Of a stretch of DNA of 64,000 nt, positions 1 to 64,000 are shown in pieces. Position 1 is the first letter of the stretch, and the number at the start of each line of letters is the position of its first letter. The notes below the pieces were generated by a model, which saw nothing but the letters and a program-made list of their open reading frames with translations, was not told the DNA's origin and ran no database searches. Both the position numbers and the translations under genes were made by a program. The DNA is taken from assembly GCA_965203055.1 (NCBI GenBank), contig OZ241863.1:4160001-4224000 (forward strand). Direction: 5' to 3'. Source of the DNA: Spirochaetia bacterium. Lineage in GTDB: Bacteria > Spirochaetota > Spirochaetia > SZUA-6 > Bin103.

Positions 1-1836
1 GTCCGCCGCGAGACCGATCACGGCGCCGCCGTCGTCAACGCCGATCAGCAGGGTACCGCCTTTGGTGTTGAGGAAGCCGGCCAGCGTCTTCATGACCACC
101 TTTTCGAGCAGCTTGTTGGTCTTGCTCTCACGCAGATCCCAGCGGAGACTCGACTTGAACTCAACCCTGTCGCTCTCGCCCCCGTCGATCAGGCGGCGGA
201 CCGTCTGTTCGTCGATGCCGTCCGGCTCCTCGGTGACCCAACCGGCAATGAACTCGTTCATCGCTTGCGCCAGGAGACGCCTGCGATTGGCGAGGAAGTC
301 CCGGTAATGCTCCGGCTTCCAGAGACGTTGGTCCATCGGCACCGACTGCGCCCGCAGCGCTCCCGGCTGGTATTTCTCGATAGTCGGCAGGTATTCGGCC
401 GGCGAGGAACGGCGGACATCGAGACTGGCTCGCTGCGTCAGAACTACGCGGTTCGCCACCTCATTGATGATCTTGCGATCGCGCACGCTGTCGAATCCGG
501 CGCTCTTCAGCACCGCCCGACCGAATATGTAGTGGCGTTCGGGTTTGGGTCCGACCTCGCGCCCTTCGGCCTTGTCGTAGATGCGGATGCCGGTAAACCA
601 GTCCCTGGCGTCGCGGGCGCGGGCGGCGATGCGGCTCAGGCGTCCGACCGCCGAAGCGGTACCGTGCTCGGCCAGATCGGGCGCTTCCAGGATGAGGCGC
701 CCGCGCTCCCGCAGAATCGCTTCTTCAAGCTCATGGGTGGGATCGAGATCGCGTCCGGTCACCAGCGCGACGTCCTGTTGGAGCTTGGTCAAGGCGGCGC
801 CCGAATAGCGCGCCCAGAGCCCCGCAAGATTGAGCCAGCGAATGAAGCGGCGCTTGATGGCGTCGGTCGGAAAGTGCCCGCCGCGGCGCGCGAGATAGAT
901 GGTGGCCGGAATCAGCACGTAGTGCGTCTGCAGGTCGTTGAGCTCGCCGATGAATGCTTCGTGGCGCAGGACGCTCACCAGGTGCTCGAACGCGGGCTTC
1001 ATCTGGCCCCATGCCGCCTGCAGCGCTTCAGCCGGCGTCCGGGTGAACGAACCTTCGAGCAGCACCGAGCCGGTGGCCAATCCCGCCAGGCAGCGCACCA
1101 GGAAGCCGAAGTCCATGCCGAATCCGGCGGCGGCCATCCGCTTGTGGAAGGCGCGCATCTCCTCCCGCGCCTCCGGCCAGATGCTGCACACGTGGGCCAG
1201 AGCAAGATCGGCCGAGGTGAGCGAGGTCCCGGCGCTGTTGACCCGATTGAAGATCTCCACCACCTGTTCGGGGCTGACGTCGTCGCCGGAGACCTGATCG
1301 ACCGTGTAGGTATAGCCGCCGATCTGACTGAGCCTGCTCAGGCGGCCCAGATTGCCAAGAATGACCCGGCGGCGGCCGTCATCGAGCTGGTCGCCGCGTT
1401 CGAGCAGAGACTCCAGCCCCTCGCTCAGAAACTCGTGGACGCCGATCCACGCCGGATTGTGCTCCATGCGCGACTTCTGCCAGAAGCGGAACTCCTCGGT
1501 CTGGGCATTGAAGTAGAGATCGAAGAACAGCGATTCTCCTTCGTAGAATCGGGGCGCTTCGCCCTTGAACAGCACGTAGAGCGTGGTCAGGCGTTGCTGT
1601 CCGTCGAGCAGCAGCAGGGAGTGGCCGTCGCGCGCCGTCTCGCCGTCGCGTACCGCCGCCGGCTTGTAGGTGCGCCAGATCAGCAGATGGCCGGTCGGAT
1701 GCTTTCGATAGAGCGACTGGACCAGCCCGCGCACCTGATCGCGGTTCCAGACGTAGCCGCGCTGGAACTCCGGCAGCAGAATCTCACCGCGACCGATCTG
1801 ATCCAGCAGTTCGCGGATCGACTTCACTTCATGCAT
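1..1836 (-). CDS. DUF262 (GmrSD-like) protein with degenerate HNH-like region and C-terminal Schlafen/AlbA_2 domain; 3' end beyond window
   Basis: Not in the ORF track (no stop in window). Hand translation from ATG 1836: MHEVKSIRELLDQIGRGEILLPEFQRGYVW...LLLDGQQRLTTLY (DUF262 motifs); ERHYIFGR...INEVANRVVL; GESDRVEFKSSLRWD...AGFLNTKGGTLLIGVDD (AlbA_2). Confidence 0.85.
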   Translation of the reverse strand, partial: MHEVKSIRELLDQIGRGEILLPEFQRGYVWNRDQVRGLVQSLYRKHPTGHLLIWRTYKPAAVRDGETARDGHSLLLLDGQQRLTTLYVLFKGEAPRFYEGESLFFDLYFNAQTEEFRFWQKSRMEHNPAWIGVHEFLSEGLESLLERGDQLDDGRRRVILGNLGRLSRLSQIGGYTYTVDQVSGDDVSPEQVVEIFNRVNSAGTSLTSADLALAHVCSIWPEAREEMRAFHKRMAAAGFGMDFGFLVRCLAGLATGSVLLEGSFTRTPAEALQAAWGQMKPAFEHLVSVLRHEAFIGELNDLQTHYVLIPATIYLARRGGHFPTDAIKRRFIRWLNLAGLWARYSGAALTKLQQDVALVTGRDLDPTHELEEAILRERGRLILEAPDLAEHGTASAVGRLSRIAARARDARDWFTGIRIYDKAEGREVGPKPERHYIFGRAVLKSAGFDSVRDRKIINEVANRVVLTQRASLDVRRSSPAEYLPTIEKYQPGALRAQSVPMDQRLWKPEHYRDFLANRRRLLAQAMNEFIAGWVTEEPDGIDEQTVRRLIDGGESDRVEFKSSLRWDLRESKTNKLLEKVVMKTLAGFLNTKGGTLLIGVDDGGAVIGLAAD

Positions 1837-1845
1837 GCGCGCATC

Positions 1846-4791
1846 CTACCTTGACCTTGGGGCGGCCAACAGCATGGCGTCGAGCAGGCGCTTCTCGCGG
1901 GCGCCGCGCGGGTAGAGCGCCGACAGGGCGTTGGCCAGGCGCAGGAAGTCGGGGCCGCGCTCGTGCTCGGCCTTGAGCAGCGCGCGCAACGCGTTGGCGT
2001 GGCCGTTCGCCTGCAGCAGCATGGCGGCGTGCACGCGGTCGAGCGTGGTGGCCGCCACCGCCCGCAGCTCGACGTCGCCGTCCAGGATGCCCGCCCGGCG
2101 GCGCTTGCGGCCGCCGGCCCGGGGCGCGCGGTCCCACTCCGGGAACAGCGAGCGCTGCAGGCCGGCGGCCGGGTCGGCCTCGATCCAGTCGGCGGCGGCC
2201 CCGGCGCCGGCGTCGCCCAACAGGTCCTTGGCGCGCTCGGCCACCGGCAGCAGCCGCACCGTGCCCTTGGCCTGGGCGATGACGCGGCCGGTCCAGCGCC
2301 CCAGGTCGATGCCCATCGGCTGCGCGAAGCGGCGCACCACGTCGAACGGCAGGTTGAGGCTTTGGGCGCCCGCGTCTTCCTCGTCTCCCTCGTCGTCGCC
2401 CGCGCCGCGGCCATCGCCGCTGGCGTCGGTGGTCTGCAGCGTCCAGAGGAACAGCGCCGTGAGGCGCGCGTCTTCTTCCAGCGCGCCGGTCATGCCGTTG
2501 CGGGCGCGGGCTTCGGCGGCGCCGAGGACGGTTTCGAGGGCGGCGCGGCCGACCACCTCCCACACCTTTTCCAGGTACTCCGGCAGGCTGACCGTGCGCC
2601 CGGCGGCGGTCTCGACCGCGCGGTAGCGGCTGTAGAGTTCGAGCGCCGGGCCGATGCAGGCGAACACAAGGTCGGCGCCGCGCACGCCCTCGCCCTGCAG
2701 GCGCGCCATCCACTCGGCGACGCGCACCGGCAGCGCGCTCAGCACGTCGGCCCAATCGCCGACCGGCGCGTTGGCCGGCCGCGGCCGGCAGATCAGGTGA
2801 ATGCTGGTGGCCAGCGCGGCGGAATCGCGCGCCCTGAGGCGGTGGGCCTGCTCGGTCGCCACGGGCCAAGAACCAGTAATAGTCCATCCGCCGCGTGTAA
2901 TCCCGGCCAAAAGCGCTTCCCAACCTTCAGTGGTCTTGTGAGCAAAGACAACAGATGCAACGCCGTCTTCTCGTGTCACCCGCTTCCCCTCAGAGAATGC
3001 TTGCGCCATCGCGCTTTCAAAGAACTTTCTATCCTTGATACGTCCGTCGGCGGTCTTTGTTTCGTCATGAACCGCTTCTAAATGCTTTGGCGTCAGTCTG
3101 TTACTGGCATCGAACGGATCGCGGTGAATGTGTTCTGGAATAATGCGGCGATACCAAGTGAAGAAAAAATCGGAGAGATCAGAATACGGGATAGCGTCAT
3201 AGTAGGGAGGATCCGTGAACCACACAGCGGCTGCTTCGGTGGGCAGCGGTGATTGCTGTGCGGCGGCGAGTTCGGACTGCCCAACCAAGGGAATCCTTGT
3301 CACAGACGTAATTCCACTCGCGAGATTTTCTACACAAGTCCCGAAGCCACCGCTTGCCTGTGACGTGGCGACACCTTCAGCATAGTCCCATGCAGGCTTC
3401 AGGCGACCATTTGACATTACATTTCGAGGGCACTCTGCTATAGGTTCCCAGGGACAGACTGCGTTTGCCAAATCCGCGAGTTTGCCTATCGATAGTGATA
3501 GCGGTCGATTTAGTCGCTCTGCGATACGCATACTATTCCCAAGCGTGACTAGCGCCATCTTCTGCCTAGCGGAGAAGAGGTCGGCCCAGCGGAGCATGCC
3601 GTAGCGCTGCACGCGGAATCCCAGCGTGCCGATCGGCGGCAGCGGTTCGTCCGGCACTGGGCACAGTCCCTGCTTGCCGCCGCGCTCCCACTCGCCCAGC
3701 AGCGCCGCCAGCCGCTCCTGCGCCCGCCGCACTGCCGTGTAGTCCGCTTCCTCCGCCAACCGGTAGTGCCTCCCCGGCGCATCCGCCCGCAGCGTCACCA
3801 CCGCCGTCAGACGCGCGCCGCCCGTCCGCCGGCCCTCCGCGTCGAACACTGCATCGGCGCCTCCGCGCTGCGCCGCAAGCTGCGCCCGCACCCGCTCCGG
3901 CGCCAGCACCGCGCCGCAGCACAGGCACGCCGCCCGCGCCCGGGCCACCGTACCGCCCGGCACCTCCCCGTCCGCCGCCGGCGTGAACACCTCGAACCGC
4001 ACCACCGGCGGCCCCTCCGGCCGGCGCTCCACCCGATAGCGCAGCGCCCGCTTGCGCTTCGGCTTGCGGCACAGCCAGAACGAGCGCAGCAGCGGCAGCT
4101 CCGCCCCGCACTGCGGCGCCTCGCAACGCACCGTGCGCGCCCACAGGTAGGCGATCGGCGTGGCTCCGTCGGGGTCGGCCGGGTACATGTCGGCCAACTC
4201 CCGCGCCGCCGCGGCCCGTATCTCGCCGCTGGCCCGGCGCAGTTCGGCCGCCAGCCCGGGACCGTGCCGAGGGATATCCTCCAGCATCACCTTGAGGATC
4301 AGGCAGGCCACCGGGTTCAGGTCGCTGGCGAACGCCTCGCAGCCGAGCCGCAGCGCCTCCAGCGGGATCGAACCGCCGCCGGCGAACGGATCGACCACCA
4401 ACGGCGCCTCCTCGCCATGCGCGGCCCGCACCAGCTCGCGGCCGACGCGCAGATAGGTCGGGTGGGCCGCCAGGTCCCAGTTGGCGAACGCGCCGATGAA
4501 CCACAGCAGCGCGGCGCGCAGCTCGGCGTCATCCGCCGGCGGCTGCCGCACCGCGCCCAGGATGGCGCGCGCCTGCCGCTTGAAGGCGTCAGGGCAGTGC
4601 GGGTCGAGCGGATCGGGCAGCAGCAGGGCCAGCAGCACGGCGCGCGACGAGGCGAGCGGGCGCCGCGCCCACCAGAGATGGAGCGTGGACGGATGCCCGT
4701 GGCGGATCGACTTCTCCCGCGCCGCGTGCCGGGACACCTCGGCGATCGGAAAGTCGACCTCGGCCAGCCGCCGGCACGCTCGGGGAATCAC
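1846..4791 (-). CDS. DUF1156 domain adenine DNA methyltransferase
   Basis: LHLWWARRPLASSRA, DPFAGGGSIPLEA, a CxxC pair insert and FTDPPYY. Confidence 0.9.
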   Translation of the reverse strand: MIPRACRRLAEVDFPIAEVSRHAAREKSIRHGHPSTLHLWWARRPLASSRAVLLALLLPDPLDPHCPDAFKRQARAILGAVRQPPADDAELRAALLWFIGAFANWDLAAHPTYLRVGRELVRAAHGEEAPLVVDPFAGGGSIPLEALRLGCEAFASDLNPVACLILKVMLEDIPRHGPGLAAELRRASGEIRAAAARELADMYPADPDGATPIAYLWARTVRCEAPQCGAELPLLRSFWLCRKPKRKRALRYRVERRPEGPPVVRFEVFTPAADGEVPGGTVARARAACLCCGAVLAPERVRAQLAAQRGGADAVFDAEGRRTGGARLTAVVTLRADAPGRHYRLAEEADYTAVRRAQERLAALLGEWERGGKQGLCPVPDEPLPPIGTLGFRVQRYGMLRWADLFSARQKMALVTLGNSMRIAERLNRPLSLSIGKLADLANAVCPWEPIAECPRNVMSNGRLKPAWDYAEGVATSQASGGFGTCVENLASGITSVTRIPLVGQSELAAAQQSPLPTEAAAVWFTDPPYYDAIPYSDLSDFFFTWYRRIIPEHIHRDPFDASNRLTPKHLEAVHDETKTADGRIKDRKFFESAMAQAFSEGKRVTREDGVASVVFAHKTTEGWEALLAGITRGGWTITGSWPVATEQAHRLRARDSAALATSIHLICRPRPANAPVGDWADVLSALPVRVAEWMARLQGEGVRGADLVFACIGPALELYSRYRAVETAAGRTVSLPEYLEKVWEVVGRAALETVLGAAEARARNGMTGALEEDARLTALFLWTLQTTDASGDGRGAGDDEGDEEDAGAQSLNLPFDVVRRFAQPMGIDLGRWTGRVIAQAKGTVRLLPVAERAKDLLGDAGAGAAADWIEADPAAGLQRSLFPEWDRAPRAGGRKRRRAGILDGDVELRAVAATTLDRVHAAMLLQANGHANALRALLKAEHERGPDFLRLANALSALYPRGAREKRLLDAMLLAAPRSR

Positions 4792-4806
4792 GATAGAATA
4801 CGCCGC

Positions 4807-5892
4807 TCAACCAACGGATTGATCGCTAACCAGACGGCCGATCTCACCAACAGGAAGATCGACGGAATATAACCGGCGAACACCCGAAGTATACCTGTCC
4901 GGCTGAGTGAACTTGCGGGGTGTAGGGTATACGATCTGAACGTCATAGAGCACCGCTCGAAGTATCCCGACCGCCACGGCTTGCATCTTGCTGCCTGTAG
5001 GAGCAACCAAAATCCTATCAAACATGCTCCTATCCCTGTATATGTCAAGCAACACCTTCAACGTGTCCGTGTAATCGAGTGTGCTTGACTCAAAATACCC
5101 ATGACTACCTACAAAAGCGGATATTATCGACCTGTTCAGCCTCTGAATAGCCTCCTTACGCCATCTGTTCACTAAGGCAGGCCGTATGCCGTAAACGAGA
5201 TCAGTATAGGTAGGCTGCAACTCTTCAACCAAATTCTTGAGTTGAATAGGATCGAACGATGGAAATGCAACCAATCTGATTTCCGCACCTAGCATTGCAA
5301 CTGACGAAAGCGCGGCGTCAGTCGCGACTTCGAAAATACCAGACGACATATAGCTTAGCGAGGTAACACTACCCGTCCTAAAGCTACTGTGCAGGTCATT
5401 CTCAACCTGATCCTCAGTAGGAGAATAGGCTCTCGCTTCGGAGTAAAGTAACACCATCGGTATTGGTTGTCTATGAGTGGTACCAAGTAACGCTACAATA
5501 ATTTGAACGATGAGAAGCCGCGACATGCCGGATATATCAACAAATACCCGATCAAATCCACCTATCAAGTTCGCAACTTCACTTCCGATCCCTGATGGAT
5601 TTTCACGGTCATAGACAACATCCATAGTCCCTATATCGCACCTCTGACAAATCTCGCGAATATCATCATCAAGATTCTCAGGATAGTACGGCCGATAGGT
5701 AATAAGAATGAGTTTAAAGTCATGGAATCCATGGTGGCAAACCCGCCGCAATGCCTCAACGGACCGATCCTCAAAGCCGGCACACACAATAAGGCAGTCC
5801 CCACCATGAACTGGCGGAAAATCAATAGCCCGTGGCTCGGGCCATTGGATATTTCCTAGCTGCTCGTCTAACCTTAATAGCTCAATCACCAT
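4807..5892 (-). CDS. Hypothetical protein with two tandem Rossmann-like (CARF/DUF6293-like) repeats
   Basis: 361-aa low-GC ORF. Repeat 1: LIVCAGFEDRS...VFVDISGMSRLL...LLYSEA. Repeat 2: LVAFPSFDPIQ...ILVAPTGSKMQAVA...IVYPTP. The fold call is an inference. Confidence 0.6.
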   Translation of the reverse strand: MVIELLRLDEQLGNIQWPEPRAIDFPPVHGGDCLIVCAGFEDRSVEALRRVCHHGFHDFKLILITYRPYYPENLDDDIREICQRCDIGTMDVVYDRENPSGIGSEVANLIGGFDRVFVDISGMSRLLIVQIIVALLGTTHRQPIPMVLLYSEARAYSPTEDQVENDLHSSFRTGSVTSLSYMSSGIFEVATDAALSSVAMLGAEIRLVAFPSFDPIQLKNLVEELQPTYTDLVYGIRPALVNRWRKEAIQRLNRSIISAFVGSHGYFESSTLDYTDTLKVLLDIYRDRSMFDRILVAPTGSKMQAVAVGILRAVLYDVQIVYPTPRKFTQPDRYTSGVRRLYSVDLPVGEIGRLVSDQSVG

Positions 5893-5901
5893 ACGACCCG
5901 A

Positions 5902-8391
5902 TCATAAAGGTAAAACCTTCTGCTTTCCGTCGCTAGAACTAGAGTCGTCTTCAGACTGTGACCTAATCCTCATACTACTCTCAAACTCCGTTGGAAAACG
6001 CAACATCTTTTCAAGCTGATAACCCTCCAACTGTATCGAATCTCGTCGGCTAAAAGTAAGAAGAAAGTGGGGAATGAGATACCTTCTAAGGTAATAGCGG
6101 GGCACGGCTTTACCACGCCTACTCTTTCCACGTGGATCTTCAATAAACACTGAGTAGCGCAGTAATTCATGAAGAACTTCGCTAGCCTCGTCGGACAGTC
6201 GCAACTCGTCATATGGCTCGATTCGTGACGCTTGGTGGGGTGGAGTCGAATTTCTATTCTTCGACTTTTTGTGTAAAAGATAGGAATGAGCGACGTTCCC
6301 AAAAGCTGTGATAATATCTGCCAAATGCGGGCCTCTCCCAGGCAACGTACGTATGGACTCCACAAACTCCCCAGCAGCAGCACGTATCGACGCGTTCTGA
6401 GTGCGGACTGGTATTCGAGGGGCGCTAATCGATTTCGCAAGCGCGGTCTCGCCACCGTAGTCTTCGACCATCTTACTAACAAGGCGAATGATATAGTGAA
6501 TATCGCCGCTACACATTGCCGAGATAGTCTCACAGCCAGCAAAGTAGGGTCGTTCCCTGCCAGACTTGTTGTCCACGATAATGCGGCGAGCAATGGCGCT
6601 CTTACTCCCCGTATCATTGCCTAGAAGGTCACGCAAATTGAGAACGGGGTAATGCTCCACTTCACGGAATCTACGGCTGAATAGGTCCTCTATGAACTCC
6701 TGCCTCTTTTTGGATGCGTCTGTAAGATACCGTAGGCCGAGATTCAAAAGCTCGAATTCTCTGGACTCGACATATTTCTTACCGTCAATGTCTTGCCGAG
6801 AAAACGACACTGGACTCTCGGTGGATATTTTGAAGAATACGTCGGCACTACGATACATCAAAAGTCGATTGAGGTTTGCCTGTAATTCGCCGGTAATTTT
6901 TGGCTCCGAGTAATCGTCGATAAAGAAGTAGATCGGTCTGTCTTCCAAAAAAGAAAGGCAATGTCTGACTATCTCGCAGGCCCGTATCAAGTGGCTCGGC
7001 TCAAATAACGGACGGTCTATACGCATGGTACGGCGCATACGCACAGCGCTCTGCCTTTCTCGGCTCTTTAGTCGTCCAATCAACGCCGATAGCGTATCTC
7101 CGCCGGGATGCCTGGACGGCGTCAATTCAAAAAGACTCCATAACTCAGCAGCAAGCCGACGCTGGCAATTTGTAAACTCGTCTTGAAAATACCGCTGAGC
7201 CCAGGCCAAGATGTCCTCAAGCATTGTTGCGACCAAGGTGGCGACCAAATAGTGCATTGGAATGTCAAATCCGTCGGTTCTATCAGGGAGCCTATAGCGT
7301 GGAAACGCGAAATAGAGATCGTCACATCGATAATATATGCCGACAAATCGTATGTCGTGCGGGCGATCGTCTTGAATCGAAGTCAGATATTCGAGACTCA
7401 AAGCACGAAACACCGTCGTCTTGCCGCATCCCCTTGGTCCAGTCAAGACGAGATTTAAGCGAGCTCGGATTTCTGACAGTCCGAGTAGGCGGTCCGAATA
7501 CAGGCTCTTTAGCAACAAGTGGGAGTTTCCCATTTGCTCACAATTGGGATAATCAAAGGGCGTTACAAGCTTATGGTCTTTATTGACTCTAGTGTTCTCA
7601 CGATAGAGACTACCAATCGAACGGAGCTTACTAACGAGGGCCCGTGGATCGCCAGCTAGTCTATCCGCGGTTGGATCGGTCTCAATCAGATGCCTGCGTA
7701 GAAAATCGTCTCTTAGAACGTTGTATACGTAACGATCGCGGCCGTCACAGCTTCGATAGTCGACGCAATCAAGCAAGGCGCGAAGTGTCTCGGCAAGGAA
7801 TAGGTAGTCGCTTTGGTGTCTTGCTTTGCCGCTAAAGTAGTGGACACCGAAGTCCGTTACACGGAACATACTGCGGGCGTCTATATCGAATTCAGACTGG
7901 GCGACGAGTATGTTTCTGGCGTGAAGGTCGCCATGTGAGTATCGGCGCTGCTGGAGCTCATACAACAGACCGAGCATAGTTCCAAGGAATTGCTCGACAA
8001 AGCCAACGTCGACGGCCGACGAGTGCCTTTTCATATAGGTGCTCAAATCCATACCGTTAACGTAGTCGCATACGAATACCACACCTCGAAAATCAAAATC
8101 TATTGTCTGCTCGGTATACGAAAACACGTCGTGGTATCTGACCACGGCCTGATTCTCTAGCCCGTTGGCCTTTTTTGCTTCGGCCAAATATGCCTCTTGA
8201 TCGTTGCCGTCCTGCGGCAGGTTCTCAGCGGGAACGATTTTGAAGGCTAAGCTGCTTTCTGTTCGACGGTTGTAGGCACGAAACAGGTGGCCGTTGTTTC
8301 CGGAAGCAATGAGTTCCTGGATTACGTAATCAGGAAACCGAGGCATTGTCTTACCGAGGAAGTGGTCTGCATCTGGTAAGTGTTTCCTCAC
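5902..8391 (-). CDS. Protein kinase domain fused to ORC/CDC6-like P-loop ATPase
   Basis: Kinase: IASGNNGHLF, AFKIV, HGDLHARNILV, VTDFG. ATPase: Walker A GPRGCGKT, Walker B FFIDDY. The GTG start overlaps the stop of the upstream methyltransferase. Confidence 0.8.
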   Translation of the reverse strand: MRKHLPDADHFLGKTMPRFPDYVIQELIASGNNGHLFRAYNRRTESSLAFKIVPAENLPQDGNDQEAYLAEAKKANGLENQAVVRYHDVFSYTEQTIDFDFRGVVFVCDYVNGMDLSTYMKRHSSAVDVGFVEQFLGTMLGLLYELQQRRYSHGDLHARNILVAQSEFDIDARSMFRVTDFGVHYFSGKARHQSDYLFLAETLRALLDCVDYRSCDGRDRYVYNVLRDDFLRRHLIETDPTADRLAGDPRALVSKLRSIGSLYRENTRVNKDHKLVTPFDYPNCEQMGNSHLLLKSLYSDRLLGLSEIRARLNLVLTGPRGCGKTTVFRALSLEYLTSIQDDRPHDIRFVGIYYRCDDLYFAFPRYRLPDRTDGFDIPMHYLVATLVATMLEDILAWAQRYFQDEFTNCQRRLAAELWSLFELTPSRHPGGDTLSALIGRLKSRERQSAVRMRRTMRIDRPLFEPSHLIRACEIVRHCLSFLEDRPIYFFIDDYSEPKITGELQANLNRLLMYRSADVFFKISTESPVSFSRQDIDGKKYVESREFELLNLGLRYLTDASKKRQEFIEDLFSRRFREVEHYPVLNLRDLLGNDTGSKSAIARRIIVDNKSGRERPYFAGCETISAMCSGDIHYIIRLVSKMVEDYGGETALAKSISAPRIPVRTQNASIRAAAGEFVESIRTLPGRGPHLADIITAFGNVAHSYLLHKKSKNRNSTPPHQASRIEPYDELRLSDEASEVLHELLRYSVFIEDPRGKSRRGKAVPRYYLRRYLIPHFLLTFSRRDSIQLEGYQLEKMLRFPTEFESSMRIRSQSEDDSSSSDGKQKVLPL

Positions 8392-9605
8392 GCTGAACCA
8401 TTCCGGAAGACTAGTATATTCTCGTGTTTGACTCCGGAAATATGCCTGCGCGAACGTCGGATATCAGGTATCAAATCTTGCGTTATCGATCGAAGTTGAA
8501 ACCCCGGCGCTCGTACGGAAAATATTCGAATAAGTTCGTGAGATGGTGTACGCTCCTTGGATCGGGTAGTCCGGTCACCGACGACGAAGATGCAGTGGCC
8601 TCCCTTCTTTACTTTTTGGACCAACTGTGTTGCAAGAGCTTCGATTGCGCGCTTGAAGCCGTTGAGATTCTTAAGCATGCGGTCCGTTGATATACGTCGG
8701 TTGTCGCCAAGAAACCAAAGTCTTAGGCGATTGTCGCGCTCGTAGTCGAGCGCGTTCATATAGGGCGGGCTTGTGATGACGCAATCAATGTTGTCGGGGA
8801 GAGTTACGTTCTCTACGGTCGAACGGCGGATAGTACTAACGTAATCGCCTAGTGTGGTGCTGGGGGGACGCTTGAAGGCGCGGAGTACTTTTGCACGTAA
8901 TCTTGGTAATACGTCCCGATAGGCATAGAGATCGGAACATGTGTCGCGGGGAAATCGATTTGATCTGAGATACGGTACAAGATGACTGCTCGGGTACGAT
9001 AGAAAGCCAGGTCGTTGGTGATGTAGAATACCAAGTATGGAAGACAGTAGAAAGTAGCTTCGTTGTTCACGTAGTAGTGTAGATATACGAATAGTTTCTT
9101 GCAACGTAAGAGGATGAAAGAAATTCTGAACCCATCGTGGCACATCCGCAAGATCCGGCAACGGTAGAGATTTGGCTTGTGCTAAAAGATGATTCATCTC
9201 GGAGAGTGCCGTTTTTGCATTTTGTGGGGCATGGAGCTTCCCTTTGGTGAGGGTGACGGCATATGCGCTTGCGTCGGAAGCGAACACATTCCGTCCCAGA
9301 AGGGCGGCCTCAAGGGGTACCGTGCCGGAACCACAGAACATGTCTACCACTAGCTGGCCAGGCTCAGTATATGTTTCGATAAGGTCTCTAGCTATTGTAC
9401 TTTTAAGCTTACCGATATATGGGGACAACTGGTGTAGGGTACACTCTTGGTGAGTGCAAGGGGCAGACCAATGGGCCGGAGCAGGTTGGGGGGTGCCAAG
9501 TTCATTTAGTGGTAACTTATGAATGCTATGATGGTTGGTCGTTACGTCTGGCAGGGCGGATTTGCCAGACGCTGTCTGGCAAATCTCCGGTCGCGGGCCG
9601 ATCAT
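8388..9605 (-). CDS. DNA amino-methyltransferase (probably N4-cytosine)
   Basis: LHQLSPYIGK, motif I DMFCGSGT, motif IV ITSPPY. The ATG overlaps the stop of the upstream ORF. Confidence 0.85.
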   Translation of the reverse strand: MIGPRPEICQTASGKSALPDVTTNHHSIHKLPLNELGTPQPAPAHWSAPCTHQECTLHQLSPYIGKLKSTIARDLIETYTEPGQLVVDMFCGSGTVPLEAALLGRNVFASDASAYAVTLTKGKLHAPQNAKTALSEMNHLLAQAKSLPLPDLADVPRWVQNFFHPLTLQETIRISTLLREQRSYFLLSSILGILHHQRPGFLSYPSSHLVPYLRSNRFPRDTCSDLYAYRDVLPRLRAKVLRAFKRPPSTTLGDYVSTIRRSTVENVTLPDNIDCVITSPPYMNALDYERDNRLRLWFLGDNRRISTDRMLKNLNGFKRAIEALATQLVQKVKKGGHCIFVVGDRTTRSKERTPSHELIRIFSVRAPGFQLRSITQDLIPDIRRSRRHISGVKHENILVFRNGSA

Positions 9606-9880
9606 TGGGATTCACCGGCCGGCTGGAGGCCATGCCGGCACATGGCGTCGCGCGCGCGGGCGATTTCCGCTGCCAGGAGTTCGTCCTCGGGTGGGGTGGT
9701 TTGGTACTCGGCGGTCAGCACGTGGTTCGGCAGGCCGTTGAGCGCATAGGAGGCGACCGCGGCACTCTTCTGAGCATAGAAGATCGAGCCTTCGGGGTGG
9801 ATCAGATTCTCCAGACACCGTCTGGAGAATTCATTCATGGGGGAGCAGGCAGATTTGCCAGACAGTGTCTGGCAAATCTG
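9546..9880. repeat. Three related perfect palindromes plus one half-site (ATTYKCCAGAC-N3-GTCTGGMRAAT)
   Basis: 9559-9585 gatttgccagac-gct-gtctggcaaatc; 9806-9830 attctccagac-acc-gtctggagaat; 9850-9880 cagatttgccagac-agt-gtctggcaaatctg; half-site gtctggca at 9546-9553. Confidence 0.9.
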
Positions 9881-10096
9881 ATCTATCCGAAAAGAGAGAT
9901 AGAATTGGCGCATCTGCTGAATGTTCTGACGTGAAAAGCCGCGCCCGAACCGTTGCGTCAGATCCACCGCGAGTCTGGCGAGGAGCGCGGCGCCGTATGC
10001 CTCCACGATGCGCTGGCCGATCATCCAATAGGCGGCGGTCATGGCCGCGTTTACCGACCGGACAGCCGCGCTGTCGTTGATCGTCTCAGCGTCCAC
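9602..10096 (-). pseudogene. DUF1016/YhcG remnant with the nuclease core deleted
   Basis: The N-terminal part (AVRSVNAAMTAAYWMIGQRIVE...RFGRGFSRQNIQQMRQFY) is joined almost directly to a YhcG-like C-terminal tail (YALNGLPNHVLTAEYQT); only 164 aa. Confidence 0.75.
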
Positions 10097-10926
10097 GCGT
10101 TGCGTCCTTCCAGAGTCGGACCGTGAAGCGGTACTCCTCGGCGATCAGGTCGGGCTCGGTACCGTTGTGGGCCTTCATCCCGGGGATGATCTTGTTGCGC
10201 ACTCCCATGCCGCGGCCATCGACGTATCCGTAATCGCGCATGACGTTGACCAGAAGCGGATTGTGGGCAAACCGGGTGCCCAGCTTCATGTCCTCGGGGG
10301 GTACGATGTTGGGACGCCGGACGGGGGCTCAAGATTTCCAGGCGGTTGGAGTATATGACCAGCATGACGTCGGTGCCGGCGATGCTGTAGTCGCGGTGGA
10401 TGAGCGCATTCGCCACCGCTTCGCGGATCACCTCTTCCGGGTATTCCGAACCGTCGCCCCGCCGGGGGCCGTCGAGCCGCGCGGCAGGCGTCGTGTTGCG
10501 GCGTACGAAGTCCCACGCCTGATCCACCAACCCCGGCTCCAGCGGCAGTCCATCCTGGGTGCGAAGCGGGGTCATCGGTCCGCGCAGATCTTCGTCGGCG
10601 CGGACCGCCTTGCCCGGCTGCTCGCCGGGGTAGCAGATCGCCCGAATGCCAGATTGCGCCAGCCAACGCTTGGGGTTCGTTCCGAACAGGAGCATCCCGG
10701 CGATGGTCGCGATCGGCTTCTCCATTACGGTCGTGGCCATGTTCCAGTTCGACAGCACGGCCCACCATGCGCCGGGATCGTCGCCACTCGGAGCATCGTC
10801 CGCCAGTACGGATGCGGCGTACTCGTGCAGGCGGCGGAGATCGAACGTACCGATCTCCGCAAGTGGGGCCGTCGGCACCGGCTTCAACGTATAGCGAGCC
10901 AGATCCGGGTATGTTGTTCTGTTCAT
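10086..10926 (-). pseudogene. RecG-C-terminal-like (HATPase_c_4) ATP-binding protein, frameshifted
   Basis: YPEEVIREAVANALIHRDYS...RLEILSP in one frame continues as PNIVPPEDMKLGTRFAHNPLLVNVMRDYGYVDGRGMG in another; frameshift near 10315. The usual N-terminal AlbA domain is absent. Confidence 0.75.
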
Positions 10927-13900
10927 GGTGGCGGGGACGCTCCGTAGGGGATGATACCACGTTCGCGGATTTCCATGGGCGGCTGCAGGGCGTCGATGCT
11001 CAGCCAGTAGTGCTGGACCTTCATCACCTCGCGCCACGGGAAGCGGGCGGGGTCGCGGACCGGCTCCTGCAGCGTGGGGGCGGTGGCGCAGTCGGTGACC
11101 ACGTACAGCCAGTAGCAGTCGGGCCGGTCCTCGGCGACGCGGCGCTCGTTCGGAGTGAGCAGGATGCTGCCGGCCGCGCCGGCCAGTCCCTTCACCTCGA
11201 TCAGGCGCAGCTCGCCCGATTGCAGGTCCAGGCTGGTCACGTCGTAGCCCAGGTTCTTCTCGTGCACGTCGTAGACCTGCCGGCCCTCCGCGGCCTCATG
11301 CCGCATGACGGTCCGCATCGCCGTCAGCTCGGTCTCGGGATCGGGGCGCAGCCGGCGCACCGCCGCGGCGTCCCGTTCCGGGTGGGGCAGGATCAGCGCG
11401 CTGGCCAGCCGTTCGACCGCCTGCAGGGTGACCGCCCGCTGCCGCCCCGACTCCTCGCGGCGGCGCTCGCGGCGCGCCAGCAGCTCGGCGTGGCGCGCCT
11501 CGGCCTGGGCCAGGCGCCCCTCGGCGCCGGCGGCCTCGTGTTCCGGGTCATCGGCGGCGCGGCCGATCTCGTGATCGACGCGCTGCAACACCTCGGTCAG
11601 CGCCAGCTCGACGTGGCCGGCGACGCGGTCGACCTCGGCCACGCGCTCGGCGCGCACCTCGTCCAGGAACGGCGCCAGCGCGCGCTCGTGGAGCCAGCCG
11701 GTCGCCTCCGGGAGGGACGCCGCGGCCGGCAGCTCGGCGGGAGCGGGCGCCGGGCTCAGGTTGCCGAGCAGGTCCGGGCCGCGCAGGCGCGGCTCGCCGC
11801 CGGCGGTCAGCTCCACCGCGAACAGCCGTTCGTGGATCACGCGGCCCAGGCCGTCCACGATGCGCGCGCGGTAGCAGTCGAGGCGCGCCGGCGCGGCGTG
11901 CGCCAGCGAGTGGAAGCAGGCGCCGCGGCTGCAGGCATCCTGCCCGCGCGCCAGGCTATGCCGGCGCAGCGCCTCGAACAGCGGATGGCCGGGGGTGACC
12001 CATTCCAGCGCCTGCCGCTCCGCGGTGTCGCGGTCGGTGGTGAGCCGCGGGTAGCGCGCGGCCAGCGCCGGCAGCTTCCAGTCCGGGTCGCGCTCGTGGC
12101 GGCGCAACGCCGCCGGCGTGCGCCCGGGATCGAAGGTATGCGCCATGCCGCGCACCGGCCGCAGCGGCAGGGCCGCGCCGCCGGCGCACTCGGCGATGAA
12201 GCGGGCGATCGTCTCCGGCACCACCCGCCGCTCCTGCGCGCGGGCGCGGCGCTCGATCAGCAGGTCCAGGTTGAGCTTGCGGGCGGCCAGTCCTTCCAGG
12301 GCGGTCCGGCAGATCGACCGGAAGCGCCCCTCGTCCACGTCGCGCAGCAGCCGCTCCTCCAGGTCGGCGTCGCCCAGCTTGCCGGCGTAGTAGTCGCGCA
12401 GCACGCGCTCCACCTGCGCGGACGGCAGCACCTCGCCCACCACGTTGAACACCGCGTCGTCGTCGAGGGCGTCGCGGATCTCCCGGAGCCTGTCCAGCAG
12501 CCGCCGCAGCACGCGGCCCTCGATGGTGTTGGCCGCCACGAAGTTGAAGATCAGGCAGTCGCGCCGCTGCCCGTAGCGGTGGATGCGGCCCATGCGCTGC
12601 TCCAGCCGGTTCGGGTTCCACGGGATGTCGTAGTTGAACAGGATGTGGCAGCACTGCAGGTTGATGCCTTCGCCGGCCGCCTCGGTGGCGACCAGCACCT
12701 GGATCTCGCCGTCGCGGAACCGCTGCTCGGCGTGCAGCCGCGTCCCCGGTTCGTCGCGCGCGCCCGGCTTCATGCCGCCGTGGATGCAGCCCGCGGCGAA
12801 GCCCCACGCCGTGAGCCGCTCCAGCAGGTAATCGAGCGTGTCCCGGAACTCGGTGAAGATCAGCAGCCGCTGGCCGGGCCGGTCGAAGAACCCCTCATCC
12901 CGCATGATCGACCGCAACCGGCGCAGCTTCGCCTCGCTGCCCGCGGCTTCGACCGCCTGCGCCTGCCGCGCCAGGCCGCGCAGCTCGGCCGCTTCCTCCC
13001 GCACCTGCGCGGCGTTGCCGGCCAGCGTGACCGCCTCCAGGATGCGCTCCAGCCGTTCGCGCTCGGCGTCTTCGAGCTCGTCGAGCTCATCCTGGTCGGG
13101 AAGCTGCGGCGGCGCCGCGCGCAGCAGCTCGCGGGCGCGGCTCAGTCCCTCCTCCAGGCGCCGCGCCCGGTTTTCGAGCGACCGCCGCAGGGCATGGGTG
13201 CTCGACGCCAGGCGCCGCTGGTACAGCGCCATAAGGAATCCCACGGCGCGCGCCCGCGGGTCGTCGTCCTGCGCCGCGGCGCGGGCGCTCTGCCGTTTCA
13301 CGAAGCGCGTGACCGTGCGGTAGAGCTCGTGCTCGGCGCCGTCGATGGCGAAGCCGGCGGTACGCGCGATGCGCTTGGTGAATACCGGCCGGGCAGTCCA
13401 GGCGCCGTTCTCCTGCCGCTCCGGGAAGTAGACCATCGCCTCCTTGGTGCGGCGCAGGTAGAACGGGGCGCGCCGCTGCTCCATCGCCCGGCGGATCGAG
13501 GTCACGTCGGCGTAGGCGTCCCGGTCGAGGAGCTGCAGGAACAGCGTGAAGTTGCCGGCGTCGCCCTTGTGCGGGGTGGCGGTCAGCAGCAGCACGTGAT
13601 CGGCGCGGTCGCGCAGCAGCTCGCCCAGCCGGTAGCGCTGGCTCTTGTGGGTCTCGTCCCGCGCCGACATGCGGTGCGCCTCGTCGACGATCACCAGGTC
13701 CCAGCGCACCTGCGCCAGTCCGGGCAGGATGTCGGCGCGCTTGGCCAGGTCGAGCGAGGTGATGACCTGCCGCTGCTCCAGCCACTGGTTGACGCCGAAC
13801 TGGCCGCGCAGGTCGGCGCCCTTCAGCACGACGAACCGCTCCTCGAACTTCTCGTTGAGCTCGCGCTGCCACTGGAACGCCAGGTTCGCGGGGCCGACCA

Positions 13901-14405
13901 CCAGGATGCGTTCGATCAGGCCGCGCAGCTTGAGCTCGCGGATCAGCAGGCCGGCCATGATCGTCTTGCCGGCGCCGGCGTCGTCGGCCAGCAGGAAGCG
14001 CACGCGCGGCAGCTTGAGGAGGTGTTCGTAGACCGCTTCGAGCTGATGCGGCAGGGGGTCCACCCGTGAGATCGACAGCCCGAAGTAGGGCTCGAACTCG
14101 TAGGCGATGCCGAGCGCGTAGGCCTGCAGGGCGAGGCGCAGCAGCCGGCCGTCGCCGTCATAGGAGCGGGCGGCGTCGGCGATGGTCAGCGCGGCGAGGT
14201 CGGCCGCGGTCAGCGTGACCCGCCGGAACCGCTCCGACTGCCGGCCGACCAAGCCCGCGATCCAGGTGTCCGGCCCGTTCGAACGCACCGTCTCCACCAG
14301 CATCGGCTCGCTGAACAGCGGGCCGCTCAGAATCTGTCCTTCCCGGATGGCGGAGATGGCGGCCGCGGAGCTTGCGGTCGATGGCACGGAGGGAGTATGC
14401 CCCAT
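10923..14405 (-). CDS. SNF2-family helicase with C-terminal DUF3883 nuclease-like domain
   Basis: LLADDAGAGKT, VIVDEAHR, LLTATPH, TEAAGEGINLQ, EQRMGRIHRYGQ; C-terminal GYDVTS...LIEVKG. Start uncertain (ORF open to 14456). Confidence 0.9.
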   Translation of the reverse strand: MGHTPSVPSTASSAAAISAIREGQILSGPLFSEPMLVETVRSNGPDTWIAGLVGRQSERFRRVTLTAADLAALTIADAARSYDGDGRLLRLALQAYALGIAYEFEPYFGLSISRVDPLPHQLEAVYEHLLKLPRVRFLLADDAGAGKTIMAGLLIRELKLRGLIERILVVGPANLAFQWQRELNEKFEERFVVLKGADLRGQFGVNQWLEQRQVITSLDLAKRADILPGLAQVRWDLVIVDEAHRMSARDETHKSQRYRLGELLRDRADHVLLLTATPHKGDAGNFTLFLQLLDRDAYADVTSIRRAMEQRRAPFYLRRTKEAMVYFPERQENGAWTARPVFTKRIARTAGFAIDGAEHELYRTVTRFVKRQSARAAAQDDDPRARAVGFLMALYQRRLASSTHALRRSLENRARRLEEGLSRARELLRAAPPQLPDQDELDELEDAERERLERILEAVTLAGNAAQVREEAAELRGLARQAQAVEAAGSEAKLRRLRSIMRDEGFFDRPGQRLLIFTEFRDTLDYLLERLTAWGFAAGCIHGGMKPGARDEPGTRLHAEQRFRDGEIQVLVATEAAGEGINLQCCHILFNYDIPWNPNRLEQRMGRIHRYGQRRDCLIFNFVAANTIEGRVLRRLLDRLREIRDALDDDAVFNVVGEVLPSAQVERVLRDYYAGKLGDADLEERLLRDVDEGRFRSICRTALEGLAARKLNLDLLIERRARAQERRVVPETIARFIAECAGGAALPLRPVRGMAHTFDPGRTPAALRRHERDPDWKLPALAARYPRLTTDRDTAERQALEWVTPGHPLFEALRRHSLARGQDACSRGACFHSLAHAAPARLDCYRARIVDGLGRVIHERLFAVELTAGGEPRLRGPDLLGNLSPAPAPAELPAAASLPEATGWLHERALAPFLDEVRAERVAEVDRVAGHVELALTEVLQRVDHEIGRAADDPEHEAAGAEGRLAQAEARHAELLARRERRREESGRQRAVTLQAVERLASALILPHPERDAAAVRRLRPDPETELTAMRTVMRHEAAEGRQVYDVHEKNLGYDVTSLDLQSGELRLIEVKGLAGAAGSILLTPNERRVAEDRPDCYWLYVVTDCATAPTLQEPVRDPARFPWREVMKVQHYWLSIDALQPPMEIRERGIIPYGASPPP

Positions 14406-14557
14406 CCATCGCAAAGATGCCGTCCGGCGGCACCACCGCAACCGCCACGGCAACACTGGCAGAGGGCGGCTACGATCGGTACCAGAACCTGTATTGGGCG
14501 CGCCAAACGCTGTACGGCAAGCAGCTTCGGGTTCAGGTAGTGGAAGGGTGAGTCAGG

Positions 14558-15721
14558 TCACTCACGGTCGAACAGGCTTCCGGTCACCACCTGCAGCAGC
14601 CGTTCCCGTATCGTTCGGCTGGAGGCCGCCAGATCGACGGTGGCGAAGCGCACTTCGTGGCCCTGGATGACCGCGGCTTCGTAGACGCTCCCCCGGACTG
14701 ACGGGTGCAGCAACATTCCGGTCGCGCCGAGCGACCGCGGATCGTCCGGTCGCTCCTGCGACCGGACGTAAGCGTATATCTGGTAGAGATGTCCACTGTG
14801 GAACGTCTCTTTCCCGTAATGGCCCGACGCCACGATCGACGTGAACTTGGTGTCGATGATGATTCGGCGGTCGCGGGATTCGAGCACTATGTCGGCCGTC
14901 ATCGACGGGAGGAGCGCACTCAGTCCGGATGTGCCGCCTTCCACCTGCCAATGCATCTGCCTCCCTGTCCGGGTGGTCCACTCCGATGGCGGCAACACCA
15001 CGTCGTAGAAGCCGCCCACCGCCGCTTCGAACAGCCTCCGCGCCCAGTGCTCATCGCGGTCGGGCGAACGCAGATACGCTCCGCCGGCGGTCTCGGTTGG
15101 CAGCGCGAGGCTGAAGGCGAGTTCGGCCGCGGCCATCATGGTCCGGTCCTCCGGGTCCATGCGTCCCCGCAACTCGGCGGCGGCGCCGCTCCGTCCGCGC
15201 GGGCTGGCCAGAGCGGGGTCGGAGCTCACGCCGGCGGCCTCCAGGCGGGCGCCCGCGGCGCGGCACCGGGAAGCCAGCTCCGCCGTGCCGACCACCGGGA
15301 CCAACTGCTGCGCGGCGGCCCGTACGTACCGATTGCGCGGCGTGTCGACCGTCAGTTCCTCGTACCGGCAGGCGACTCGGCCCCGCCGCAGCAGGTGACG
15401 CCGTTCGGTGCGCAGCAGGTCGATGCGGCCGCGCACGCGCCTCAGGTCCGCGCTGGTTTCCTGGAATGCGAAGCTCAGGTTGCGCCGCAGCCGCCGCTCG
15501 ATGGCGCGGGTAAGGAGCTGCGCCACCAGGTCGGGGAGCTCATCCGGGTTGTCCTCGACGGCGACCCGCCGAGCCGGCGGCAGCTCCCGGTAGAGACGGG
15601 AGGCGTACAGCATCAGCAGCCAGAGGTTGCGGATCGGAATCCGGCCGACGTTGCCGCGGCCAGCGGCGACTGCCGGCTCACTCGCGGCGGGCAGCGCCGC
15701 CTCCGTACCGTCGGCCGCCAT
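14558..15721 (-). CDS. mcrC: McrC-family restriction subunit
   Basis: RIPIRNLWLLMLYAS, LFEAAVGGFY, MTADIVL...IIIDTKF, HLYQIYAY. The start overlaps the mcrB stop. Confidence 0.88.
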   Translation of the reverse strand: MAADGTEAALPAASEPAVAAGRGNVGRIPIRNLWLLMLYASRLYRELPPARRVAVEDNPDELPDLVAQLLTRAIERRLRRNLSFAFQETSADLRRVRGRIDLLRTERRHLLRRGRVACRYEELTVDTPRNRYVRAAAQQLVPVVGTAELASRCRAAGARLEAAGVSSDPALASPRGRSGAAAELRGRMDPEDRTMMAAAELAFSLALPTETAGGAYLRSPDRDEHWARRLFEAAVGGFYDVVLPPSEWTTRTGRQMHWQVEGGTSGLSALLPSMTADIVLESRDRRIIIDTKFTSIVASGHYGKETFHSGHLYQIYAYVRSQERPDDPRSLGATGMLLHPSVRGSVYEAAVIQGHEVRFATVDLAASSRTIRERLLQVVTGSLFDRE

Positions 15722-17865
15722 CAGAGGTCCGCGAGCAGGTGCTTCTCCCGGGCATCGGCCTTGTCGGGCTGGTCGAACCAGTATTCGCGGAGCAGCGGCC
15801 CGATCTCCGTTTCGACCACCTCGCGGTACCACGCTTCCGGGCTGGCGATACGGGTCTCCGGCGCGACCGTAAGATAGCTGTGGCCCACCCGAAACTGCCT
15901 GCCCAGACTGGCGTCCGCCGAGATTGCTTCGTTCAGCGCATCCATTCGGTCGGCAACGTTCCCCAGGAAGCTATCTTCGAAGCCTCCTTGATCCCGCATC
16001 CACCGGCGCCATGACTCGCCGAAGACCGGCTCCAGATCGACGAACGCGAACCGGCGGCGCAGCGCCAGATCGACCAGGGCCAGCGACCGGTCGGCGACGT
16101 TCATGGTGCCGATCAGATAGACGTTGGGCGGAACGTGGACCCGCTCGCGTTCATCACGAGGAAAGGCGAGCGCCAGCGCCTCGTCCGGCGTCCGCTTGTC
16201 GGCCTCCAACAAGGTGAGCATCTCGCCGAAGATCTGCGCCGGGTTCCCGCGATTGATCTCCTCGATCACCATGACGTAGGCGTGTTCGGGATCGTTCCGC
16301 GCCTCCTCCGTCAACTTCAGGAGCGGCCCGTTGGTCAGTTCCAGCAGTCCCTCGACCGGACGATGGCCGCGCACGAAGTCCTCGTATGACAGGTTGGGAT
16401 GAAATTGCAGATGGCGGATTCGGCCCTCATCCTTGCGGCCGAGCAAGGCGAACGCCAATTTCTTGGCCAACCAAGTCTTGCCCGTCCCCGATGGTCCCTG
16501 CAGAATCAGGTTCTTACGAGTCCGCAACCGGCGGAGCACCTTGTCGAGCGCTTCCCGTGGAAGGAAGCAGCCATCGGCGAGAATAGCGTCGATGGTGTAC
16601 TCGGCGGGCGGTGGTGGCGGCTCTGGATCGCGGCCATCACCGTCGTGCGTCGATTGCCCGTTGTCAATTGGTTTGGAGTCGTTTTGGTTATACGCTGACC
16701 ACGTCAATTCCGGGAACGAGCGGACCGGAGTGTCCGGTTCACGGAATCGCCCCAGCAGCCGGTCCCTCAATTCCAGGTATTCCCGGGCATTTCCGGGGAG
16801 GACACCTTCTCCCAGTCTATCCTCGATATACTTGAACGAGCTCTTGTCCAGCGAAGGGAAGCTCCCCGGACGAATCCAGTAGAGGCCCATGGTAAGCTTG
16901 GGGACACCGACCTGCTTTACGGTCAGTGCGTCGTCGTAGGACCGTACGAATGCCTCGCGAAAACGTTCATCGTCCATGTCGGCGACTTCTATTGCGTCAG
17001 AAAACAATCTCCACAAAGCGTCGATATCGCCAGGTTTGCGATCTCTGGTGTGGCCGAAGAACCGAACGTTCCAGTTATTCGCCAACGGTATTCCATCTAT
17101 TTTCCAATCCAACGCAGGAGTCGGTTCCTGTACTCCGAGAAAGGTCGCCAACTCGCTGGCGATGCTCCGGCGATTGGCGTCCTTTATATTTCTATTGACA
17201 AGTCCAATGGTCGTAAAGGGACAGATATCCTGAAGGGGACTGGGGCCATCGTCGAATTGGTCGAGCGGGAAAGGGCGACTGAGCCGAGCGGAAATCGCAT
17301 GCAGCTCGGCGATCAGAGGACCGCGGTCGTCCCGGTATTGCAGCAGCTTGTCAGCTATCTCGGAGAAGAACTCAGTCCATCTAAACCGACCCTTATCTAT
17401 CCAGTTTGGCGATTTCAGGAAGCTCTCGACGTCCTGTTGCTCGCCGTCGAGCGCGAACCGGACCAGCGCGGCCGATGCTCCCGACGAGGGCTGAACTTTC
17501 CAGATCGTCCTGTGATGGGTGTAGAAGTACCACTCTCGCGGCGGACGCACCGGCTTCCAGGCAACTTTCAATCGGCGGCCGTCGCCCAGGTTCTCCGTGA
17601 CTTCGCCGACGGCCTTGATCTTCAGTGCCGAGACCGGTACTCCACGATTGTCGAACGGCAACCCCTGCTTCCGTGTGTACGTCGACTTGATGACGATCCG
17701 GTCGCCGGGCCGGACCGACTTGACCTCATCGAGGTAACGATCGGTATCTCCGTTTTCCCACACCCCTTCCGCCAGGAAACGCTCGGTCTGATCCGGCGGC
17801 TCGTGGTCGTGCCACGTAGCCCCGACGAACCAGACCGGACGCTCTAGCGTCGTGGAGTGATCCAT
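15721..17865 (-). CDS. mcrB: McrB-family AAA+ GTPase
   Basis: GPSGTGKT, QFHPNLSYEDFV, IEEINRGN, GTMNVADRS, ALRRRF. ATG 17865 has AGGA upstream. Confidence 0.9.
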   Translation of the reverse strand: MDHSTTLERPVWFVGATWHDHEPPDQTERFLAEGVWENGDTDRYLDEVKSVRPGDRIVIKSTYTRKQGLPFDNRGVPVSALKIKAVGEVTENLGDGRRLKVAWKPVRPPREWYFYTHHRTIWKVQPSSGASAALVRFALDGEQQDVESFLKSPNWIDKGRFRWTEFFSEIADKLLQYRDDRGPLIAELHAISARLSRPFPLDQFDDGPSPLQDICPFTTIGLVNRNIKDANRRSIASELATFLGVQEPTPALDWKIDGIPLANNWNVRFFGHTRDRKPGDIDALWRLFSDAIEVADMDDERFREAFVRSYDDALTVKQVGVPKLTMGLYWIRPGSFPSLDKSSFKYIEDRLGEGVLPGNAREYLELRDRLLGRFREPDTPVRSFPELTWSAYNQNDSKPIDNGQSTHDGDGRDPEPPPPPAEYTIDAILADGCFLPREALDKVLRRLRTRKNLILQGPSGTGKTWLAKKLAFALLGRKDEGRIRHLQFHPNLSYEDFVRGHRPVEGLLELTNGPLLKLTEEARNDPEHAYVMVIEEINRGNPAQIFGEMLTLLEADKRTPDEALALAFPRDERERVHVPPNVYLIGTMNVADRSLALVDLALRRRFAFVDLEPVFGESWRRWMRDQGGFEDSFLGNVADRMDALNEAISADASLGRQFRVGHSYLTVAPETRIASPEAWYREVVETEIGPLLREYWFDQPDKADAREKHLLADL

Positions 17866-17876
17866 GTCAATTCCTG

Positions 17877-18872
17877 CTAGTCCCACTCCAGGGAGCCGGC
17901 AGTCTGGTATTCGGTTACCCTGGTCTCGAAGAAGTTCTTTTCCTTGTTCAGGTCCATGGTCTGACCCATCCACGGGAACGGGTTGGGTGTTTCATACTGG
18001 CGCGGCAGGCCGATCCGCTCCAGCCGGCGGTCGGCGATGTACTCCACGTAGTTCGCGAACTGCGCGGCGTTGATGCCGAGCAGCCCCTCGGGGCAGGCAT
18101 CGTGCGCGTAGGCCTGTTCGAATTCGACCCCGCGCCGCACCAGGCGGATGGTCTCGGCCTGCAGCTCCTCGCTCCAGGCCGCCGGATATTCCTGCTTGAT
18201 GGTATTGATCAGGTCGCAGCCGAACGCCAGGTGCACGCTCTCGTCGCGCATGATGAACTCGAACTGCTCGCCGATGCCGACCATCTTGCCCTGCCGCTTG
18301 AGGGCCAGCATCATCGCGAACCCGGCGTAGAAGAAGATGCCCTCCATGATCAGGTAGTAGCCGATCAGGTCGCGCAGAAAGCGCTGCACGTCGTCGGTGC
18401 CGGCGGTGGTGAACGCCGGATCGAAGATCGAGTGGGTGAGATCTATCACGAAGCCATCCTTCTCGCGGATGCTGGGGATGGTGTGATACATGGTGTAGAT
18501 CTCCTCCGGGTCGAGGCCCAGGGAGTCGCAGCAGTAGATGAAGGTGTCGGTGTGGATCGCTTCCTCGAACGCCTGGCGCAGCAGATACTGGCGGCACTCC
18601 GGGTTGGTCACGTGGCGGTACACCGCCAGCACGATGTTGTTCGCGGTCAGCGATTCGGCGGTGGAGAAGAACCCCAGGTTGCGCAGGATCAGGCGGCGTT
18701 CGGTCGCGCTGAGCACGTCGTCGGCCTTCCACTGCTCGACGTCCTTCTGCATGGAGACCTCTTCCGGCACCCAGTTGTTGGCGACGCCGTTCTTGTAGTA
18801 CTCGCGCGCCCACGGGTAGCTCAGCGGCAGGATCTTGTTGGGGTCGGTAGCGGTCGCGCTGAGGATGGCCAT
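17877..18872 (-). CDS. nrdB: Ribonucleotide reductase beta subunit, class Ic (R2c)-type residues
   Basis: FFSTAESL, FEEAIHTDTF, MEGIFFY, RDESVH, KNFFETRVTEY. Confidence 0.92.
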   Translation of the reverse strand: MAILSATATDPNKILPLSYPWAREYYKNGVANNWVPEEVSMQKDVEQWKADDVLSATERRLILRNLGFFSTAESLTANNIVLAVYRHVTNPECRQYLLRQAFEEAIHTDTFIYCCDSLGLDPEEIYTMYHTIPSIREKDGFVIDLTHSIFDPAFTTAGTDDVQRFLRDLIGYYLIMEGIFFYAGFAMMLALKRQGKMVGIGEQFEFIMRDESVHLAFGCDLINTIKQEYPAAWSEELQAETIRLVRRGVEFEQAYAHDACPEGLLGINAAQFANYVEYIADRRLERIGLPRQYETPNPFPWMGQTMDLNKEKNFFETRVTEYQTAGSLEWD

Positions 18873-18878
18873 TCGGGT

Positions 18879-21779
18879 TTACTGGCAGACCTCGCACGCC
18901 TCGGCGTCCGCGCACTCCGCCGGGGCCGCGCTGACGGCAACGGCCGCGGCGGTGACCGCTGCCGGCGCCGCCGCGGCAGCGGGCGCGGCGGGCGCGCCGG
19001 CCGCCGGCGCGGGCGTGGCGGCGGGTGCGGGCGCGTGCGCGCCGTTGCTGGCCGTGCCGTTGCCGGCCGCGGCGCGCCGTTGGGTCAGGCCGTAGGCCGC
19101 CCCCAGGGTGGCCTTCTCCACCTGCGACGCGGCCATGGTGCGCAGGTAGTAGGTGGTCTTCAGACCGAGCTTCCAGGCAGCCTGGTAGATGTCGCTCAGC
19201 AGGCGGCCCGAGGTGCCCTGCATGAACACGTTGAGGGACTGGCTCTGGTCCAGCCACTTGCCGCGCGCGGCCGCCAGCCGGAGGTACTGGAACGGGTCGA
19301 TCTCGAACGCCACCTTGTACTTGCGCCGCAGGTGCCCGGGCAGCAGCGCCATCCGCTGCAGGCTGCCGTCGTGATACTTCAACTCGTCGGCCAGCTCCCG
19401 GCTCCATAGCCCGGCGGCCCGCAGGTCGGCCACCAGATAGGGGTTGATCACCGTAAACTCGCCGCTGATGTTGCTCTTCACGTAGATGTTCTTGTAGGGC
19501 GGCTCGAAGCTCGGAAAGCACCCGGCGATATTGGAGATGGTCGCCGTCGGGGCGATGGCCATGGTGTTGGAGTTGCGCATGCCGTGGCGGGCGACGTGGG
19601 CGCGCACCGGCTCCCAGTCGAGCGCCCCGCCCTGCTCCACTTCCAGCGCCATGCCGCGCTCCTCCTCCAGCAGCTTCAAGGTGTCGTGCGGCAGCAGGCC
19701 GCGCTCCCACTTGGAGCCGGCGTAGCTGGCGTAGGCCCCGCGCTCGGCGGCAAGCTGCGACGACGCCAGAATCGCGTGATAGGAGATCAGTTCCATGACG
19801 CGGTCGACGGTGGTGAGGGCCGCCGGGTCCTCGAACGCCAGGTCGAGCTTGAACAGGGCGTCCTGCAGTCCCATGATCCCCAACCCCACCGGGCGATGGC
19901 GCAGGTTGGAGCGCTTCGCTTCCTCCGTCGGGTAGAAGTTGATGTCCACCACGTTGTCCAGCATGCGCATCGCCGCGCCGACCGTGTCGGCCAGCAGCTC
20001 GCGGTCGATGCCCGCGGCGCCGACGTGCTTCTCCAGGTTGATCGAGCCCAGGTTGCACACCGCGGTCTCCTCGGCCGAGGTGTTGAGCGTGATCTCGGTG
20101 CACAGATTGGAGCTGTGCACCACGCCGGCGTGATCCTGCGGACTGCGAATGTTGCACGGGTCCTTGAAGGTGATCCAGGGATGCCCGGTCTCGAACAGCA
20201 TGCTGAGCATCTTGCGCCACAGCTTGGCCGCCGGCAGGGTGCGGTGCCGCTTCAGCTTGCCGGCCCCGGCCAGCGCCTCGTAGTGGCAGTAGCGCTCCTC
20301 GAAGCGGCGCCCGTAGAGGCGGTGCAGATCGGGCGTCTCATCCGGCGAGAACAGCGTCCAGTCCTGCCCCGCCAGCACCCGCTTCATGAACAGATCCGGA
20401 ATCCAGTTGGCGGTGTTCATGTCGTGGGTGCGGCGCCGCTCGTCGCCGGTGTTGCGGCGCAGGTCGAGGAAGTCTTCGATGTCCAGGTGCCACGACTCCA
20501 GGTAGGCGCAGGTGGCGCCGCGGCGCTTGCCGCTGCGGTTGATGGCCAGGGTGACGTCGCTGGCGATCTTCAGGAACGGCACCACGCCCTGGCTCTCCAC
20601 GCCGGTGCTGTGGATGGTCGCCCCGGTGGCGCGGATGTTGCTCCAGTCGTTGCCGAGGCCGCCCGACCACTTGGAGAGCTGGGCGTTGTCGCTCAACGCC
20701 TTGAAGATGCTGGTGAGGTCGTCGTCGATGGTGGTCAGGTAGCAGGAGCTGAGTTGCGGGCGGCGGGTGCCGGCGTGAAACAGGGTCGGGGTGGAGGGCA
20801 CGAAGCGCAGGCTGGAGATCAGCTCGTAGAAGCGGATCGCCTGCGCGTCGCGCTGCTCCTCGGCCAGCGCCACCCCCATGGCCACGCGCATCCAGAACGC
20901 CTGCGGCGCTTCCACCACCGCGCCGTCGACGCGGGTGAAGTAGCGTTCGTGGAGCGTCTGCACGCCCATGTAGAGCAGCAGGTCGTCCCGCTCCGGGCGC
21001 AGCGCGGCGGCCAGCCGGTCCAGGTCGAACTCCAGCAGGCGGGGATCGAAGGCGCCGCCCTCCACGCCGCGCCGCAGGCCGTCGCGGAACGCCTGGCGGT
21101 AGTCGGCGTCGAGGCGGTCCCGGTGCAGGGGGGCGCCCATCACCTCCTTGTAGATGCGCTGCAGGAACAGGCGCGCGGCAAGCTGGCTGTACGCCGGGTC
21201 GCGCTCGATGAACGAGGCGCAGGCCAACAGCAGCGCCTTCTCGATTTCGGTCGTCGAGATGCCGTCGTAGATGTTGCGGATCGTCTCGCGCGCCACCTCG
21301 TCCACCGCCACCGCCGCGCTCAGACTGCGGCCGCCGGCGCCGCGCTCGCCCGCCGCGGCGCGCTGGATGCTGCGGGTGAGCTTGGCGATGTCGAACAGCA
21401 CCTTGCGCCCGGCGCGCGTCTCGACGGTGAGCCGCCCGAGCAGGGACTGGCGCGCAACCCGCTCCTTGCGCTGCTCGCGCGCCTGCTGGCGCTCGGCGCG
21501 GTACAGGATGTACGCCTTCGCTATCTCGTACAGGCCGTTCTTGACCAGGTGCTTCTCGACGATGTCCTGGATGTTCTCGACGTTGGGGTAGAGCTCGATG
21601 AAGCGGCTGTCGATCTCGCCGATCACGTCCGCCACCACCGTGCTCAGGGTGCCGTTCTCGAGCGCGGCCCACTGGTCGCGCGGCGCGGTGGCGCGGATCG
21701 CCTTCGAAATCGCTACGCGAATGCGCTCGCGGTCGAAGTCGACCACTTCGCCGGTCCGCTTGATGACCATCAGGCTCAT
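18879..21779 (-). CDS. nrdA: Ribonucleotide reductase alpha subunit with two ATP-cone-like domains
   Basis: VIKRTG ATP cone, TPTLFHAG, LSSCY, SSNLCTEI, LKTTYYLR, C-terminal CEVCQ. Confidence 0.95.
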   Translation of the reverse strand: MSLMVIKRTGEVVDFDRERIRVAISKAIRATAPRDQWAALENGTLSTVVADVIGEIDSRFIELYPNVENIQDIVEKHLVKNGLYEIAKAYILYRAERQQAREQRKERVARQSLLGRLTVETRAGRKVLFDIAKLTRSIQRAAAGERGAGGRSLSAAVAVDEVARETIRNIYDGISTTEIEKALLLACASFIERDPAYSQLAARLFLQRIYKEVMGAPLHRDRLDADYRQAFRDGLRRGVEGGAFDPRLLEFDLDRLAAALRPERDDLLLYMGVQTLHERYFTRVDGAVVEAPQAFWMRVAMGVALAEEQRDAQAIRFYELISSLRFVPSTPTLFHAGTRRPQLSSCYLTTIDDDLTSIFKALSDNAQLSKWSGGLGNDWSNIRATGATIHSTGVESQGVVPFLKIASDVTLAINRSGKRRGATCAYLESWHLDIEDFLDLRRNTGDERRRTHDMNTANWIPDLFMKRVLAGQDWTLFSPDETPDLHRLYGRRFEERYCHYEALAGAGKLKRHRTLPAAKLWRKMLSMLFETGHPWITFKDPCNIRSPQDHAGVVHSSNLCTEITLNTSAEETAVCNLGSINLEKHVGAAGIDRELLADTVGAAMRMLDNVVDINFYPTEEAKRSNLRHRPVGLGIMGLQDALFKLDLAFEDPAALTTVDRVMELISYHAILASSQLAAERGAYASYAGSKWERGLLPHDTLKLLEEERGMALEVEQGGALDWEPVRAHVARHGMRNSNTMAIAPTATISNIAGCFPSFEPPYKNIYVKSNISGEFTVINPYLVADLRAAGLWSRELADELKYHDGSLQRMALLPGHLRRKYKVAFEIDPFQYLRLAAARGKWLDQSQSLNVFMQGTSGRLLSDIYQAAWKLGLKTTYYLRTMAASQVEKATLGAAYGLTQRRAAAGNGTASNGAHAPAPAATPAPAAGAPAAPAAAAAPAAVTAAAVAVSAAPAECADAEACEVCQ

Positions 21780-21794
21780 ATGCCCCCCAAATCG

Positions 21795-22031
21795 TCAGTC
21801 AGGCCAGAGTTCGCCCTGGCCGGAAGTCCGCACTTCCTCGTCCAATGTCCGCGTGATCGCCGGCAGGTACTCGCCATTGGCGCGGGCGCGCTCCACGTCC
21901 GCCTCGATCAGCTCGATGAGGCGGCGCGTCATGGTAGTGCCGCGCAGCGCGCACAAGGCGCGGAACTGCTCGCGCAGACTCAACGGCACCTGTCTGAGGT
22001 TGATAGCGCCGAACGAGCGCCTGCCCGCCAT
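21795..22031 (-). CDS. Small ribbon-helix-helix-like protein
   Basis: AINLRQVPLSLREQFRALCALRGTTMTRRLIELIE fits a beta-helix-helix pattern; ends 15 bp before nrdA. Confidence 0.55.
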   Translation of the reverse strand: MAGRRSFGAINLRQVPLSLREQFRALCALRGTTMTRRLIELIEADVERARANGEYLPAITRTLDEEVRTSGQGELWPD

Positions 22032-22196
22032 TGGGCAACCCTCCCCGGATTCCTTCCGCCCGCGGCGCCGGGCCGGAACCGGCCGGCGCCATGCGCGCAG
22101 AATACAACAGTATCATTTGTATCACCGGCAGGCAACCCGGCGGCCGCCGCAGTTTCGGCGCGGTCGGCGCCGGGGCGCGGACGCCGGAGGCGTGGC

Positions 22197-23141
22197 TCAG
22201 GCGGGCGCCTCGGGGGCGCCGGCGATGCGCAGCAGCGGGCCGCGGCGTTCCAGGAACTGCTCCGCCACCAGGGCGCCGACGACGCCCGCCAGACGGTCGC
22301 CGGCGGCCGGCGTTGCGCCGTCCGCCGCGCCGGCCTCCGCGCAGCGGTCGCGCAGTTCGCGGTAGCTGAGGCAGCGCCGTTCGGTGAGCAGCCGAATGAC
22401 CAGCCCGCGAAGCTGGCGGGTAGAACCGGTGAAGGGACTCTGGCGCGTGTAGTGGGCGCTGCGCCGGTTGGGATTGGCGCCGCGCCGGCCCAGCGCGGCG
22501 CCGTAATCCATCAGCGCGTAGTACCAGCGGCGCGGCCGGCGCCGGTCGAGGGTGCGCGCCACCAGGGGCAGCAGGGCGCGGTCCGGGACCTCGGCCGCAG
22601 TCGGGAAGAACTGGTCCAGATAGACGCGCCGGATGTTGGTCTCGATGAACACCGCCGGGCGGTCGAAGGCGAACGCCAGCAGGGCGCCGGCGGTGGCCGG
22701 GCCGATTCCGGGCAGCCGCTGCAGCGCGCCGCGGTCCGCGGGCAGGGCGCCGGCATGATCGCGCATGACGCTCTGCGCGGCGCGCTGCAGCGCCAGGGCG
22801 CGGCGGTTGTAGCCGAGTCCGCTCCACTGCTCCAGCACCGCGCCGAGCGGCGCCCGCGCCAGCGTGGCCGCGTCCGGGAAGCGCGCCAGAAAGCGCGGGT
22901 AGTAGCGCGCCACGCGCGCCACCTGGGTTTGCTGCAACATCACCTCGGAAACCAGAATGGCGAACGGATCGCGGGTCGCGCGCCACGCCAGCGCCCGGGA
23001 GTGGCGCCGGTAGTGCGCGTAGACCCGGGCGCGAAACCGCTCCACCGCGGCCGCGCTCAGCGGCGGCGGCGGGCTCGTGTTGCCGGCGCCGGCGGGGCGC
23101 TGGTATGCTGCGCCCGCCGCCGCTCCCCTGTCAGGTAGCAA
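22197..23141 (-). CDS. MutY-like A/G-specific adenine glycosylase, short form
   Basis: ILVSEVMLQQTQV, WSGLGYNRRA, HhH LPGIGPATA, ETNIRR. The true start is probably inside the ORF, below 23141. Confidence 0.8.
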   Translation of the reverse strand: MLPDRGAAAGAAYQRPAGAGNTSPPPPLSAAAVERFRARVYAHYRRHSRALAWRATRDPFAILVSEVMLQQTQVARVARYYPRFLARFPDAATLARAPLGAVLEQWSGLGYNRRALALQRAAQSVMRDHAGALPADRGALQRLPGIGPATAGALLAFAFDRPAVFIETNIRRVYLDQFFPTAAEVPDRALLPLVARTLDRRRPRRWYYALMDYGAALGRRGANPNRRSAHYTRQSPFTGSTRQLRGLVIRLLTERRCLSYRELRDRCAEAGAADGATPAAGDRLAGVVGALVAEQFLERRGPLLRIAGAPEAPA

Positions 23142-24145
23142 TGGAATCTCGCGAGTTGATCATCGTTGGCGCCGGCCCCGCCGGACTGGCCTGCTCCATC
23201 GCCGCCGCCCGCGCCGGGCTGGATCATGTTGTCTTCGAGAAGGGCACCGTGGTCAACACCATCTACCGCTTCCCAACCGACATGACCTTCTTCTCCACCC
23301 CGCAGAAGCTGGCCATCGGCGGCCTGCCGTTCGCCTGTCCCGACCGCAAGCCGAGCCGCCGCCAGGCGGTCGCCTACTACCGCGCCGTGGCCGACCACTT
23401 CGCGCTGCCGATACGCACCGGCTGCGCGGTGCCGGGCGCGCGCCGCGACGGCGCCGGCTTCGCCGTGACCGTGGAGCGTCGCGGCGCCCGGCATGAGGAG
23501 CGCTGCGCCGCCCTGGTGGTGGCCACCGGCTTCTTCGATACCCCGCGCCGCCTCGGCATCCCCGGCGAGGAGTTGCCCAAGTGCTCCCATTACTTTGCCG
23601 ACGGCCACCCCTACTACGGGCGCGAGGTGGCCGTGGTGGGCGGCGGCAACTCCGCCGTCGAGACCGCGCTGGAGCTGCTCGCCGCCGGCGCCCGGGTGAC
23701 GCTGATTCATCGCGCCCCGGCGTTGCGCCCGGCGGTCAAGTACTGGGTGCGCCCGGAGATCGAGAACCGCATCGCGGACGGCAGCGTCGCCGCCCGCTTC
23801 AGTACCACCGTCGAGCGCGTGGAGCCCGCCGCCATCGTGCTGCGCGGCCCCGGCGGGCGCGAACGGCTGGCCAACGACGCGGTGTTGTTCCAGGTCGGCT
23901 ACCGCCCCACCGACTCCCTGCTGCGCCGGCTCGGGGTCGCCGCCGACCCGCGCAGCGCGGTACCGGAGCACGATCCGGCCACCTTCGAGACTCCGGTTCC
24001 CGGCCTGTTCGTGTGCGGGGCGCTGCTGGCCGGCACCGTGGCCGGCAGCGTGTTCATCGAGCACGGGCGCTATCACGGCGAGCGCATCGTGGAGACCATC
24101 CGCAGCCGGCTGCCGGCGGAGCGCGCCGCGAGTCAGGTCAGTTGA
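23141..24145 (+). CDS. YpdA-family FAD/NADPH disulfide reductase
   Basis: IIVGAGPAGL, IYRFPTDMTFFST, VVGGGNSA, VKYWVRP, VFIEHGRYHG. Confidence 0.82.
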   Translation: MESRELIIVGAGPAGLACSIAAARAGLDHVVFEKGTVVNTIYRFPTDMTFFSTPQKLAIGGLPFACPDRKPSRRQAVAYYRAVADHFALPIRTGCAVPGARRDGAGFAVTVERRGARHEERCAALVVATGFFDTPRRLGIPGEELPKCSHYFADGHPYYGREVAVVGGGNSAVETALELLAAGARVTLIHRAPALRPAVKYWVRPEIENRIADGSVAARFSTTVERVEPAAIVLRGPGGRERLANDAVLFQVGYRPTDSLLRRLGVAADPRSAVPEHDPATFETPVPGLFVCGALLAGTVAGSVFIEHGRYHGERIVETIRSRLPAERAASQVS

Positions 24146-24180
24146 GGTAGGTCAGTCCGGCCGGGTCAGATCGGACGCGG

Positions 24181-25158
24181 TCAGCGGTCCGCGGCGGCCG
24201 GCGCCGCGCCGGTGAGCAGTGCGCCGAGCCGCCGGCGCGCCGCGGGGGTGAGCGGCAGCACGCCGCCGGCCGCGGCGCGGCTGATCTGCTGCGGGGTGCG
24301 CGCCCCGACGATCACGCCGCGTACCGCCGGGTGGCCGGCCGCCCAGGCGATGGCGTACCGTTCGGCGGCGCCGCCGCGGGCGGCGGCATAGTCGCGCAGC
24401 GCGGCCGCCGCCCGCAGGTGCGCGTCGAGCTGCGGCGGGTTGAAGGCCGCGGCGCGGGTGCGCCAGTCGTCGCCCGGCATGCGCCGCCGGCGGCGGGCGT
24501 CGAAGCTCTCGCTGAGGATGCCGGAGGCCAGCGGGCTGTAGGCCAGGGCGGCCACGCCGTGCGCGGCGCAGAACGGCAGCAGCTCCTGTTCCGCGCTGCG
24601 CTGCAGCAGATGGTAGGGCAGTTGCAGCGCGCCCACCGGGCGCGCCCGGTGCAGGCGCGCCAACTTCTCGCGCTGCAGGTTGCAGACCCCGCCGGCGCGT
24701 ACCTTGCCCTGCTCCTGCAGGCGCCCGATCGACTCCCAGGCCGCGTCGAGGTCGCAGTCCGGGCCGGGCCAGTGGATCTGGTAGAGGTCGAGGTAGTCGG
24801 TACCCAACCGCCGCAGGCTGGCTTCGGCCTCGCGCACCACGCTGGCGCCGGTCAGGCGGGGATAGGGGCGCCGGCTGCCGGCGCGCCACAGAAAGCCGCA
24901 CTTGCTGGCCAGCCGCACCTGCCGGCGCAGGCCGTGGGCGCCCAGCGTGCGCCCCACCAGCGCCTCGGCGTGCCCCACGCCGTACACCGGAGCGGTGTCG
25001 ATCCAGTTGATGCCCAGCTCCACCGCGCGCACGATGGTGGCCGCGGAGAGCGCGTCGTCCTGCCGCCCCCAGGCGTAGCGCCAACCGGCGCCGCCCATGG
25101 CCCAGGTGCCCAGACCGAGCCGCGACCAGCCGCGCAGGGAGGTGCCGGCCGCGGCCAA
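24181..25158 (-). CDS. Aldo/keto reductase
   Basis: LGLGTWAMGG, WIDTAPVYG, DLYQIHWP, YSPLASG. The TTG start is inferred. Confidence 0.88.
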   Translation of the reverse strand: MAAAGTSLRGWSRLGLGTWAMGGAGWRYAWGRQDDALSAATIVRAVELGINWIDTAPVYGVGHAEALVGRTLGAHGLRRQVRLASKCGFLWRAGSRRPYPRLTGASVVREAEASLRRLGTDYLDLYQIHWPGPDCDLDAAWESIGRLQEQGKVRAGGVCNLQREKLARLHRARPVGALQLPYHLLQRSAEQELLPFCAAHGVAALAYSPLASGILSESFDARRRRRMPGDDWRTRAAAFNPPQLDAHLRAAAALRDYAAARGGAAERYAIAWAAGHPAVRGVIVGARTPQQISRAAAGGVLPLTPAARRRLGALLTGAAPAAADR

Positions 25159-25166
25159 CGCTTCTT

Positions 25167-27380
25167 TCAGGCGCGGGGCGCGGCCGCTTCGCCGGCGGCG
25201 CGCGCGGCGCGCAGCGCCAGCGCCGAGAAGCGCGGCCGCTCGGCGCCGCGCCGCGCCGCCAGGGCAACGGCCGCCTCGCTGCCCACCAGCACCACCAGGC
25301 GCTTGCCGCGCGTGACCGCGGTGTAGAGCAGGTTGCGCCGCAGCATCACGTAGTGCTGGGTGTGCACCGGTATCACCACCGCCGGAAACTCGCTGCCCTG
25401 CGCGCGGTGAATGGAGATCGCGTAGGCCGGCACCAGGTCGTCGCGGTCGGCGCCGGCGTAGAGCGCGCTGCGGCTGCCGAAGTCGACCTGCACGGTGCCG
25501 GCGTCGCCGTCCACCGCGGTGACGTGGCCAATGTCGCCGTTGAACACCTCCAACTGATAGTTGTTGCGGGTCTGCAGGACCCGGTCGCCGGGCCGCAGCG
25601 CGGCGCCGCCGGCGGCGCCGGGCGGGGCCGGGTTGAGGCGCTCCCGCAGGCGGGCGTTGAGCTGCACGGTGCCCAGGGGGCCGCGGTTCATCGGCGACAG
25701 CACCTGGACGTCGCGCCGCGGATCGAGGCCGAAGCGGCGCGGGATGTGCCTGGTCACCAGCGCTTCGACGGTCTGCGCGATCGGTTCCGGCTCGCCGCGC
25801 GGGATGAAGTAGAAGTCGCCGGCGTCGGGCAGCCGCCGGGGATCGAACGCGCCGCGGTTGATGGCGTGGGCGGCCAGCACGATGTGGCTCGCCGCGGACT
25901 GCCGGAATACCTCGGTCAGCCGGACGGTGGGCAGGCCGGGGACGGCCGCCAGCTCCGCCAGCACGGCGCCCGGCCCCACCGACGGGAGCTGGTCGGCGTC
26001 GCCCACGAACAATACCCGGCAGCCGGCCGGCGTGGCCTCCAGCAGCGCCGCCAGCAGGCGAATGTCCACCATCGAGGCCTCGTCCACCACCAGCAGATCG
26101 GCCGCCACCGGAAACGACCGGTTGCGGGTAAAGGCGCCCTGGCGGGGACTGAACTCCAGCAGCCGGTGGATGGTGCCGGCGGGCATGCCGGTGGATTCTT
26201 CCAGCCGCTTGGCGGCGCGTCCGGTGGGAGCCGCCAGCGCCACGCGGGCGCCGGCGCGGGTGAAGCTGGCCGCGACCCAGCGTACCAGGGTGGTCTTGCC
26301 GGTGCCGGGGCCGCCGGTGAGCACCGCAACCTTGCTGCGCAGCACCGCCTCGGCCGCGGCGCGCTGCGCCGCGGCCAGCACGATGCCGCCGCCGGCCGCG
26401 GTCAGGGCGGCCGCGGGCGCGGCGCCGCCGGCGCCGCGCAGCAGGGCGGCAAGCTGTTCGCCGGCCCGCTGTTCGGCGGCGAACAGCGGCGGCAGATAGC
26501 GCGCGGCGACGCTGCCGCCCTCCGCCCCCGGGAGCTGCTCGCCGATCACCCGGCCATCCTCGCACAGCGCGGTGACGGCCGCCTGCGCCGGCCGCAGATC
26601 GCTGATCCGGAGCAGGTCGGCGGTGCGCCGCTGCAGGGCGGGCTCCGGCAGATACACGTCGCCCTCGCCGGCCGCCGCGCTGAGCTCATGCAGCGCCGCG
26701 GCCTGGGCCCGCTGCGGGGAATCGTCCGCAATGCCGAGCTTGGCGGCGATGCGGTCGGCGGTGCGAAATCCCATGCCGGGAACGTGCGCCGCCACGCGGT
26801 ACGGGTCCTCCTGCAGCACCGCCCGCGCCCGGTCCCCGAACTCACGGTGGATGCGGCGCGCGTGAGCGGCCGAAATACCGTGGGATTGCAGGAACAGCAT
26901 GATGCTGCGCAGCTCCCGCTGCCCGTGCCAGGCGCGCGCCACCCGCGCGGCGCGCGTGGCGCCGATGCCCGGAACCTCGCGCAGGCGGCGGCTGGCGTGG
27001 TCGAGGACCTCGAGGGTGTCGAGGCCGAAGTGGGAGACGATGCGGCGGGCGAACCCCGGGCCGATCCCCGGCACCCACCCCGAACCGAGGTACTGCTCCA
27101 GACCGGCTACCGTGCGCGGCGTGATGGTGGCGTACGACTCCACCTGGAAGCGGCGCCCATACTTGGGGTGCTCGCTCCAGCCGCCCGTAAGGCGCACCGT
27201 CTCCCCGGGCTGCATCCCCAGCAGACTGCCGACGGCGATCACCTCGGCGCTCTCCGGCTGTTCCTGCAGCGCCACCACCGCGTAGCCGCTCTGCTCCTGG
27301 GAGTATACGACCCGCGCCACCACCCCTTCGACGCTGGCCGCCGCCGGCGCGCTCCCGGCGGGCGGGCCGCCGGCGTCCAA
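25167..27380 (-). CDS. recD2: RecD2-type helicase
   Basis: N-terminal HPKYG and HhH motifs, GGPGTGKT, VDEASM, GDADQLPSVGPG, HRAQGSEF, LLYTAVTR. Confidence 0.92.
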   Translation of the reverse strand: MDAGGPPAGSAPAAASVEGVVARVVYSQEQSGYAVVALQEQPESAEVIAVGSLLGMQPGETVRLTGGWSEHPKYGRRFQVESYATITPRTVAGLEQYLGSGWVPGIGPGFARRIVSHFGLDTLEVLDHASRRLREVPGIGATRAARVARAWHGQRELRSIMLFLQSHGISAAHARRIHREFGDRARAVLQEDPYRVAAHVPGMGFRTADRIAAKLGIADDSPQRAQAAALHELSAAAGEGDVYLPEPALQRRTADLLRISDLRPAQAAVTALCEDGRVIGEQLPGAEGGSVAARYLPPLFAAEQRAGEQLAALLRGAGGAAPAAALTAAGGGIVLAAAQRAAAEAVLRSKVAVLTGGPGTGKTTLVRWVAASFTRAGARVALAAPTGRAAKRLEESTGMPAGTIHRLLEFSPRQGAFTRNRSFPVAADLLVVDEASMVDIRLLAALLEATPAGCRVLFVGDADQLPSVGPGAVLAELAAVPGLPTVRLTEVFRQSAASHIVLAAHAINRGAFDPRRLPDAGDFYFIPRGEPEPIAQTVEALVTRHIPRRFGLDPRRDVQVLSPMNRGPLGTVQLNARLRERLNPAPPGAAGGAALRPGDRVLQTRNNYQLEVFNGDIGHVTAVDGDAGTVQVDFGSRSALYAGADRDDLVPAYAISIHRAQGSEFPAVVIPVHTQHYVMLRRNLLYTAVTRGKRLVVLVGSEAAVALAARRGAERPRFSALALRAARAAGEAAAPRA

Positions 27381-27384
27381 GCGG

Positions 27385-28221
27385 CTAGCCGGCCTCGCGC
27401 CGGGCGGTGCTGCCGAGCAGCTCGATCATGAAGGCGCTGAGGTCATGCTCGCCGGCGCGGCGATAGGCGTGATTCAGGTTGCGCAGCATGCGCTGCACGG
27501 TGCGCACCGCGCTGGCGCCGCCGCGCAGCATCTGCAGTTGGCGCTGGCTGAACGAAGTGCGCCCGATCAGCTTCTCCGCTTCCACCACCCGCCCGCGGTC
27601 GAAACAATCGATCAGGACGATGCGGCCGTCATGGATGGCGCGCGCCAGGAAGTTGCGCGGCAGGTTGCACCCTTCGATGTCCAGACCGAGGCGGTGACCC
27701 ACCAGCATGTAGATGGCGGTCAGGCTGATGGGGATGCCGCGCTTGGAGAGGAGTACCGAGATCAGGTTGCTGTTGAGGGGGTTGAAGAAGTCGTCGCGGT
27801 TGCCGCGCAGCCCGTAGTCCTCGAACAGGAACTTGGCCAACCCGAACGCGCTGCGGCGGCGCCGCGCAGCCCCGGCCTCGGCTGCCAGACCATCGAGCAG
27901 TTCACTCAGCGAGAAGGGAAAATCGACCCCCAACTGGAACCGGGCGATGAGGCTCATGGCGGTCTCGATCTGCGCCGTGCGCCCGCCCGCGGTGCCCCAC
28001 CGCGGCCACTGCCGGCGCAGCCAGTTCTTGCGCTGGCGCGCCAGCACGCGCCGCAATGCCCCGTGCTGTTCCGCATTGAGTTCCGCCAAGTGAGGTTGCG
28101 CCAGCCGCTCCAGCTCCGGCCCCAGCTCCTCGAGCGCGTGCATCACCCGCCGCCGGACCCCGGCAGTGTCATCATCAAGAAGCTGGAGCAGGTGGGGAAT
28201 CTGCTCGCGCGTGTCGGCCAC
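27385..28221 (-). CDS. SirB1/transglutaminase-like protein
   Basis: GNRDDFFNPLNS, RGIPISL, CNLPRNFL, RMLRNL. Confidence 0.8.
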   Translation of the reverse strand: MADTREQIPHLLQLLDDDTAGVRRRVMHALEELGPELERLAQPHLAELNAEQHGALRRVLARQRKNWLRRQWPRWGTAGGRTAQIETAMSLIARFQLGVDFPFSLSELLDGLAAEAGAARRRRSAFGLAKFLFEDYGLRGNRDDFFNPLNSNLISVLLSKRGIPISLTAIYMLVGHRLGLDIEGCNLPRNFLARAIHDGRIVLIDCFDRGRVVEAEKLIGRTSFSQRQLQMLRGGASAVRTVQRMLRNLNHAYRRAGEHDLSAFMIELLGSTARREAG

Positions 28222-28303
28222 GACCCGTCAACCTCCGCTCCGCCACCCTACCCCAGGCGGCGCGGCGAATCAATGGCGCGGCTGGCGCGGCCCGCGGCGG
28301 TGG

Positions 28304-28717
28304 TCAGGAGATGAATTCTTCGAGATCCTTTTCGATCTCGGCCTCGGTGAAGCCGATCTTGCGGTCGTAGCGAATGGTCTTGGCTACGCGCCGGTCGCGC
28401 GCGGGGGAGCGCCGGTACGCGCTCGACAGCAGCCCCTTCGCCAGCGCCTCGTCGACCAGCGCCGCGGCCTTGGCGGGGGGCATCAGGTAGCGGTCGCTGA
28501 AGCGGCGCACGGCGCCGGCGCACCAGCGCAGGAACAGGAAGGTGACGGCGCCGGAGACTACGGCGATGACGACGTCCTGAATGCGCACCGCGGCGCTCTT
28601 GCCCTGCCAGCCGATGCCGGCGCCGATCCCGAGCGAGGCCAGTACGGTGGCCGAGAGCAGCCAGGTCGCCCAGTGCCAGCGTTTCCAGTAGCGCTCCAGA
28701 TAAGAGTCCTTCGCCAT
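28304..28717 (-). CDS. Hypothetical membrane protein
   Basis: Two hydrophobic segments; co-oriented with its neighbours. Confidence 0.55.
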   Translation of the reverse strand: MAKDSYLERYWKRWHWATWLLSATVLASLGIGAGIGWQGKSAAVRIQDVVIAVVSGAVTFLFLRWCAGAVRRFSDRYLMPPAKAAALVDEALAKGLLSSAYRRSPARDRRVAKTIRYDRKIGFTEAEIEKDLEEFIS

Positions 28718-28762
28718 CGCGGGTCCGTTGCCAGAATAGCGCGAACGGCGGCCGGCCGTCAC

Positions 28763-28803
28763 GGTCAGGACCGGTCGGTCAGAACCGGTCGGTCAGAACC
28801 GGA
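28763..28803. repeat. 14-bp tandem repeat, about 3 copies
   Basis: ggtcaggaccggtc / ggtcagaaccggtc / ggtcagaaccgga, spanning the stop codon of the TRAP permease. Confidence 0.8.
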
Positions 28804-30751
28804 CTACCGAGAGCAGCCCGGTAGTCAGCGCGGGCACGTAGGTGATCACCAGCACCACTGCGAGGAGCACGATCAGGAACGGCACTACGGTGCGGTAGAT
28901 GCGTATCAGATCGCGCTCGAAGCGGTAGGAGGCCAGGAACAGGTTGATGCCCACCGGCGGGGTGAGGTAGCCGAGCTCGAGATTGGCCAGAAAGATGATG
29001 CCGAGGTGCACCGGGTGCACGCCGTAGGCGATGCCGAGCGGGATCAACAGCGGGCCGAGCACCACGATGGCGGAGAAGATGTCCATCAGCGCCCCCGCGG
29101 CCAGCAGGGTGAGGTTGAGGAGGATCAGAAACAGCAGCCGCGAACTGATGCCGGCGCTTACCCATTGCACCAGCCGGGCGGGCACCTCCGCATCCACCAG
29201 GTAGTAGGACAGGCCCCGGGCCACCGCCAGGATCACCAGCACGCCGCCGATGATCGGCGTGCACCGGGCCAGCACCCGCGGCAGCGCGCGCCACGGGAGG
29301 TCGCGGTGCACCACCACCTCCACCAGCAGCACGTAGAGGGCCGCGGCCGCCGCGGTTTCCACCAGGGTGGTGACGCCGCCGAAGTAGAGCAGCACCACGA
29401 CCACCGGCAGCGCCAGCTCCCAGGCCGCGCCGCGCGCCGCCAGCAGCGCTTGGCGCAGGCTGAACGGCTCCCGCGCCGGGCGCGGCGCCGCGCCTCCACC
29501 CCCGTCGCGGCGGCGCCGCGCGCCGTGCAGCAGCGCGTAGCCGGCCAGCGCCACCACCATCACCAGCCCCGGCAGGAACCCGCCCACGAACAGTTGGCGA
29601 ATGTCGATCTGGGCGATCACGCCGTACATGATGATTGGCAGCGCCGGAGGAAACAGCAGCCCGATGCTGCCGGAGGCGGTCAGCAGCCCGACCGCGAAGT
29701 CGTCGCGGTAGCCGTTCTTGACGAGCATGTAGAGCAGCAGGCCGCCGAGCGCGAGGATGGTCACCCCCGAGGCCCCGGTGAAGGTGGTGAAGAAGGCGCA
29801 CAGCACCACCGCCATCACGCCGAGACCGCCCCGGAACCAGCCGAACCAGGTGTGGAACACCCGGATCAACCGCGCGCCGGCCTGGCTCTCGGAGAGTACG
29901 AAGCCGGCCAGGGTGAACAGCGGCAACGCCGGCACCAGCGGTTGTGACAGCATGGCGTAGGCTTCGTTCGCCACCACTTCGAGCGCGCCGCCGGTGGCCA
30001 GGAACTGCAGCAGGGTAACGCCGCTCAGCAGGACGAAGATGGGGACGCCGATGAAGGCCGCCGCCACCAGCGCCAGCAGCAGCGGCAGGCGCAGCGCGGT
30101 GGCCGCGGCCGCGACCGCCTGCACCAGGTCGTAGCTGGGAAAGTAGGCCGGGGCCACCGCCTGCAGGCTGTTGACCAGCGGTTCGCTGCCGAGCAGCAGG
30201 CCGGCGGGGATGGCTGCCAGTACCGCCAGGCGGCCGCAGCGCTGCCGGAACGCGGCCGCCGCGAAGCGCGCGGCAATGGCGGCGAACCCCGCCGGCAGGA
30301 TGGCGACCGCGGCCTGGATCGGGACCGCTCCCACCCGCTGCCGGGGATCGAACGCCAGCAGCAGCAGCGACAGCGCGCTGGCGGCCAGCGCCGTGGTCAC
30401 CGCCACCGAAATGGCGCTGGCCGCGGCGCGCATGCGCCCGCCCCACGGCCCCGGCAGCTTGTGGAGGCCGCTGCTGAGCGCCAGATGGGCGCCCTGGCGG
30501 GTGGTGATGATGCCGGCCAGCAGCGCCACCCAGAGCGTGAGGTGGCGCACGTATTCGGTGGTGACCGCCAGGCCGCCGCCGAACAGCAGCCGCATCACCA
30601 CGTTGGCCGCCGGCACCAGGGCGAGCAGCACCAGCGCCGCCAGCACGGCCGCGTCCTCCACCCGCGCCAGCGGCCCGCCGGCGGGTGGGCCGCCCGCGGC
30701 GCCCGGCTCAGCCGCCGCGGGCGGTGGTCCGGCGGATGGTGGCGGCGTCAA
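28793..30751 (-). CDS. TRAP transporter fused DctQM permease
   Basis: TGASGVTILALGG, GSIGLLFPP, LGYLTPPVGINLF. Confidence 0.9.
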   Translation of the reverse strand: MTPPPSAGPPPAAAEPGAAGGPPAGGPLARVEDAAVLAALVLLALVPAANVVMRLLFGGGLAVTTEYVRHLTLWVALLAGIITTRQGAHLALSSGLHKLPGPWGGRMRAAASAISVAVTTALAASALSLLLLAFDPRQRVGAVPIQAAVAILPAGFAAIAARFAAAAFRQRCGRLAVLAAIPAGLLLGSEPLVNSLQAVAPAYFPSYDLVQAVAAAATALRLPLLLALVAAAFIGVPIFVLLSGVTLLQFLATGGALEVVANEAYAMLSQPLVPALPLFTLAGFVLSESQAGARLIRVFHTWFGWFRGGLGVMAVVLCAFFTTFTGASGVTILALGGLLLYMLVKNGYRDDFAVGLLTASGSIGLLFPPALPIIMYGVIAQIDIRQLFVGGFLPGLVMVVALAGYALLHGARRRRDGGGGAAPRPAREPFSLRQALLAARGAAWELALPVVVVLLYFGGVTTLVETAAAAALYVLLVEVVVHRDLPWRALPRVLARCTPIIGGVLVILAVARGLSYYLVDAEVPARLVQWVSAGISSRLLFLILLNLTLLAAGALMDIFSAIVVLGPLLIPLGIAYGVHPVHLGIIFLANLELGYLTPPVGINLFLASYRFERDLIRIYRTVVPFLIVLLAVVLVITYVPALTTGLLSVVRF

Positions 30752-31773
30752 TCAGCGGTGGCGGCGCGGGCGCGGTAGGCGGCGACCGTCTCGGTCACCA
30801 GTTGGTAGGCGGCCGGATCGATCACCGCCCCGATCAGGCCCTGGAACTCGCGGCGGACGGTGTCCTGCCATTCCTGCTCCAGCGCCGCGGTCGCCTCGTA
30901 GACCTGCAGGCCGTGGGCGCGCATCACGTGCACCGCCAGGTCGTCCTGCTCGTGCGCGCTGGCGCTCAACCGCTCGCCCGCGGCCTGCGCCACGGCGCGC
31001 AACCGGGGCCGGATGCGCTCGGGAATCCGCTCCCAGACGCGCTTGCTGATCACCAGCGCGCCGTACAGCGGCGCCAGCCGCAGGTCGTTCATGTGCGGGG
31101 CAAGGCCGAACCACTGAAACGCCGCCGCCGCCAGCGGGCTCGACAGGTAGGCGTCGATCATGCCGCTCTGCAGCGCCGTGGTGACCTCGGTCAACGGCAA
31201 CGCCACCACGTCGAAGCCGGCTTGCTGCCAAGCGCGGATTTCGGCAGCCCCGGCGTCGCCGATCCACAGCGTCTGCCGGCGGAGGTCGTCGAGCGTGCGC
31301 AACGGCTGGCGGGCGAAGAACTTGACCCAGCCGATCGGCGACCACATCAAGGCCACGAAGCCGCGTTCTTCCAGTTGTTGTTCGAAGAACGGCGCCAGCT
31401 CGCCGAGCACCGCAAGCATCTCCGCGTCGTTGCGGATCAGCATCGGCGACGCCAGCGCCAGCATGCCGGGATAGATGTCGTTCAAGCTGCCGGCGGTCAG
31501 GGTGGCGGCGTGAAGCTGGCCGATGCGCATCTTGCGAATCATGTCGGGTTCGTCGCCGGCGATGCCGCCGGGGAAGATCTTCAACTCCACCGCGCCGTCG
31601 GAAATCCGCGACCAGTCCGCGGCCAGGCGGCGCAGCACCAGGTCCCAGGGGGAGTTGGCGGGCGCCACCGTGCCCAGCTTGATGGTCAGCGCGGGCAGCG
31701 CGGCGGCGGACAGCAGTGCCAGCAGCGCGGCCAGCGCGGCCAGCCGCAGGGGAACGATCAGATTACGGGTCAA
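30748..31773 (-). CDS. TRAP substrate-binding protein (DctP/TatP type)
   Basis: Signal peptide, IKLGTVAPANSPW, GDEPDMIRKMRIGQL, ALQSGMID. Confidence 0.88.
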   Translation of the reverse strand: MTRNLIVPLRLAALAALLALLSAAALPALTIKLGTVAPANSPWDLVLRRLAADWSRISDGAVELKIFPGGIAGDEPDMIRKMRIGQLHAATLTAGSLNDIYPGMLALASPMLIRNDAEMLAVLGELAPFFEQQLEERGFVALMWSPIGWVKFFARQPLRTLDDLRRQTLWIGDAGAAEIRAWQQAGFDVVALPLTEVTTALQSGMIDAYLSSPLAAAAFQWFGLAPHMNDLRLAPLYGALVISKRVWERIPERIRPRLRAVAQAAGERLSASAHEQDDLAVHVMRAHGLQVYEATAALEQEWQDTVRREFQGLIGAVIDPAAYQLVTETVAAYRARAATAD

Positions 31774-32683
31774 GAAAGAAATCCTCCATGTGGGCCAACA
31801 GCCAGACGGCGTGTTCCCGGTCCAGCGAGTTCTGGAGCCGGTATTCGACGACGTCCATGGGCACGGCGAGGGCTTGCCCCAGGAGCTCGCGGAACTCCGC
31901 GGCGTCCTGGGTGCTGATCGCGACGCCCGCCATGGCTACGTAGGGCCGCGCCTTGGCGCCGTCCGAGGCGGCCACCGCCAGCTCGAAGTGGCGCCGCGCG
32001 CGCGGCGCGCCGCCGCCCAGTGCTTCGGGGAGACCGCCGTAGTAGGCGATGAGAACGTCGTGCACCGCGCCGCCGTCGTACTCCGAGTCCCACGCTTCGA
32101 CCTGTTCCAGCAGCGCCCCGGCCCGCAGGACGTCGGCTCCCAGCGTGATGTCCAGCGGGTCGGTGGAGGCGGCAGCCAGCCAGGCGGCGCCCAGCCAGTA
32201 GAAGTAGTCGATGCTCGAAGGGTCGGCCAGCGCCGCGGCGGCCGCGGCGTCGCCTTCCGCCAGCCGTGCGCGAAACCCCGGATGGCGCACGTCGAGGCCG
32301 GTCAGCAGGTACTCGCGGGCGCGCAGATAGAGCGCCTTGGCGCGCGCCAGTTCGGCCGCCCGCAACTCGATCTGGCGGTCCGGCAGGCGCTCCGCCGGGC
32401 GCTGCACGAAGAGGGCGGCGTAGACCGTGAAGGCGCGCCCGGTGGCCAGCAGCAGCGGCGGGTCGTCCGGCAATTCGGCGACCAGCAGTTCGTGCAGCTT
32501 GAGGGTAAAGGGCATCGCCTCGCCTACCAGCCGCGCGTCGGCGTCGCCGGCCATGACGGTGTCGGAGCCGCCTCCGCTGATCATCCTGGCTACCGTTACC
32601 GTGGCGAGGCGGTTCAGCTCGCAGCCGGACAGCGCCGCCAGCAGGCTCAGCACGCACAGGAAGCGGAGCGACCTTCCCTTCAT
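31763..32683 (-). CDS. TatT-family lipoprotein (TPAT TRAP system)
   Basis: Lipobox LSGC; DARLVGEAMPFTLKLHE, RAKALYLRA, GGAPRARRHFE; first gene of the TRAP cluster. Confidence 0.8.
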   Translation of the reverse strand: MKGRSLRFLCVLSLLAALSGCELNRLATVTVARMISGGGSDTVMAGDADARLVGEAMPFTLKLHELLVAELPDDPPLLLATGRAFTVYAALFVQRPAERLPDRQIELRAAELARAKALYLRAREYLLTGLDVRHPGFRARLAEGDAAAAAALADPSSIDYFYWLGAAWLAAASTDPLDITLGADVLRAGALLEQVEAWDSEYDGGAVHDVLIAYYGGLPEALGGGAPRARRHFELAVAASDGAKARPYVAMAGVAISTQDAAEFRELLGQALAVPMDVVEYRLQNSLDREHAVWLLAHMEDFFLDP

Positions 32684-32718
32684 GCTCCCGCAAGGATAGG
32701 CGCTGCCTCGGGCGGCGG

Positions 32719-33522
32719 TCAACCGCGTGGTCCGAGGCGCGGGAACAGGCGCAGCGCGTTGGCGGTGGTCTGCAGCGCGATCCGCTCCTCGCCGGCGCCG
32801 CGCAGCAGCGCCAGCCGCGCGGCCACGTGCCGCACGAACGCGGGCTCGTTGCGGCGCCCCCGCAGCGGCTCGGGAGCCAGGTAGGGAGCGTCCGTTTCCA
32901 GCACCAGGCGATCGTCCGGCAGCGCCGCGGCGACCGCGCGCAGGTCGCCGGCGTTGCGAAAGGTGAGCAGGCCGCCGATCCCGAGGTAGAAGCCGGCGGC
33001 CACGGCCCAATCGGCGGCGTCGCGGCCGCCGCTGAACGCGTGCAGCACGCCCGGCGGTTGCGGCAGCGCGGCGCGTTGGCCCCAGGCCCGCAGCCGGGCC
33101 AGCAGCGCCCCGGTTGCGTCGCGGTTGTGCAGAATGACCGGCAGCCCGGCGCCGGCGGCCAAGTCGAGCTGCGCGTCGAGCCAGCGCGTCTGCAGCTCCG
33201 CCGGCGGCCCGCGCCGAAAGTCGAGACCGGTCTCGCCGATGGCGACCACCGCCGGCTCCTGCGCCAGTTCGCGGAGCTGCTCGATGGCGGCGGCCGCCGA
33301 GTCGTGCGCCGCGCACCGCAGCGGGTGCACGCCGACGGCCACCCGCAGCCCGGGGTGGCGCTCGGCCAGCCGCAGGGCGGCGCGCGCCCCGGCCACCCCG
33401 GTCGCCGGGATCACCGCCCGGGTGACTCCCGCGGCCGCGGCGCGCTCGATCACCGTGTCGCGGTCGGCGGCAAAGCGCGCGTCATCCAGGTGGCAGTGAG
33501 TATCGATCAGCGCGGCCGTCAC
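32719..33522 (-). CDS. tatD: TatD-family DNase
   Basis: IDTHCHL, GVHP, AIGETGLD, ILHNR, LETDAPYL. Confidence 0.92.
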   Translation of the reverse strand: MTAALIDTHCHLDDARFAADRDTVIERAAAAGVTRAVIPATGVAGARAALRLAERHPGLRVAVGVHPLRCAAHDSAAAAIEQLRELAQEPAVVAIGETGLDFRRGPPAELQTRWLDAQLDLAAGAGLPVILHNRDATGALLARLRAWGQRAALPQPPGVLHAFSGGRDAADWAVAAGFYLGIGGLLTFRNAGDLRAVAAALPDDRLVLETDAPYLAPEPLRGRRNEPAFVRHVAARLALLRGAGEERIALQTTANALRLFPRLGPRG

Positions 33523-34472
33523 GCGTCCGCGCAGGCCCCGGCGCGGCGCGCGCGGCGCAGCACCGGCGCCGGCAGCGGCGGGGTGCCGCCGCGCCGGGTG
33601 GCCACGAACGCCGCGTAGTCGTTGGCCGCCGCCGCCATCCGCGCCAGGCTGCTGCCGCGCAGCAGGTGGTACAGCACCGCCGCGGCGAAGGCGTCGCCGG
33701 CGCCGACCGTGTCGGCCACCGCCACCCGGGTGCCGCGGTGCTCGGCGCCGCTCCCGGCCGCGTCGGCGACCAGCAGGCTGCCGCGCGCGCCGCGCGTCAG
33801 ACACGCCAGGCGCAGGCGGTAGCGCTCCACCAGCCGGCGCAGGATGGCGTCCGCGCTGCCGCCCGCGGCCGCGGCCCCGGCCGCGGCCGCCACCGCGGGC
33901 AATTCCTCGTCGTTGAGCTTCACCGCGGTGGCGGCGCGCAGGGAACGCTGCAGCAGCTCGGCGGACCAGAAGCGCTGGCGCAGGTTGACGTCCAGCAGGC
34001 GCACGCAGCCGGGCGGGCAGGCCGCCACGAACCGCCTGATGACCGCGGCCGCGGCCGGGGTCCGTTGCGCCAGGGTGCCGAAGGTGACCGCGTCGGTGCG
34101 CGCCGCCAGCTCCTGCCAGCGCCGGTCCAGGACCGGAAAGTCGAACGCCGCCTGCTCGTGGATGGTGTAGCTCGGATGGCCGCCGGCCAACTCCACGTCG
34201 ACGCTCCCGGTGGGATGCGCCGGGTCGCGCTGCAAATAGCTGCAGTCCACTCCCAACTCGCCCAGCCGCGCCGCCAGGTCATCGCCGGCCGGGTCGGCCC
34301 CGACGCGGCTGGCCAACACCCCGCGGTCACCGAGCCGGGTGGCGTGGTAGACGAGGTTGGCGACCGCGCCGCCCAGCTCCCGCCGCCCATCCGGGAACCG
34401 GTCCCACAGCAGCTCGCCGATGCCGACCACCACGAACGGCCCGGCCGCCGCCGCGGCGCCGCTACCGGCCAT
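33519..34472 (-). CDS. PfkB-family carbohydrate kinase
   Basis: GIGELLWD, DVNLR, KLNDEE, DTVGAGDAF. Confidence 0.9.
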   Translation of the reverse strand: MAGSGAAAAAGPFVVVGIGELLWDRFPDGRRELGGAVANLVYHATRLGDRGVLASRVGADPAGDDLAARLGELGVDCSYLQRDPAHPTGSVDVELAGGHPSYTIHEQAAFDFPVLDRRWQELAARTDAVTFGTLAQRTPAAAAVIRRFVAACPPGCVRLLDVNLRQRFWSAELLQRSLRAATAVKLNDEELPAVAAAAGAAAAGGSADAILRRLVERYRLRLACLTRGARGSLLVADAAGSGAEHRGTRVAVADTVGAGDAFAAAVLYHLLRGSSLARMAAAANDYAAFVATRRGGTPPLPAPVLRRARRAGACADA

Positions 34473-34511
34473 GCCGCCTGGCCGCGCGGGCGCCCGCGCG
34501 CGCCCGGCGCG

Positions 34512-36434
34512 CTACGCCGGCTCGTCGGGCAAGCCCAGGTCGGCGCGCCGCCGCCGCTGCCACGCGCTTACCTCCTCCGGCGCGAGCTCCGGGGCGCGCC
34601 ACAGCGCCCAGTTGAGACACGCGATCAGGTCGTCCGCCGCTTCCACTCCCACGCCGAGCCGGATCAGCCGGTCGACGCCGATGCGCCGCACCTCCTCCTC
34701 ACTGGCAAAGTACTCCGATACCGAACGGTGGTGGTTGAGCTTGGTGGCCAGCCCGTCGAAGCTCAACGCGTAGCGCGGTACGCCGGTCATCGCCAGCACG
34801 TCGCACAGGTGGCGGGTAGCGTCCTCGCCGGCGTCCCGCAGCCGAAAGCTGACCATCGACCCGGGCAGCCGGTAATGGGCGGCGATGACGGCCGCGTCCG
34901 GATGGCCGGGGAGGGAGGGGTGGAATACCTGTTCCACCCGCGGGTGGGCGGCCAGGAAGCGCGCCGCCGCGGCGGCGGTCGCGCAGCGCCGGGCGAACCG
35001 CGACTGCGCCGCCTCCAGTCCGGCCAGGACCGCGCCGGCCCGGCGCCAGTCGAGAATGCCGCCGCGCATCGCCTGCAGGTCCATCGCCTCGTTGAGCAGG
35101 TCGAGCCGGTTGCTCGCCAGATAGCCCCACATGTCGCGGTCTTCGCCGGCCAGCGCCTTGGTGCCGCTGGCCACTACCAGATCGACGCCCGGCGCCGCCA
35201 GCAGCGGTTCCCGCAGCCCCCACGGGGTGGCAATGGTATTGTCCACCACCACCCGCAGGCGCCCCGCGCCGGCGGCCCGGGCGCGCGCGGTCAGGGCCGC
35301 CAGCCGGGTGGGGTCCAGCGCGCGCGTCAGCGGGTTGCTGTAGGTCTCGGTGAACACCAGCGAGGTGGCCGGGCGCACGGCGCGCTCCAGCGCCTGCGGG
35401 TCGCCGTCGTCCACCAGCGTAACCTCCCCGCCCTGGCGGTCCGCCAGCCGGTTCAGGTAGGCCTTGGTCTTGTTGTACACGCTGCGGGTGACGACCGCGT
35501 GGCTGCCCGGGGCGAACAGCACGTCGAACGCCAGGGCGCAGGCCTGCATGCCGCCGTCGGTGAGCAGCGCTCCCGCGGCCCGCTCCAGGCGGCGCACCGC
35601 GGCGATCAGGCGGCGCCCGTTCTCGGTGCCGTAGCGCCCGTAGATCTGCGGCAGCTCCGACCAGGCTTCGCCGGAGAGCAGTACCGCCGCGGCCTTGCGT
35701 TCCTGCCAGCGCACCAGCGGCGCGCTGCCGAACAGGTCGAGCTGCAGGGTCTCGCCGGCCGGATGCAGGTAGGGCCGGCGGTGGCGGCGCATGGCGGCGT
35801 CGATGGCGTCGTGCAACTCCCGCGTGGCGCGGTCCATGGCGGCGCGCGGCGGCGGCGCGGGCGGCATCCGCGTTCCGGCATGGGGGTCCAGGTAGGCGTC
35901 CGGCAGGGTAGCGGAGGGCGCGCCGCCGGCGGCCGCGGCAATGCCGGCCAGCGCCAGTTCGTGTTCCAGCACCGGGGTGAGCGCACCGCTGCCGAGCGCC
36001 GCGCGCAGCTCCTCCGGCGTCCAGAACCGCAGCTCTTCGATCTCCTCGGGCGGCGCGGCGAACGGTCCTTCGCTGCGCATCCGGAAGGTGCGCACGTGCT
36101 CGGTCTCGACGGCCGAGCGGGTGACGTACTCGTGCTGCGGTTCGAGGTCGTCAGGGGTAATGACGAGGCCCAGCTCTTCGCGCGTCTCGCGCACCGCCGC
36201 GGCCGGGTAGCTCTCGCCCACCGCCAAGTGGCCGCCCACCGAAGTGTCCCACTTCCCCGGCGCGATATCCTTGCCGGCGGCGCGCTTCTGCAGCAGCAGC
36301 GCGCCCCGGTGGTCGTACACCATGACGTGTACGGCGCGGTGGCGCAGGGCCGGGTTGCCGTGCGCCTGCGCCCGCGGGACCGTGCCGATCACCCGGTTGG
36401 CGGCGTCGACCAAGTCCAGCAGCTCCCCGCTCAC
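34512..36434 (-). CDS. Nudix domain fused to Cys/Met-metabolism PLP-dependent enzyme
   Basis: Nudix box GESYPAAAVRETREELG; PLP part YGRYG, ETYSNP, VDNTIATP, SGTKALAG, LIRLGVGVE; one uninterrupted frame. Confidence 0.8.
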   Translation of the reverse strand: MSGELLDLVDAANRVIGTVPRAQAHGNPALRHRAVHVMVYDHRGALLLQKRAAGKDIAPGKWDTSVGGHLAVGESYPAAAVRETREELGLVITPDDLEPQHEYVTRSAVETEHVRTFRMRSEGPFAAPPEEIEELRFWTPEELRAALGSGALTPVLEHELALAGIAAAAGGAPSATLPDAYLDPHAGTRMPPAPPPRAAMDRATRELHDAIDAAMRRHRRPYLHPAGETLQLDLFGSAPLVRWQERKAAAVLLSGEAWSELPQIYGRYGTENGRRLIAAVRRLERAAGALLTDGGMQACALAFDVLFAPGSHAVVTRSVYNKTKAYLNRLADRQGGEVTLVDDGDPQALERAVRPATSLVFTETYSNPLTRALDPTRLAALTARARAAGAGRLRVVVDNTIATPWGLREPLLAAPGVDLVVASGTKALAGEDRDMWGYLASNRLDLLNEAMDLQAMRGGILDWRRAGAVLAGLEAAQSRFARRCATAAAAARFLAAHPRVEQVFHPSLPGHPDAAVIAAHYRLPGSMVSFRLRDAGEDATRHLCDVLAMTGVPRYALSFDGLATKLNHHRSVSEYFASEEEVRRIGVDRLIRLGVGVEAADDLIACLNWALWRAPELAPEEVSAWQRRRRADLGLPDEPA

Positions 36435-37012
36435 ACCAGGTCGCACGCCTCCGGCGGCATCCAGTGGTTGTCGCGGTTCTTCCACTTGACGTTGCAGCCG
36501 ATCGGATTGGTCAGCGGGGTCGGCACCTCCTTGCCCGCCAGCAGCGCCTCCACCGCGGCGCGCAGTTCGCGGGTGGTCGCGCGCGCGGCGTCCAGCGTGT
36601 TGTCATCCATCCGCCCGGTGTAGCGCAGCTTGCGGTCGCCGTCGAACAGGTAGAAGTGCGGGGTGCGCAGCGCGCCGTAGGCGAGCGCTACGGCCTGACT
36701 CTCGTCGCGCACGTAGGGGAACTCGAACCCCTTTTCCCCGGCGCGCTGCCTCATGTGCTCGAACGAGTCGGTGGGATGGCTGTCGGTCTCGTTGGAGTTG
36801 ATCGACACCATCGCCATGCCCTGGTCGCGGAAGTCGGCGTAGAACTGCTGCATGCGCTCCTCGGTGCCGATGACGTGCGGGCAGTGGTTGCAGGCGAACA
36901 CTACGGTGAGCGCGCGGGCGCCGGCGAAGCTGGCCAGCGAGTAGCTCTTGCCGTCGACTCCCGGCAGGTCGAAGTCGGGGGCGGTCATGCCCAGCTCCAG
37001 GGTAAATGCCAT
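36431..37012 (-). CDS. Thioredoxin-like (AhpC/TSA) protein
   Basis: APDFDLPG, CNHCPHV, YTGRMDD, GCNVKW. Confidence 0.88.
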   Translation of the reverse strand: MAFTLELGMTAPDFDLPGVDGKSYSLASFAGARALTVVFACNHCPHVIGTEERMQQFYADFRDQGMAMVSINSNETDSHPTDSFEHMRQRAGEKGFEFPYVRDESQAVALAYGALRTPHFYLFDGDRKLRYTGRMDDNTLDAARATTRELRAAVEALLAGKEVPTPLTNPIGCNVKWKNRDNHWMPPEACDLV

Positions 37013-37209
37013 GTTGAACTCCTTGCGAATCGAAAGGTTGAGATTGCGTGCCGCCAGTATACCGCGATTGGGCGCCGCGTGGCCCGGCCCACCGGGGCCG
37101 CGTCAGGGCGCGTCGGCCGCGTCCAAACCTGGGTTCCGCGCGCGGCTTCCGGCCGCCCGCCCGCGAACCGCCGCTGGCCCGCCGGCCGCCGCGGCCGCGA
37201 GGTGGTAAG

Positions 37210-38613
37210 GTGGCGGGCGTGGAGGAAAGCCGCGCCGCGCGCAGGGCCGTCGTTGCCGACGATCTGACCGGCGCCATGGACGGCGGCGTGCAGTTGCTTG
37301 CCGCCGGCGCGGTCACGGTGGAGGTAAGCCCCGGCGCCGGCGCCGCGCCGCCGCCCGCCGGCGCGGGCGCCGTAGTGCTCAACACCCAGTCGCGGGGCGG
37401 CGGCGCGGCCGCTGCCGCCCGCCGGGTGCGGACCGCCTGCGCCCGGCTGCGGCGGGCGGGGCGGACGGTGTGGTTCAAGAAGCTCGATTCCACGCTGCGC
37501 GGCAACGTGGGGGCCGAGCTGGCCGCCATCCATGCGGCGCTGGCGCCCTGTACCATCGTCTGCGCGCCGGCCCTGCCGGCGCAGGGGCGCACGGTGGTCG
37601 CCGGCGAGCTGCGGGTGCGGGGCCGGCCGCTGCGGGACACGCCCTATCGGGACGAGGTCGCCGCCGGGCCGAGCCGCGACTGCGGCTCGGCCGTAGTGGA
37701 CATCGTGCGCCGCCAGTGGCCGGCGTGCCGCGCCGTGCGGCTGGCGGCTCCGGCCGAAGCGCGCGAACTGGAAGCCGCGTTGCGCGCCGCGCCGGACCTG
37801 GTGGTGGCCGATGCGGCCGGCGACGACCACCTGCGGCGACTCGCGGCCGCCGGCGCCCGCGCGCCGCGCGCCGGCCGCCGCCTGCTGTGGGCCGGCTCCG
37901 CCGGACTGCTGCGCGCCCTCGCCGCGCCGGCGCCGCCGGCCGGAAGCGAACGGTCGCCGGTCCGACCGGAGGCCGACAGGCGCCGGGAGTTGCCCGCGGC
38001 GCGGCCGCTGCTGCTGGTCGCGGGATCGCGCCGCGCGCTCGCCCACGCGCAACTGCGCGCCGCCCTGGCCGCGGCGCGCGGACACTTGGCGTTGTGCCTG
38101 GAGCCCGGGGGCGCGCGGCCCGTCCCGGACCGGTACTGGCAGGTCACCGGCAGCGGCCGGAGCGGCGCCGCGCACCGCGCCGCGGCGCTGGCCCTGGCCG
38201 CGGGCGCCCTGGGCGCCCGCGCCGCGCTGTTCCTGTGGGCGGCGCCGCCGGCGGCCGCGGCGGGCGGCGCGGGCGCGGTTTCCGCGGCGCTGGCCGATCT
38301 TGCCGGCGACGCCCTGGAGGCGAGCGCGGCGCGCCCGCGGGCGCTGCTGCTGGTGGGCGGAGACACCGCCTACGCCTGCTTGCGGCGGCTCGGCATCGGC
38401 GTCGTGGCGCTGGGCGGCGAAGCCGAGCCCTACGTGCCGTGGGGGCGGGTGGCGGGCGGTCCGTGGGCGGGCACGGTGGTGGTAACCAAAGCCGGCGGCT
38501 TCGGCGATTCCGGCACCTTGCGGCGCATCTGCGCGCGCCTCCTCAGGCTTGGCTCTAGCGCCGCCGGGCAACGCGCGCGGGGCCTTCCAGCAGGGTCGCC
38601 AGGCGCGCCGTGA
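37210..38613 (+). CDS. Four-carbon acid sugar kinase family (DUF1537)
   Basis: VADDLTGAMD, KKLDSTLRGN, PALPAQGR, GGDTA, TKAGGFG. Start uncertain. Confidence 0.85.
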   Translation: MAGVEESRAARRAVVADDLTGAMDGGVQLLAAGAVTVEVSPGAGAAPPPAGAGAVVLNTQSRGGGAAAAARRVRTACARLRRAGRTVWFKKLDSTLRGNVGAELAAIHAALAPCTIVCAPALPAQGRTVVAGELRVRGRPLRDTPYRDEVAAGPSRDCGSAVVDIVRRQWPACRAVRLAAPAEARELEAALRAAPDLVVADAAGDDHLRRLAAAGARAPRAGRRLLWAGSAGLLRALAAPAPPAGSERSPVRPEADRRRELPAARPLLLVAGSRRALAHAQLRAALAAARGHLALCLEPGGARPVPDRYWQVTGSGRSGAAHRAAALALAAGALGARAALFLWAAPPAAAAGGAGAVSAALADLAGDALEASAARPRALLLVGGDTAYACLRRLGIGVVALGGEAEPYVPWGRVAGGPWAGTVVVTKAGGFGDSGTLRRICARLLRLGSSAAGQRARGLPAGSPGAP

Positions 38614-39616
38614 AGGGAATGTTCTGCAGGATTACCTTGATGCCGGCGGTCATCGGCACGGCGAGCAGGACCCCGGCGGCGCCCCACAACCAGCCCCAGA
38701 ACAGGAGCGACACGAACACCACCACCAGCGACAGGTTCAGGTAATCGACCGTCAGCGCCGGCTCGGCGACGGACCCGGTGACGATCTGCAGCGCGATGAT
38801 GCACAGGAACACGCCAAGGGCCGGCCCCCAGGCGCCGAACTGAACCAGTGCGAACACGCTGAGGGCGACCACGGCGGTGGTGGAGCCGAAGGTGGGGATG
38901 AAGTTCAGCAGGAACGTGAGCAGCCCCCACACCACCGGAAACGCCACTCCGAACAGCGCCGCCACGATGCCGGTGCCGCCGCCGACGGCGAGACTGATCA
39001 GGGTCTTTACCGTGATGAAGCGGCGCAGGCTGGTATCGATTTGGGCCAGAATCTTCAGCGCCTTGTTCTGTTGGCCCCGTCTGCTGCGTGGAAAGGCGCG
39101 CATCAGCTTGCGCGGAAAGTAGTGCTTTCCGGCCAGGAACAGCACCGCGAACAGGTACGCCATGACGAATTGCAGCACCACCGTCACGGTGGAGCGGGCG
39201 GTGGACAACACGAACCCGGGAATCGACTCGGCGCCCCGCTGCGCCAGCGAGGTGAGGTCGAGCCGGATTCCCAGCGGCGCGCCGACCGTAGCCTGCAGCC
39301 AGGCCTCGATGTCGCCGACGAGCTGCAGCAGATCATCCTGGTAGAGCGGCAGGCCGCGCCCGAACGCGGCGACGTTGACCCACGCCAGGATCCCGAAGCC
39401 GGTGAGCACGCCGAGAAACACCAGCGCCGTGACCGCGCTGGCCAACCACACCGGCAGTACCCGCCGCAGGGCCAGCATCAGCGGATCCATCACGTAGGTA
39501 AGGAGGAAGGCAATCAGCAGCGGGACGAACACGTTCTGGGCGAACTTGAGGATGGCGCCAAGCGCGAGCAGGGCAAGGATCAGCAGGAAGATGTTGGCGG
39601 TGCGCAAGCTGTCCAT
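38555..39616 (-). CDS. AI-2E family transporter
   Basis: Multiple TM segments; FLLNFIPTFGS, WGWLWGAAGVLLAVP. Confidence 0.88.
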   Translation of the reverse strand: MDSLRTANIFLLILALLALGAILKFAQNVFVPLLIAFLLTYVMDPLMLALRRVLPVWLASAVTALVFLGVLTGFGILAWVNVAAFGRGLPLYQDDLLQLVGDIEAWLQATVGAPLGIRLDLTSLAQRGAESIPGFVLSTARSTVTVVLQFVMAYLFAVLFLAGKHYFPRKLMRAFPRSRRGQQNKALKILAQIDTSLRRFITVKTLISLAVGGGTGIVAALFGVAFPVVWGLLTFLLNFIPTFGSTTAVVALSVFALVQFGAWGPALGVFLCIIALQIVTGSVAEPALTVDYLNLSLVVVFVSLLFWGWLWGAAGVLLAVPMTAGIKVILQNIPFTARLATLLEGPARVARRR

Positions 39617-39764
39617 GAGTATGTCTCCAGCATACCTGACGGGCCGCGGATGTGTGGTAAGATCGCGCGCCCGCAATTGAAGCGGTAGCGTGGCGCGAGC
39701 CGTTATGGTGGTTAAGGGCGTAGCGAAGGGCCTTGGGGTATCGGACGGCGCTCGGGAGGTGCAG

Positions 39765-40778
39765 ATGGATCAGGAATTGATAGCGATCATCGGGGCGACG
39801 ATCACCCTTGGCGCGGCCATGTTCGGTTCGACGCGCTGGATCCGCCGCGGCGTCGACAAGAGTGAGAGCCGCCTTGAAGGCACGATTGGGGAGTTCAAGG
39901 CATGGATGAAGGAGACCGCCGGCGGGCTCAGGGCGGAGATGCGGGAGAGTGCCGCCGGGCTGCGCACGGAGATGAAGGAGCGTGACGTCCGGCTGCGCAC
40001 GGAGATGAAGGAGCGTGCCGCCCGGCTGTGCACGGCGATGCAGGAGGGTGACGCCCGGCTGTGCACGGCGATGCAAGCGAGCGAAGGCCGGCTTGAAAGT
40101 GCGATCGGCGGGCTCCGGGCAGAGATGAAGGAGGGTGACGCCCGGCTGTGCACGGCGATGCAAGCGAGCGAAGGCCGGCTTGAAAGTGCGATCGGCGGGC
40201 TCCGGGCAGAGATGAAGGAGAGTGACGCCGAGCTGCGCACGGAGATGCAGGAGCGTGATGCCCGGCTGTGCACGGCGATGAAGGAGAGTGCCGCCGGGCT
40301 GCGCACGGAGATGCAGGCGAGCGAGGGGCGGCTTGAAGGTGCGATCGGCGGGCTCCGGGCAGAGATGAAGGAGGGTGATGCCGGGCTGCGCACGGAGATG
40401 CAGGAGCGTGATGCCCGGCTGTGCACGGCGATGAAGGAGAGTGATGCCGGGCTACGCACGGAGATGCAGGCGAGCGAGGGGCGGCTTGAAGGCGCGATCG
40501 GCGGGCTCCGGGCAGAGATGAAGGAGAGTGACGCCGGGCTGCGCACGGAGATGCAGGCGAGCGAACGCCGGCTCGAAGGCGCGATCCATGGGCTCCGGGA
40601 CGACATGAAGGAGCGCGACGACAAGCTCGAAGGCGCGGTCAGCGGGCTCAGGGGCGAGATGGCGAACGGCTTCATGAAGGTCACCGAGCGGGTGTCGAAG
40701 GTCGAGGGGGTCATCGAAGGGCTGGTTCCGAGCGTGCGCAACCAGCCGTCGGAAACGCAGCGCGAGGGCGTCGCGTAG
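39765..40778 (+). CDS. Membrane-anchored coiled-coil protein with 11/18-aa tandem repeats
   Basis: Hydrophobic N-terminus, 13 11-aa units and 6 18-aa units, C-terminal ERVSKVEGVIEG; GGAGG RBS. Confidence 0.8.
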   Translation: MDQELIAIIGATITLGAAMFGSTRWIRRGVDKSESRLEGTIGEFKAWMKETAGGLRAEMRESAAGLRTEMKERDVRLRTEMKERAARLCTAMQEGDARLCTAMQASEGRLESAIGGLRAEMKEGDARLCTAMQASEGRLESAIGGLRAEMKESDAELRTEMQERDARLCTAMKESAAGLRTEMQASEGRLEGAIGGLRAEMKEGDAGLRTEMQERDARLCTAMKESDAGLRTEMQASEGRLEGAIGGLRAEMKESDAGLRTEMQASERRLEGAIHGLRDDMKERDDKLEGAVSGLRGEMANGFMKVTERVSKVEGVIEGLVPSVRNQPSETQREGVA

Positions 40779-40837
40779 CCGGCAAGGCTCTCTGGACAGG
40801 AAGCCGGCTCCGGGAGTAGGGTAGGAGCGCGTCGCTG

Positions 40838-42118
40838 ATGGAGACGGCACTCGGGATCGGCGACATCGCCGCCCACATCCCCCGCCCACTGATCCGGCTG
40901 GAAACGATCATTGCCCGCCACCGGCGGCGTGACCCGCAACGGGCGCAGGCGCTGGAGCGCTCCAGGAAGCGCACCGGCCAGGTGTCGCTCCGCTTTCCCC
41001 ACCGCTGGGAGGACGCCGCGACCATGGCCGCGCAGGCCGCCTTGCAGCTCGTGGCGCGGCTGACTCCCGCGCAGGTCGCCTCGTTGCGCTACCTGGTGGT
41101 GGGTACCGAGACCGGTGTCGATCAATCCAAGCCGATTGCCGCCCACGTGCAGGGCATGCTGCAGCGCGCCGGATGCGCCATTCCGCACGCTGTTTCCACG
41201 TTCGACGTCCAGCACGCCTGCGCCGGCGGAGCGATCGGCCTGGTCAGCGTGGGCGCCCTGTTGCGCGCCGGCGGCGAGCGCGGCGAGCGCGGCCTGATCA
41301 TCTGCACCGACGAGGCGCGCTACCCCCCGGGAAGCGGCGCCGAGCTTACCCAGGGCGCCGCCGCGGTGGCGCTGCTGGTGGAACCCGCCCCGCGGCTGCT
41401 CGAACTCGACTTCGCAGCGATCGGCCACTCCTCGCACGACGTGGACGACTTCTTTCGCCCGCTCGGCTCGGTCACCGCGCGGGTGAAGGGACGGTATTCC
41501 ATCGCCTGCTACCGGCGCGCGGTCGAAGAGGCGCTGCTCGATCTGTGCGCCCGCCGCGGCTGCAGCCTGGCCGCGCTGCTGGAGGAGACCGACCTGTTCG
41601 CGTTGCACGTGCCGTTCCGCTCGCTGCCGGAAGAAACCATGGCCGATCTGGTGCGGCGCCATCTCGGTACCGGCGCGGCCGCCGCAGCCGAGTTCCTGGC
41701 CCGGCGCCGGTTCAGCGCCGGTACGGCGCCGGCCGCGGTTGCGGGCAACGTATACTCGGGCTCGATGTTCCTGAGCCTGGCGGCGTCGCTGGCGGCGCGC
41801 CGCCGGGAGCTGCAGTCCGCGCCGGCGGGCAAACGGGTCATGCTGGTGGCCTACGGGTCCGGCAACACCGCGCTGGCGGTTTCCGGGCGGGTGCGCGGCC
41901 CGGCGCCGGCCGTGATACGCGGCTGGTCCCTGGAGCAGGCGATGAACTGCGGCGCGGGAGCATCGCTGGCGGACTACGACGCCTGGCTCGCCGACCGCCG
42001 CGGCGCCGGGTGGAGCGCCGCGCGGGCGGAGGTCCCGGAGCGCAGCTTCTTCCTGCAGGCGATTCGCGCCGACGGCTACCGTGTGTACGGATTTGCGGAG
42101 CCGGGGCAACCCCGATGA
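40838..42118 (+). CDS. mvaS: Hydroxymethylglutaryl-CoA synthase family
   Basis: GTETGVDQSK, HACAGG, ELTQGAAAVA, DFFRP, GNVYSGS; coupled to fni. Confidence 0.82.
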   Translation: METALGIGDIAAHIPRPLIRLETIIARHRRRDPQRAQALERSRKRTGQVSLRFPHRWEDAATMAAQAALQLVARLTPAQVASLRYLVVGTETGVDQSKPIAAHVQGMLQRAGCAIPHAVSTFDVQHACAGGAIGLVSVGALLRAGGERGERGLIICTDEARYPPGSGAELTQGAAAVALLVEPAPRLLELDFAAIGHSSHDVDDFFRPLGSVTARVKGRYSIACYRRAVEEALLDLCARRGCSLAALLEETDLFALHVPFRSLPEETMADLVRRHLGTGAAAAAEFLARRRFSAGTAPAAVAGNVYSGSMFLSLAASLAARRRELQSAPAGKRVMLVAYGSGNTALAVSGRVRGPAPAVIRGWSLEQAMNCGAGASLADYDAWLADRRGAGWSAARAEVPERSFFLQAIRADGYRVYGFAEPGQPR

Positions 42119-43236
42119 CGGAGCCGGGCATGGCTGCCACCGAGATCAGCCGCCGCAAGGAAGACCATCTCGACATCTGTCTCGACGAGCAGCGCTACGC
42201 CGACCCGGCGCTGCGCGGCTCCAGCCTGGATCAGGTGCAGTTGCTGCATCAGGCGCTGCCGGAGGTGGACAGCGCCGGCCTGGACACGGCCCAGCCCTTT
42301 CTGGGCGCCACGCTGCGGCTGCCGCTGATGATCTCCTGCATGACCGGCGGTTCGGGGCGCGGGCGCTCCGCCAACCGGGCGCTGGCGGCGGCGGCGCAAC
42401 GGGCCGGCATCGCCGTCGGGTTGGGGTCGATCCGCCCGCTGCTGCAGGACCCCGCCGCGTTCGCCGACTTCCACGTCAAGCCGCTGGCGCCCGACGTACC
42501 GGTGTTGGCCAACCTCGGCGCAGTGCAGCTCCGCGAGCTGGACGGGCGCACCCTGCGCCGGCTCCTGGAACGGCTGGAGGCGCAGGCCCTGGTAGTGCAT
42601 CTCAACGCCGGCCAGGAGCTGTTTCAACCTGCCGGTGACCGCGACTTCCGCGGCCTGTTTGGCGCCATCGAGCGCGCGGTAGCGGAGTGCGGCCACCCGG
42701 TACTCGTCAAGGAGACCGGATTCGGCATTCGTCCGGGGCTGGTGCGGCGGCTGCTCGGCAGCGGCGTGCGCTACGTCGACCTGGCCGGCGCCGGGGGCAC
42801 CAACTGGGTGCAGGTGGAAGGCCGGCGGCTGACCGGCGACGGTCCGGCGAGCGCCGCCGCGTTCGCCGATTGGGGCCTGCCCACTGCGGTGGTGTTGGCG
42901 CTGCTCGGCGACGTCGGCGGCCGGGTGATCGCCTCCGGCGGCCTGCGCCACGGCGTGCACCTGGCCAAGGCGGTGGCCATGGGCGCGGCCTGCGGCGCCA
43001 TGGCGCTGCCCTTCATCCGCGCCGTGATGGCCGCGGGCAGCGATGGCGCCCTGGCCTTGATCGACCGCCTCGGGCATGAGCTGCGGACCGCCATGACCCT
43101 GTGCGGGGCCGGCTCCCTGGCGGCATTGCGGCGCGTCCCGGTGCTGCAGTCGGCCTCGTTCCGCCACCAGGTGGCGGAGTTGCGGCGCGCCGAGGCGGAG
43201 ATTTCCGGCGCGGCGCGGGAGCCTGCCGGTGGCTGA
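42115..43236 (+). CDS. fni: Type 2 isopentenyl-diphosphate isomerase
   Basis: RRKEDHL, MTGG, HLNAGQE, VKETGFG, GAGGTNW, ASGGLR. Confidence 0.92.
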   Translation: MTEPGMAATEISRRKEDHLDICLDEQRYADPALRGSSLDQVQLLHQALPEVDSAGLDTAQPFLGATLRLPLMISCMTGGSGRGRSANRALAAAAQRAGIAVGLGSIRPLLQDPAAFADFHVKPLAPDVPVLANLGAVQLRELDGRTLRRLLERLEAQALVVHLNAGQELFQPAGDRDFRGLFGAIERAVAECGHPVLVKETGFGIRPGLVRRLLGSGVRYVDLAGAGGTNWVQVEGRRLTGDGPASAAAFADWGLPTAVVLALLGDVGGRVIASGGLRHGVHLAKAVAMGAACGAMALPFIRAVMAAGSDGALALIDRLGHELRTAMTLCGAGSLAALRRVPVLQSASFRHQVAELRRAEAEISGAAREPAGG

Positions 43237-44392
43237 GCTGGCCCTGCGCTACGGCGCCAATCCGCACCAGCGGCCGGCGCGGGTGCTGGCCGAGGGGCCG
43301 CTGCCGTTCCGGGTGCTAGGCGGGACCCCGAGCTACGTCAATTTCCTGGACGCCCTCAACTCGTGGCAGCTCGTGCGCGAAGTGCGCGCCGCCACCGGCC
43401 TTCCGGCGGCGGCTTCGTTCAAGCACGTGAGTCCCGCCGGCGTGGCGCTCGGGCGCCCGTTGGCGGCTGCGGAACGACCGGTGTTGGGAGTGGGGGCGGA
43501 GGAACTGTCCGCCCCCGCCGCGGCCTACGCCCGCGCGCGCGGCGCCGACCGCATGAGCTCCTACGGCGATTGGGCGGCGCTCAGCGACGAGGTGGACCAG
43601 GCTGCGGCAGCGCTGCTGAAACGGGAGACGTCCGACGGCATCATCGCTCCCGGATACGCCGCCGCGGCGTTGCCGCTGCTGCGCGCCAAGCGCGGCGGCT
43701 CCTACCGGGTGCTGGCAATCGATCCGCGCTACCGGCCCCCGCGCCGCGAGCGGCGCGAGGTGTTCGGGGTGACCCTGGAGCAACAGCGCAACGACGCGCC
43801 GATCGACGAGGAGCTGCTGGCCGCGATACCCACCGCGGCGCGTGACCTCCCGGCGCACGTCGTGCCCGACATCCTGCTGGCGCTGATCACCCTCAAGTAC
43901 ACGCAGTCCAATTCGGTGTGCATCGTGTACCGCGGCCAGACCATCGGCATCGGCGCCGGCCAGCAGTCGCGCATTCACTGCACCCAGTTGGCGGTGGAGA
44001 AGGCCGGCGCCTGGTACCTGCGCTTTCACCCGGCGCTGCGCGAGGTGCGGTTCCGTCCCGGGGTGCGGCGGCATGACCGCGACACCTGGACGATGCAGTA
44101 CGTTGGCGGGGTGCGGGCGGCCGACGACGCCTGGCTGCGCGCCCAGGTGGAGCGCATGCCGGCGCCGCTGAGCCCGGCCGCGCGGCGCGAGTGGCTGGCC
44201 GGCATGGACGGCGCGGTGCTGGCGTCGGACGGCTTCTTCCCGCATCGGGACAGTATCGACGTCGCCCGGCGCAGCGGCGTACGCTACGTGGTGCAGCCGG
44301 GCGGGTCGGTGCGCGACGCCGAGGTGGTGCGGGCCTGCGACGAGCATGGGCTGGTGATGGTGATGACCGGGCTGCGCCTGTTCCATCACTGA
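43229..44392 (+). CDS. AICAR transformylase (PurH C-terminal domain only)
   Basis: LRYGANPHQ, SFKHVSPAG, KYTQSNS, GQQSRIHC, SDGFFP, QPGGS, RLFHH; no IMP cyclohydrolase domain. Confidence 0.88.
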   Translation: MAELALRYGANPHQRPARVLAEGPLPFRVLGGTPSYVNFLDALNSWQLVREVRAATGLPAAASFKHVSPAGVALGRPLAAAERPVLGVGAEELSAPAAAYARARGADRMSSYGDWAALSDEVDQAAAALLKRETSDGIIAPGYAAAALPLLRAKRGGSYRVLAIDPRYRPPRRERREVFGVTLEQQRNDAPIDEELLAAIPTAARDLPAHVVPDILLALITLKYTQSNSVCIVYRGQTIGIGAGQQSRIHCTQLAVEKAGAWYLRFHPALREVRFRPGVRRHDRDTWTMQYVGGVRAADDAWLRAQVERMPAPLSPAARREWLAGMDGAVLASDGFFPHRDSIDVARRSGVRYVVQPGGSVRDAEVVRACDEHGLVMVMTGLRLFHH

Positions 44393-44406
44393 CGGAGGGC
44401 GCGACG

Positions 44407-46173
44407 ATGGGTAACGGCGACGGTATGGTACGCGTGGCCACGCTGGCCGAGCTGCGGCGGCAGGGCGTGATCGTGACTCGGGCCGGGGCGCGGGCGGTGG
44501 CGGTGTTCGCCGCCGATGAGCGCGTCTACGCGCTGGACAACCGCTGCCCGCACCTGGGCTTTCCCCTCGATCGGGGCAGCGTGCGGGACGGCATCCTGAC
44601 CTGCCACTGGCACGAGGCGCGCTTCGAGCTTGGCAGCGGCTGCACCTTCGATCTGTGGGCCGACGATGCCATTACCTACGCTACCGAGGTGCGCGGCGAC
44701 AGCGTGTGGGTGGCGCCGCGGCCGCGCCGGACGCGTGACGCCGCCTGGCACCGGCGGCGCCTGCGGCGCGGCATGGAGCAGGGCGTGGGCCTGGTGCAGG
44801 CCAAGAGCCTGAGCAGTCTGCTGGCCGGCGGCGAGGAGTTGGCCGCGATCGTGGCCGGCGTGGTCGACTACGCGGCGGCCAACGTCACCGGCTTCGGCGA
44901 GGGCATGGTGCGTCTGACCTGCGTCGCCCGCCTGGCGCCCTGCCTGAGCCGCGACCACCTCTACCTGGGGCTGAGCTACGCCGTGCGCCAGCTCGCCGCG
45001 GAGGCCAACGCCGGCCCCGCGCGGCGGCCGCGCGATCCGTTGGCCGGCCCGGCCTCCGGCAGCGCGCTGCAGGGCTGGCTGCGGCAGTGGGTGCGTACCC
45101 GCCACCGCGACGCGGTCGAGCGCACCCTGCTTACCGGCGTGGCCAACCGGCTGCCGCCGGCGGAGCTGGCCGAGCTGCTGTACGGCGCCGCCGCGGAGCG
45201 TCTCTATGCCAACACCGGCCACCTGTTCGACGCCTGCAACAAGGCGCTGGAGCTGGGTGAGGTGCTGGCCGGAGCCGGCCCCCCGGACCTGTTGGCGCTG
45301 GTGGCCCCGAGCCTGGCCGCGGCGCGCGGCGCGGAGGAGTCCACGCCGTGGCATCACCCGGTGGCGATCGTGGCCGCGGTGCGCGCCGCCGAGAGCCGGC
45401 TGCCGGCGGTAGCGGGCGGCGGCCCCGCGCTGCTGCCCGCGGCGGCTGAAGACGCCCTGGTGGAGCAGGTGCTGGCCGGCGATCCGGCGGCGGTGATCGC
45501 CGCGCTGGAGACGGCCCTGCGGGACGGCGCGGCGCCGGCCGCGGTGGGGGCCGCGGTCACCCGCGCCGCCGGCTTGCGGCTGGCGCGCTTCGCCACTTCC
45601 AACGAAGTCAGCGACTGGTTCAATCCGCAGCACACCTTCATCTTCTGCAACGCGGTGCAGCAGGCCTTGCTGCGCACCACCGCGCCGGCGGTGGTGCGGG
45701 CGTTGTTCCAGGCGGCAATCGCGGTCTACATGGACCGCTACCTCAACGTGCCGCCGGCCCGGCTGCCGGCCGAACGGGACGCGGTGCGGGCGGTGCCGGC
45801 GGGCGGCGGCGGCGCGCTGCTCGACGAGCTGCTGCGCCTGCTCGACAACCGCGCCGAAGTGGAGCGCGCCGCGGAGCTGGTCAGTGGGTACCTGCGCGCC
45901 CCGGCCGGCGATTGGCGCGCTCACTTCGGGCGCCTGGTGGACACGCTGGCCTTTGCCACGCTGCGCGAGGACCTCGACTTTCATACCCTGCAGGTGTTGG
46001 AGGCGGCGGTCACGCAGGTCGCCGCGCGCGGCAACGACGCCGGCGCGGAGCAGATCATGACCGGGGTGGTGCGCAACCTCGCCGCCCACTGCCCGACGCG
46101 GCGCGCCGGCTACCAGACCGCGATGATCGCGCGCCGCCTGCAGCGCGGCGAGGAGCTGTACGCGGCCGGATGA
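44407..46173 (+). CDS. Rieske [2Fe-2S] protein with long helical C-terminal region
   Basis: NRCPHLGFPL...TCHWHEARF. Confidence 0.82.
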   Translation: MGNGDGMVRVATLAELRRQGVIVTRAGARAVAVFAADERVYALDNRCPHLGFPLDRGSVRDGILTCHWHEARFELGSGCTFDLWADDAITYATEVRGDSVWVAPRPRRTRDAAWHRRRLRRGMEQGVGLVQAKSLSSLLAGGEELAAIVAGVVDYAAANVTGFGEGMVRLTCVARLAPCLSRDHLYLGLSYAVRQLAAEANAGPARRPRDPLAGPASGSALQGWLRQWVRTRHRDAVERTLLTGVANRLPPAELAELLYGAAAERLYANTGHLFDACNKALELGEVLAGAGPPDLLALVAPSLAAARGAEESTPWHHPVAIVAAVRAAESRLPAVAGGGPALLPAAAEDALVEQVLAGDPAAVIAALETALRDGAAPAAVGAAVTRAAGLRLARFATSNEVSDWFNPQHTFIFCNAVQQALLRTTAPAVVRALFQAAIAVYMDRYLNVPPARLPAERDAVRAVPAGGGGALLDELLRLLDNRAEVERAAELVSGYLRAPAGDWRAHFGRLVDTLAFATLREDLDFHTLQVLEAAVTQVAARGNDAGAEQIMTGVVRNLAAHCPTRRAGYQTAMIARRLQRGEELYAAG

Positions 46174-46214
46174 ATGATACGCGCACCGGGTGGTCGGGGT
46201 GAACGTGGGTCGGG

Positions 46215-47204
46215 GTGAACGTGGCCGGCGACAGCGAAACTGCCGCGGCTGACCTCCGGCGCCCGCGGGCGCCGCGCCTGGACGCGATTCTGGGCCGGCG
46301 CTGGCCGGTACTGGATGACGGCTGCGTGCGGGTGGTGGACTACATGGGCAGCGACGCCGCCATCGTCCAGGCGGCGCGAGTCTCCTACGGCGCCGGCACC
46401 AGGCAGGTCAGCGACGACCGCACCCTGATCCGCTACCTGATGCGCCACCGCCATACCACCCCGTTCGAGATGTGCGAGATCAAGCTGCACGTGCGCGCGC
46501 CGATGGACTGCTGGCGGCAATGGATCCGGCACCGCACCGCCAACGTGAACGAATACTCCACCCGCTACTCGGAGGCGATCGATGCAGCCAGCCGCACCCG
46601 CCCCGGACAGTGGCGGCGGCAGTCGGACGCCAACCGCCAGGGCTCGGCGGGGAGCATCGAGCCCGAGGTTGGCGCGCGCCTTTCCGCCGCCGAGCAGGAG
46701 TTTCAGCAGCGCGCGCGGGAGCTGTATCAGGAGCGTCTGAACGCCGGCGTGGCGCGCGAACAGGCGCGCAAGGAGCTGCCGCTGTCCACCTACACCGAGG
46801 CCTACTGGAAGATCGACCTGCACAACCTGCTCCACTTCCTGGGTCTGCGCGCCGACTCCCACGCGCAGGCCGAGATCCGCTCCTATGCGGAAGTGATCGG
46901 GGAGCAGATCGTGAGCCGCTGGGTGCCGGTTACCTGGGAGGCGTACCTCGACTACCGCGCCGGCGCGCTGCTCTTGACGCGCATCGAGCGCGAGCTCGTG
47001 GCCTGCCTGAATCAGGGACGGCGCCGGGACGCGCTGCGCCTGGCCGAACAGGCGGGTTGGCTGCGCCCGCGCGCGGCCGCGCAGTCCGGCGCCGCGCGCC
47101 GCCCCGGACTGCGCCGCAACCGCGAGCGCGGCGAAGCCGAGGAGAAGCTGGCGCGGCTCGGCCTGACCGCCCCCTGGCAGGAACCGCCGGCTGACCAAAG
47201 CTGA
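46215..47204 (+). CDS. thyX: FAD-dependent thymidylate synthase
   Basis: AARVSYG, HTTPFE, RQWIRHRTANVNEYSTRY, HAQAEIR. Confidence 0.95.
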   Translation: MNVAGDSETAAADLRRPRAPRLDAILGRRWPVLDDGCVRVVDYMGSDAAIVQAARVSYGAGTRQVSDDRTLIRYLMRHRHTTPFEMCEIKLHVRAPMDCWRQWIRHRTANVNEYSTRYSEAIDAASRTRPGQWRRQSDANRQGSAGSIEPEVGARLSAAEQEFQQRARELYQERLNAGVAREQARKELPLSTYTEAYWKIDLHNLLHFLGLRADSHAQAEIRSYAEVIGEQIVSRWVPVTWEAYLDYRAGALLLTRIERELVACLNQGRRRDALRLAEQAGWLRPRAAAQSGAARRPGLRRNRERGEAEEKLARLGLTAPWQEPPADQS

Positions 47205-47283
47205 ATCCAAGGCCGGCGCCTTCCACGGAATTGCCGGATGAATTAACTCTGTCTGTTACTTGTCGTAGTAAGCGGATATTATC

Positions 47284-48453
47284 TTGGAGGCGCGTGATGG
47301 CGGAGAGTATGGCAGCATTCTGCGCGGGGACCCGTTGGCGCCTGCGGTAGCCCCGGCGCGCGGCGCTGCTCCCTACGTCGAGTTCGAGGCGGTCGACAAG
47401 AGTTACGACGGCCATACGCCGGTGGTGCGGGAGCTGAACCTGAGCGTGCGCGAAGGGGAGTTCCTGACCCTGCTGGGGCCGTCCGGCTCCGGCAAGACCA
47501 CCTGCCTGATGATGCTGGCGGGGTTCGAGATGCCGTCCGCCGGCAGCATCCGCATCGCCGGGCGCTCGGTGCACGATCTGCCGCCGCGGCAGCGCAACAT
47601 CGGTATGGTGTTCCAGAACTACGCGCTGTTCCCGCATCTGACGGTGGAACGGAACCTGGCCTTTCCGCTGGAAGTGCGCCGGATCGCGCCCGCGCAGCGC
47701 CGCGAGCGCGTGCGCCGGGCGCTGCAGTTGGTGCGGCTGGAGGGGTTCGAGCAGCGCCGCCCCGCGGAGCTGTCGGGCGGCCAGCAGCAGCGCGTGGCCA
47801 TTGCCCGCGCGCTGGTGTTCGAGCCGAGCCTGGTGCTGATGGACGAGCCGCTCGGCGCGCTCGACCGCAACCTGCGCGAGGAGATGCAGTACGAGATCCG
47901 CCGCATCCACCGCCGCCTCGGCGTCACCATCGTCTACGTTACCCACGACCAGCAGGAAGCGATGGTGATGTCGGACCGCATCGCCGTGTTCCACCGCGGG
48001 CGCGTGCAGCAGGTGGCGCCGCCGGAGACCCTCTACGAGGAGCCGGAGCGGGCGTTCGTGGCGCGCTTCATCGGCGGCAACAACCTGTTGCGCGGGCGGG
48101 TGGCGGCGGTGGACGGCGACTACTGCCGGGTCGACGTGGGCGGGCGCCCGGTGGTGGCGCTGCGGGTGGCGGCCTGCGTTCCGGGCGACGAGGTCACGGT
48201 GGCGGTGCGCCCGGAACGGGTCGGGGTGGCGGCCGGCGCCCGCGTCTATCGCAATCAGGTCCCCGCGCGCGTCGAGCTGATGACGTTCCTGGGCGACCAC
48301 CTGTTGATCCACGCGGTGGTGGACGGCCGCACCCGCTACCTGCTGCGGATTCCGAACCTCGTCGGGCACGGCGCGATGCTCGAGGGCGACGAAATCGAAA
48401 TTGGATGGGCGGCGGCCGATTGCCGCGCATTGGACCTTGAGGAAGATCACTGA
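47284..48453 (+). CDS. Polyamine-type ABC transporter ATPase
   Basis: GPSGSGKT, LSGGQQQR, LMDEPL. Confidence 0.9.
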   Translation: MEARDGGEYGSILRGDPLAPAVAPARGAAPYVEFEAVDKSYDGHTPVVRELNLSVREGEFLTLLGPSGSGKTTCLMMLAGFEMPSAGSIRIAGRSVHDLPPRQRNIGMVFQNYALFPHLTVERNLAFPLEVRRIAPAQRRERVRRALQLVRLEGFEQRRPAELSGGQQQRVAIARALVFEPSLVLMDEPLGALDRNLREEMQYEIRRIHRRLGVTIVYVTHDQQEAMVMSDRIAVFHRGRVQQVAPPETLYEEPERAFVARFIGGNNLLRGRVAAVDGDYCRVDVGGRPVVALRVAACVPGDEVTVAVRPERVGVAAGARVYRNQVPARVELMTFLGDHLLIHAVVDGRTRYLLRIPNLVGHGAMLEGDEIEIGWAAADCRALDLEEDH

Positions 48454-48474
48454 AGAAGAAAGGGGCGTAACACG

Positions 48475-49557
48475 ATGACCAAACGGTTGCTGACGCTGGC
48501 GCTGCTGATCGGCGCGCTGGCCGGGTTCTCCGCGGGTGCGGAAGAAAAGCTCACCATGGTGTCCTGGGGCGGCGCGTACGGCCGCGCCACCCGGCTGGCG
48601 CTGCTGGAGCCGTTCGCGGCCGCCAGCGGGGTCGCCGCAAGCATGGACGACTTCAACGGCGGCCTGGCCGAGATTCGCGCGCAGGTCGAAACCGGCAACG
48701 TGCATTGGGACGTGGTGGACCTGGAGTCGTCCGACGCGGTGCGCGGCTGCGACGAAGGGCTGCTGGAGGTGATCCCGCCGGCGGCGGCGTTCCCGGCTGA
48801 GGACAGCGCCCGGGCGGCGCAGGACTTCCTGCCCGGGATGCTGTCCGAGTGCGGCGTCGGGTTGATAGTATACAGCACCATCTACGCCTATCGGACCGAT
48901 CGCTTCGCGGGTGAGGCGCCCGCCACCATGGCCGACTTCTTCGACCTGGACCGGTTTCCGGGCCGGCGCGGCCTGCGGCGTTCGCCGTACGGCAACCTGG
49001 AGTTCGCGCTGGTAGCCGACGGGGTACCGGTAGACGAGGTGTATGAGACCCTGAGCGCTCCCGGCGGCGTGGAGCGCGCGTTTCGCAAGCTGGATACGAT
49101 CAAGGAGCACGTCGTGTGGTGGGAGGCCGGCGCCCAGCCGCCGCAGATGCTGGCCGACGGCGAGGTGGTCATGACTACCGCCTACAACGGCCGCATCTTC
49201 GACGCCCAGGTGGTGGAGCAGCAGCCGTTCCGGATCGTCTGGGATGGTCAGATCCTGGATCATTCCCAGCTCGCGATCGTCGCCGGGGCGCCGAATCTGG
49301 ACGCGGCGTTCGACTTCATCGCGTTTGCGGCGCGCCCGGAATCGATGGCCGGGATGAGCCGCTACATCTCCTACAGCCCGGCGCGGCGTTCGGCGCAGCG
49401 CCTGGTGAGCACTCACCTCGAGACCGGGGTCGAGATGGCGCCGCACCTGCCGGTCTCTCCGGCCCGCGTGGAGCGGTCGGTGTTTACCGACTGGACCTGG
49501 TGGGCGGATTACGGCGACGAGGTGAGCGAGCGCTTCGGAGCGTGGCTGGCGCGGTGA
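48475..49557 (+). CDS. Polyamine-type ABC substrate-binding protein
   Basis: Signal peptide, SWGGAY, FPGRRGLR, AYNGR. Confidence 0.88.
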   Translation: MTKRLLTLALLIGALAGFSAGAEEKLTMVSWGGAYGRATRLALLEPFAAASGVAASMDDFNGGLAEIRAQVETGNVHWDVVDLESSDAVRGCDEGLLEVIPPAAAFPAEDSARAAQDFLPGMLSECGVGLIVYSTIYAYRTDRFAGEAPATMADFFDLDRFPGRRGLRRSPYGNLEFALVADGVPVDEVYETLSAPGGVERAFRKLDTIKEHVVWWEAGAQPPQMLADGEVVMTTAYNGRIFDAQVVEQQPFRIVWDGQILDHSQLAIVAGAPNLDAAFDFIAFAARPESMAGMSRYISYSPARRSAQRLVSTHLETGVEMAPHLPVSPARVERSVFTDWTWWADYGDEVSERFGAWLAR

Positions 49558-50738
49558 CCGGCGCCCGGCTGCGGGCGGCCGCGCTGGTGGCGCCGCTGGC
49601 GGCCTTCATCGCGGTAACGTTCCTGGCGCCGCTGGCCACCATGCTGGTGCGCAGCGTCTACGACCCGGTGGTCGGCGACGCGCTGCCGGACACCCTGGCG
49701 CTGCTGCGCGGCTGGGACGGAACCGGCGCCCCGCCGGAGGCGGCGTTCGCCGCCGCTGCGCGGGAGCTGGTTGCCGCGCGCGAGCAGCGCACGCTGGGCC
49801 AGGTGGCGACGCGCGTGAACCGCGTGCAGGCGGGGCTGCGCAGCGTCTTCACCCGCAGCGTGCGCCGGCTGCGCGGGGCGGAAGCCGATTCCTGGCAGGC
49901 GGCGATGGTGGCGGCCGACGCCGCCTGGGGCGAGGCCGCCACTTGGCGGGCGCTGCAGCGCGCCGGCCAGCGCTGGACGCTGCGCCACTACTTGAACGCG
50001 GTCGACCGCGACCGCGCCGCGGATGGCAGCGTGGTCCGCCAGCCGGAGGAGCGGCGCATCTATCTGCAGCTCTTTTGGCGCACCCTGCAGGTCAGCGTCG
50101 CCGTCACCGCGCTGTGCCTGCTGTTGGGCTATCCGCTGGCCTACCTGATCGCCCACGCGCCGCCGCGCCGCGCCGCGCTGCTGCTGGTGGCCGTGCTGCT
50201 GCCGTTCTGGACCTCGCTGCTGGTGCGCACGACGGCGTGGATCGTGCTGCTGCAGACCCAGGGGGTGATCAACGACCTGCTGGTGGGGCTGGGGCTGGTC
50301 GGCGACGACCGGCGGCTGGAACTGGTCTACAACATGACCGGCACGCTGATCGCCATGACCCACGTGCTGCTGCCGTTCATGGTGCTGTCGCTCTTTTCGG
50401 TGATGCGCACCATCAATCCGTGGTATCTGCGCGCCGCGGCGTCGCTCGGCGCCGGGCCGGTGCAGGCGTTTTGGCGCGTCTACTGGCCGCAATCGCTCCC
50501 CGGGGTCGGCGCCGGGGCGCTCCTGGTGTTCATCATGGCGCTCGGCTACTACATCACCCCGGCGCTGGTCGGCGGGCGCAGCGGGCAACTGATCTCCAAT
50601 CTGATCGCCTACCACATGCAGGAGTCCCTCAATTGGGGATTGGCCGCGGCGTTGGGCGCCATTCTGCTGCTGTGCGTGTTGCTGCTGTACGTCGTGTATG
50701 ACCGCGTGGTCGGCATCAACCGGCTGCGCCTGGGCTGA
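49554..50738 (+). CDS. ABC permease (PotB-like)
   Basis: LPFWTSLLVRTTAW, LPFMVL, AAASLGA. Confidence 0.88.
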   Translation: MTGARLRAAALVAPLAAFIAVTFLAPLATMLVRSVYDPVVGDALPDTLALLRGWDGTGAPPEAAFAAAARELVAAREQRTLGQVATRVNRVQAGLRSVFTRSVRRLRGAEADSWQAAMVAADAAWGEAATWRALQRAGQRWTLRHYLNAVDRDRAADGSVVRQPEERRIYLQLFWRTLQVSVAVTALCLLLGYPLAYLIAHAPPRRAALLLVAVLLPFWTSLLVRTTAWIVLLQTQGVINDLLVGLGLVGDDRRLELVYNMTGTLIAMTHVLLPFMVLSLFSVMRTINPWYLRAAASLGAGPVQAFWRVYWPQSLPGVGAGALLVFIMALGYYITPALVGGRSGQLISNLIAYHMQESLNWGLAAALGAILLLCVLLLYVVYDRVVGINRLRLG

Positions 50739-50741
50739 CCG

Positions 50742-51581
50742 ATGCCGCCCCAAGGAACCGGCGAACGCGCCGGCCGAGTCTTGTTCCTGGCGTTCTGCGC
50801 CGCGGTGCTGCTGTTCCTGATCGCGCCGGTCCTGGTAGTGGTGCCGCTCAGCTTCAACGCCCAACCCTACTTCACCTTCACCGAGGGGATGCTGCGGCTG
50901 GCTCCCGAGGCCTACTCGCTGCGCTGGTATCAGGCGGTGGCCGGCGACGCCGAGTGGCGGCTGGCGCTGGTGAACAGCATTACCATCGGCGTCTCCGCGA
51001 CGCTGCTCACCACCCTGCTCGGGACTCTGGCCGCGCTCGGGCTGGCGCACCCCGCCATGCCGGGCCGGACCTTGGTTACCGGGCTGCTGATCTCGCCGCT
51101 GGTTACGCCGCTGATCATCTCGGCGGTGGGGATGTTCTTCTTCTACTCCGACGTGGGGCTGGCGCAGAGCCACCTCGGGCTGATCCTGGCCCACACCGCG
51201 CTTGGCTCGCCGTTCGTGGTGATCACCGTCACCGCCACCCTGGCGGGCTTCGACCGCAACCTGCTGCGCGCCGCGGCCAGTCTCGGCGCCGGACCGCTCA
51301 CCGCGTTCCGCCGCATCCAACTGCCGCTCATTGCGCCGGGGGTGGTGTCGGGGGCGCTGTTCGCGTTCGCCACCTCGTTCGACGAGGTGGTCACGGTGCT
51401 GTTCATCGGCGGCCTGGAGCAGCGCACCATCCCGCGCCAGATGTGGTCCGGCATCCGCGAAGAGATCAGCCCGGCGATTCTGGCCGTGGCCACGTTCCTG
51501 TTCGGGTTCGCGCTGCTGTTCATGGTCACCGTGGAGTGGCTGCGGCAACGCGGCGCCGCGCGGCCGGCCGGAGCGGGCTAG
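50742..51581 (+). CDS. ABC permease (PotC-like)
   Basis: YSLRWY, AAASLGA, FATSFDEV. Confidence 0.88.
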   Translation: MPPQGTGERAGRVLFLAFCAAVLLFLIAPVLVVVPLSFNAQPYFTFTEGMLRLAPEAYSLRWYQAVAGDAEWRLALVNSITIGVSATLLTTLLGTLAALGLAHPAMPGRTLVTGLLISPLVTPLIISAVGMFFFYSDVGLAQSHLGLILAHTALGSPFVVITVTATLAGFDRNLLRAAASLGAGPLTAFRRIQLPLIAPGVVSGALFAFATSFDEVVTVLFIGGLEQRTIPRQMWSGIREEISPAILAVATFLFGFALLFMVTVEWLRQRGAARPAGAG

Positions 51582-51649
51582 GCCGGGCGGGCCGCCGGCG
51601 CCGCGGGCGCCGGTGGGCAGCGCGCCGCCGGGACCGGTATAGTGCGGCC

Positions 51650-52747
51650 ATGGAGCGGTTGCGGGTCGGGGTGATCGGTTGCGGCAAGATCAGCGGCGCC
51701 TACTTCAAGGGCTGCCGGGAGTTTCCGATTCTGGAGGTGGTCGCGTGCGCCGACCTGCTGCCGGACCGCGCCCGGGCGCAGGCCGCGCAGTTCGGCATCG
51801 CGCGCGCGTTGACGCCCGACGAGCTGCTGGCCGACCCGGCCGTGGAGTTGGTGATCAACCTCACCATTCCGGCCGCCCACCACGCGGTGTCGCGCGCGGC
51901 GATCGCCGCCGGCAAGCACGTGTGGAGCGAGAAGCCGCTGGCGGTGGAGCGCGCCGCGGGCGCCGACCTGGTGCGCGCCGCGGCCGCCGCGGGGGTGCTG
52001 CTGGGCTGCGCCCCGGACACCTTCCTGGGGGGCGGCCATCAGACCTGCCGCAAGCTGCTCGACGACGGCTGGATCGGTACCCCGCGGCACGCGGTTGCCT
52101 GCATGGCCGGTCCGGGGCACGAGAGCTGGCACCCCGACCCGGCGTTCTACTATCAGCCCGGCGGCGGACCGATGTTCGACATGGGCCCCTACTACCTGAC
52201 TTGTCTGGTGCAGCTCCTGGGGCCGGTGCGCAGCGTCACCGGGCTCACCTGCGTCACCCGCCCCGAGCGCCTCATCACCAGCGAACCGCGCCGCGGCGAG
52301 CGCATCACGGTCGAGGTGCCGACCCACGTGCAGGGCCTGCTGCAATTTGCCGGCGGCGCCCAGGCCGCGATCATTACCAGCTTCGACGTGCAGGCGCACC
52401 GCCTGCCGCGCCTGGAGATCTACGGCAGCGAGGGAACGCTGGCGGTGCCCGATCCGAACGGGCCGGGGGGACCGGTAGCCCTGGGCCGCAGCCGGGAGCA
52501 GTGGGAACAGGTGCCGCTGAGCCACGGCTACACCGCGGCCAGCCGCGGGATCGGCGTGGCGGACATGGCCTTTGCGCTGCGCCGCGGGCGCCCGCCGCGC
52601 GCCGGCGGCGCGCTGGCGCTGCACGTGCTGGACATCATGCATGCGATTCACGAAGCCGCCGCCGGCGGCCGCCGGGTGGAGCTGGGCACTACCTGCGAAC
52701 GCCCCGCGGCGTTGCCCCTGGGCCTGCCGCACGGCGAACTGGACTGA
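51650..52747 (+). CDS. Gfo/Idh/MocA oxidoreductase
   Basis: VGVIGCGKIS, GKHVWSEKPL, GGGPMFDMGPYY. Confidence 0.9.
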   Translation: MERLRVGVIGCGKISGAYFKGCREFPILEVVACADLLPDRARAQAAQFGIARALTPDELLADPAVELVINLTIPAAHHAVSRAAIAAGKHVWSEKPLAVERAAGADLVRAAAAAGVLLGCAPDTFLGGGHQTCRKLLDDGWIGTPRHAVACMAGPGHESWHPDPAFYYQPGGGPMFDMGPYYLTCLVQLLGPVRSVTGLTCVTRPERLITSEPRRGERITVEVPTHVQGLLQFAGGAQAAIITSFDVQAHRLPRLEIYGSEGTLAVPDPNGPGGPVALGRSREQWEQVPLSHGYTAASRGIGVADMAFALRRGRPPRAGGALALHVLDIMHAIHEAAAGGRRVELGTTCERPAALPLGLPHGELD

Positions 52748-52805
52748 CCTGACTGACAGATCATGCTGGTTGACCCGAAGCGTTCGGAGCGCGCAGCATA
52801 GGGCG

Positions 52806-53474
52806 ATGGCGGCGAACACGATCGATACGGTCGAAGACCTCATCCGCGTGCTGGACGCCAACCCGGTGTGGCTGGAAGCGTTGCGCGCCCGGCTGCTGAC
52901 GCGCGAGCTGCTCGAGTTGCCGCAGAAACTCGCCGCCTTCGCCGCGGCTACCGAGCGCCGGTTCGAAGCGGTTGACCGCCGGTTCGAAGCGGTTGACCGC
53001 CGGTTCGAAGCGGTTGACCGGCGATTCGAACAGCTCCTGATAGACATCGCCCCGATCAAGGCCGCGCACGCTCGCCAGGCGGCGCTGCGGGAGGCCGACC
53101 TGATCGCGGAGGAGAACGGCCTGACGTTCATCCGCCTGGTCGATGGTATGCAGCTCGCGGAACTGGCCCGGTCCGACGCCGCAGCCGGCATTGCGACGAA
53201 CGAGTTGCGCAGCTTCCGGCGCGCGGACCTGATAGCGGAATGCCGCGCCGGTACCGGGGAAACGTGCTACCTGGCGGCTGAAATCTCGTTCACCGCAAAC
53301 GGGCGCGACACCACCCGGGCGATTCGCAATGCGGCGCTGCTGACGCGGGTCACGGGCCGGCCCGCCCGGGCGGTGGTGGCCGGTCTGAGATACGACGAAC
53401 GTATTCGCGGGCGGCTGCAGGCCGGCGAGGTGGCCTGGTACCAACTGGACCCGCACGCGCTGGAAGTGGAGTAG
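52806..53474 (+). CDS. Hypothetical protein with heptad repeats and PD-(D/E)XK-like C-terminus
   Basis: (RRFEAVD)x3 encoded by three exact 21-bp copies at 52956-53018; ADLIA...YLAAEIS. Confidence 0.65.
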   Translation: MAANTIDTVEDLIRVLDANPVWLEALRARLLTRELLELPQKLAAFAAATERRFEAVDRRFEAVDRRFEAVDRRFEQLLIDIAPIKAAHARQAALREADLIAEENGLTFIRLVDGMQLAELARSDAAAGIATNELRSFRRADLIAECRAGTGETCYLAAEISFTANGRDTTRAIRNAALLTRVTGRPARAVVAGLRYDERIRGRLQAGEVAWYQLDPHALEVE

Positions 53475-53499
53475 GCGGCGGAAACGCCGCGAGCCGCGC

Positions 53500-54255
53500 C
53501 TACCCGCGCCAGGCCTGCTCGACTGCCTGCACGCACTCCGTGAGGGCCGGGACGGGGTTGGCCACGTCGCCCTCGTACTCGATGATCGCGGCGCCGGTGA
53601 AGCCCACCTCGCGGAGCGCGGCGACCAGTCCGGGAAGATCGAGGATGCCGGTGCCGATCACCACGTCCACCGGCTCGCGCTCGCGAGTGTAGACGAAGTC
53701 CTTGAGGTGGACGCCCAGCAGCCGGTCGCCGAAGCGGCGCGCCAGCTTGACCGGATCCTCGCGCGCATCGATCGCCCACGCCGTGTCCAGCATCAGCCCG
53801 ATGCGCGGGCCGGTGCGGCGGAACACCTCCTCCAGCATCTGCGCGTTGCCGAGCCAGTGGGCGCCGCCGTGGTTGTGCAGCGCGACGTTGACGTCGTACT
53901 GCTCGGCCAGCCGCTCGGCGGCGGCGAAGGTGTCCCAGGCGGCCGGCGGCGTGACGTCCGCGCTGAGCAGGGAGAAGCCGGCTTTCCGGGCGAAGCGGAA
54001 CGCCCCTTCCGCGGCGCTGCCGTCGCCGGCAATGGCGTTGACGCCGCAGCTCACCAGCTCCACGCCGGCGCCGCGGTAGGCGGCGAGCGCCGCGTCCTGC
54101 GCCGCGTCCGCGGCGAAGTCGACGTGGATGCCGCACGGCTCCAGGGCTCTGAGGCCGATCGCCTTGACCCTGGCGGCTACCTCTTCGTTGCTGCGAAATC
54201 CGCGAAAGCAAAAGCTCTGGACTGCGATCTTCTGTTGCAATGCCACGCCCGCCAT
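53500..54255 (-). CDS. Sugar phosphate isomerase/epimerase (TIM barrel)
   Basis: ALHNHG, LDTAW, VHLKD, IEYE. Confidence 0.85.
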   Translation of the reverse strand: MAGVALQQKIAVQSFCFRGFRSNEEVAARVKAIGLRALEPCGIHVDFAADAAQDAALAAYRGAGVELVSCGVNAIAGDGSAAEGAFRFARKAGFSLLSADVTPPAAWDTFAAAERLAEQYDVNVALHNHGGAHWLGNAQMLEEVFRRTGPRIGLMLDTAWAIDAREDPVKLARRFGDRLLGVHLKDFVYTREREPVDVVIGTGILDLPGLVAALREVGFTGAAIIEYEGDVANPVPALTECVQAVEQAWRG

Positions 54256-54375
54256 GGTAGCCGCGCGCCCGGCGGTTCCGCAACGCGCCGCGCCGCCCGG
54301 CGCGCTCGGCAGGGTTGTTGTGCGCCCGCGGCGATTGCCGGCACAGTCAGGGCACCTTCAGGCTGGTACCGTTCG

Positions 54376-56595
54376 ATGCCCGACTCCCATCACCACGATC
54401 TGTTTCAGGCCCGCGGCGCCGCCGAGCAGGAGGGCGGCGCGCCGCTGGCGGCCCGCATGCGCCCGCGCACGCTGGACGAGTTCGTCGGGCAGGGCCACAT
54501 CGTCGGCCCGGGCCGCCTGCTGCGCCGCGCCATTCAGGCAGATCAGCTCTCCTCGCTGATCTTCTACGGCCCGCCGGGAACCGGCAAGACCACGCTGGCG
54601 CAGGTGATCGCGGGCGCTACCCGGGCGCGCTTTACGGCGTTGAACGCCGTTCTGGCGGGAGTGAAGCAGCTCCGCGAGGCGATTCAAGCGGCGCGCGAGG
54701 CGCGCGACCTGCACGGCCGGCGCACCATCCTGTTCGTGGACGAGGTGCACCGCTGGAACAAGGCGCAGCAGGACGCGCTGCTGCCGTCGGTGGAGAACGG
54801 CACCATCATCCTCATCGGGGCCACCACCGAGAATCCCTACTTCGAGGTGATCAAGCCGCTGGTGAGCCGCAGCCGCATCTTTCAACTGCAGGCGCTGACG
54901 CGCGGCGATCTGGCGCGCGTGGCGCAGGCCGCGCTGGCCGACGCCGAGCGCGGGCTGGGCCGGTTCCGGGCCGAGGTAGCGGACGATGCCATGGAGCATC
55001 TGCTGAACGTCGCCAACGGCGATGCCCGCAGCCTGTTGAACGCCCTGGAGCTGGCGGTCACCACCACCCCGCCGGGCGCGGACCAAGTGGTGCGGGTGGA
55101 CCGGGCGGTGGCGGAGGAGTCGATCCAGCGCCGCGCCGTGCTGTACGACAAGGAGGGCGACGCCCACTACGACACCATCAGCGCCTTCATCAAGAGCGTG
55201 CGCGGCTCCGACCCGGACGCCGCCCTCTACTGGCTGGCGCGCATGGTGTACGCCGGCGAGGAGCCGCGCTACCTGTTGCGGCGCATGCTGGTGCTGGCGG
55301 CGGAGGACGTGGGGATGGCCGATCCGGCCGCGGTCGGGGTGGTCACCGCCTGCGCCGCCGCGTTCGACTACGTCGGCCTGCCGGAAGGCCGCTTCCACCT
55401 CGCCGAAGCGGCGCTCTATCTCGCCACGGCGCCCAAGAGCAACAGCGCGCTGGGGTTCTTCGACGCCCTGAACGCGGTCGCCGCCGAGCGCGAGGCGGCG
55501 GTGCCGTCGCCGCTGCGCGACGCCAACCGCGACGCCGAGGGCTTCGGCCATGGCGCCGGCTACCGCTACCCCCACGCCTACGGCGACCACTGGGTGGCGC
55601 AGCAGTATCTGCCCCGCGAACTGCAGGGGCGGGTGTTCTATCAGCCGGGCGAGGCGGGTCGCGAGGCCGCCCTGCGCGTGCCGGTGGCGCGCCGCCGGGA
55701 GGCCAACCTGGCGGCCGCCTGGGAGAGCGCGGCCGAGGGAGATGGCGGCGAGATTCTGACCAACGCCGGCCGCGGGCTGCAGCGGGATCTCGACCGTTGG
55801 CTCGAACGTTCCCTCTCCGGCGCCGCCGGACGGCTTGCCGGCGACCGCGACCGGATCATGGCCGCGGCGCAGTTGCAGCGCCACAGCGTGGTCCTCGACC
55901 TGGCGCTCGGCAGCGGCCTGCTCACGTTCGAACTGCTGCGCCGGTGCGCGGAGGGCGGCGTGTGGGCGCTCGCCCCGCCCGCGGCCGCCGGCGTGCAGGC
56001 GCAACTGGAGGCGCTGCCCGAGAGCCTGCGGCCCGCCCTGGCAGGCGCGCCGGCCGAGGTGCCGCCCGAGATCCGCTTCGACGCCGTGGTCGGCCGCAAC
56101 GTGTGGCGCGCGGGCGGCGCGGCGCTGGTGGCCGCGGCGGGCGCGCGGCTGGCGGCCGGCGGGCGGCTGGCGCTGGCCGAAACGCTGCCGGAACGGGCGC
56201 CGCGGCTGCACGAGGCGTTCGACCTCGGCGTGCTGGACGCCGCCGCCCGCGCCGCGGTCATCGCCGCGGAGGAGGAGCACTACCGCTCGCGCACCCCGCT
56301 GACCGAGGCCGCGGTCAGCGCCGCGCTGGCGCCGCAGTTCGCTGCGCCCGCCGCGGAGGTGGTAACGCAGCCCGCGCGGCTGGCCGTCACCCGCACCCTG
56401 GTGGAGCGCTGGTTCCCGGCCGCCGCCGCCTCCTCCGGCGCGTCGTCCGGCGACTCGTACGCCGCGCTGCTGCGGCGCGCCGAGGTGCCGGACGACGCGG
56501 TCGGCGCCCTGCGCCGGCAGTTGGAGCGCCGGCTCGGGTCGGCGCTGGAGTGGCAGGCGTCCACCATGTTCATCACCGCCACCCGCAACGGGTAG
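54376..56595 (+). CDS. rarA: RarA/MgsA AAA+ ATPase with C-terminal methyltransferase-like extension
   Basis: PLAARMRP, GPPGTGKT, FVDEVHR, GATTENP, SAFIKSVRGSDPDA, YRYPH; extra domain with VLDLALGSG. Confidence 0.88.
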   Translation: MPDSHHHDLFQARGAAEQEGGAPLAARMRPRTLDEFVGQGHIVGPGRLLRRAIQADQLSSLIFYGPPGTGKTTLAQVIAGATRARFTALNAVLAGVKQLREAIQAAREARDLHGRRTILFVDEVHRWNKAQQDALLPSVENGTIILIGATTENPYFEVIKPLVSRSRIFQLQALTRGDLARVAQAALADAERGLGRFRAEVADDAMEHLLNVANGDARSLLNALELAVTTTPPGADQVVRVDRAVAEESIQRRAVLYDKEGDAHYDTISAFIKSVRGSDPDAALYWLARMVYAGEEPRYLLRRMLVLAAEDVGMADPAAVGVVTACAAAFDYVGLPEGRFHLAEAALYLATAPKSNSALGFFDALNAVAAEREAAVPSPLRDANRDAEGFGHGAGYRYPHAYGDHWVAQQYLPRELQGRVFYQPGEAGREAALRVPVARRREANLAAAWESAAEGDGGEILTNAGRGLQRDLDRWLERSLSGAAGRLAGDRDRIMAAAQLQRHSVVLDLALGSGLLTFELLRRCAEGGVWALAPPAAAGVQAQLEALPESLRPALAGAPAEVPPEIRFDAVVGRNVWRAGGAALVAAAGARLAAGGRLALAETLPERAPRLHEAFDLGVLDAAARAAVIAAEEEHYRSRTPLTEAAVSAALAPQFAAPAAEVVTQPARLAVTRTLVERWFPAAAASSGASSGDSYAALLRRAEVPDDAVGALRRQLERRLGSALEWQASTMFITATRNG

Positions 56596-56627
56596 TCGCC
56601 GCCGGACTGCCGGTTGCGCAACCTCAA

Positions 56628-56906
56628 TCAGGGCCGCGTCAGTGCGGACCAGTTTATGCCGGCGCCGGCGGCCTGCGCCAGATCGGCTTCTCCGAGCTCG
56701 GCGGAGGGCGGCAGGACCAAGTGACTGGTAGTCGCCGTGTCCTGGTGCACCTCGACGTTGAACTCGGAGGGCACGGTGAGGCCGGTTTCCGCCTCGATCG
56801 CGGCCTTGGGTTCCGCTACCAGTTGGTTGCGAAACTCGCTGTCCGCGGTCGCCTTGTCGATCAGGTGCTGGCGCAGAGCACTGACGGTCATCGTCTTTTC
56901 TCCCAT
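56628..56906 (-). CDS. NHLP-leader RiPP precursor 1 (core GINWSALTRP)
   Basis: LIDKATADSEFRNQLVAEPKAAI...HLVLP...ELGEADLAQAAGA; RBS GAGGAGAGG. Confidence 0.85.
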   Translation of the reverse strand: MGEKTMTVSALRQHLIDKATADSEFRNQLVAEPKAAIEAETGLTVPSEFNVEVHQDTATTSHLVLPPSAELGEADLAQAAGAGINWSALTRP

Positions 56907-57312
56907 GTTCCTCTCCTCGGTAATCTCAACAACAGGGCCGCCCTACCCTGGCCGGCCGCTTCACTCCCCTGTTCGGCATGGATGAGGCGTCACCAATCAA
57001 GCGAGATATCTCCCATACCTCCACCGCCACCGCCCGGTACGGACCAGTCGATGCCGCCGGCGGCCTGCGCCAGATCGGCTTCCCCGAGCTCGGCGGAGGG
57101 CGGCAGGACCAGGTGACTGGTAGTCGCCGTGTCCTGGTGCACCTCGACGTTGAACTCGGAGGGCACGGTGAGGCCGGTTTCCGCCTCGATCGCGGCCTTG
57201 GGTTCCGCTACCAGCTGGTTGCGAAACTCGCTGTCCGCGGTCGCCTTGTCGATCAGGTGCTGGCGCAGAGCACTGACGGTCATCGTCTTTTCGCCCATGT
57301 TCCTCTCCTCGG
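56663..57312. repeat. 258-bp direct repeat (56663-56920 and 57055-57312)
   Basis: Direct comparison shows 4 substitutions, all synonymous. Confidence 0.92.
56990..57298 (-). CDS. NHLP-leader RiPP precursor 2 (core IDWSVPGGGGGGMGDISLDW)
   Basis: Same leader as precursor 1, ending AAGG (double-Gly); same RBS. Confidence 0.85.
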   Translation of the reverse strand: MGEKTMTVSALRQHLIDKATADSEFRNQLVAEPKAAIEAETGLTVPSEFNVEVHQDTATTSHLVLPPSAELGEADLAQAAGGIDWSVPGGGGGGMGDISLDW

Positions 57313-57531
57313 CAGCTCACGCGACCTCGCTCCCCGCAAGACTGCGTGCTGCTCACTAGGTCATCACATCGTAGCAGGTCCGCCGGCCAGGTTCAAGCCT
57401 TCGCGCCGCGGATACGGGTTATCAGGAATTTCCGTGGCGGTCTTGCCTCCGGGCGCTCCCGGCGCTCCGGGCGCGCCGCGGCTTGATACCCGCGCCGCGG
57501 GTGCGGTAGGGTAGCCGCGGAGGCAGAAACA

Positions 57532-59571
57532 GTGATGATTCCGATGATTATTGGACGAAGGCTGGCCGCGGCCGCCGCCGGCGTGGTACTCGCCGCCGGC
57601 GCCTTCGCCGCCGGTCAGGAGGAGGCGGGCATGGGCGCCGCTCCTGCCGCCGCCGGAGGCGGCGGGGGGATGTCGCCGCTGTCGGAAGGGACCTTCTGGG
57701 CCACCCTTTCGGACTACGAGGCAGCTACCGGCAACGCGATCTCCTCGTTCGACGAAGCGCCCATGCTGGCGGCAATGGTGGCCGACGGGTCGCTGCCGCC
57801 GGTGGAGGACCGGCTGCCGGCCGAACCGTTCGTCATTCAGCCGTTCGAGAACATCGGCAGCTACGGCGGCACCCTCAATCTCATCAAGTTCTACGACTAT
57901 TTCTGGGGCGCCGGATCCTACATGCACCTGGAAACGATGCTCGGGCGCCAGCGCCCCGAGGTGGACAAGCAGGTCATCCCCAACATCGCCCGCGGTTGGG
58001 AGTACAGCCCCGACGGCACCACCTTGACCCTCTTCCTGCGCGAGGGGCACAAGTGGTCGGATGGCTCCCCCTTTACCTCGGCGGACTTCATGTTCTGGTA
58101 CGAGGACCTCACCCTGAACGAGGAGTACACGCCGCTCATCTCCCGCCGCTGGTACGTGAACGACGAGCTGATGAAGATGCGCGCGGTGGACGAGACCACG
58201 GTGCAGTTCGACTTCGCCGGTCCGTGGCGCGGGTTGATCTACAACCTCTCCGGCGGCGCCACCGGCATCACCATGCGCAGCCCCTACGCCCAGAGCGAGT
58301 ACCTCAAGCAGTTCCATCCCAAGTACAACGACAACGCCGCGGACCTGGCCAAGGAGGCGGGCTTCGACACCTGGTTCCAGCACCTGCGGGCGAAGGCGCA
58401 ATACAACGATGACAGCGCCGCGGAAGGCGTGCCGTTGCTGAGCGCCTGGATCCCGGAGACGGTGGAGATCGATTACGTGGTGCAGAAGCGCAATCCCTAC
58501 TACTACAAGATCGATACCGCCGGCAACCAGTTGCCCTACATCGACGAGTTGCGCTCGGCGCTGGCCGGCAACCCGGAGCTGGTCGCGGCCAAGGTGATCA
58601 GCGGCCAGTCCGACTACGGCGCCGGCATCTGGGGCGGCGGCGTCAGCATCGACCGGCTGCCGTTGCTGCTGTCGCGCGCGGAACAGAACAACCTGCGCGT
58701 GTCGGTGGCGCCTACCCTCACGAGTTGGGCCGCCCTCGACGTCGGCCTGTTCTTCAACAACACCTATCCCGATCCGGTGATCCGCGAGCTCTACGCCGAC
58801 GTGCGCTTCAAGCAGGCGCTGTCACTGGCCATCGATCGCGACGAGATCAACGAGCTGGTGTTCGGCGGCCTGGGCAAGCCGAGCCTGGCGACCGTGCAGT
58901 CCAGCTCCCCCTGGTACGACGAGGAGACCGCCACCGAGTTCGCGGTGTACGACCCGGAGCGCGCCGCCGCGCTGCTGGACGAGATCGGCCTGCGCCCGGG
59001 CGTCGACGGCGTGCGCATCCGCCCCGACGGCCAGCCGCTGGAGCTGATCCTGCAGATCGCGCCGTGGGTATCCACCCATGCGCCGGCGGCCGAGTTGATC
59101 TCCGAATACTGGACCGAGGCCGGCGTGAAGACCACGGTGGACGTCAGCGGCAACCAGTGGGAGAAGTACAGCGCCAACGAGACCATGGTGAACATCTGGC
59201 AGCTCGACGAGAGCGACTACGGGCGCACGGTGGGCAGCATTCAGTGGTGGGCCGGCGGCCAGTTCTGGGGCCGTGAATGGCAGAAGTGGCGCCAGACGGC
59301 GGGCGCGGAAGGCGAGGAACCGCCGCCCGCGGTGCGCGAGTACTTCGAGCTGTGGAACCGGATCCCGAACACCAACGACCCCGCCGAGCAGGTGGCCCTC
59401 GGCAAGCGGGCGATCCGGTTGCTCGCCGACAACCTGTGGTACATCGGCGTCATGGCGCCGCCGCCGGACGTGCGCTTCGCGCGCGCGACCCTGCGCAACA
59501 TCGATCTGCAGAATCTGCCTCACCTGCAGTTTGCGCCGGCCGCGTCGTCCCAGTGGTACCTCGAGAACTGA
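57532..59571 (+). CDS. Family 5 ABC substrate-binding protein
   Basis: EAPMLA, LPPVEDRLP, KWSDGSPFTSAD, RNPYYYKIDTAGNQLPYID. Confidence 0.9.
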   Translation: MMIPMIIGRRLAAAAAGVVLAAGAFAAGQEEAGMGAAPAAAGGGGGMSPLSEGTFWATLSDYEAATGNAISSFDEAPMLAAMVADGSLPPVEDRLPAEPFVIQPFENIGSYGGTLNLIKFYDYFWGAGSYMHLETMLGRQRPEVDKQVIPNIARGWEYSPDGTTLTLFLREGHKWSDGSPFTSADFMFWYEDLTLNEEYTPLISRRWYVNDELMKMRAVDETTVQFDFAGPWRGLIYNLSGGATGITMRSPYAQSEYLKQFHPKYNDNAADLAKEAGFDTWFQHLRAKAQYNDDSAAEGVPLLSAWIPETVEIDYVVQKRNPYYYKIDTAGNQLPYIDELRSALAGNPELVAAKVISGQSDYGAGIWGGGVSIDRLPLLLSRAEQNNLRVSVAPTLTSWAALDVGLFFNNTYPDPVIRELYADVRFKQALSLAIDRDEINELVFGGLGKPSLATVQSSSPWYDEETATEFAVYDPERAAALLDEIGLRPGVDGVRIRPDGQPLELILQIAPWVSTHAPAAELISEYWTEAGVKTTVDVSGNQWEKYSANETMVNIWQLDESDYGRTVGSIQWWAGGQFWGREWQKWRQTAGAEGEEPPPAVREYFELWNRIPNTNDPAEQVALGKRAIRLLADNLWYIGVMAPPPDVRFARATLRNIDLQNLPHLQFAPAASSQWYLEN

Positions 59572-59585
59572 CCGGCCTTTGCTGA

Positions 59586-59627
59586 CCCCGCGCCGGCCGC
59601 CCGCTTGCCGCGGCGGCCGGCGCGGGG
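59586..59627 (+). terminator. 16-bp GC stem-loop between binding-protein and permease genes (attenuator or mRNA stabiliser)
   Basis: ccccgcgccggccgcc-N10-ggcggccggcgcgggg; no clear U tract. Confidence 0.55.
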
Positions 59628-59639
59628 GCTTGCGACACC

Positions 59640-60635
59640 GTGGCGCACTACATCCTCCGCCGCGTGCTGTACATGCTGGTGGTAATGGCGCTGATTTCGA
59701 TCTGCGCGTTCGTCATCATCCAGCTCCCTCCCGGCGACTACATCACCGACTACGTCGCGCGGCTGCAGTCGCGCAGCGGCGTCGTCGACGAGGCGCTCGT
59801 CGAGGCCCTGAGACGGCAATACGGGCTCGATCAGCCGCTGTACGCGCAGTACCTGAAGTGGATGGGCAAGCTGCTGCGCGGCGACTTCGGCCAGTCGTTT
59901 TCGTTCGAACGCCCGGTGCGCGACCTGCTCGCCGAGCGGCTGCCGATGACGGTGCTGATCTCGCTCCTGTCCCTGGTCTTCGTCTACGCGGCATCGATCC
60001 CGATCGGCATCTACTCCGCTACCCACCAGTATTCCCTGACCGACTACACGTTCACCGTGCTCGGATTCATCGGTCTCGCCACGCCCAACTTCCTGCTGGC
60101 GCTGGTCCTGATGCTGCTGTTCTTCCAGTGGTTCGGCTGGAACGTCGGCGGCCTGTTCTCGATCCAGTTCGTCGATCAGCCGTGGAGTTGGGCCAAGTTT
60201 CTGGACCTGCTCGCCCACCTGCCGGTGCCGATCATCGTCATCGGCACGGCCGGCACCGCCGGGCTGATCCGCGTGCTGCGCAGCTCGCTGCTGGACGAGC
60301 TGGCCCGGCAGTACGTGATCACCGCGCGCGCCAAGGGCGTGGCGGAGCGGCGGCTGCTGTTCAGGTATCCGGTGCGGGTGGCGGTCAACCCGATCATCAG
60401 CACCGTCGGCTGGGTGCTGCCGGCCATCGTCTCGGGCGAGACCATCGTGGCAATCGTGCTCGGATTGCCGACCATCGGCCCGCTGGTGTTCCGCTCGCTG
60501 GAGCAGCAGGACATGTTCCTGGCCGGCAGCACCATCATGGCGTTGAGCCTGCTCACCGTGGTGGGAACCCTCATCTCCGACCTCCTGTTGGTGATGGCGG
60601 ACCCGCGCATTCGCTTCGAGGCCGTGGAGCGGTGA
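59640..60635 (+). CDS. ABC permease (DppB-like)
   Basis: YILRR, LPPGD, GDFGQS, TARAKG, DPRIR. Confidence 0.9.
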   Translation: MAHYILRRVLYMLVVMALISICAFVIIQLPPGDYITDYVARLQSRSGVVDEALVEALRRQYGLDQPLYAQYLKWMGKLLRGDFGQSFSFERPVRDLLAERLPMTVLISLLSLVFVYAASIPIGIYSATHQYSLTDYTFTVLGFIGLATPNFLLALVLMLLFFQWFGWNVGGLFSIQFVDQPWSWAKFLDLLAHLPVPIIVIGTAGTAGLIRVLRSSLLDELARQYVITARAKGVAERRLLFRYPVRVAVNPIISTVGWVLPAIVSGETIVAIVLGLPTIGPLVFRSLEQQDMFLAGSTIMALSLLTVVGTLISDLLLVMADPRIRFEAVER

Positions 60636-61765
60636 GCCCACCGGTACCGGCGCCGGCCGGCCCCGAGCGCGAGAGCGCTCTCGCGGAGCAGTACTACCTC
60701 GCTACCCAATGGCAGTTGATGTGGCGCAAGTTCCGGCGCCACCGGCTCGCCGCCGCGGGCGGGGCGGTGCTGGTGGTGTTCTACGTGACCGCCCTGCTCG
60801 CGGAGTTCGTGGCGCCGACCGTGCCGGCGGCGCGCAACCGCGAGCTGGTCTACGCCCCGCCCCATCGGGTTCGCTTCATGCATGACGGCGCGTTGCGCGC
60901 TCCCTTCATCTACGGCTACGACCGCGCGGTCGACCTGCTCACGACGCAGCGCATCTACACCCCGAACCGCGAACTGATCCATCCGATCCGGCTGTTCGTG
61001 CGCGGCGAGGCGTACCGCTTCTGGGGCCTGTTCGAGACCGACCTGCACCTGTTCGGGGCCGAGGGCACCACCATCCTTCTGCTCGGCTCCGACTCCTTCG
61101 GGCGCGACATGTTCACCCGCAACCTGTACGCCGCGCGGGTGTCCCTGTCGGTGGGGCTGGTGGGCGTGTTCCTGAGCTTCGTGCTCGGCGTGATCCTCGG
61201 CGGCATCTCCGGCTACTACGGCGGCACCGCCGACATCGCGATCCAGCGCCTCATCGAGTTCCTCATCGCCCTGCCCACCATCCCGGTGTGGATGGCGCTG
61301 GCCGCGGCGCTCCCGCCGGGCTGGGAGTCGGTGAAGATCTACTTCGGCATTACCATCATCCTGTCGATCGTCGGCTGGACCGGGCTGGCGCGGGTGGTGC
61401 GCGGCAAGCTGCTGGAGCTGCGCGAGGCCGACTTCGTCATGGCCGCGCGCGTCGCCGGCTCGCGCGAAGGCCGCATCATCGGCCTGCATCTGCTGCCGTC
61501 GTTCCTGAGCTACCTCATCGTGCACCTTACCCTGGCCATTCCGGGCATGATCCTGGGCGAGACGGCGCTCAGCTTCCTCGGCCTCGGCATCCGCCCGCCG
61601 GCGGTGAGCTGGGGCACCCTGCTGCAGGACGCCCAGAACGTGCAGACCGTCATTCTCTATCCGTGGCTGATGCTGCCGGCGCTGTTCGTGGTGGCCGCGG
61701 TGCTGATGTTCAACTTCCTCGGCGACGGGCTGCGCGACGCGGCCGACCCCTACAAAGCGGGCTAG
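60632..61765 (+). CDS. ABC permease (DppC-like)
   Basis: [31 protein letters not shown]. Confidence 0.9.
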   Translation: MSPPVPAPAGPERESALAEQYYLATQWQLMWRKFRRHRLAAAGGAVLVVFYVTALLAEFVAPTVPAARNRELVYAPPHRVRFMHDGALRAPFIYGYDRAVDLLTTQRIYTPNRELIHPIRLFVRGEAYRFWGLFETDLHLFGAEGTTILLLGSDSFGRDMFTRNLYAARVSLSVGLVGVFLSFVLGVILGGISGYYGGTADIAIQRLIEFLIALPTIPVWMALAAALPPGWESVKIYFGITIILSIVGWTGLARVVRGKLLELREADFVMAARVAGSREGRIIGLHLLPSFLSYLIVHLTLAIPGMILGETALSFLGLGIRPPAVSWGTLLQDAQNVQTVILYPWLMLPALFVVAAVLMFNFLGDGLRDAADPYKAG

Positions 61766-61869
61766 CCGGCGCGCCGGACAGCGCGCGGGGGGCCGAACTT
61801 CAGAACGGCGGGGCCCGTGTCTTGCCGATTCGTCGTCGTCGTCATACGCTTTGTGTCGTGAACACCACT

Positions 61870-62100
61870 ATGAATGTGTCGCTGCCTGCCTCGCTCAAGT
61901 CATTCGTAGACCAGCAGGTCACCGGGCGCGGATACGAAACCTGTAGCGAGTACGTCCGTGCCCTGATCCGCCAGGACCAGGATCGGCAACACCTGCGCAG
62001 GCTGTTGCAGGAGGGAGCCGAGTCAACCGCGTCGCAACCGGTTGATGCGGCCTATTTCGATGACCTGAGAGGCCGTGTGCGCTCACGTTCTCACGGTTGA
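61870..62100 (+). CDS. ParD-like (CC2985-type) antitoxin
   Basis: MNVSLPASLKSFVDQQV...SEYVRALIRQDQ. Confidence 0.82.
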   Translation: MNVSLPASLKSFVDQQVTGRGYETCSEYVRALIRQDQDRQHLRRLLQEGAESTASQPVDAAYFDDLRGRVRSRSHG

Positions 62101-62103
62101 CCG

Positions 62104-62262
62104 TGGGAGCTGGACATGCCGGGACTGCATACTTGGCCCCTGAAGCGTTACCCCTACTTGGTCTTCTACCGCGACCGCGGCGACCACATCGACGTGTGGC
62201 GCGTGCTGCACGGCCGACGTGACATCGCCGCATGGATGCGTGAGTGGAGCACGCCTCACTGA
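62104..62262 (+). pseudogene. ParE/RelE toxin, C-terminal half only
   Basis: Hand translation WELDMPGLHTWPLKRYPYLVFYRDRGDHIDVWRVLHGRRDI starts just after the antitoxin stop; the N-terminal half is missing. Confidence 0.78.
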
Positions 62263-62273
62263 CGAGAGCGACC

Positions 62274-63863
62274 GTGCGAACGTTCAATACCGCAGGGCCG
62301 GTGGTGGCCGCGGACCACTACTGCATCCCGCCGCTGGAACGGATCGAGCTCGACACGGTGCTCGGCTTGATCCGGGACAAGAAGTACTTCGTGCTGCACG
62401 CGCCGCGCCAGACCGGCAAGACCTCGGCGCTGCTGGCGCTGCGGGACCTGCTGAACAGCGGCGCGCAGGGCGAGTACCGCTGCGTGTACGCCAACGTGGA
62501 AGCGGGCCAGGCGATGCGCGGGAACGTGGCGGAAGGCATGCGCACCGTCCTGTCCCAGTTCGCCCTCCGGGCAAGCCTGACGCTGGGCGACGACACGCTG
62601 GAGCGGGTCTGCCGCAACGCCATGAACAGCGCCGGACCGGGCGGCGCACTGAGCTTGATGCTGAGTCGCTGGGCCGCGGCCGACCGCCGGCCGCTGGTGC
62701 TGCTGATCGACGAGATCGACGCGCTGGTCGGCGACACCCTGCTGTCGGTGCTGCGGCAACTGCGCAGCGGCTACGACCAGCGTCCGGCCGCCTTCCCGCA
62801 CAGCATCATCCTCTGCGGGGTGCGCGACGTGCGCGACTACCGCATCCACTCGATCGCCGAGGACCGCTTGGTGCTCGGCGGCAGCGCCTTCAACATCAAG
62901 TCCGAGTCGTTGCGCCTGGGAGATTTCTCGGAGCAGGAGGTAGCGGCGCTGCTGGCGCAGCACACCGCGGCGACCGGGCAGGGGTTCTCGGAGGAGGCGC
63001 AGGCGTTGATCGGGGCGCGCACCGCCGGCCAGCCGTGGCTGGTGAACGCGCTCTGCTACGACGCCTGCTTCCGCCATCCGCCGGGGTGCGACCGCTCGCG
63101 TCCCATCACCGCGGCCGCGGTCCTGGAGGCGCAGGAGCGGCTGATTCAGCGCCGCGACACCCATATCGACGATCTGGGTCACAAGCTGCGCGAGGAGCGC
63201 GTGCGGCGGGTGGTGGAGCCGATTCTGACCGGATCGTTAGAAGCCGCGTGCTCGGACGAGGACCTGGCCTACGCGCGTGACCTGGGACTGGTGGCGCAGG
63301 ACGCCGCCGGCACGCCGCGCATCGCCAATCCGATCTACGCCGAGGTGGTGCCGCGGCATCTCAACTACGCGGTGCAGGAGACGCTGCCGCAACAGATGGC
63401 GTGGTATGTCGACGCGGCCGGCGGCCTGGACGTGGCGGGGCTGATCGCGGCGTTCCAGGCGTTCTTCCGCGAGCACTCCGAGCATTGGGTGCAGCGCTTC
63501 GAGCGATACCACGAGGCCGGCCCGCAGTTGCTGCTGCAGGCGCACCTGCAGCGCATCGTCAACGGCGGCGGGCGGATCGAGCGGGAGTACGCGCTGGGGC
63601 GCGGGCGCACCGACCTGCTGATCGTGTGGCCGCAGGGCGGGCGCGAGCGCCGCTTCGTGGTGGAGTGCAAGATGCTGCGCAGGGGGCTGGAGCGGACGAT
63701 TTCCGACGGGGTGGCGCAAACCCGCGGCTACGTGGACCGCTGCGGCGCGGAGGCGGGCCACCTGATCGTGTTCGACCGCGCGCCGGAACGAACCTGGGAG
63801 GAAAAGATCTTCCGCCGCCCCCCGGCGGGAGACGGCGCGCCGGTCACGGTCTGGGGGATGTGA
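62274..63863 (+). CDS. AAA-like ATPase with C-terminal PD-(D/E)XK domain
   Basis: FNTAGP, APRQTGKTS, LIDEID, EREYALGRGRTDLLI...VVECK. Start uncertain (ORF open from 62244). Confidence 0.82.
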   Translation: MRTFNTAGPVVAADHYCIPPLERIELDTVLGLIRDKKYFVLHAPRQTGKTSALLALRDLLNSGAQGEYRCVYANVEAGQAMRGNVAEGMRTVLSQFALRASLTLGDDTLERVCRNAMNSAGPGGALSLMLSRWAAADRRPLVLLIDEIDALVGDTLLSVLRQLRSGYDQRPAAFPHSIILCGVRDVRDYRIHSIAEDRLVLGGSAFNIKSESLRLGDFSEQEVAALLAQHTAATGQGFSEEAQALIGARTAGQPWLVNALCYDACFRHPPGCDRSRPITAAAVLEAQERLIQRRDTHIDDLGHKLREERVRRVVEPILTGSLEAACSDEDLAYARDLGLVAQDAAGTPRIANPIYAEVVPRHLNYAVQETLPQQMAWYVDAAGGLDVAGLIAAFQAFFREHSEHWVQRFERYHEAGPQLLLQAHLQRIVNGGGRIEREYALGRGRTDLLIVWPQGGRERRFVVECKMLRRGLERTISDGVAQTRGYVDRCGAEAGHLIVFDRAPERTWEEKIFRRPPAGDGAPVTVWGM

Positions 63864-63897
63864 ACGCCCAGGTGGGCATCACCAACGTCGTACGCGG

Positions 63898-64000
63898 TCA
63901 GTGGGATGCGTAGGGGTCGGCGGCGTCGCGCAGGCCGTCGCCGAGGAACATGAAGGTCATCACCGTGACCACCACGAACAGCACCGGGATCAGCAGCCAG
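63898..64000 (-). CDS. 3' end of a second DppC-like ABC permease (partial)
   Basis: [37 protein letters not shown]. Confidence 0.8.

Follow-up and report, generated by a model that had tools for sequence, protein, structure and literature searches.

Within the window (the whole 64,000-nucleotide stretch of DNA that was analysed) lie three foreign-looking, tightly packed genes, encoding a DNA methyltransferase, a kinase fused to an ORC/Cdc6-like ATPase, and a tandem CARF protein. From their sequences the three are most likely an immune module that would answer infection by phosphorylation instead of DNA cutting. The chances are about even that a fuller reading holds, in which the trio is a horizontally mobile, self-contained cassette, carried as swappable cargo in a slot of an Hma locus and providing a nuclease-free, methylation-linked defence with the kinase as its effector.

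The locus and its cargo slot

The trio, its main domains, the flanking genes and the junctions are placed as follows.

8388..9605, minus strand: gene 1, DNA methyltransferase, 405 aa (PF01555, PADLOC MTase_II)
5902..8391, minus strand: gene 2, kinase-ATPase, 829 aa (Pkinase and PF24389)
7840..8328, minus strand: kinase domain, gene 2 residues 22-184, from the N-lobe to DFG with a short activation segment (Pkinase, E 1.2e-12)
5905..7479, minus strand: ORC/Cdc6-like AAA+ part, gene 2 residues 305-829 (PF24389, E 2.2e-53 in two stretches)
4807..5892, minus strand: gene 3, tandem CARF-like protein, 361 aa (PADLOC CARF6--CARF_CARF_CARF, AF2 model)
10923..14456, minus strand: HmaA, SNF2 helicase with NOV_C (PADLOC HmaA, E 1.7e-167; Pfam SNF2-rel_dom, Helicase_C, NOV_C)
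1846..4791, minus strand: HmaB, DUF1156 adenine methylase (PADLOC HmaB, E 4e-102; PF06634)
9550..9605, minus strand: left cargo junction; Hma homology with the related genome G011 stops near 9550, immediately beyond a palindrome (blastn and inspection of the two sequences)
4792..4807, minus strand: right cargo junction; homology with G011 restarts at the gene 3 stop codon, 15 nt before the GTG start of HmaB

Genes 1 and 2 overlap in the sequence GTGA, which holds the stop codon of the former and the GTG start of the latter, and the gap between genes 2 and 3 is exactly 9 nt. The tight coupling described in an earlier, sequence-only reading of this DNA is thus confirmed, as is its low-GC block. 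The GC content of the trio is 0.493, compared with 0.708 for the remaining window; it runs at 0.46-0.52 between positions 5001 and 9500 and at 0.63-0.78 on either side. A scan for promoters and terminators returned counts near chance and no clear signal.

The block had been placed between the helicase and the methylase of a restriction-like operon, and PADLOC identifies these flanks as HmaA and HmaB. The DUF499 ATPase HmaC lies outside the window (L084:7073-9859, E 5.2e-90), and the occurrence of the HmaA helicase, the HmaB DUF1156 methylase and HmaC together identifies the locus as Hma. The host would then be a DUF499-centred, BREX-related defence system with the cassette seated between hmaA and hmaB, and it is like the 'Type-1 DUF499-centred BREX-related system' as set out in the accessible part of a 2026 survey (PMC12839542). 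Several genes are embedded in this locus, including HEC-05-like and HEC-01A-like genes, and neighbours of the trio match HEC-05, HEC-01A and PDC-S02 models. Payne et al. (bioRxiv 10.1101/2024.01.29.577857) describe Hma with embedded candidates, the same kind of host locus as here, and the accessible text reports by experiment that Hma-embedded genes are often defence systems. In the accessible main text of that preprint CARF never occurs, kinase occurs once (as deoxyribonucleoside kinase), and nothing points to the trio. Genes 2 and 3 match no HEC or PDC model (PADLOC-DB 2.0.0, E <= 0.01), and none appears among the best 25 of the 49 families in that database that match gene 1.

Comparison with G011 defines the slot. 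HmaA of this genome is 98.8% identical to that of the window and HmaB 85% identical, and a different gene, of 189 aa, occupies the position of the trio. Since a near-identical Hma locus carries another gene in the same slot, the trio behaves as swappable cargo, and the pair of loci provides an example of defence-cassette exchange inside a host system. The first ~18 codons of the gene 1 open reading frame, including the ATG at 9605, are Hma locus sequence shared with G011 and not sequence of the methylase family. In the window the N-terminus of the methylase is thus chimeric with host-locus sequence, and this weighs against the main reading.

The three proteins and their predicted activities

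The gene 1 protein belongs to the N6_N4_Mtase family PF01555 (E 1.1e-12, 48.9 bits with a cut-off of 26.7) and also matches PADLOC MTase_II (E 3.3e-21). AdoMet motif I lies near residues 88-96, and the motif IV of (S/D/N)PPY type is SPPY at residues 279-282, ~180 residues away. G92 and S279-P280-P281-Y282 are invariant in 59 homologues, in agreement with the original assignment as an SPPY methyltransferase. Among solved structures the best relatives are DNA cytosine-N4 methyltransferases (E 6e-9), with an alignment limited to motif I.

Gene 2 had been read as a kinase with intact catalytic motifs fused to a P-loop ATPase, and conservation among 59 homologues bears this out for both parts. The kinase scores 48.3 bits with Pkinase PF00069 (cut-off 31.7), and it has the catalytic lysine, the HxD...N loop and DFG of that family; K51, H153, D155, H157, N160, D180 and F181 are invariant or nearly so. 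By profile it is closest to ordinary Ser/Thr protein kinases (E 1.6e-21). The profile aligns to solved kinases over residues 10-187 only, that is up to DFG, and the activation segment is very short. From its sequence the domain may be an atypical kinase that acts on something other than protein, or may serve chiefly as an ATP-dependent switch. The ATPase part scores 182.3 bits with PF24389 (cut-off 27) and has intact Walker A and B motifs. Walker A is GPRGCGKT, with an arginine in the P-loop, Walker B is DD at residues 492-493, and the C-terminal region is conserved. G318, R320, G321, C322, G323, K324, D492 and D493 are invariant. In the ESM Atlas, the clusters nearest to this part are stand-alone ORC-CDC6 family ATPases. 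The invariance of the catalytic residues suggests that kinase, ATPase and methylase are all active enzymes.

The product of gene 3, earlier described as a two-repeat Rossmann protein, is a tandem CARF-type sensor. It matches the PADLOC model CARF6--CARF_CARF_CARF (PDLC01917, E 6.5e-14), and its AF2 model (pLDDT 94.1, pTM 0.94) divides into CARF 1 at about residues 31-175 and CARF 2 at about residues 200-330. In a fold search with this model the matches ranked 1-25 were all CARF or SAVED. The best was Can1 (6sce_A, Z 15.1, rmsd 4.1, 241 residues aligned), and others were Card1 (Z 12.8), Csa3 (11.9) and Can2 (11.7); both halves align to CARF domains. Invariant or near-invariant residues (G39, F40, E41 and R43; D119, S121, M123 and S124; F210 and P211; P298, T299, G300, S301 and K302) lie in the β1-α1 and β4-α4 loops of both halves, after β1 and β4 where ligand binding is predicted in CARF domains. 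Within the cassette we find neither a cyclase nor any other enzyme that would obviously make a CARF ligand, which, like the absence of a nuclease, weighs against the main reading.

None of the three proteins matches a nuclease family in Pfam, PADLOC or NCBIfam, consistent with the lack of a nuclease motif remarked on earlier, and none reaches any NCBIfam model. In particular, no restriction endonuclease family is present in the trio, where a type II restriction-modification system would have its cognate enzyme beside the methylase. We rejected a type II system degenerated by loss of its nuclease; 79 of 79 loci lack the nuclease, while the kinase-ATPase and the CARF protein are intact.

Conservation, relatives and described systems

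Linkage of the three genes elsewhere had been proposed as a check, and it is strong. Among the 65 public loci with enough flanking sequence, which span many phyla of bacteria and archaea, 62 have the full trio with gene order and strand unchanged. Of the 69 loci whose upstream flank is long enough, 66 have a methylase there, encoded on the same strand; downstream, 69 of 70 have a CARF gene, and neighbouring genes are mostly -4 to +4 nt apart. Across 63 loci the percent identities of the three proteins to their counterparts in the window rise and fall together (r 0.81-0.96), which is not an independent test because the loci are related. There is no conserved fourth gene, none being common to more than 8 of 79 loci.

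The distribution is that of a mobile unit. GC content of the trio is more than 3 points below its flanks in 54 of 62 loci. The full gene 2 protein was not found in the 60 related genomes searched, which gave just two partial matches, a 30% identical ATPase region in G017 and the kinase only in G056. Besides the window, the trio is embedded in Hma in five loci (L004, L007, L017, L024, L042). It lies between Mod and Res of type III systems in another five (L002, L011, L013, L016, L018), in rearranged form in L003, and adjoins type I genes in L060, L072 and L027. At many loci the flanking genes are housekeeping rather than defence genes, which weighs against a role in defence.

A single protein of 1237 aa (P0279) combines kinase, ATPase and CARF. 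Its residues 42-836 are colinear with gene 2, and residues 920-1223 match the CARF profile (hhalign probability 98.8%, E 7e-17). Genes 2 and 3 likewise match successive parts of the 1187-position PADLOC model CARF6--CARF_STK_AAA (PDLC01925), gene 2 at positions 495-724 (E 1.8e-29) and gene 3 at 891-1178 (E 2.8e-10), and this linked set of kinase, AAA+ and CARF places the trio in the CARF6/CARF_STK_AAA architecture. CARF6 itself is reportedly defined by Makarova et al. in 2020. The CARF family of gene 3 is elsewhere fused to calcineurin-like phosphoesterase, TIR or histidine-kinase outputs; a single-sequence search found no longer, fused relatives of gene 3, and a profile search found four.

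The sequence-only reading had not recognised the combination as a named system, and this part of it does not survive. The accessible text of Makarova et al. 2014 (PMC4012209) describes a fused family of kinase, AAA+ with an arginine in the P-loop, and CARF. The trio shares all of these, its R320 being the invariant P-loop arginine. It differs in being split into two genes that, with the methyltransferase, make a three-gene operon, and we see no Zn ribbon in it. The trio is thus not wholly new, the fused architecture having been known since 2014 and PADLOC models of CARF6 being available. We found no published description of the trio in the literature, and Makarova et al. 2020 may already cover the operon. 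What stands of the earlier reading as a whole is the linked unit, the intact motifs, the CARF sensor and the idea of an effector.

That idea had come with a suggestion to look for exchanged N-terminal effectors, and these exist. In G215 a SIR2_2 domain is fused to an ORC-CDC6-like ATPase, followed by a gene 3 homologue (probability 96.2%, 294 columns); the contig ends at this locus, which limits comparison of its methylase content. In G414 a PRTase-CE adjoins a stand-alone ATPase and a half-CARF. PRTase-CE is a family found with type III-A retrons, according to the accessible part of PMC13712802. These sister cassettes have the PF24389 ATPase, the CARF family and the gene order of the trio, and differ from it in the effector. 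Because homologous ATPase and CARF pairs carry SIR2 (fused) or PRTase-CE (adjacent) at this place, the N-terminal domain gains support as an effector.

Among described systems, BREX type 2 (Pgl) comprises the PglX methylase, the PglW kinase, the ORC/Cdc6-clade ATPase PglY/BrxC, and PglZ. The trio resembles it in being methylation-based with an ORC/Cdc6-clade ATPase and a Ser/Thr kinase, a candidate abortive effector there in the accessible part of PMC12839542. In contrast to BREX type 2, the trio has no PglZ, no BrxA- or BrxB-type parts and no NERD nuclease, gene 1 is a small SPPY enzyme and not PglX, and the trio has a CARF sensor where BREX has none. In PADLOC none of the three proteins matches PglZ, BrxC or PglW, gene 1 does not match PglX, and PglXI is matched weakly by HmaB and not by gene 1; the trio is thus not a BREX type 2 system. 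The methylation-associated defence system (MADS, mad1-mad8) also combines a methylase, a kinase and ATPases, and PADLOC aligns the gene 2 kinase with mad6 (E 1.5e-17) and gene 1 with mad2 (E 1.5e-7). The MAD6 score in NCBIfam is 18 bits with a cut-off of 460, and the similarity to MADS is that of generic kinases and methylases. MADS has eight genes, and its ATPase-nuclease modules MAD3-MAD4 and MAD7-MAD8 are needed for defence (PMC13662399, accessible part), whereas the trio has neither module, lacks nuclease genes and falls outside MADS. With the cOA-activated CARF effectors Can1, Card1, Can2 and Csm6 and with SAVED proteins gene 3 shares the fold. In its model it resembles the one-chain tandem-CARF pseudo-dimer of Can1, with the conserved loops placed at the canonical ligand site. 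Unlike these effectors it has no fused nuclease or other effector domain, and the trio is linked to neither CRISPR type III nor CBASS and lacks a cyclase.

Proposed working and alternative explanations

A plausible working can be put together from these features. The methylase would mark the DNA of the host itself, as its near-constant presence and intact catalytic motifs suggest. The ORC/Cdc6-like ATPase would bind DNA and report that which is unmarked or otherwise foreign, by analogy with its relatives BrxC/PglY and HmaC, which sit in methylation-based systems. The tandem CARF protein would bind a nucleotide-type ligand and gate the ATPase in a complex, as suggested by its fold, by the conservation of its ligand loops and by the fused protein. 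The N-terminal kinase would be the output, phosphorylating host or phage proteins to halt infection; this role is suggested by homologous ATPase and CARF pairs that have SIR2 or PRTase-CE instead. No nuclease would take part. Our literature search found no experiment on any member of the cassette, so we infer its role in defence.

The association with restriction-like hosts could mean that the trio is a guard or accessory of its host system (Hma, type III or type I restriction-modification), which would detect inhibition or overloading of that system and then activate the kinase as a second line. PrrC is an anticodon nuclease embedded in a type I restriction-modification locus, and such a guard would resemble it. 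A tree of 59 kinase-ATPases places the window in a clade of 14 rows (support 99), where 11 cassettes lie inside Hma (6) or type III systems (5) and a twelfth (L006) adjoins an Mrr-ResIII protein; Hma and type III hosts are intermixed, as in the pairing of L007 with L011 (support 100). A distance of -3 to +10 nt separates the cassette from HmaA and/or HmaB in L004, L007 and L042, and the 2026 survey (PMC12839542, accessible part) argues that loci related to BREX often carry auxiliary effectors as a back-up. However, the cassette brings its own methylase, and at most loci examined it is surrounded by housekeeping genes or transposases without such a host. Three unrelated kinds of host would require three different sensing interfaces, and the comparison with G011 shows that the slot accepts unrelated cargo. 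The tree was built with FastTree only. We consider a guard of this kind unlikely.

A little less likely again is a closed second-messenger circuit, in which the kinase-fold domain acts on a small molecule or nucleotide and makes or destroys the CARF ligand. This would account for a sensor with conserved ligand loops and no known cyclase in the cassette, and for a kinase that lacks a recognisable activation-loop/APE region and aligns to solved kinases only as far as DFG; the ABC1 atypical-kinase family PF03109 is moreover assigned to many homologues in precomputed Pfam lists. Yet if the kinase served only to signal, the cassette would have no effector at all, and its position is held in sister cassettes by the classical effectors SIR2 and PRTase-CE. 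The close matches to ordinary Ser/Thr protein kinases also argue against it. Least probable of the three is that the cassette serves a mobile element as an epigenetic addiction, exclusion or replication-control module, with the ORC/Cdc6-like DNA binder and the methylase controlling maintenance of the element. ORC/Cdc6 proteins are replication initiators by ancestry, and the low GC content and patchy distribution fit, as do the transposases, integrase and TrwC relaxase near the trio in several loci. Two IMG/VR contigs (L085, L086) carry all three genes, and a third (L087) matches the kinase-ATPase only; these are the only 3 full-length matches in 2.9 million viral contigs, which counts against a mobile-element role. 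In most cases, too, the three genes stand alone with no further genes of an element, the trio is found repeatedly within defence systems, and its sister cassettes carry the defence effectors SIR2, PRTase-CE and TIR.

The nuclease-free, methylation-linked defence cassette with a kinase effector remains the reading we prefer. More tentatively, it can be extended to a restriction-modification-like immune system that dispenses with the nuclease. Methylation would mark self, the ORC/Cdc6-like ATPase would read the mark, the CARF protein would read a nucleotide cue other than cOA outside CRISPR and CBASS, and phosphorylation would be the response. The ATPase and CARF core would accept interchangeable effectors (kinase, SIR2 or PRTase, with TIR or phosphoesterase on the CARF side), and the cassette would lodge preferentially in other restriction-like systems, between their methylase and helicase-nuclease genes. 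If this is true, CARF signalling extends beyond CRISPR type III and serves a separate, widespread family of methylation-linked modules, and discrimination based on methylation can be coupled to phosphorylation or to attack on NAD or nucleotides in place of DNA cleavage. The series in which kinase, SIR2 and PRTase-CE are exchanged provides natural controls for experiments.

The three-gene cassette and its protein components

Within the window lie three tightly coupled genes, together termed the trio or cassette, between the helicase and methylase genes of an operon that its family matches identify as the anti-phage Hma system.

10923-14456, minus strand: HmaA helicase (PADLOC HmaA, E 1.7e-167)
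8388-9605, minus strand: gene 1, DNA methyltransferase, 405 aa
5902-8391, minus strand: gene 2, kinase and ORC/CDC6-like ATPase, 829 aa
4807-5892, minus strand: gene 3, tandem CARF-like protein, 361 aa
1846-4791, minus strand: HmaB methylase (PADLOC HmaB, E 4e-102)
L084:7073-9859, just beyond the window, in a stretch reaching past its edge: HmaC (E 5.2e-90)

The stop codon of gene 1 overlaps the GTG start of gene 2 as GTGA, and there is a gap of 9 nt between genes 2 and 3. In 500-nt bins the GC content of the window is mostly 0.63-0.78, falling to 0.46-0.52 in bins 5001-9500; that of the trio is 0.493, compared with 0.708 in the remaining window. In Pfam, gene 1 matches PF01555 N6_N4_Mtase (E 1.1e-12). 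Two families match gene 2: Pkinase over residues 22-184 (E 1.2e-12) and, from residue 305 onward, PF24389 ORC-CDC6-like (E 2.2e-53). The sole Pfam match of gene 3 is Csa3_N, below threshold; in PADLOC-DB it matches CARF6--CARF_CARF_CARF (E 6.5e-14). No nuclease family was found among genes 1-3 with Pfam or PADLOC, and none of the three proteins reaches an NCBIfam model. The sequence-only reading had placed three tightly coupled genes in a low-GC block, with no restriction nuclease motif, between the helicase and methylase of a restriction-like operon, and the open reading frames, GC content, family matches and nuclease search bear out all parts of that observation.

The SPPY methyltransferase recognized at that stage is confirmed by alignment of 59 homologues, in which G92 of the AdoMet motif and S279-P280-P281-Y282 are invariant. 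Its closest relatives of solved structure are DNA cytosine-N4 methyltransferases (E 6e-9), with the match limited to the AdoMet motif. The same number of homologues reveals conserved motifs in both halves of gene 2, in keeping with its description as a kinase with intact catalytic motifs fused to a P-loop ATPase.

Kinase: K51 (at least 90%), H153, D155, H157, N160, D180, F181
Walker A: G318, R320, G321, C322, G323, K324
Walker B: D492, D493

The match of the kinase profile to solved kinases is confined to residues 10-187, ending at the DFG motif, which is followed after about 12 residues by the next invariant aspartate. The domain looks to be a stripped-down, atypical kinase. Among ESM Atlas clusters, those closest to the ATPase half consist of stand-alone proteins of 560-630 aa named 'ORC-CDC6 family AAA ATPases'. 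R320 is a point of likeness to the fused family of Makarova et al. 2014 (PMC4012209), for which those authors give an arginine inside the P-loop as a hallmark.

Gene 3, seen earlier as a two-repeat Rossmann protein, was modeled by AlphaFold2 from a 64-sequence alignment (pLDDT 94.1, pTM 0.94) and has a tandem CARF fold. An all-against-representatives structural search places the tandem-CARF nuclease Can1 (6sce) at the top (Z 15.1, rmsd 4.1, 241 residues, model 31-330), followed by Card1, Csa3, Can2, Csm6, Cam1 and SAVED domains; ranks 1-25 are CARF or SAVED without exception. The Foldseek comparison that had been proposed is concordant, with TM 0.47 for 6sce and weak tandem-USP matches at 0.23. 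In the model the invariant residues map to the loops after beta1 and beta4 in both halves, the position of the canonical CARF ligand site.

Conservation and host systems of the cassette

A homology search over 8000 scored candidates gave 697 relatives of the kinase-ATPase at E <= 0.001. The best 119 of these, excluding the protein of the window, are 797-848 aa long and 54-77% identical to gene 2; all contain Pkinase and PF24389, and the only name they carry in any source is 'protein kinase'. A one-genome-per-species scan found at least 114 relatives, from which 79 distinct loci were kept. The listed loci come from bacteria (Acidobacteriota, Nitrospirota, Pseudomonadota, Myxococcota, Bacteroidota, Chloroflexota, Planctomycetota and candidate phyla) and archaea (haloarchaea, methanogens, Bathyarchaeia and Thermoplasmatota).

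The suggested neighborhood survey shows conserved linkage. Of the 69 listed loci with 1150 nt or more of upstream sequence, 66 have a same-strand gene 1 homologue there; a gene 3 homologue lies downstream in 69 of 70, and the trio is complete in 62 of the 65 with both flanks. In the three incomplete cases (L048, L055 and L059) the kinase genes are truncated or fragmentary. Spacings within the trio are mostly -4 to +4 nt. Identities to the three proteins of the window co-vary (r 0.81-0.96, 63 loci), which is a description and not a test because the loci are kin. GC content of the trio is more than 3 points below that of the flanks in 54 of 62 loci and above it in 2. No fourth conserved gene is common to more than 8 of the 79 listed loci.

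The genome of the window has one copy of the trio, and the full kinase-ATPase protein was not found in 60 related genomes searched; among these, G017 carries a version with 30% identity and G056 a weak kinase match only. Within the phylum PF24389 is rare, with hits in 3 of 401 genomes, including G000, apparently the window's own. The trio is a conserved, mobile unit, and its low GC, single copy and patchy occurrence in relatives are signs of horizontal transfer.

Host systems were assigned by scanning representatives and placing the remaining loci by BLASTP clustering. HmaB directly follows the CARF gene in L004, L007, L017, L024 and L042, and HmaA directly precedes the methylase in L004 and L007. 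At L002, L011, L013, L016 and L018, and in rearranged form at L003, the trio lies between type III Mod and Res; L050 and L076 have type III-like methylases upstream, and type I genes are adjacent in L060 (HsdM, HsdS), L072 and L027. A FastTree phylogeny built from 59 kinase-ATPases places the window beside L001 (support 93), in a 14-row clade (support 99) that includes all six Hma cases and five type III cases. Hma and type III hosts are mixed, L007 (Hma) grouping with L011 (type III; support 100), and well-supported branches require at least three changes of the Hma label and four of the type III label. The cassette has therefore moved repeatedly between host systems. Since other loci lie amid mobile elements (transposases, integrase, relaxase), other defense-type genes (DruA, NERD-UvrD, GmrSD, TIR-WD40, Fic) or ordinary housekeeping genes (SAM synthetase, tRNA ligase, chaperonin), it can also stand alone.

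The gene thyX (PF02511) adjoins the trio in 8 of the 79 listed loci (L019, L025, L051, L008, L076, L064, L065 and L073), with a gap of 3 nt to the methylase in L019 and L051. These loci are scattered on the tree, with at least four changes of the ThyX label by well-supported branches. In G017 (L095) a Mutator-family transposase splits the kinase-ATPase gene, with the methylase upstream and the CARF gene downstream. The gene is also interrupted in L023, L043, L054, L059 and L073; the remaining ORF lies about 1.6 kb from the CARF gene in L023 and L073, and about 2.3 kb in L059. The interruptions could reflect a costly gene, or assembly errors.

Effector exchange and a proposed function

The 1237-aa protein P0279 carries Pkinase and PF24389, its residues 42-836 being colinear with gene 2 (E 8e-23), while residues 920-1223 match the gene 3 profile (probability 98.8%, E 7e-17, 285 columns). 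Genes 2 and 3 match, in the same order, the PADLOC model CARF6--CARF_STK_AAA (1187 positions); the CARF6 models are named after the 2020 classification. Swapped N-terminal effectors, for which a survey had been suggested, do occur, in the two genomes besides G000 that gave PF24389 hits. In G215, SIR2_2 is fused ahead of the ORC-CDC6-like ATPase and followed by a 348-aa gene 3 homologue (probability 96.2%, E 2e-9, 294 columns). In G414 the order is PRTase-CE (PF24390), a stand-alone ATPase and a protein of 191 aa that matches a single CARF half (probability 80%, 45 columns); a table in PMC13712802 places PRTase-CE with type III-A retrons. For the CARF family of gene 3, 1783 cluster representatives out of 1.84 billion score E <= 0.001, and 406 reach E <= 1e-30. 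Fusions to a calcineurin-like phosphoesterase (P0174, P0276-P0278), HisKA/HATPase_c (P0223) or TIR (P0261) occur in a few members, which are putative further sensor-effector proteins. The fused P0279, the SIR2 and PRTase-CE swaps and the CARF-family fusions together show an ATPase plus CARF core with interchangeable outputs. This is the layout of a sensor-effector module in immunity, and the kinase stands in the effector position.

The earlier view that this combination is not a named system does not hold as worded. The architecture is already catalogued, its fused form by Makarova et al. 2014 (PMC4012209) and also as PADLOC CARF6, but the literature searched gave no description or test of the three-gene operon with a methylase. 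PADLOC HEC and PDC candidate models gave no match to the trio (for gene 1, among the best 25 of 49 families). We rejected identity with BREX type 2, because PglZ, BrxC and PglW are absent, and with MADS, because the nuclease modules that belong to it (PMC13662399) are missing from the trio. Type II restriction-modification was rejected, as neither Pfam nor PADLOC shows a nuclease family in genes 1-3. We rate the cassette as an NTPase-centered, methylation-linked module with modular effectors.

The cassette is most likely a nuclease-free, methylation-linked defense module. This reading builds on the conservation, the intact catalytic motifs, the CARF fold with its conserved loops, the fused form, the effector swapping and the repeated embedding in defense systems. 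The methylase would mark self DNA, and the ORC/Cdc6-like ATPase would, by analogy, read DNA; its clade also holds, from methylation-based systems, BrxC/PglY, BrxD and the DUF499 ATPases (PMC12839542). In complex with the ATPase, the tandem CARF protein would sense a nucleotide-type cue, and the kinase would carry out the response. Four points are inferred: self-marking, the identity of what is sensed, which way control runs and the targets of the kinase. Against a defense module stand the atypical kinase, the non-defense context at many loci and the lack of a CARF-ligand maker, none being found within the cassette. The main rival is a role as guard or back-up of the host restriction system, as the clade of Hma and type III cases would suggest; however, the cassette has a methylase of its own, and many copies stand alone.

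The Hma slot and its alternative cargoes

The Hma system habitually carries embedded genes, as it does here, and anti-phage defense has been demonstrated for several such candidates, according to Payne et al. (bioRxiv 10.1101/2024.01.29.577857). A 2026 survey (PMC12839542) renames Hma the 'Type-1 DUF499-centred BREX-related system' and emphasizes embedded auxiliary effectors. Further genes lie among those of Hma.

10051-11037, minus strand: frameshifted gene, frameshift near 10320
9602-10096, minus strand: YhcG/DUF1016-type remnant (PADLOC PDC-S02, E 3e-26)
1-1836, minus strand: GmrSD-like HEC-05 homologue, between HmaB and HmaC (E 8e-37)
L084:10472-11713, minus strand: HEC-01A-like ABC ATPase, between HmaB and HmaC (E 3e-49)

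The frameshifted gene is probably a dead embedded passenger. Its combined frames resemble an ATP-binding regulator-type protein, and it has weak matches to PADLOC Aga_SIR2-PNTD and pAgo models (E 1e-9 to 3e-6). The YhcG-type remnant keeps its N- and C-terminal parts, with the nuclease core missing. Upstream of HmaA, a 750-aa ORF (15721-17973, minus strand) weakly matches models of type II restriction enzymes (E 3e-16) and mad8 (E 1e-5).

A near-identical Hma locus occurs in G011, a genome of the same family and a different genus. Its HmaA is 98.8% identical in protein and 98.5% over 3477 nt, and its HmaB is 85% identical. Homology with the window spans the YhcG remnant and a palindrome, ends near 9550, and restarts exactly at the gene 3 stop codon, 15 nt before the HmaB start (4792-4807). 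Between these points, in the slot between hmaA and hmaB that the trio occupies in the window, G011 (L112:10860-12730) instead carries a 189-aa ORF, unrelated to the trio and without a Pfam match. The trio is thus one of several alternative cargoes of the slot. That ORF is followed by a 306-nt duplicate of the 5' end of HmaB, then by two small ORFs and by full HmaB. The different cargo, together with this duplicate between cargo blocks, suggests exchange by recombination on HmaB 5' sequence. The ATG of gene 1 at 9605 and the first 18 or so codons are common to the window and G011, where they begin a 30-codon ORF, and are missing from the methylase family, whose similarity begins near residue 35-45; the annotated N-terminus is therefore chimeric. 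G000 has 19 HmaB matches, including a second copy at 86% identity, and the lineage is rich in Hma-type loci.

A palindromic element of about 32 nt is present in three copies.

9555-9586, 9801-9832 and 9848-9879: palindromic element

It has 12-nt arms flanking 3 nt; two copies are near-perfect and one is 66% alike. The perfect core was not found elsewhere in the 4.56-Mb genome. The element may act as an operator, or as a site of recombination that marks the left edge of the cargo slot. Its copies lie just upstream of and within the start of the methylase ORF, and G011 has a copy at the equivalent position.
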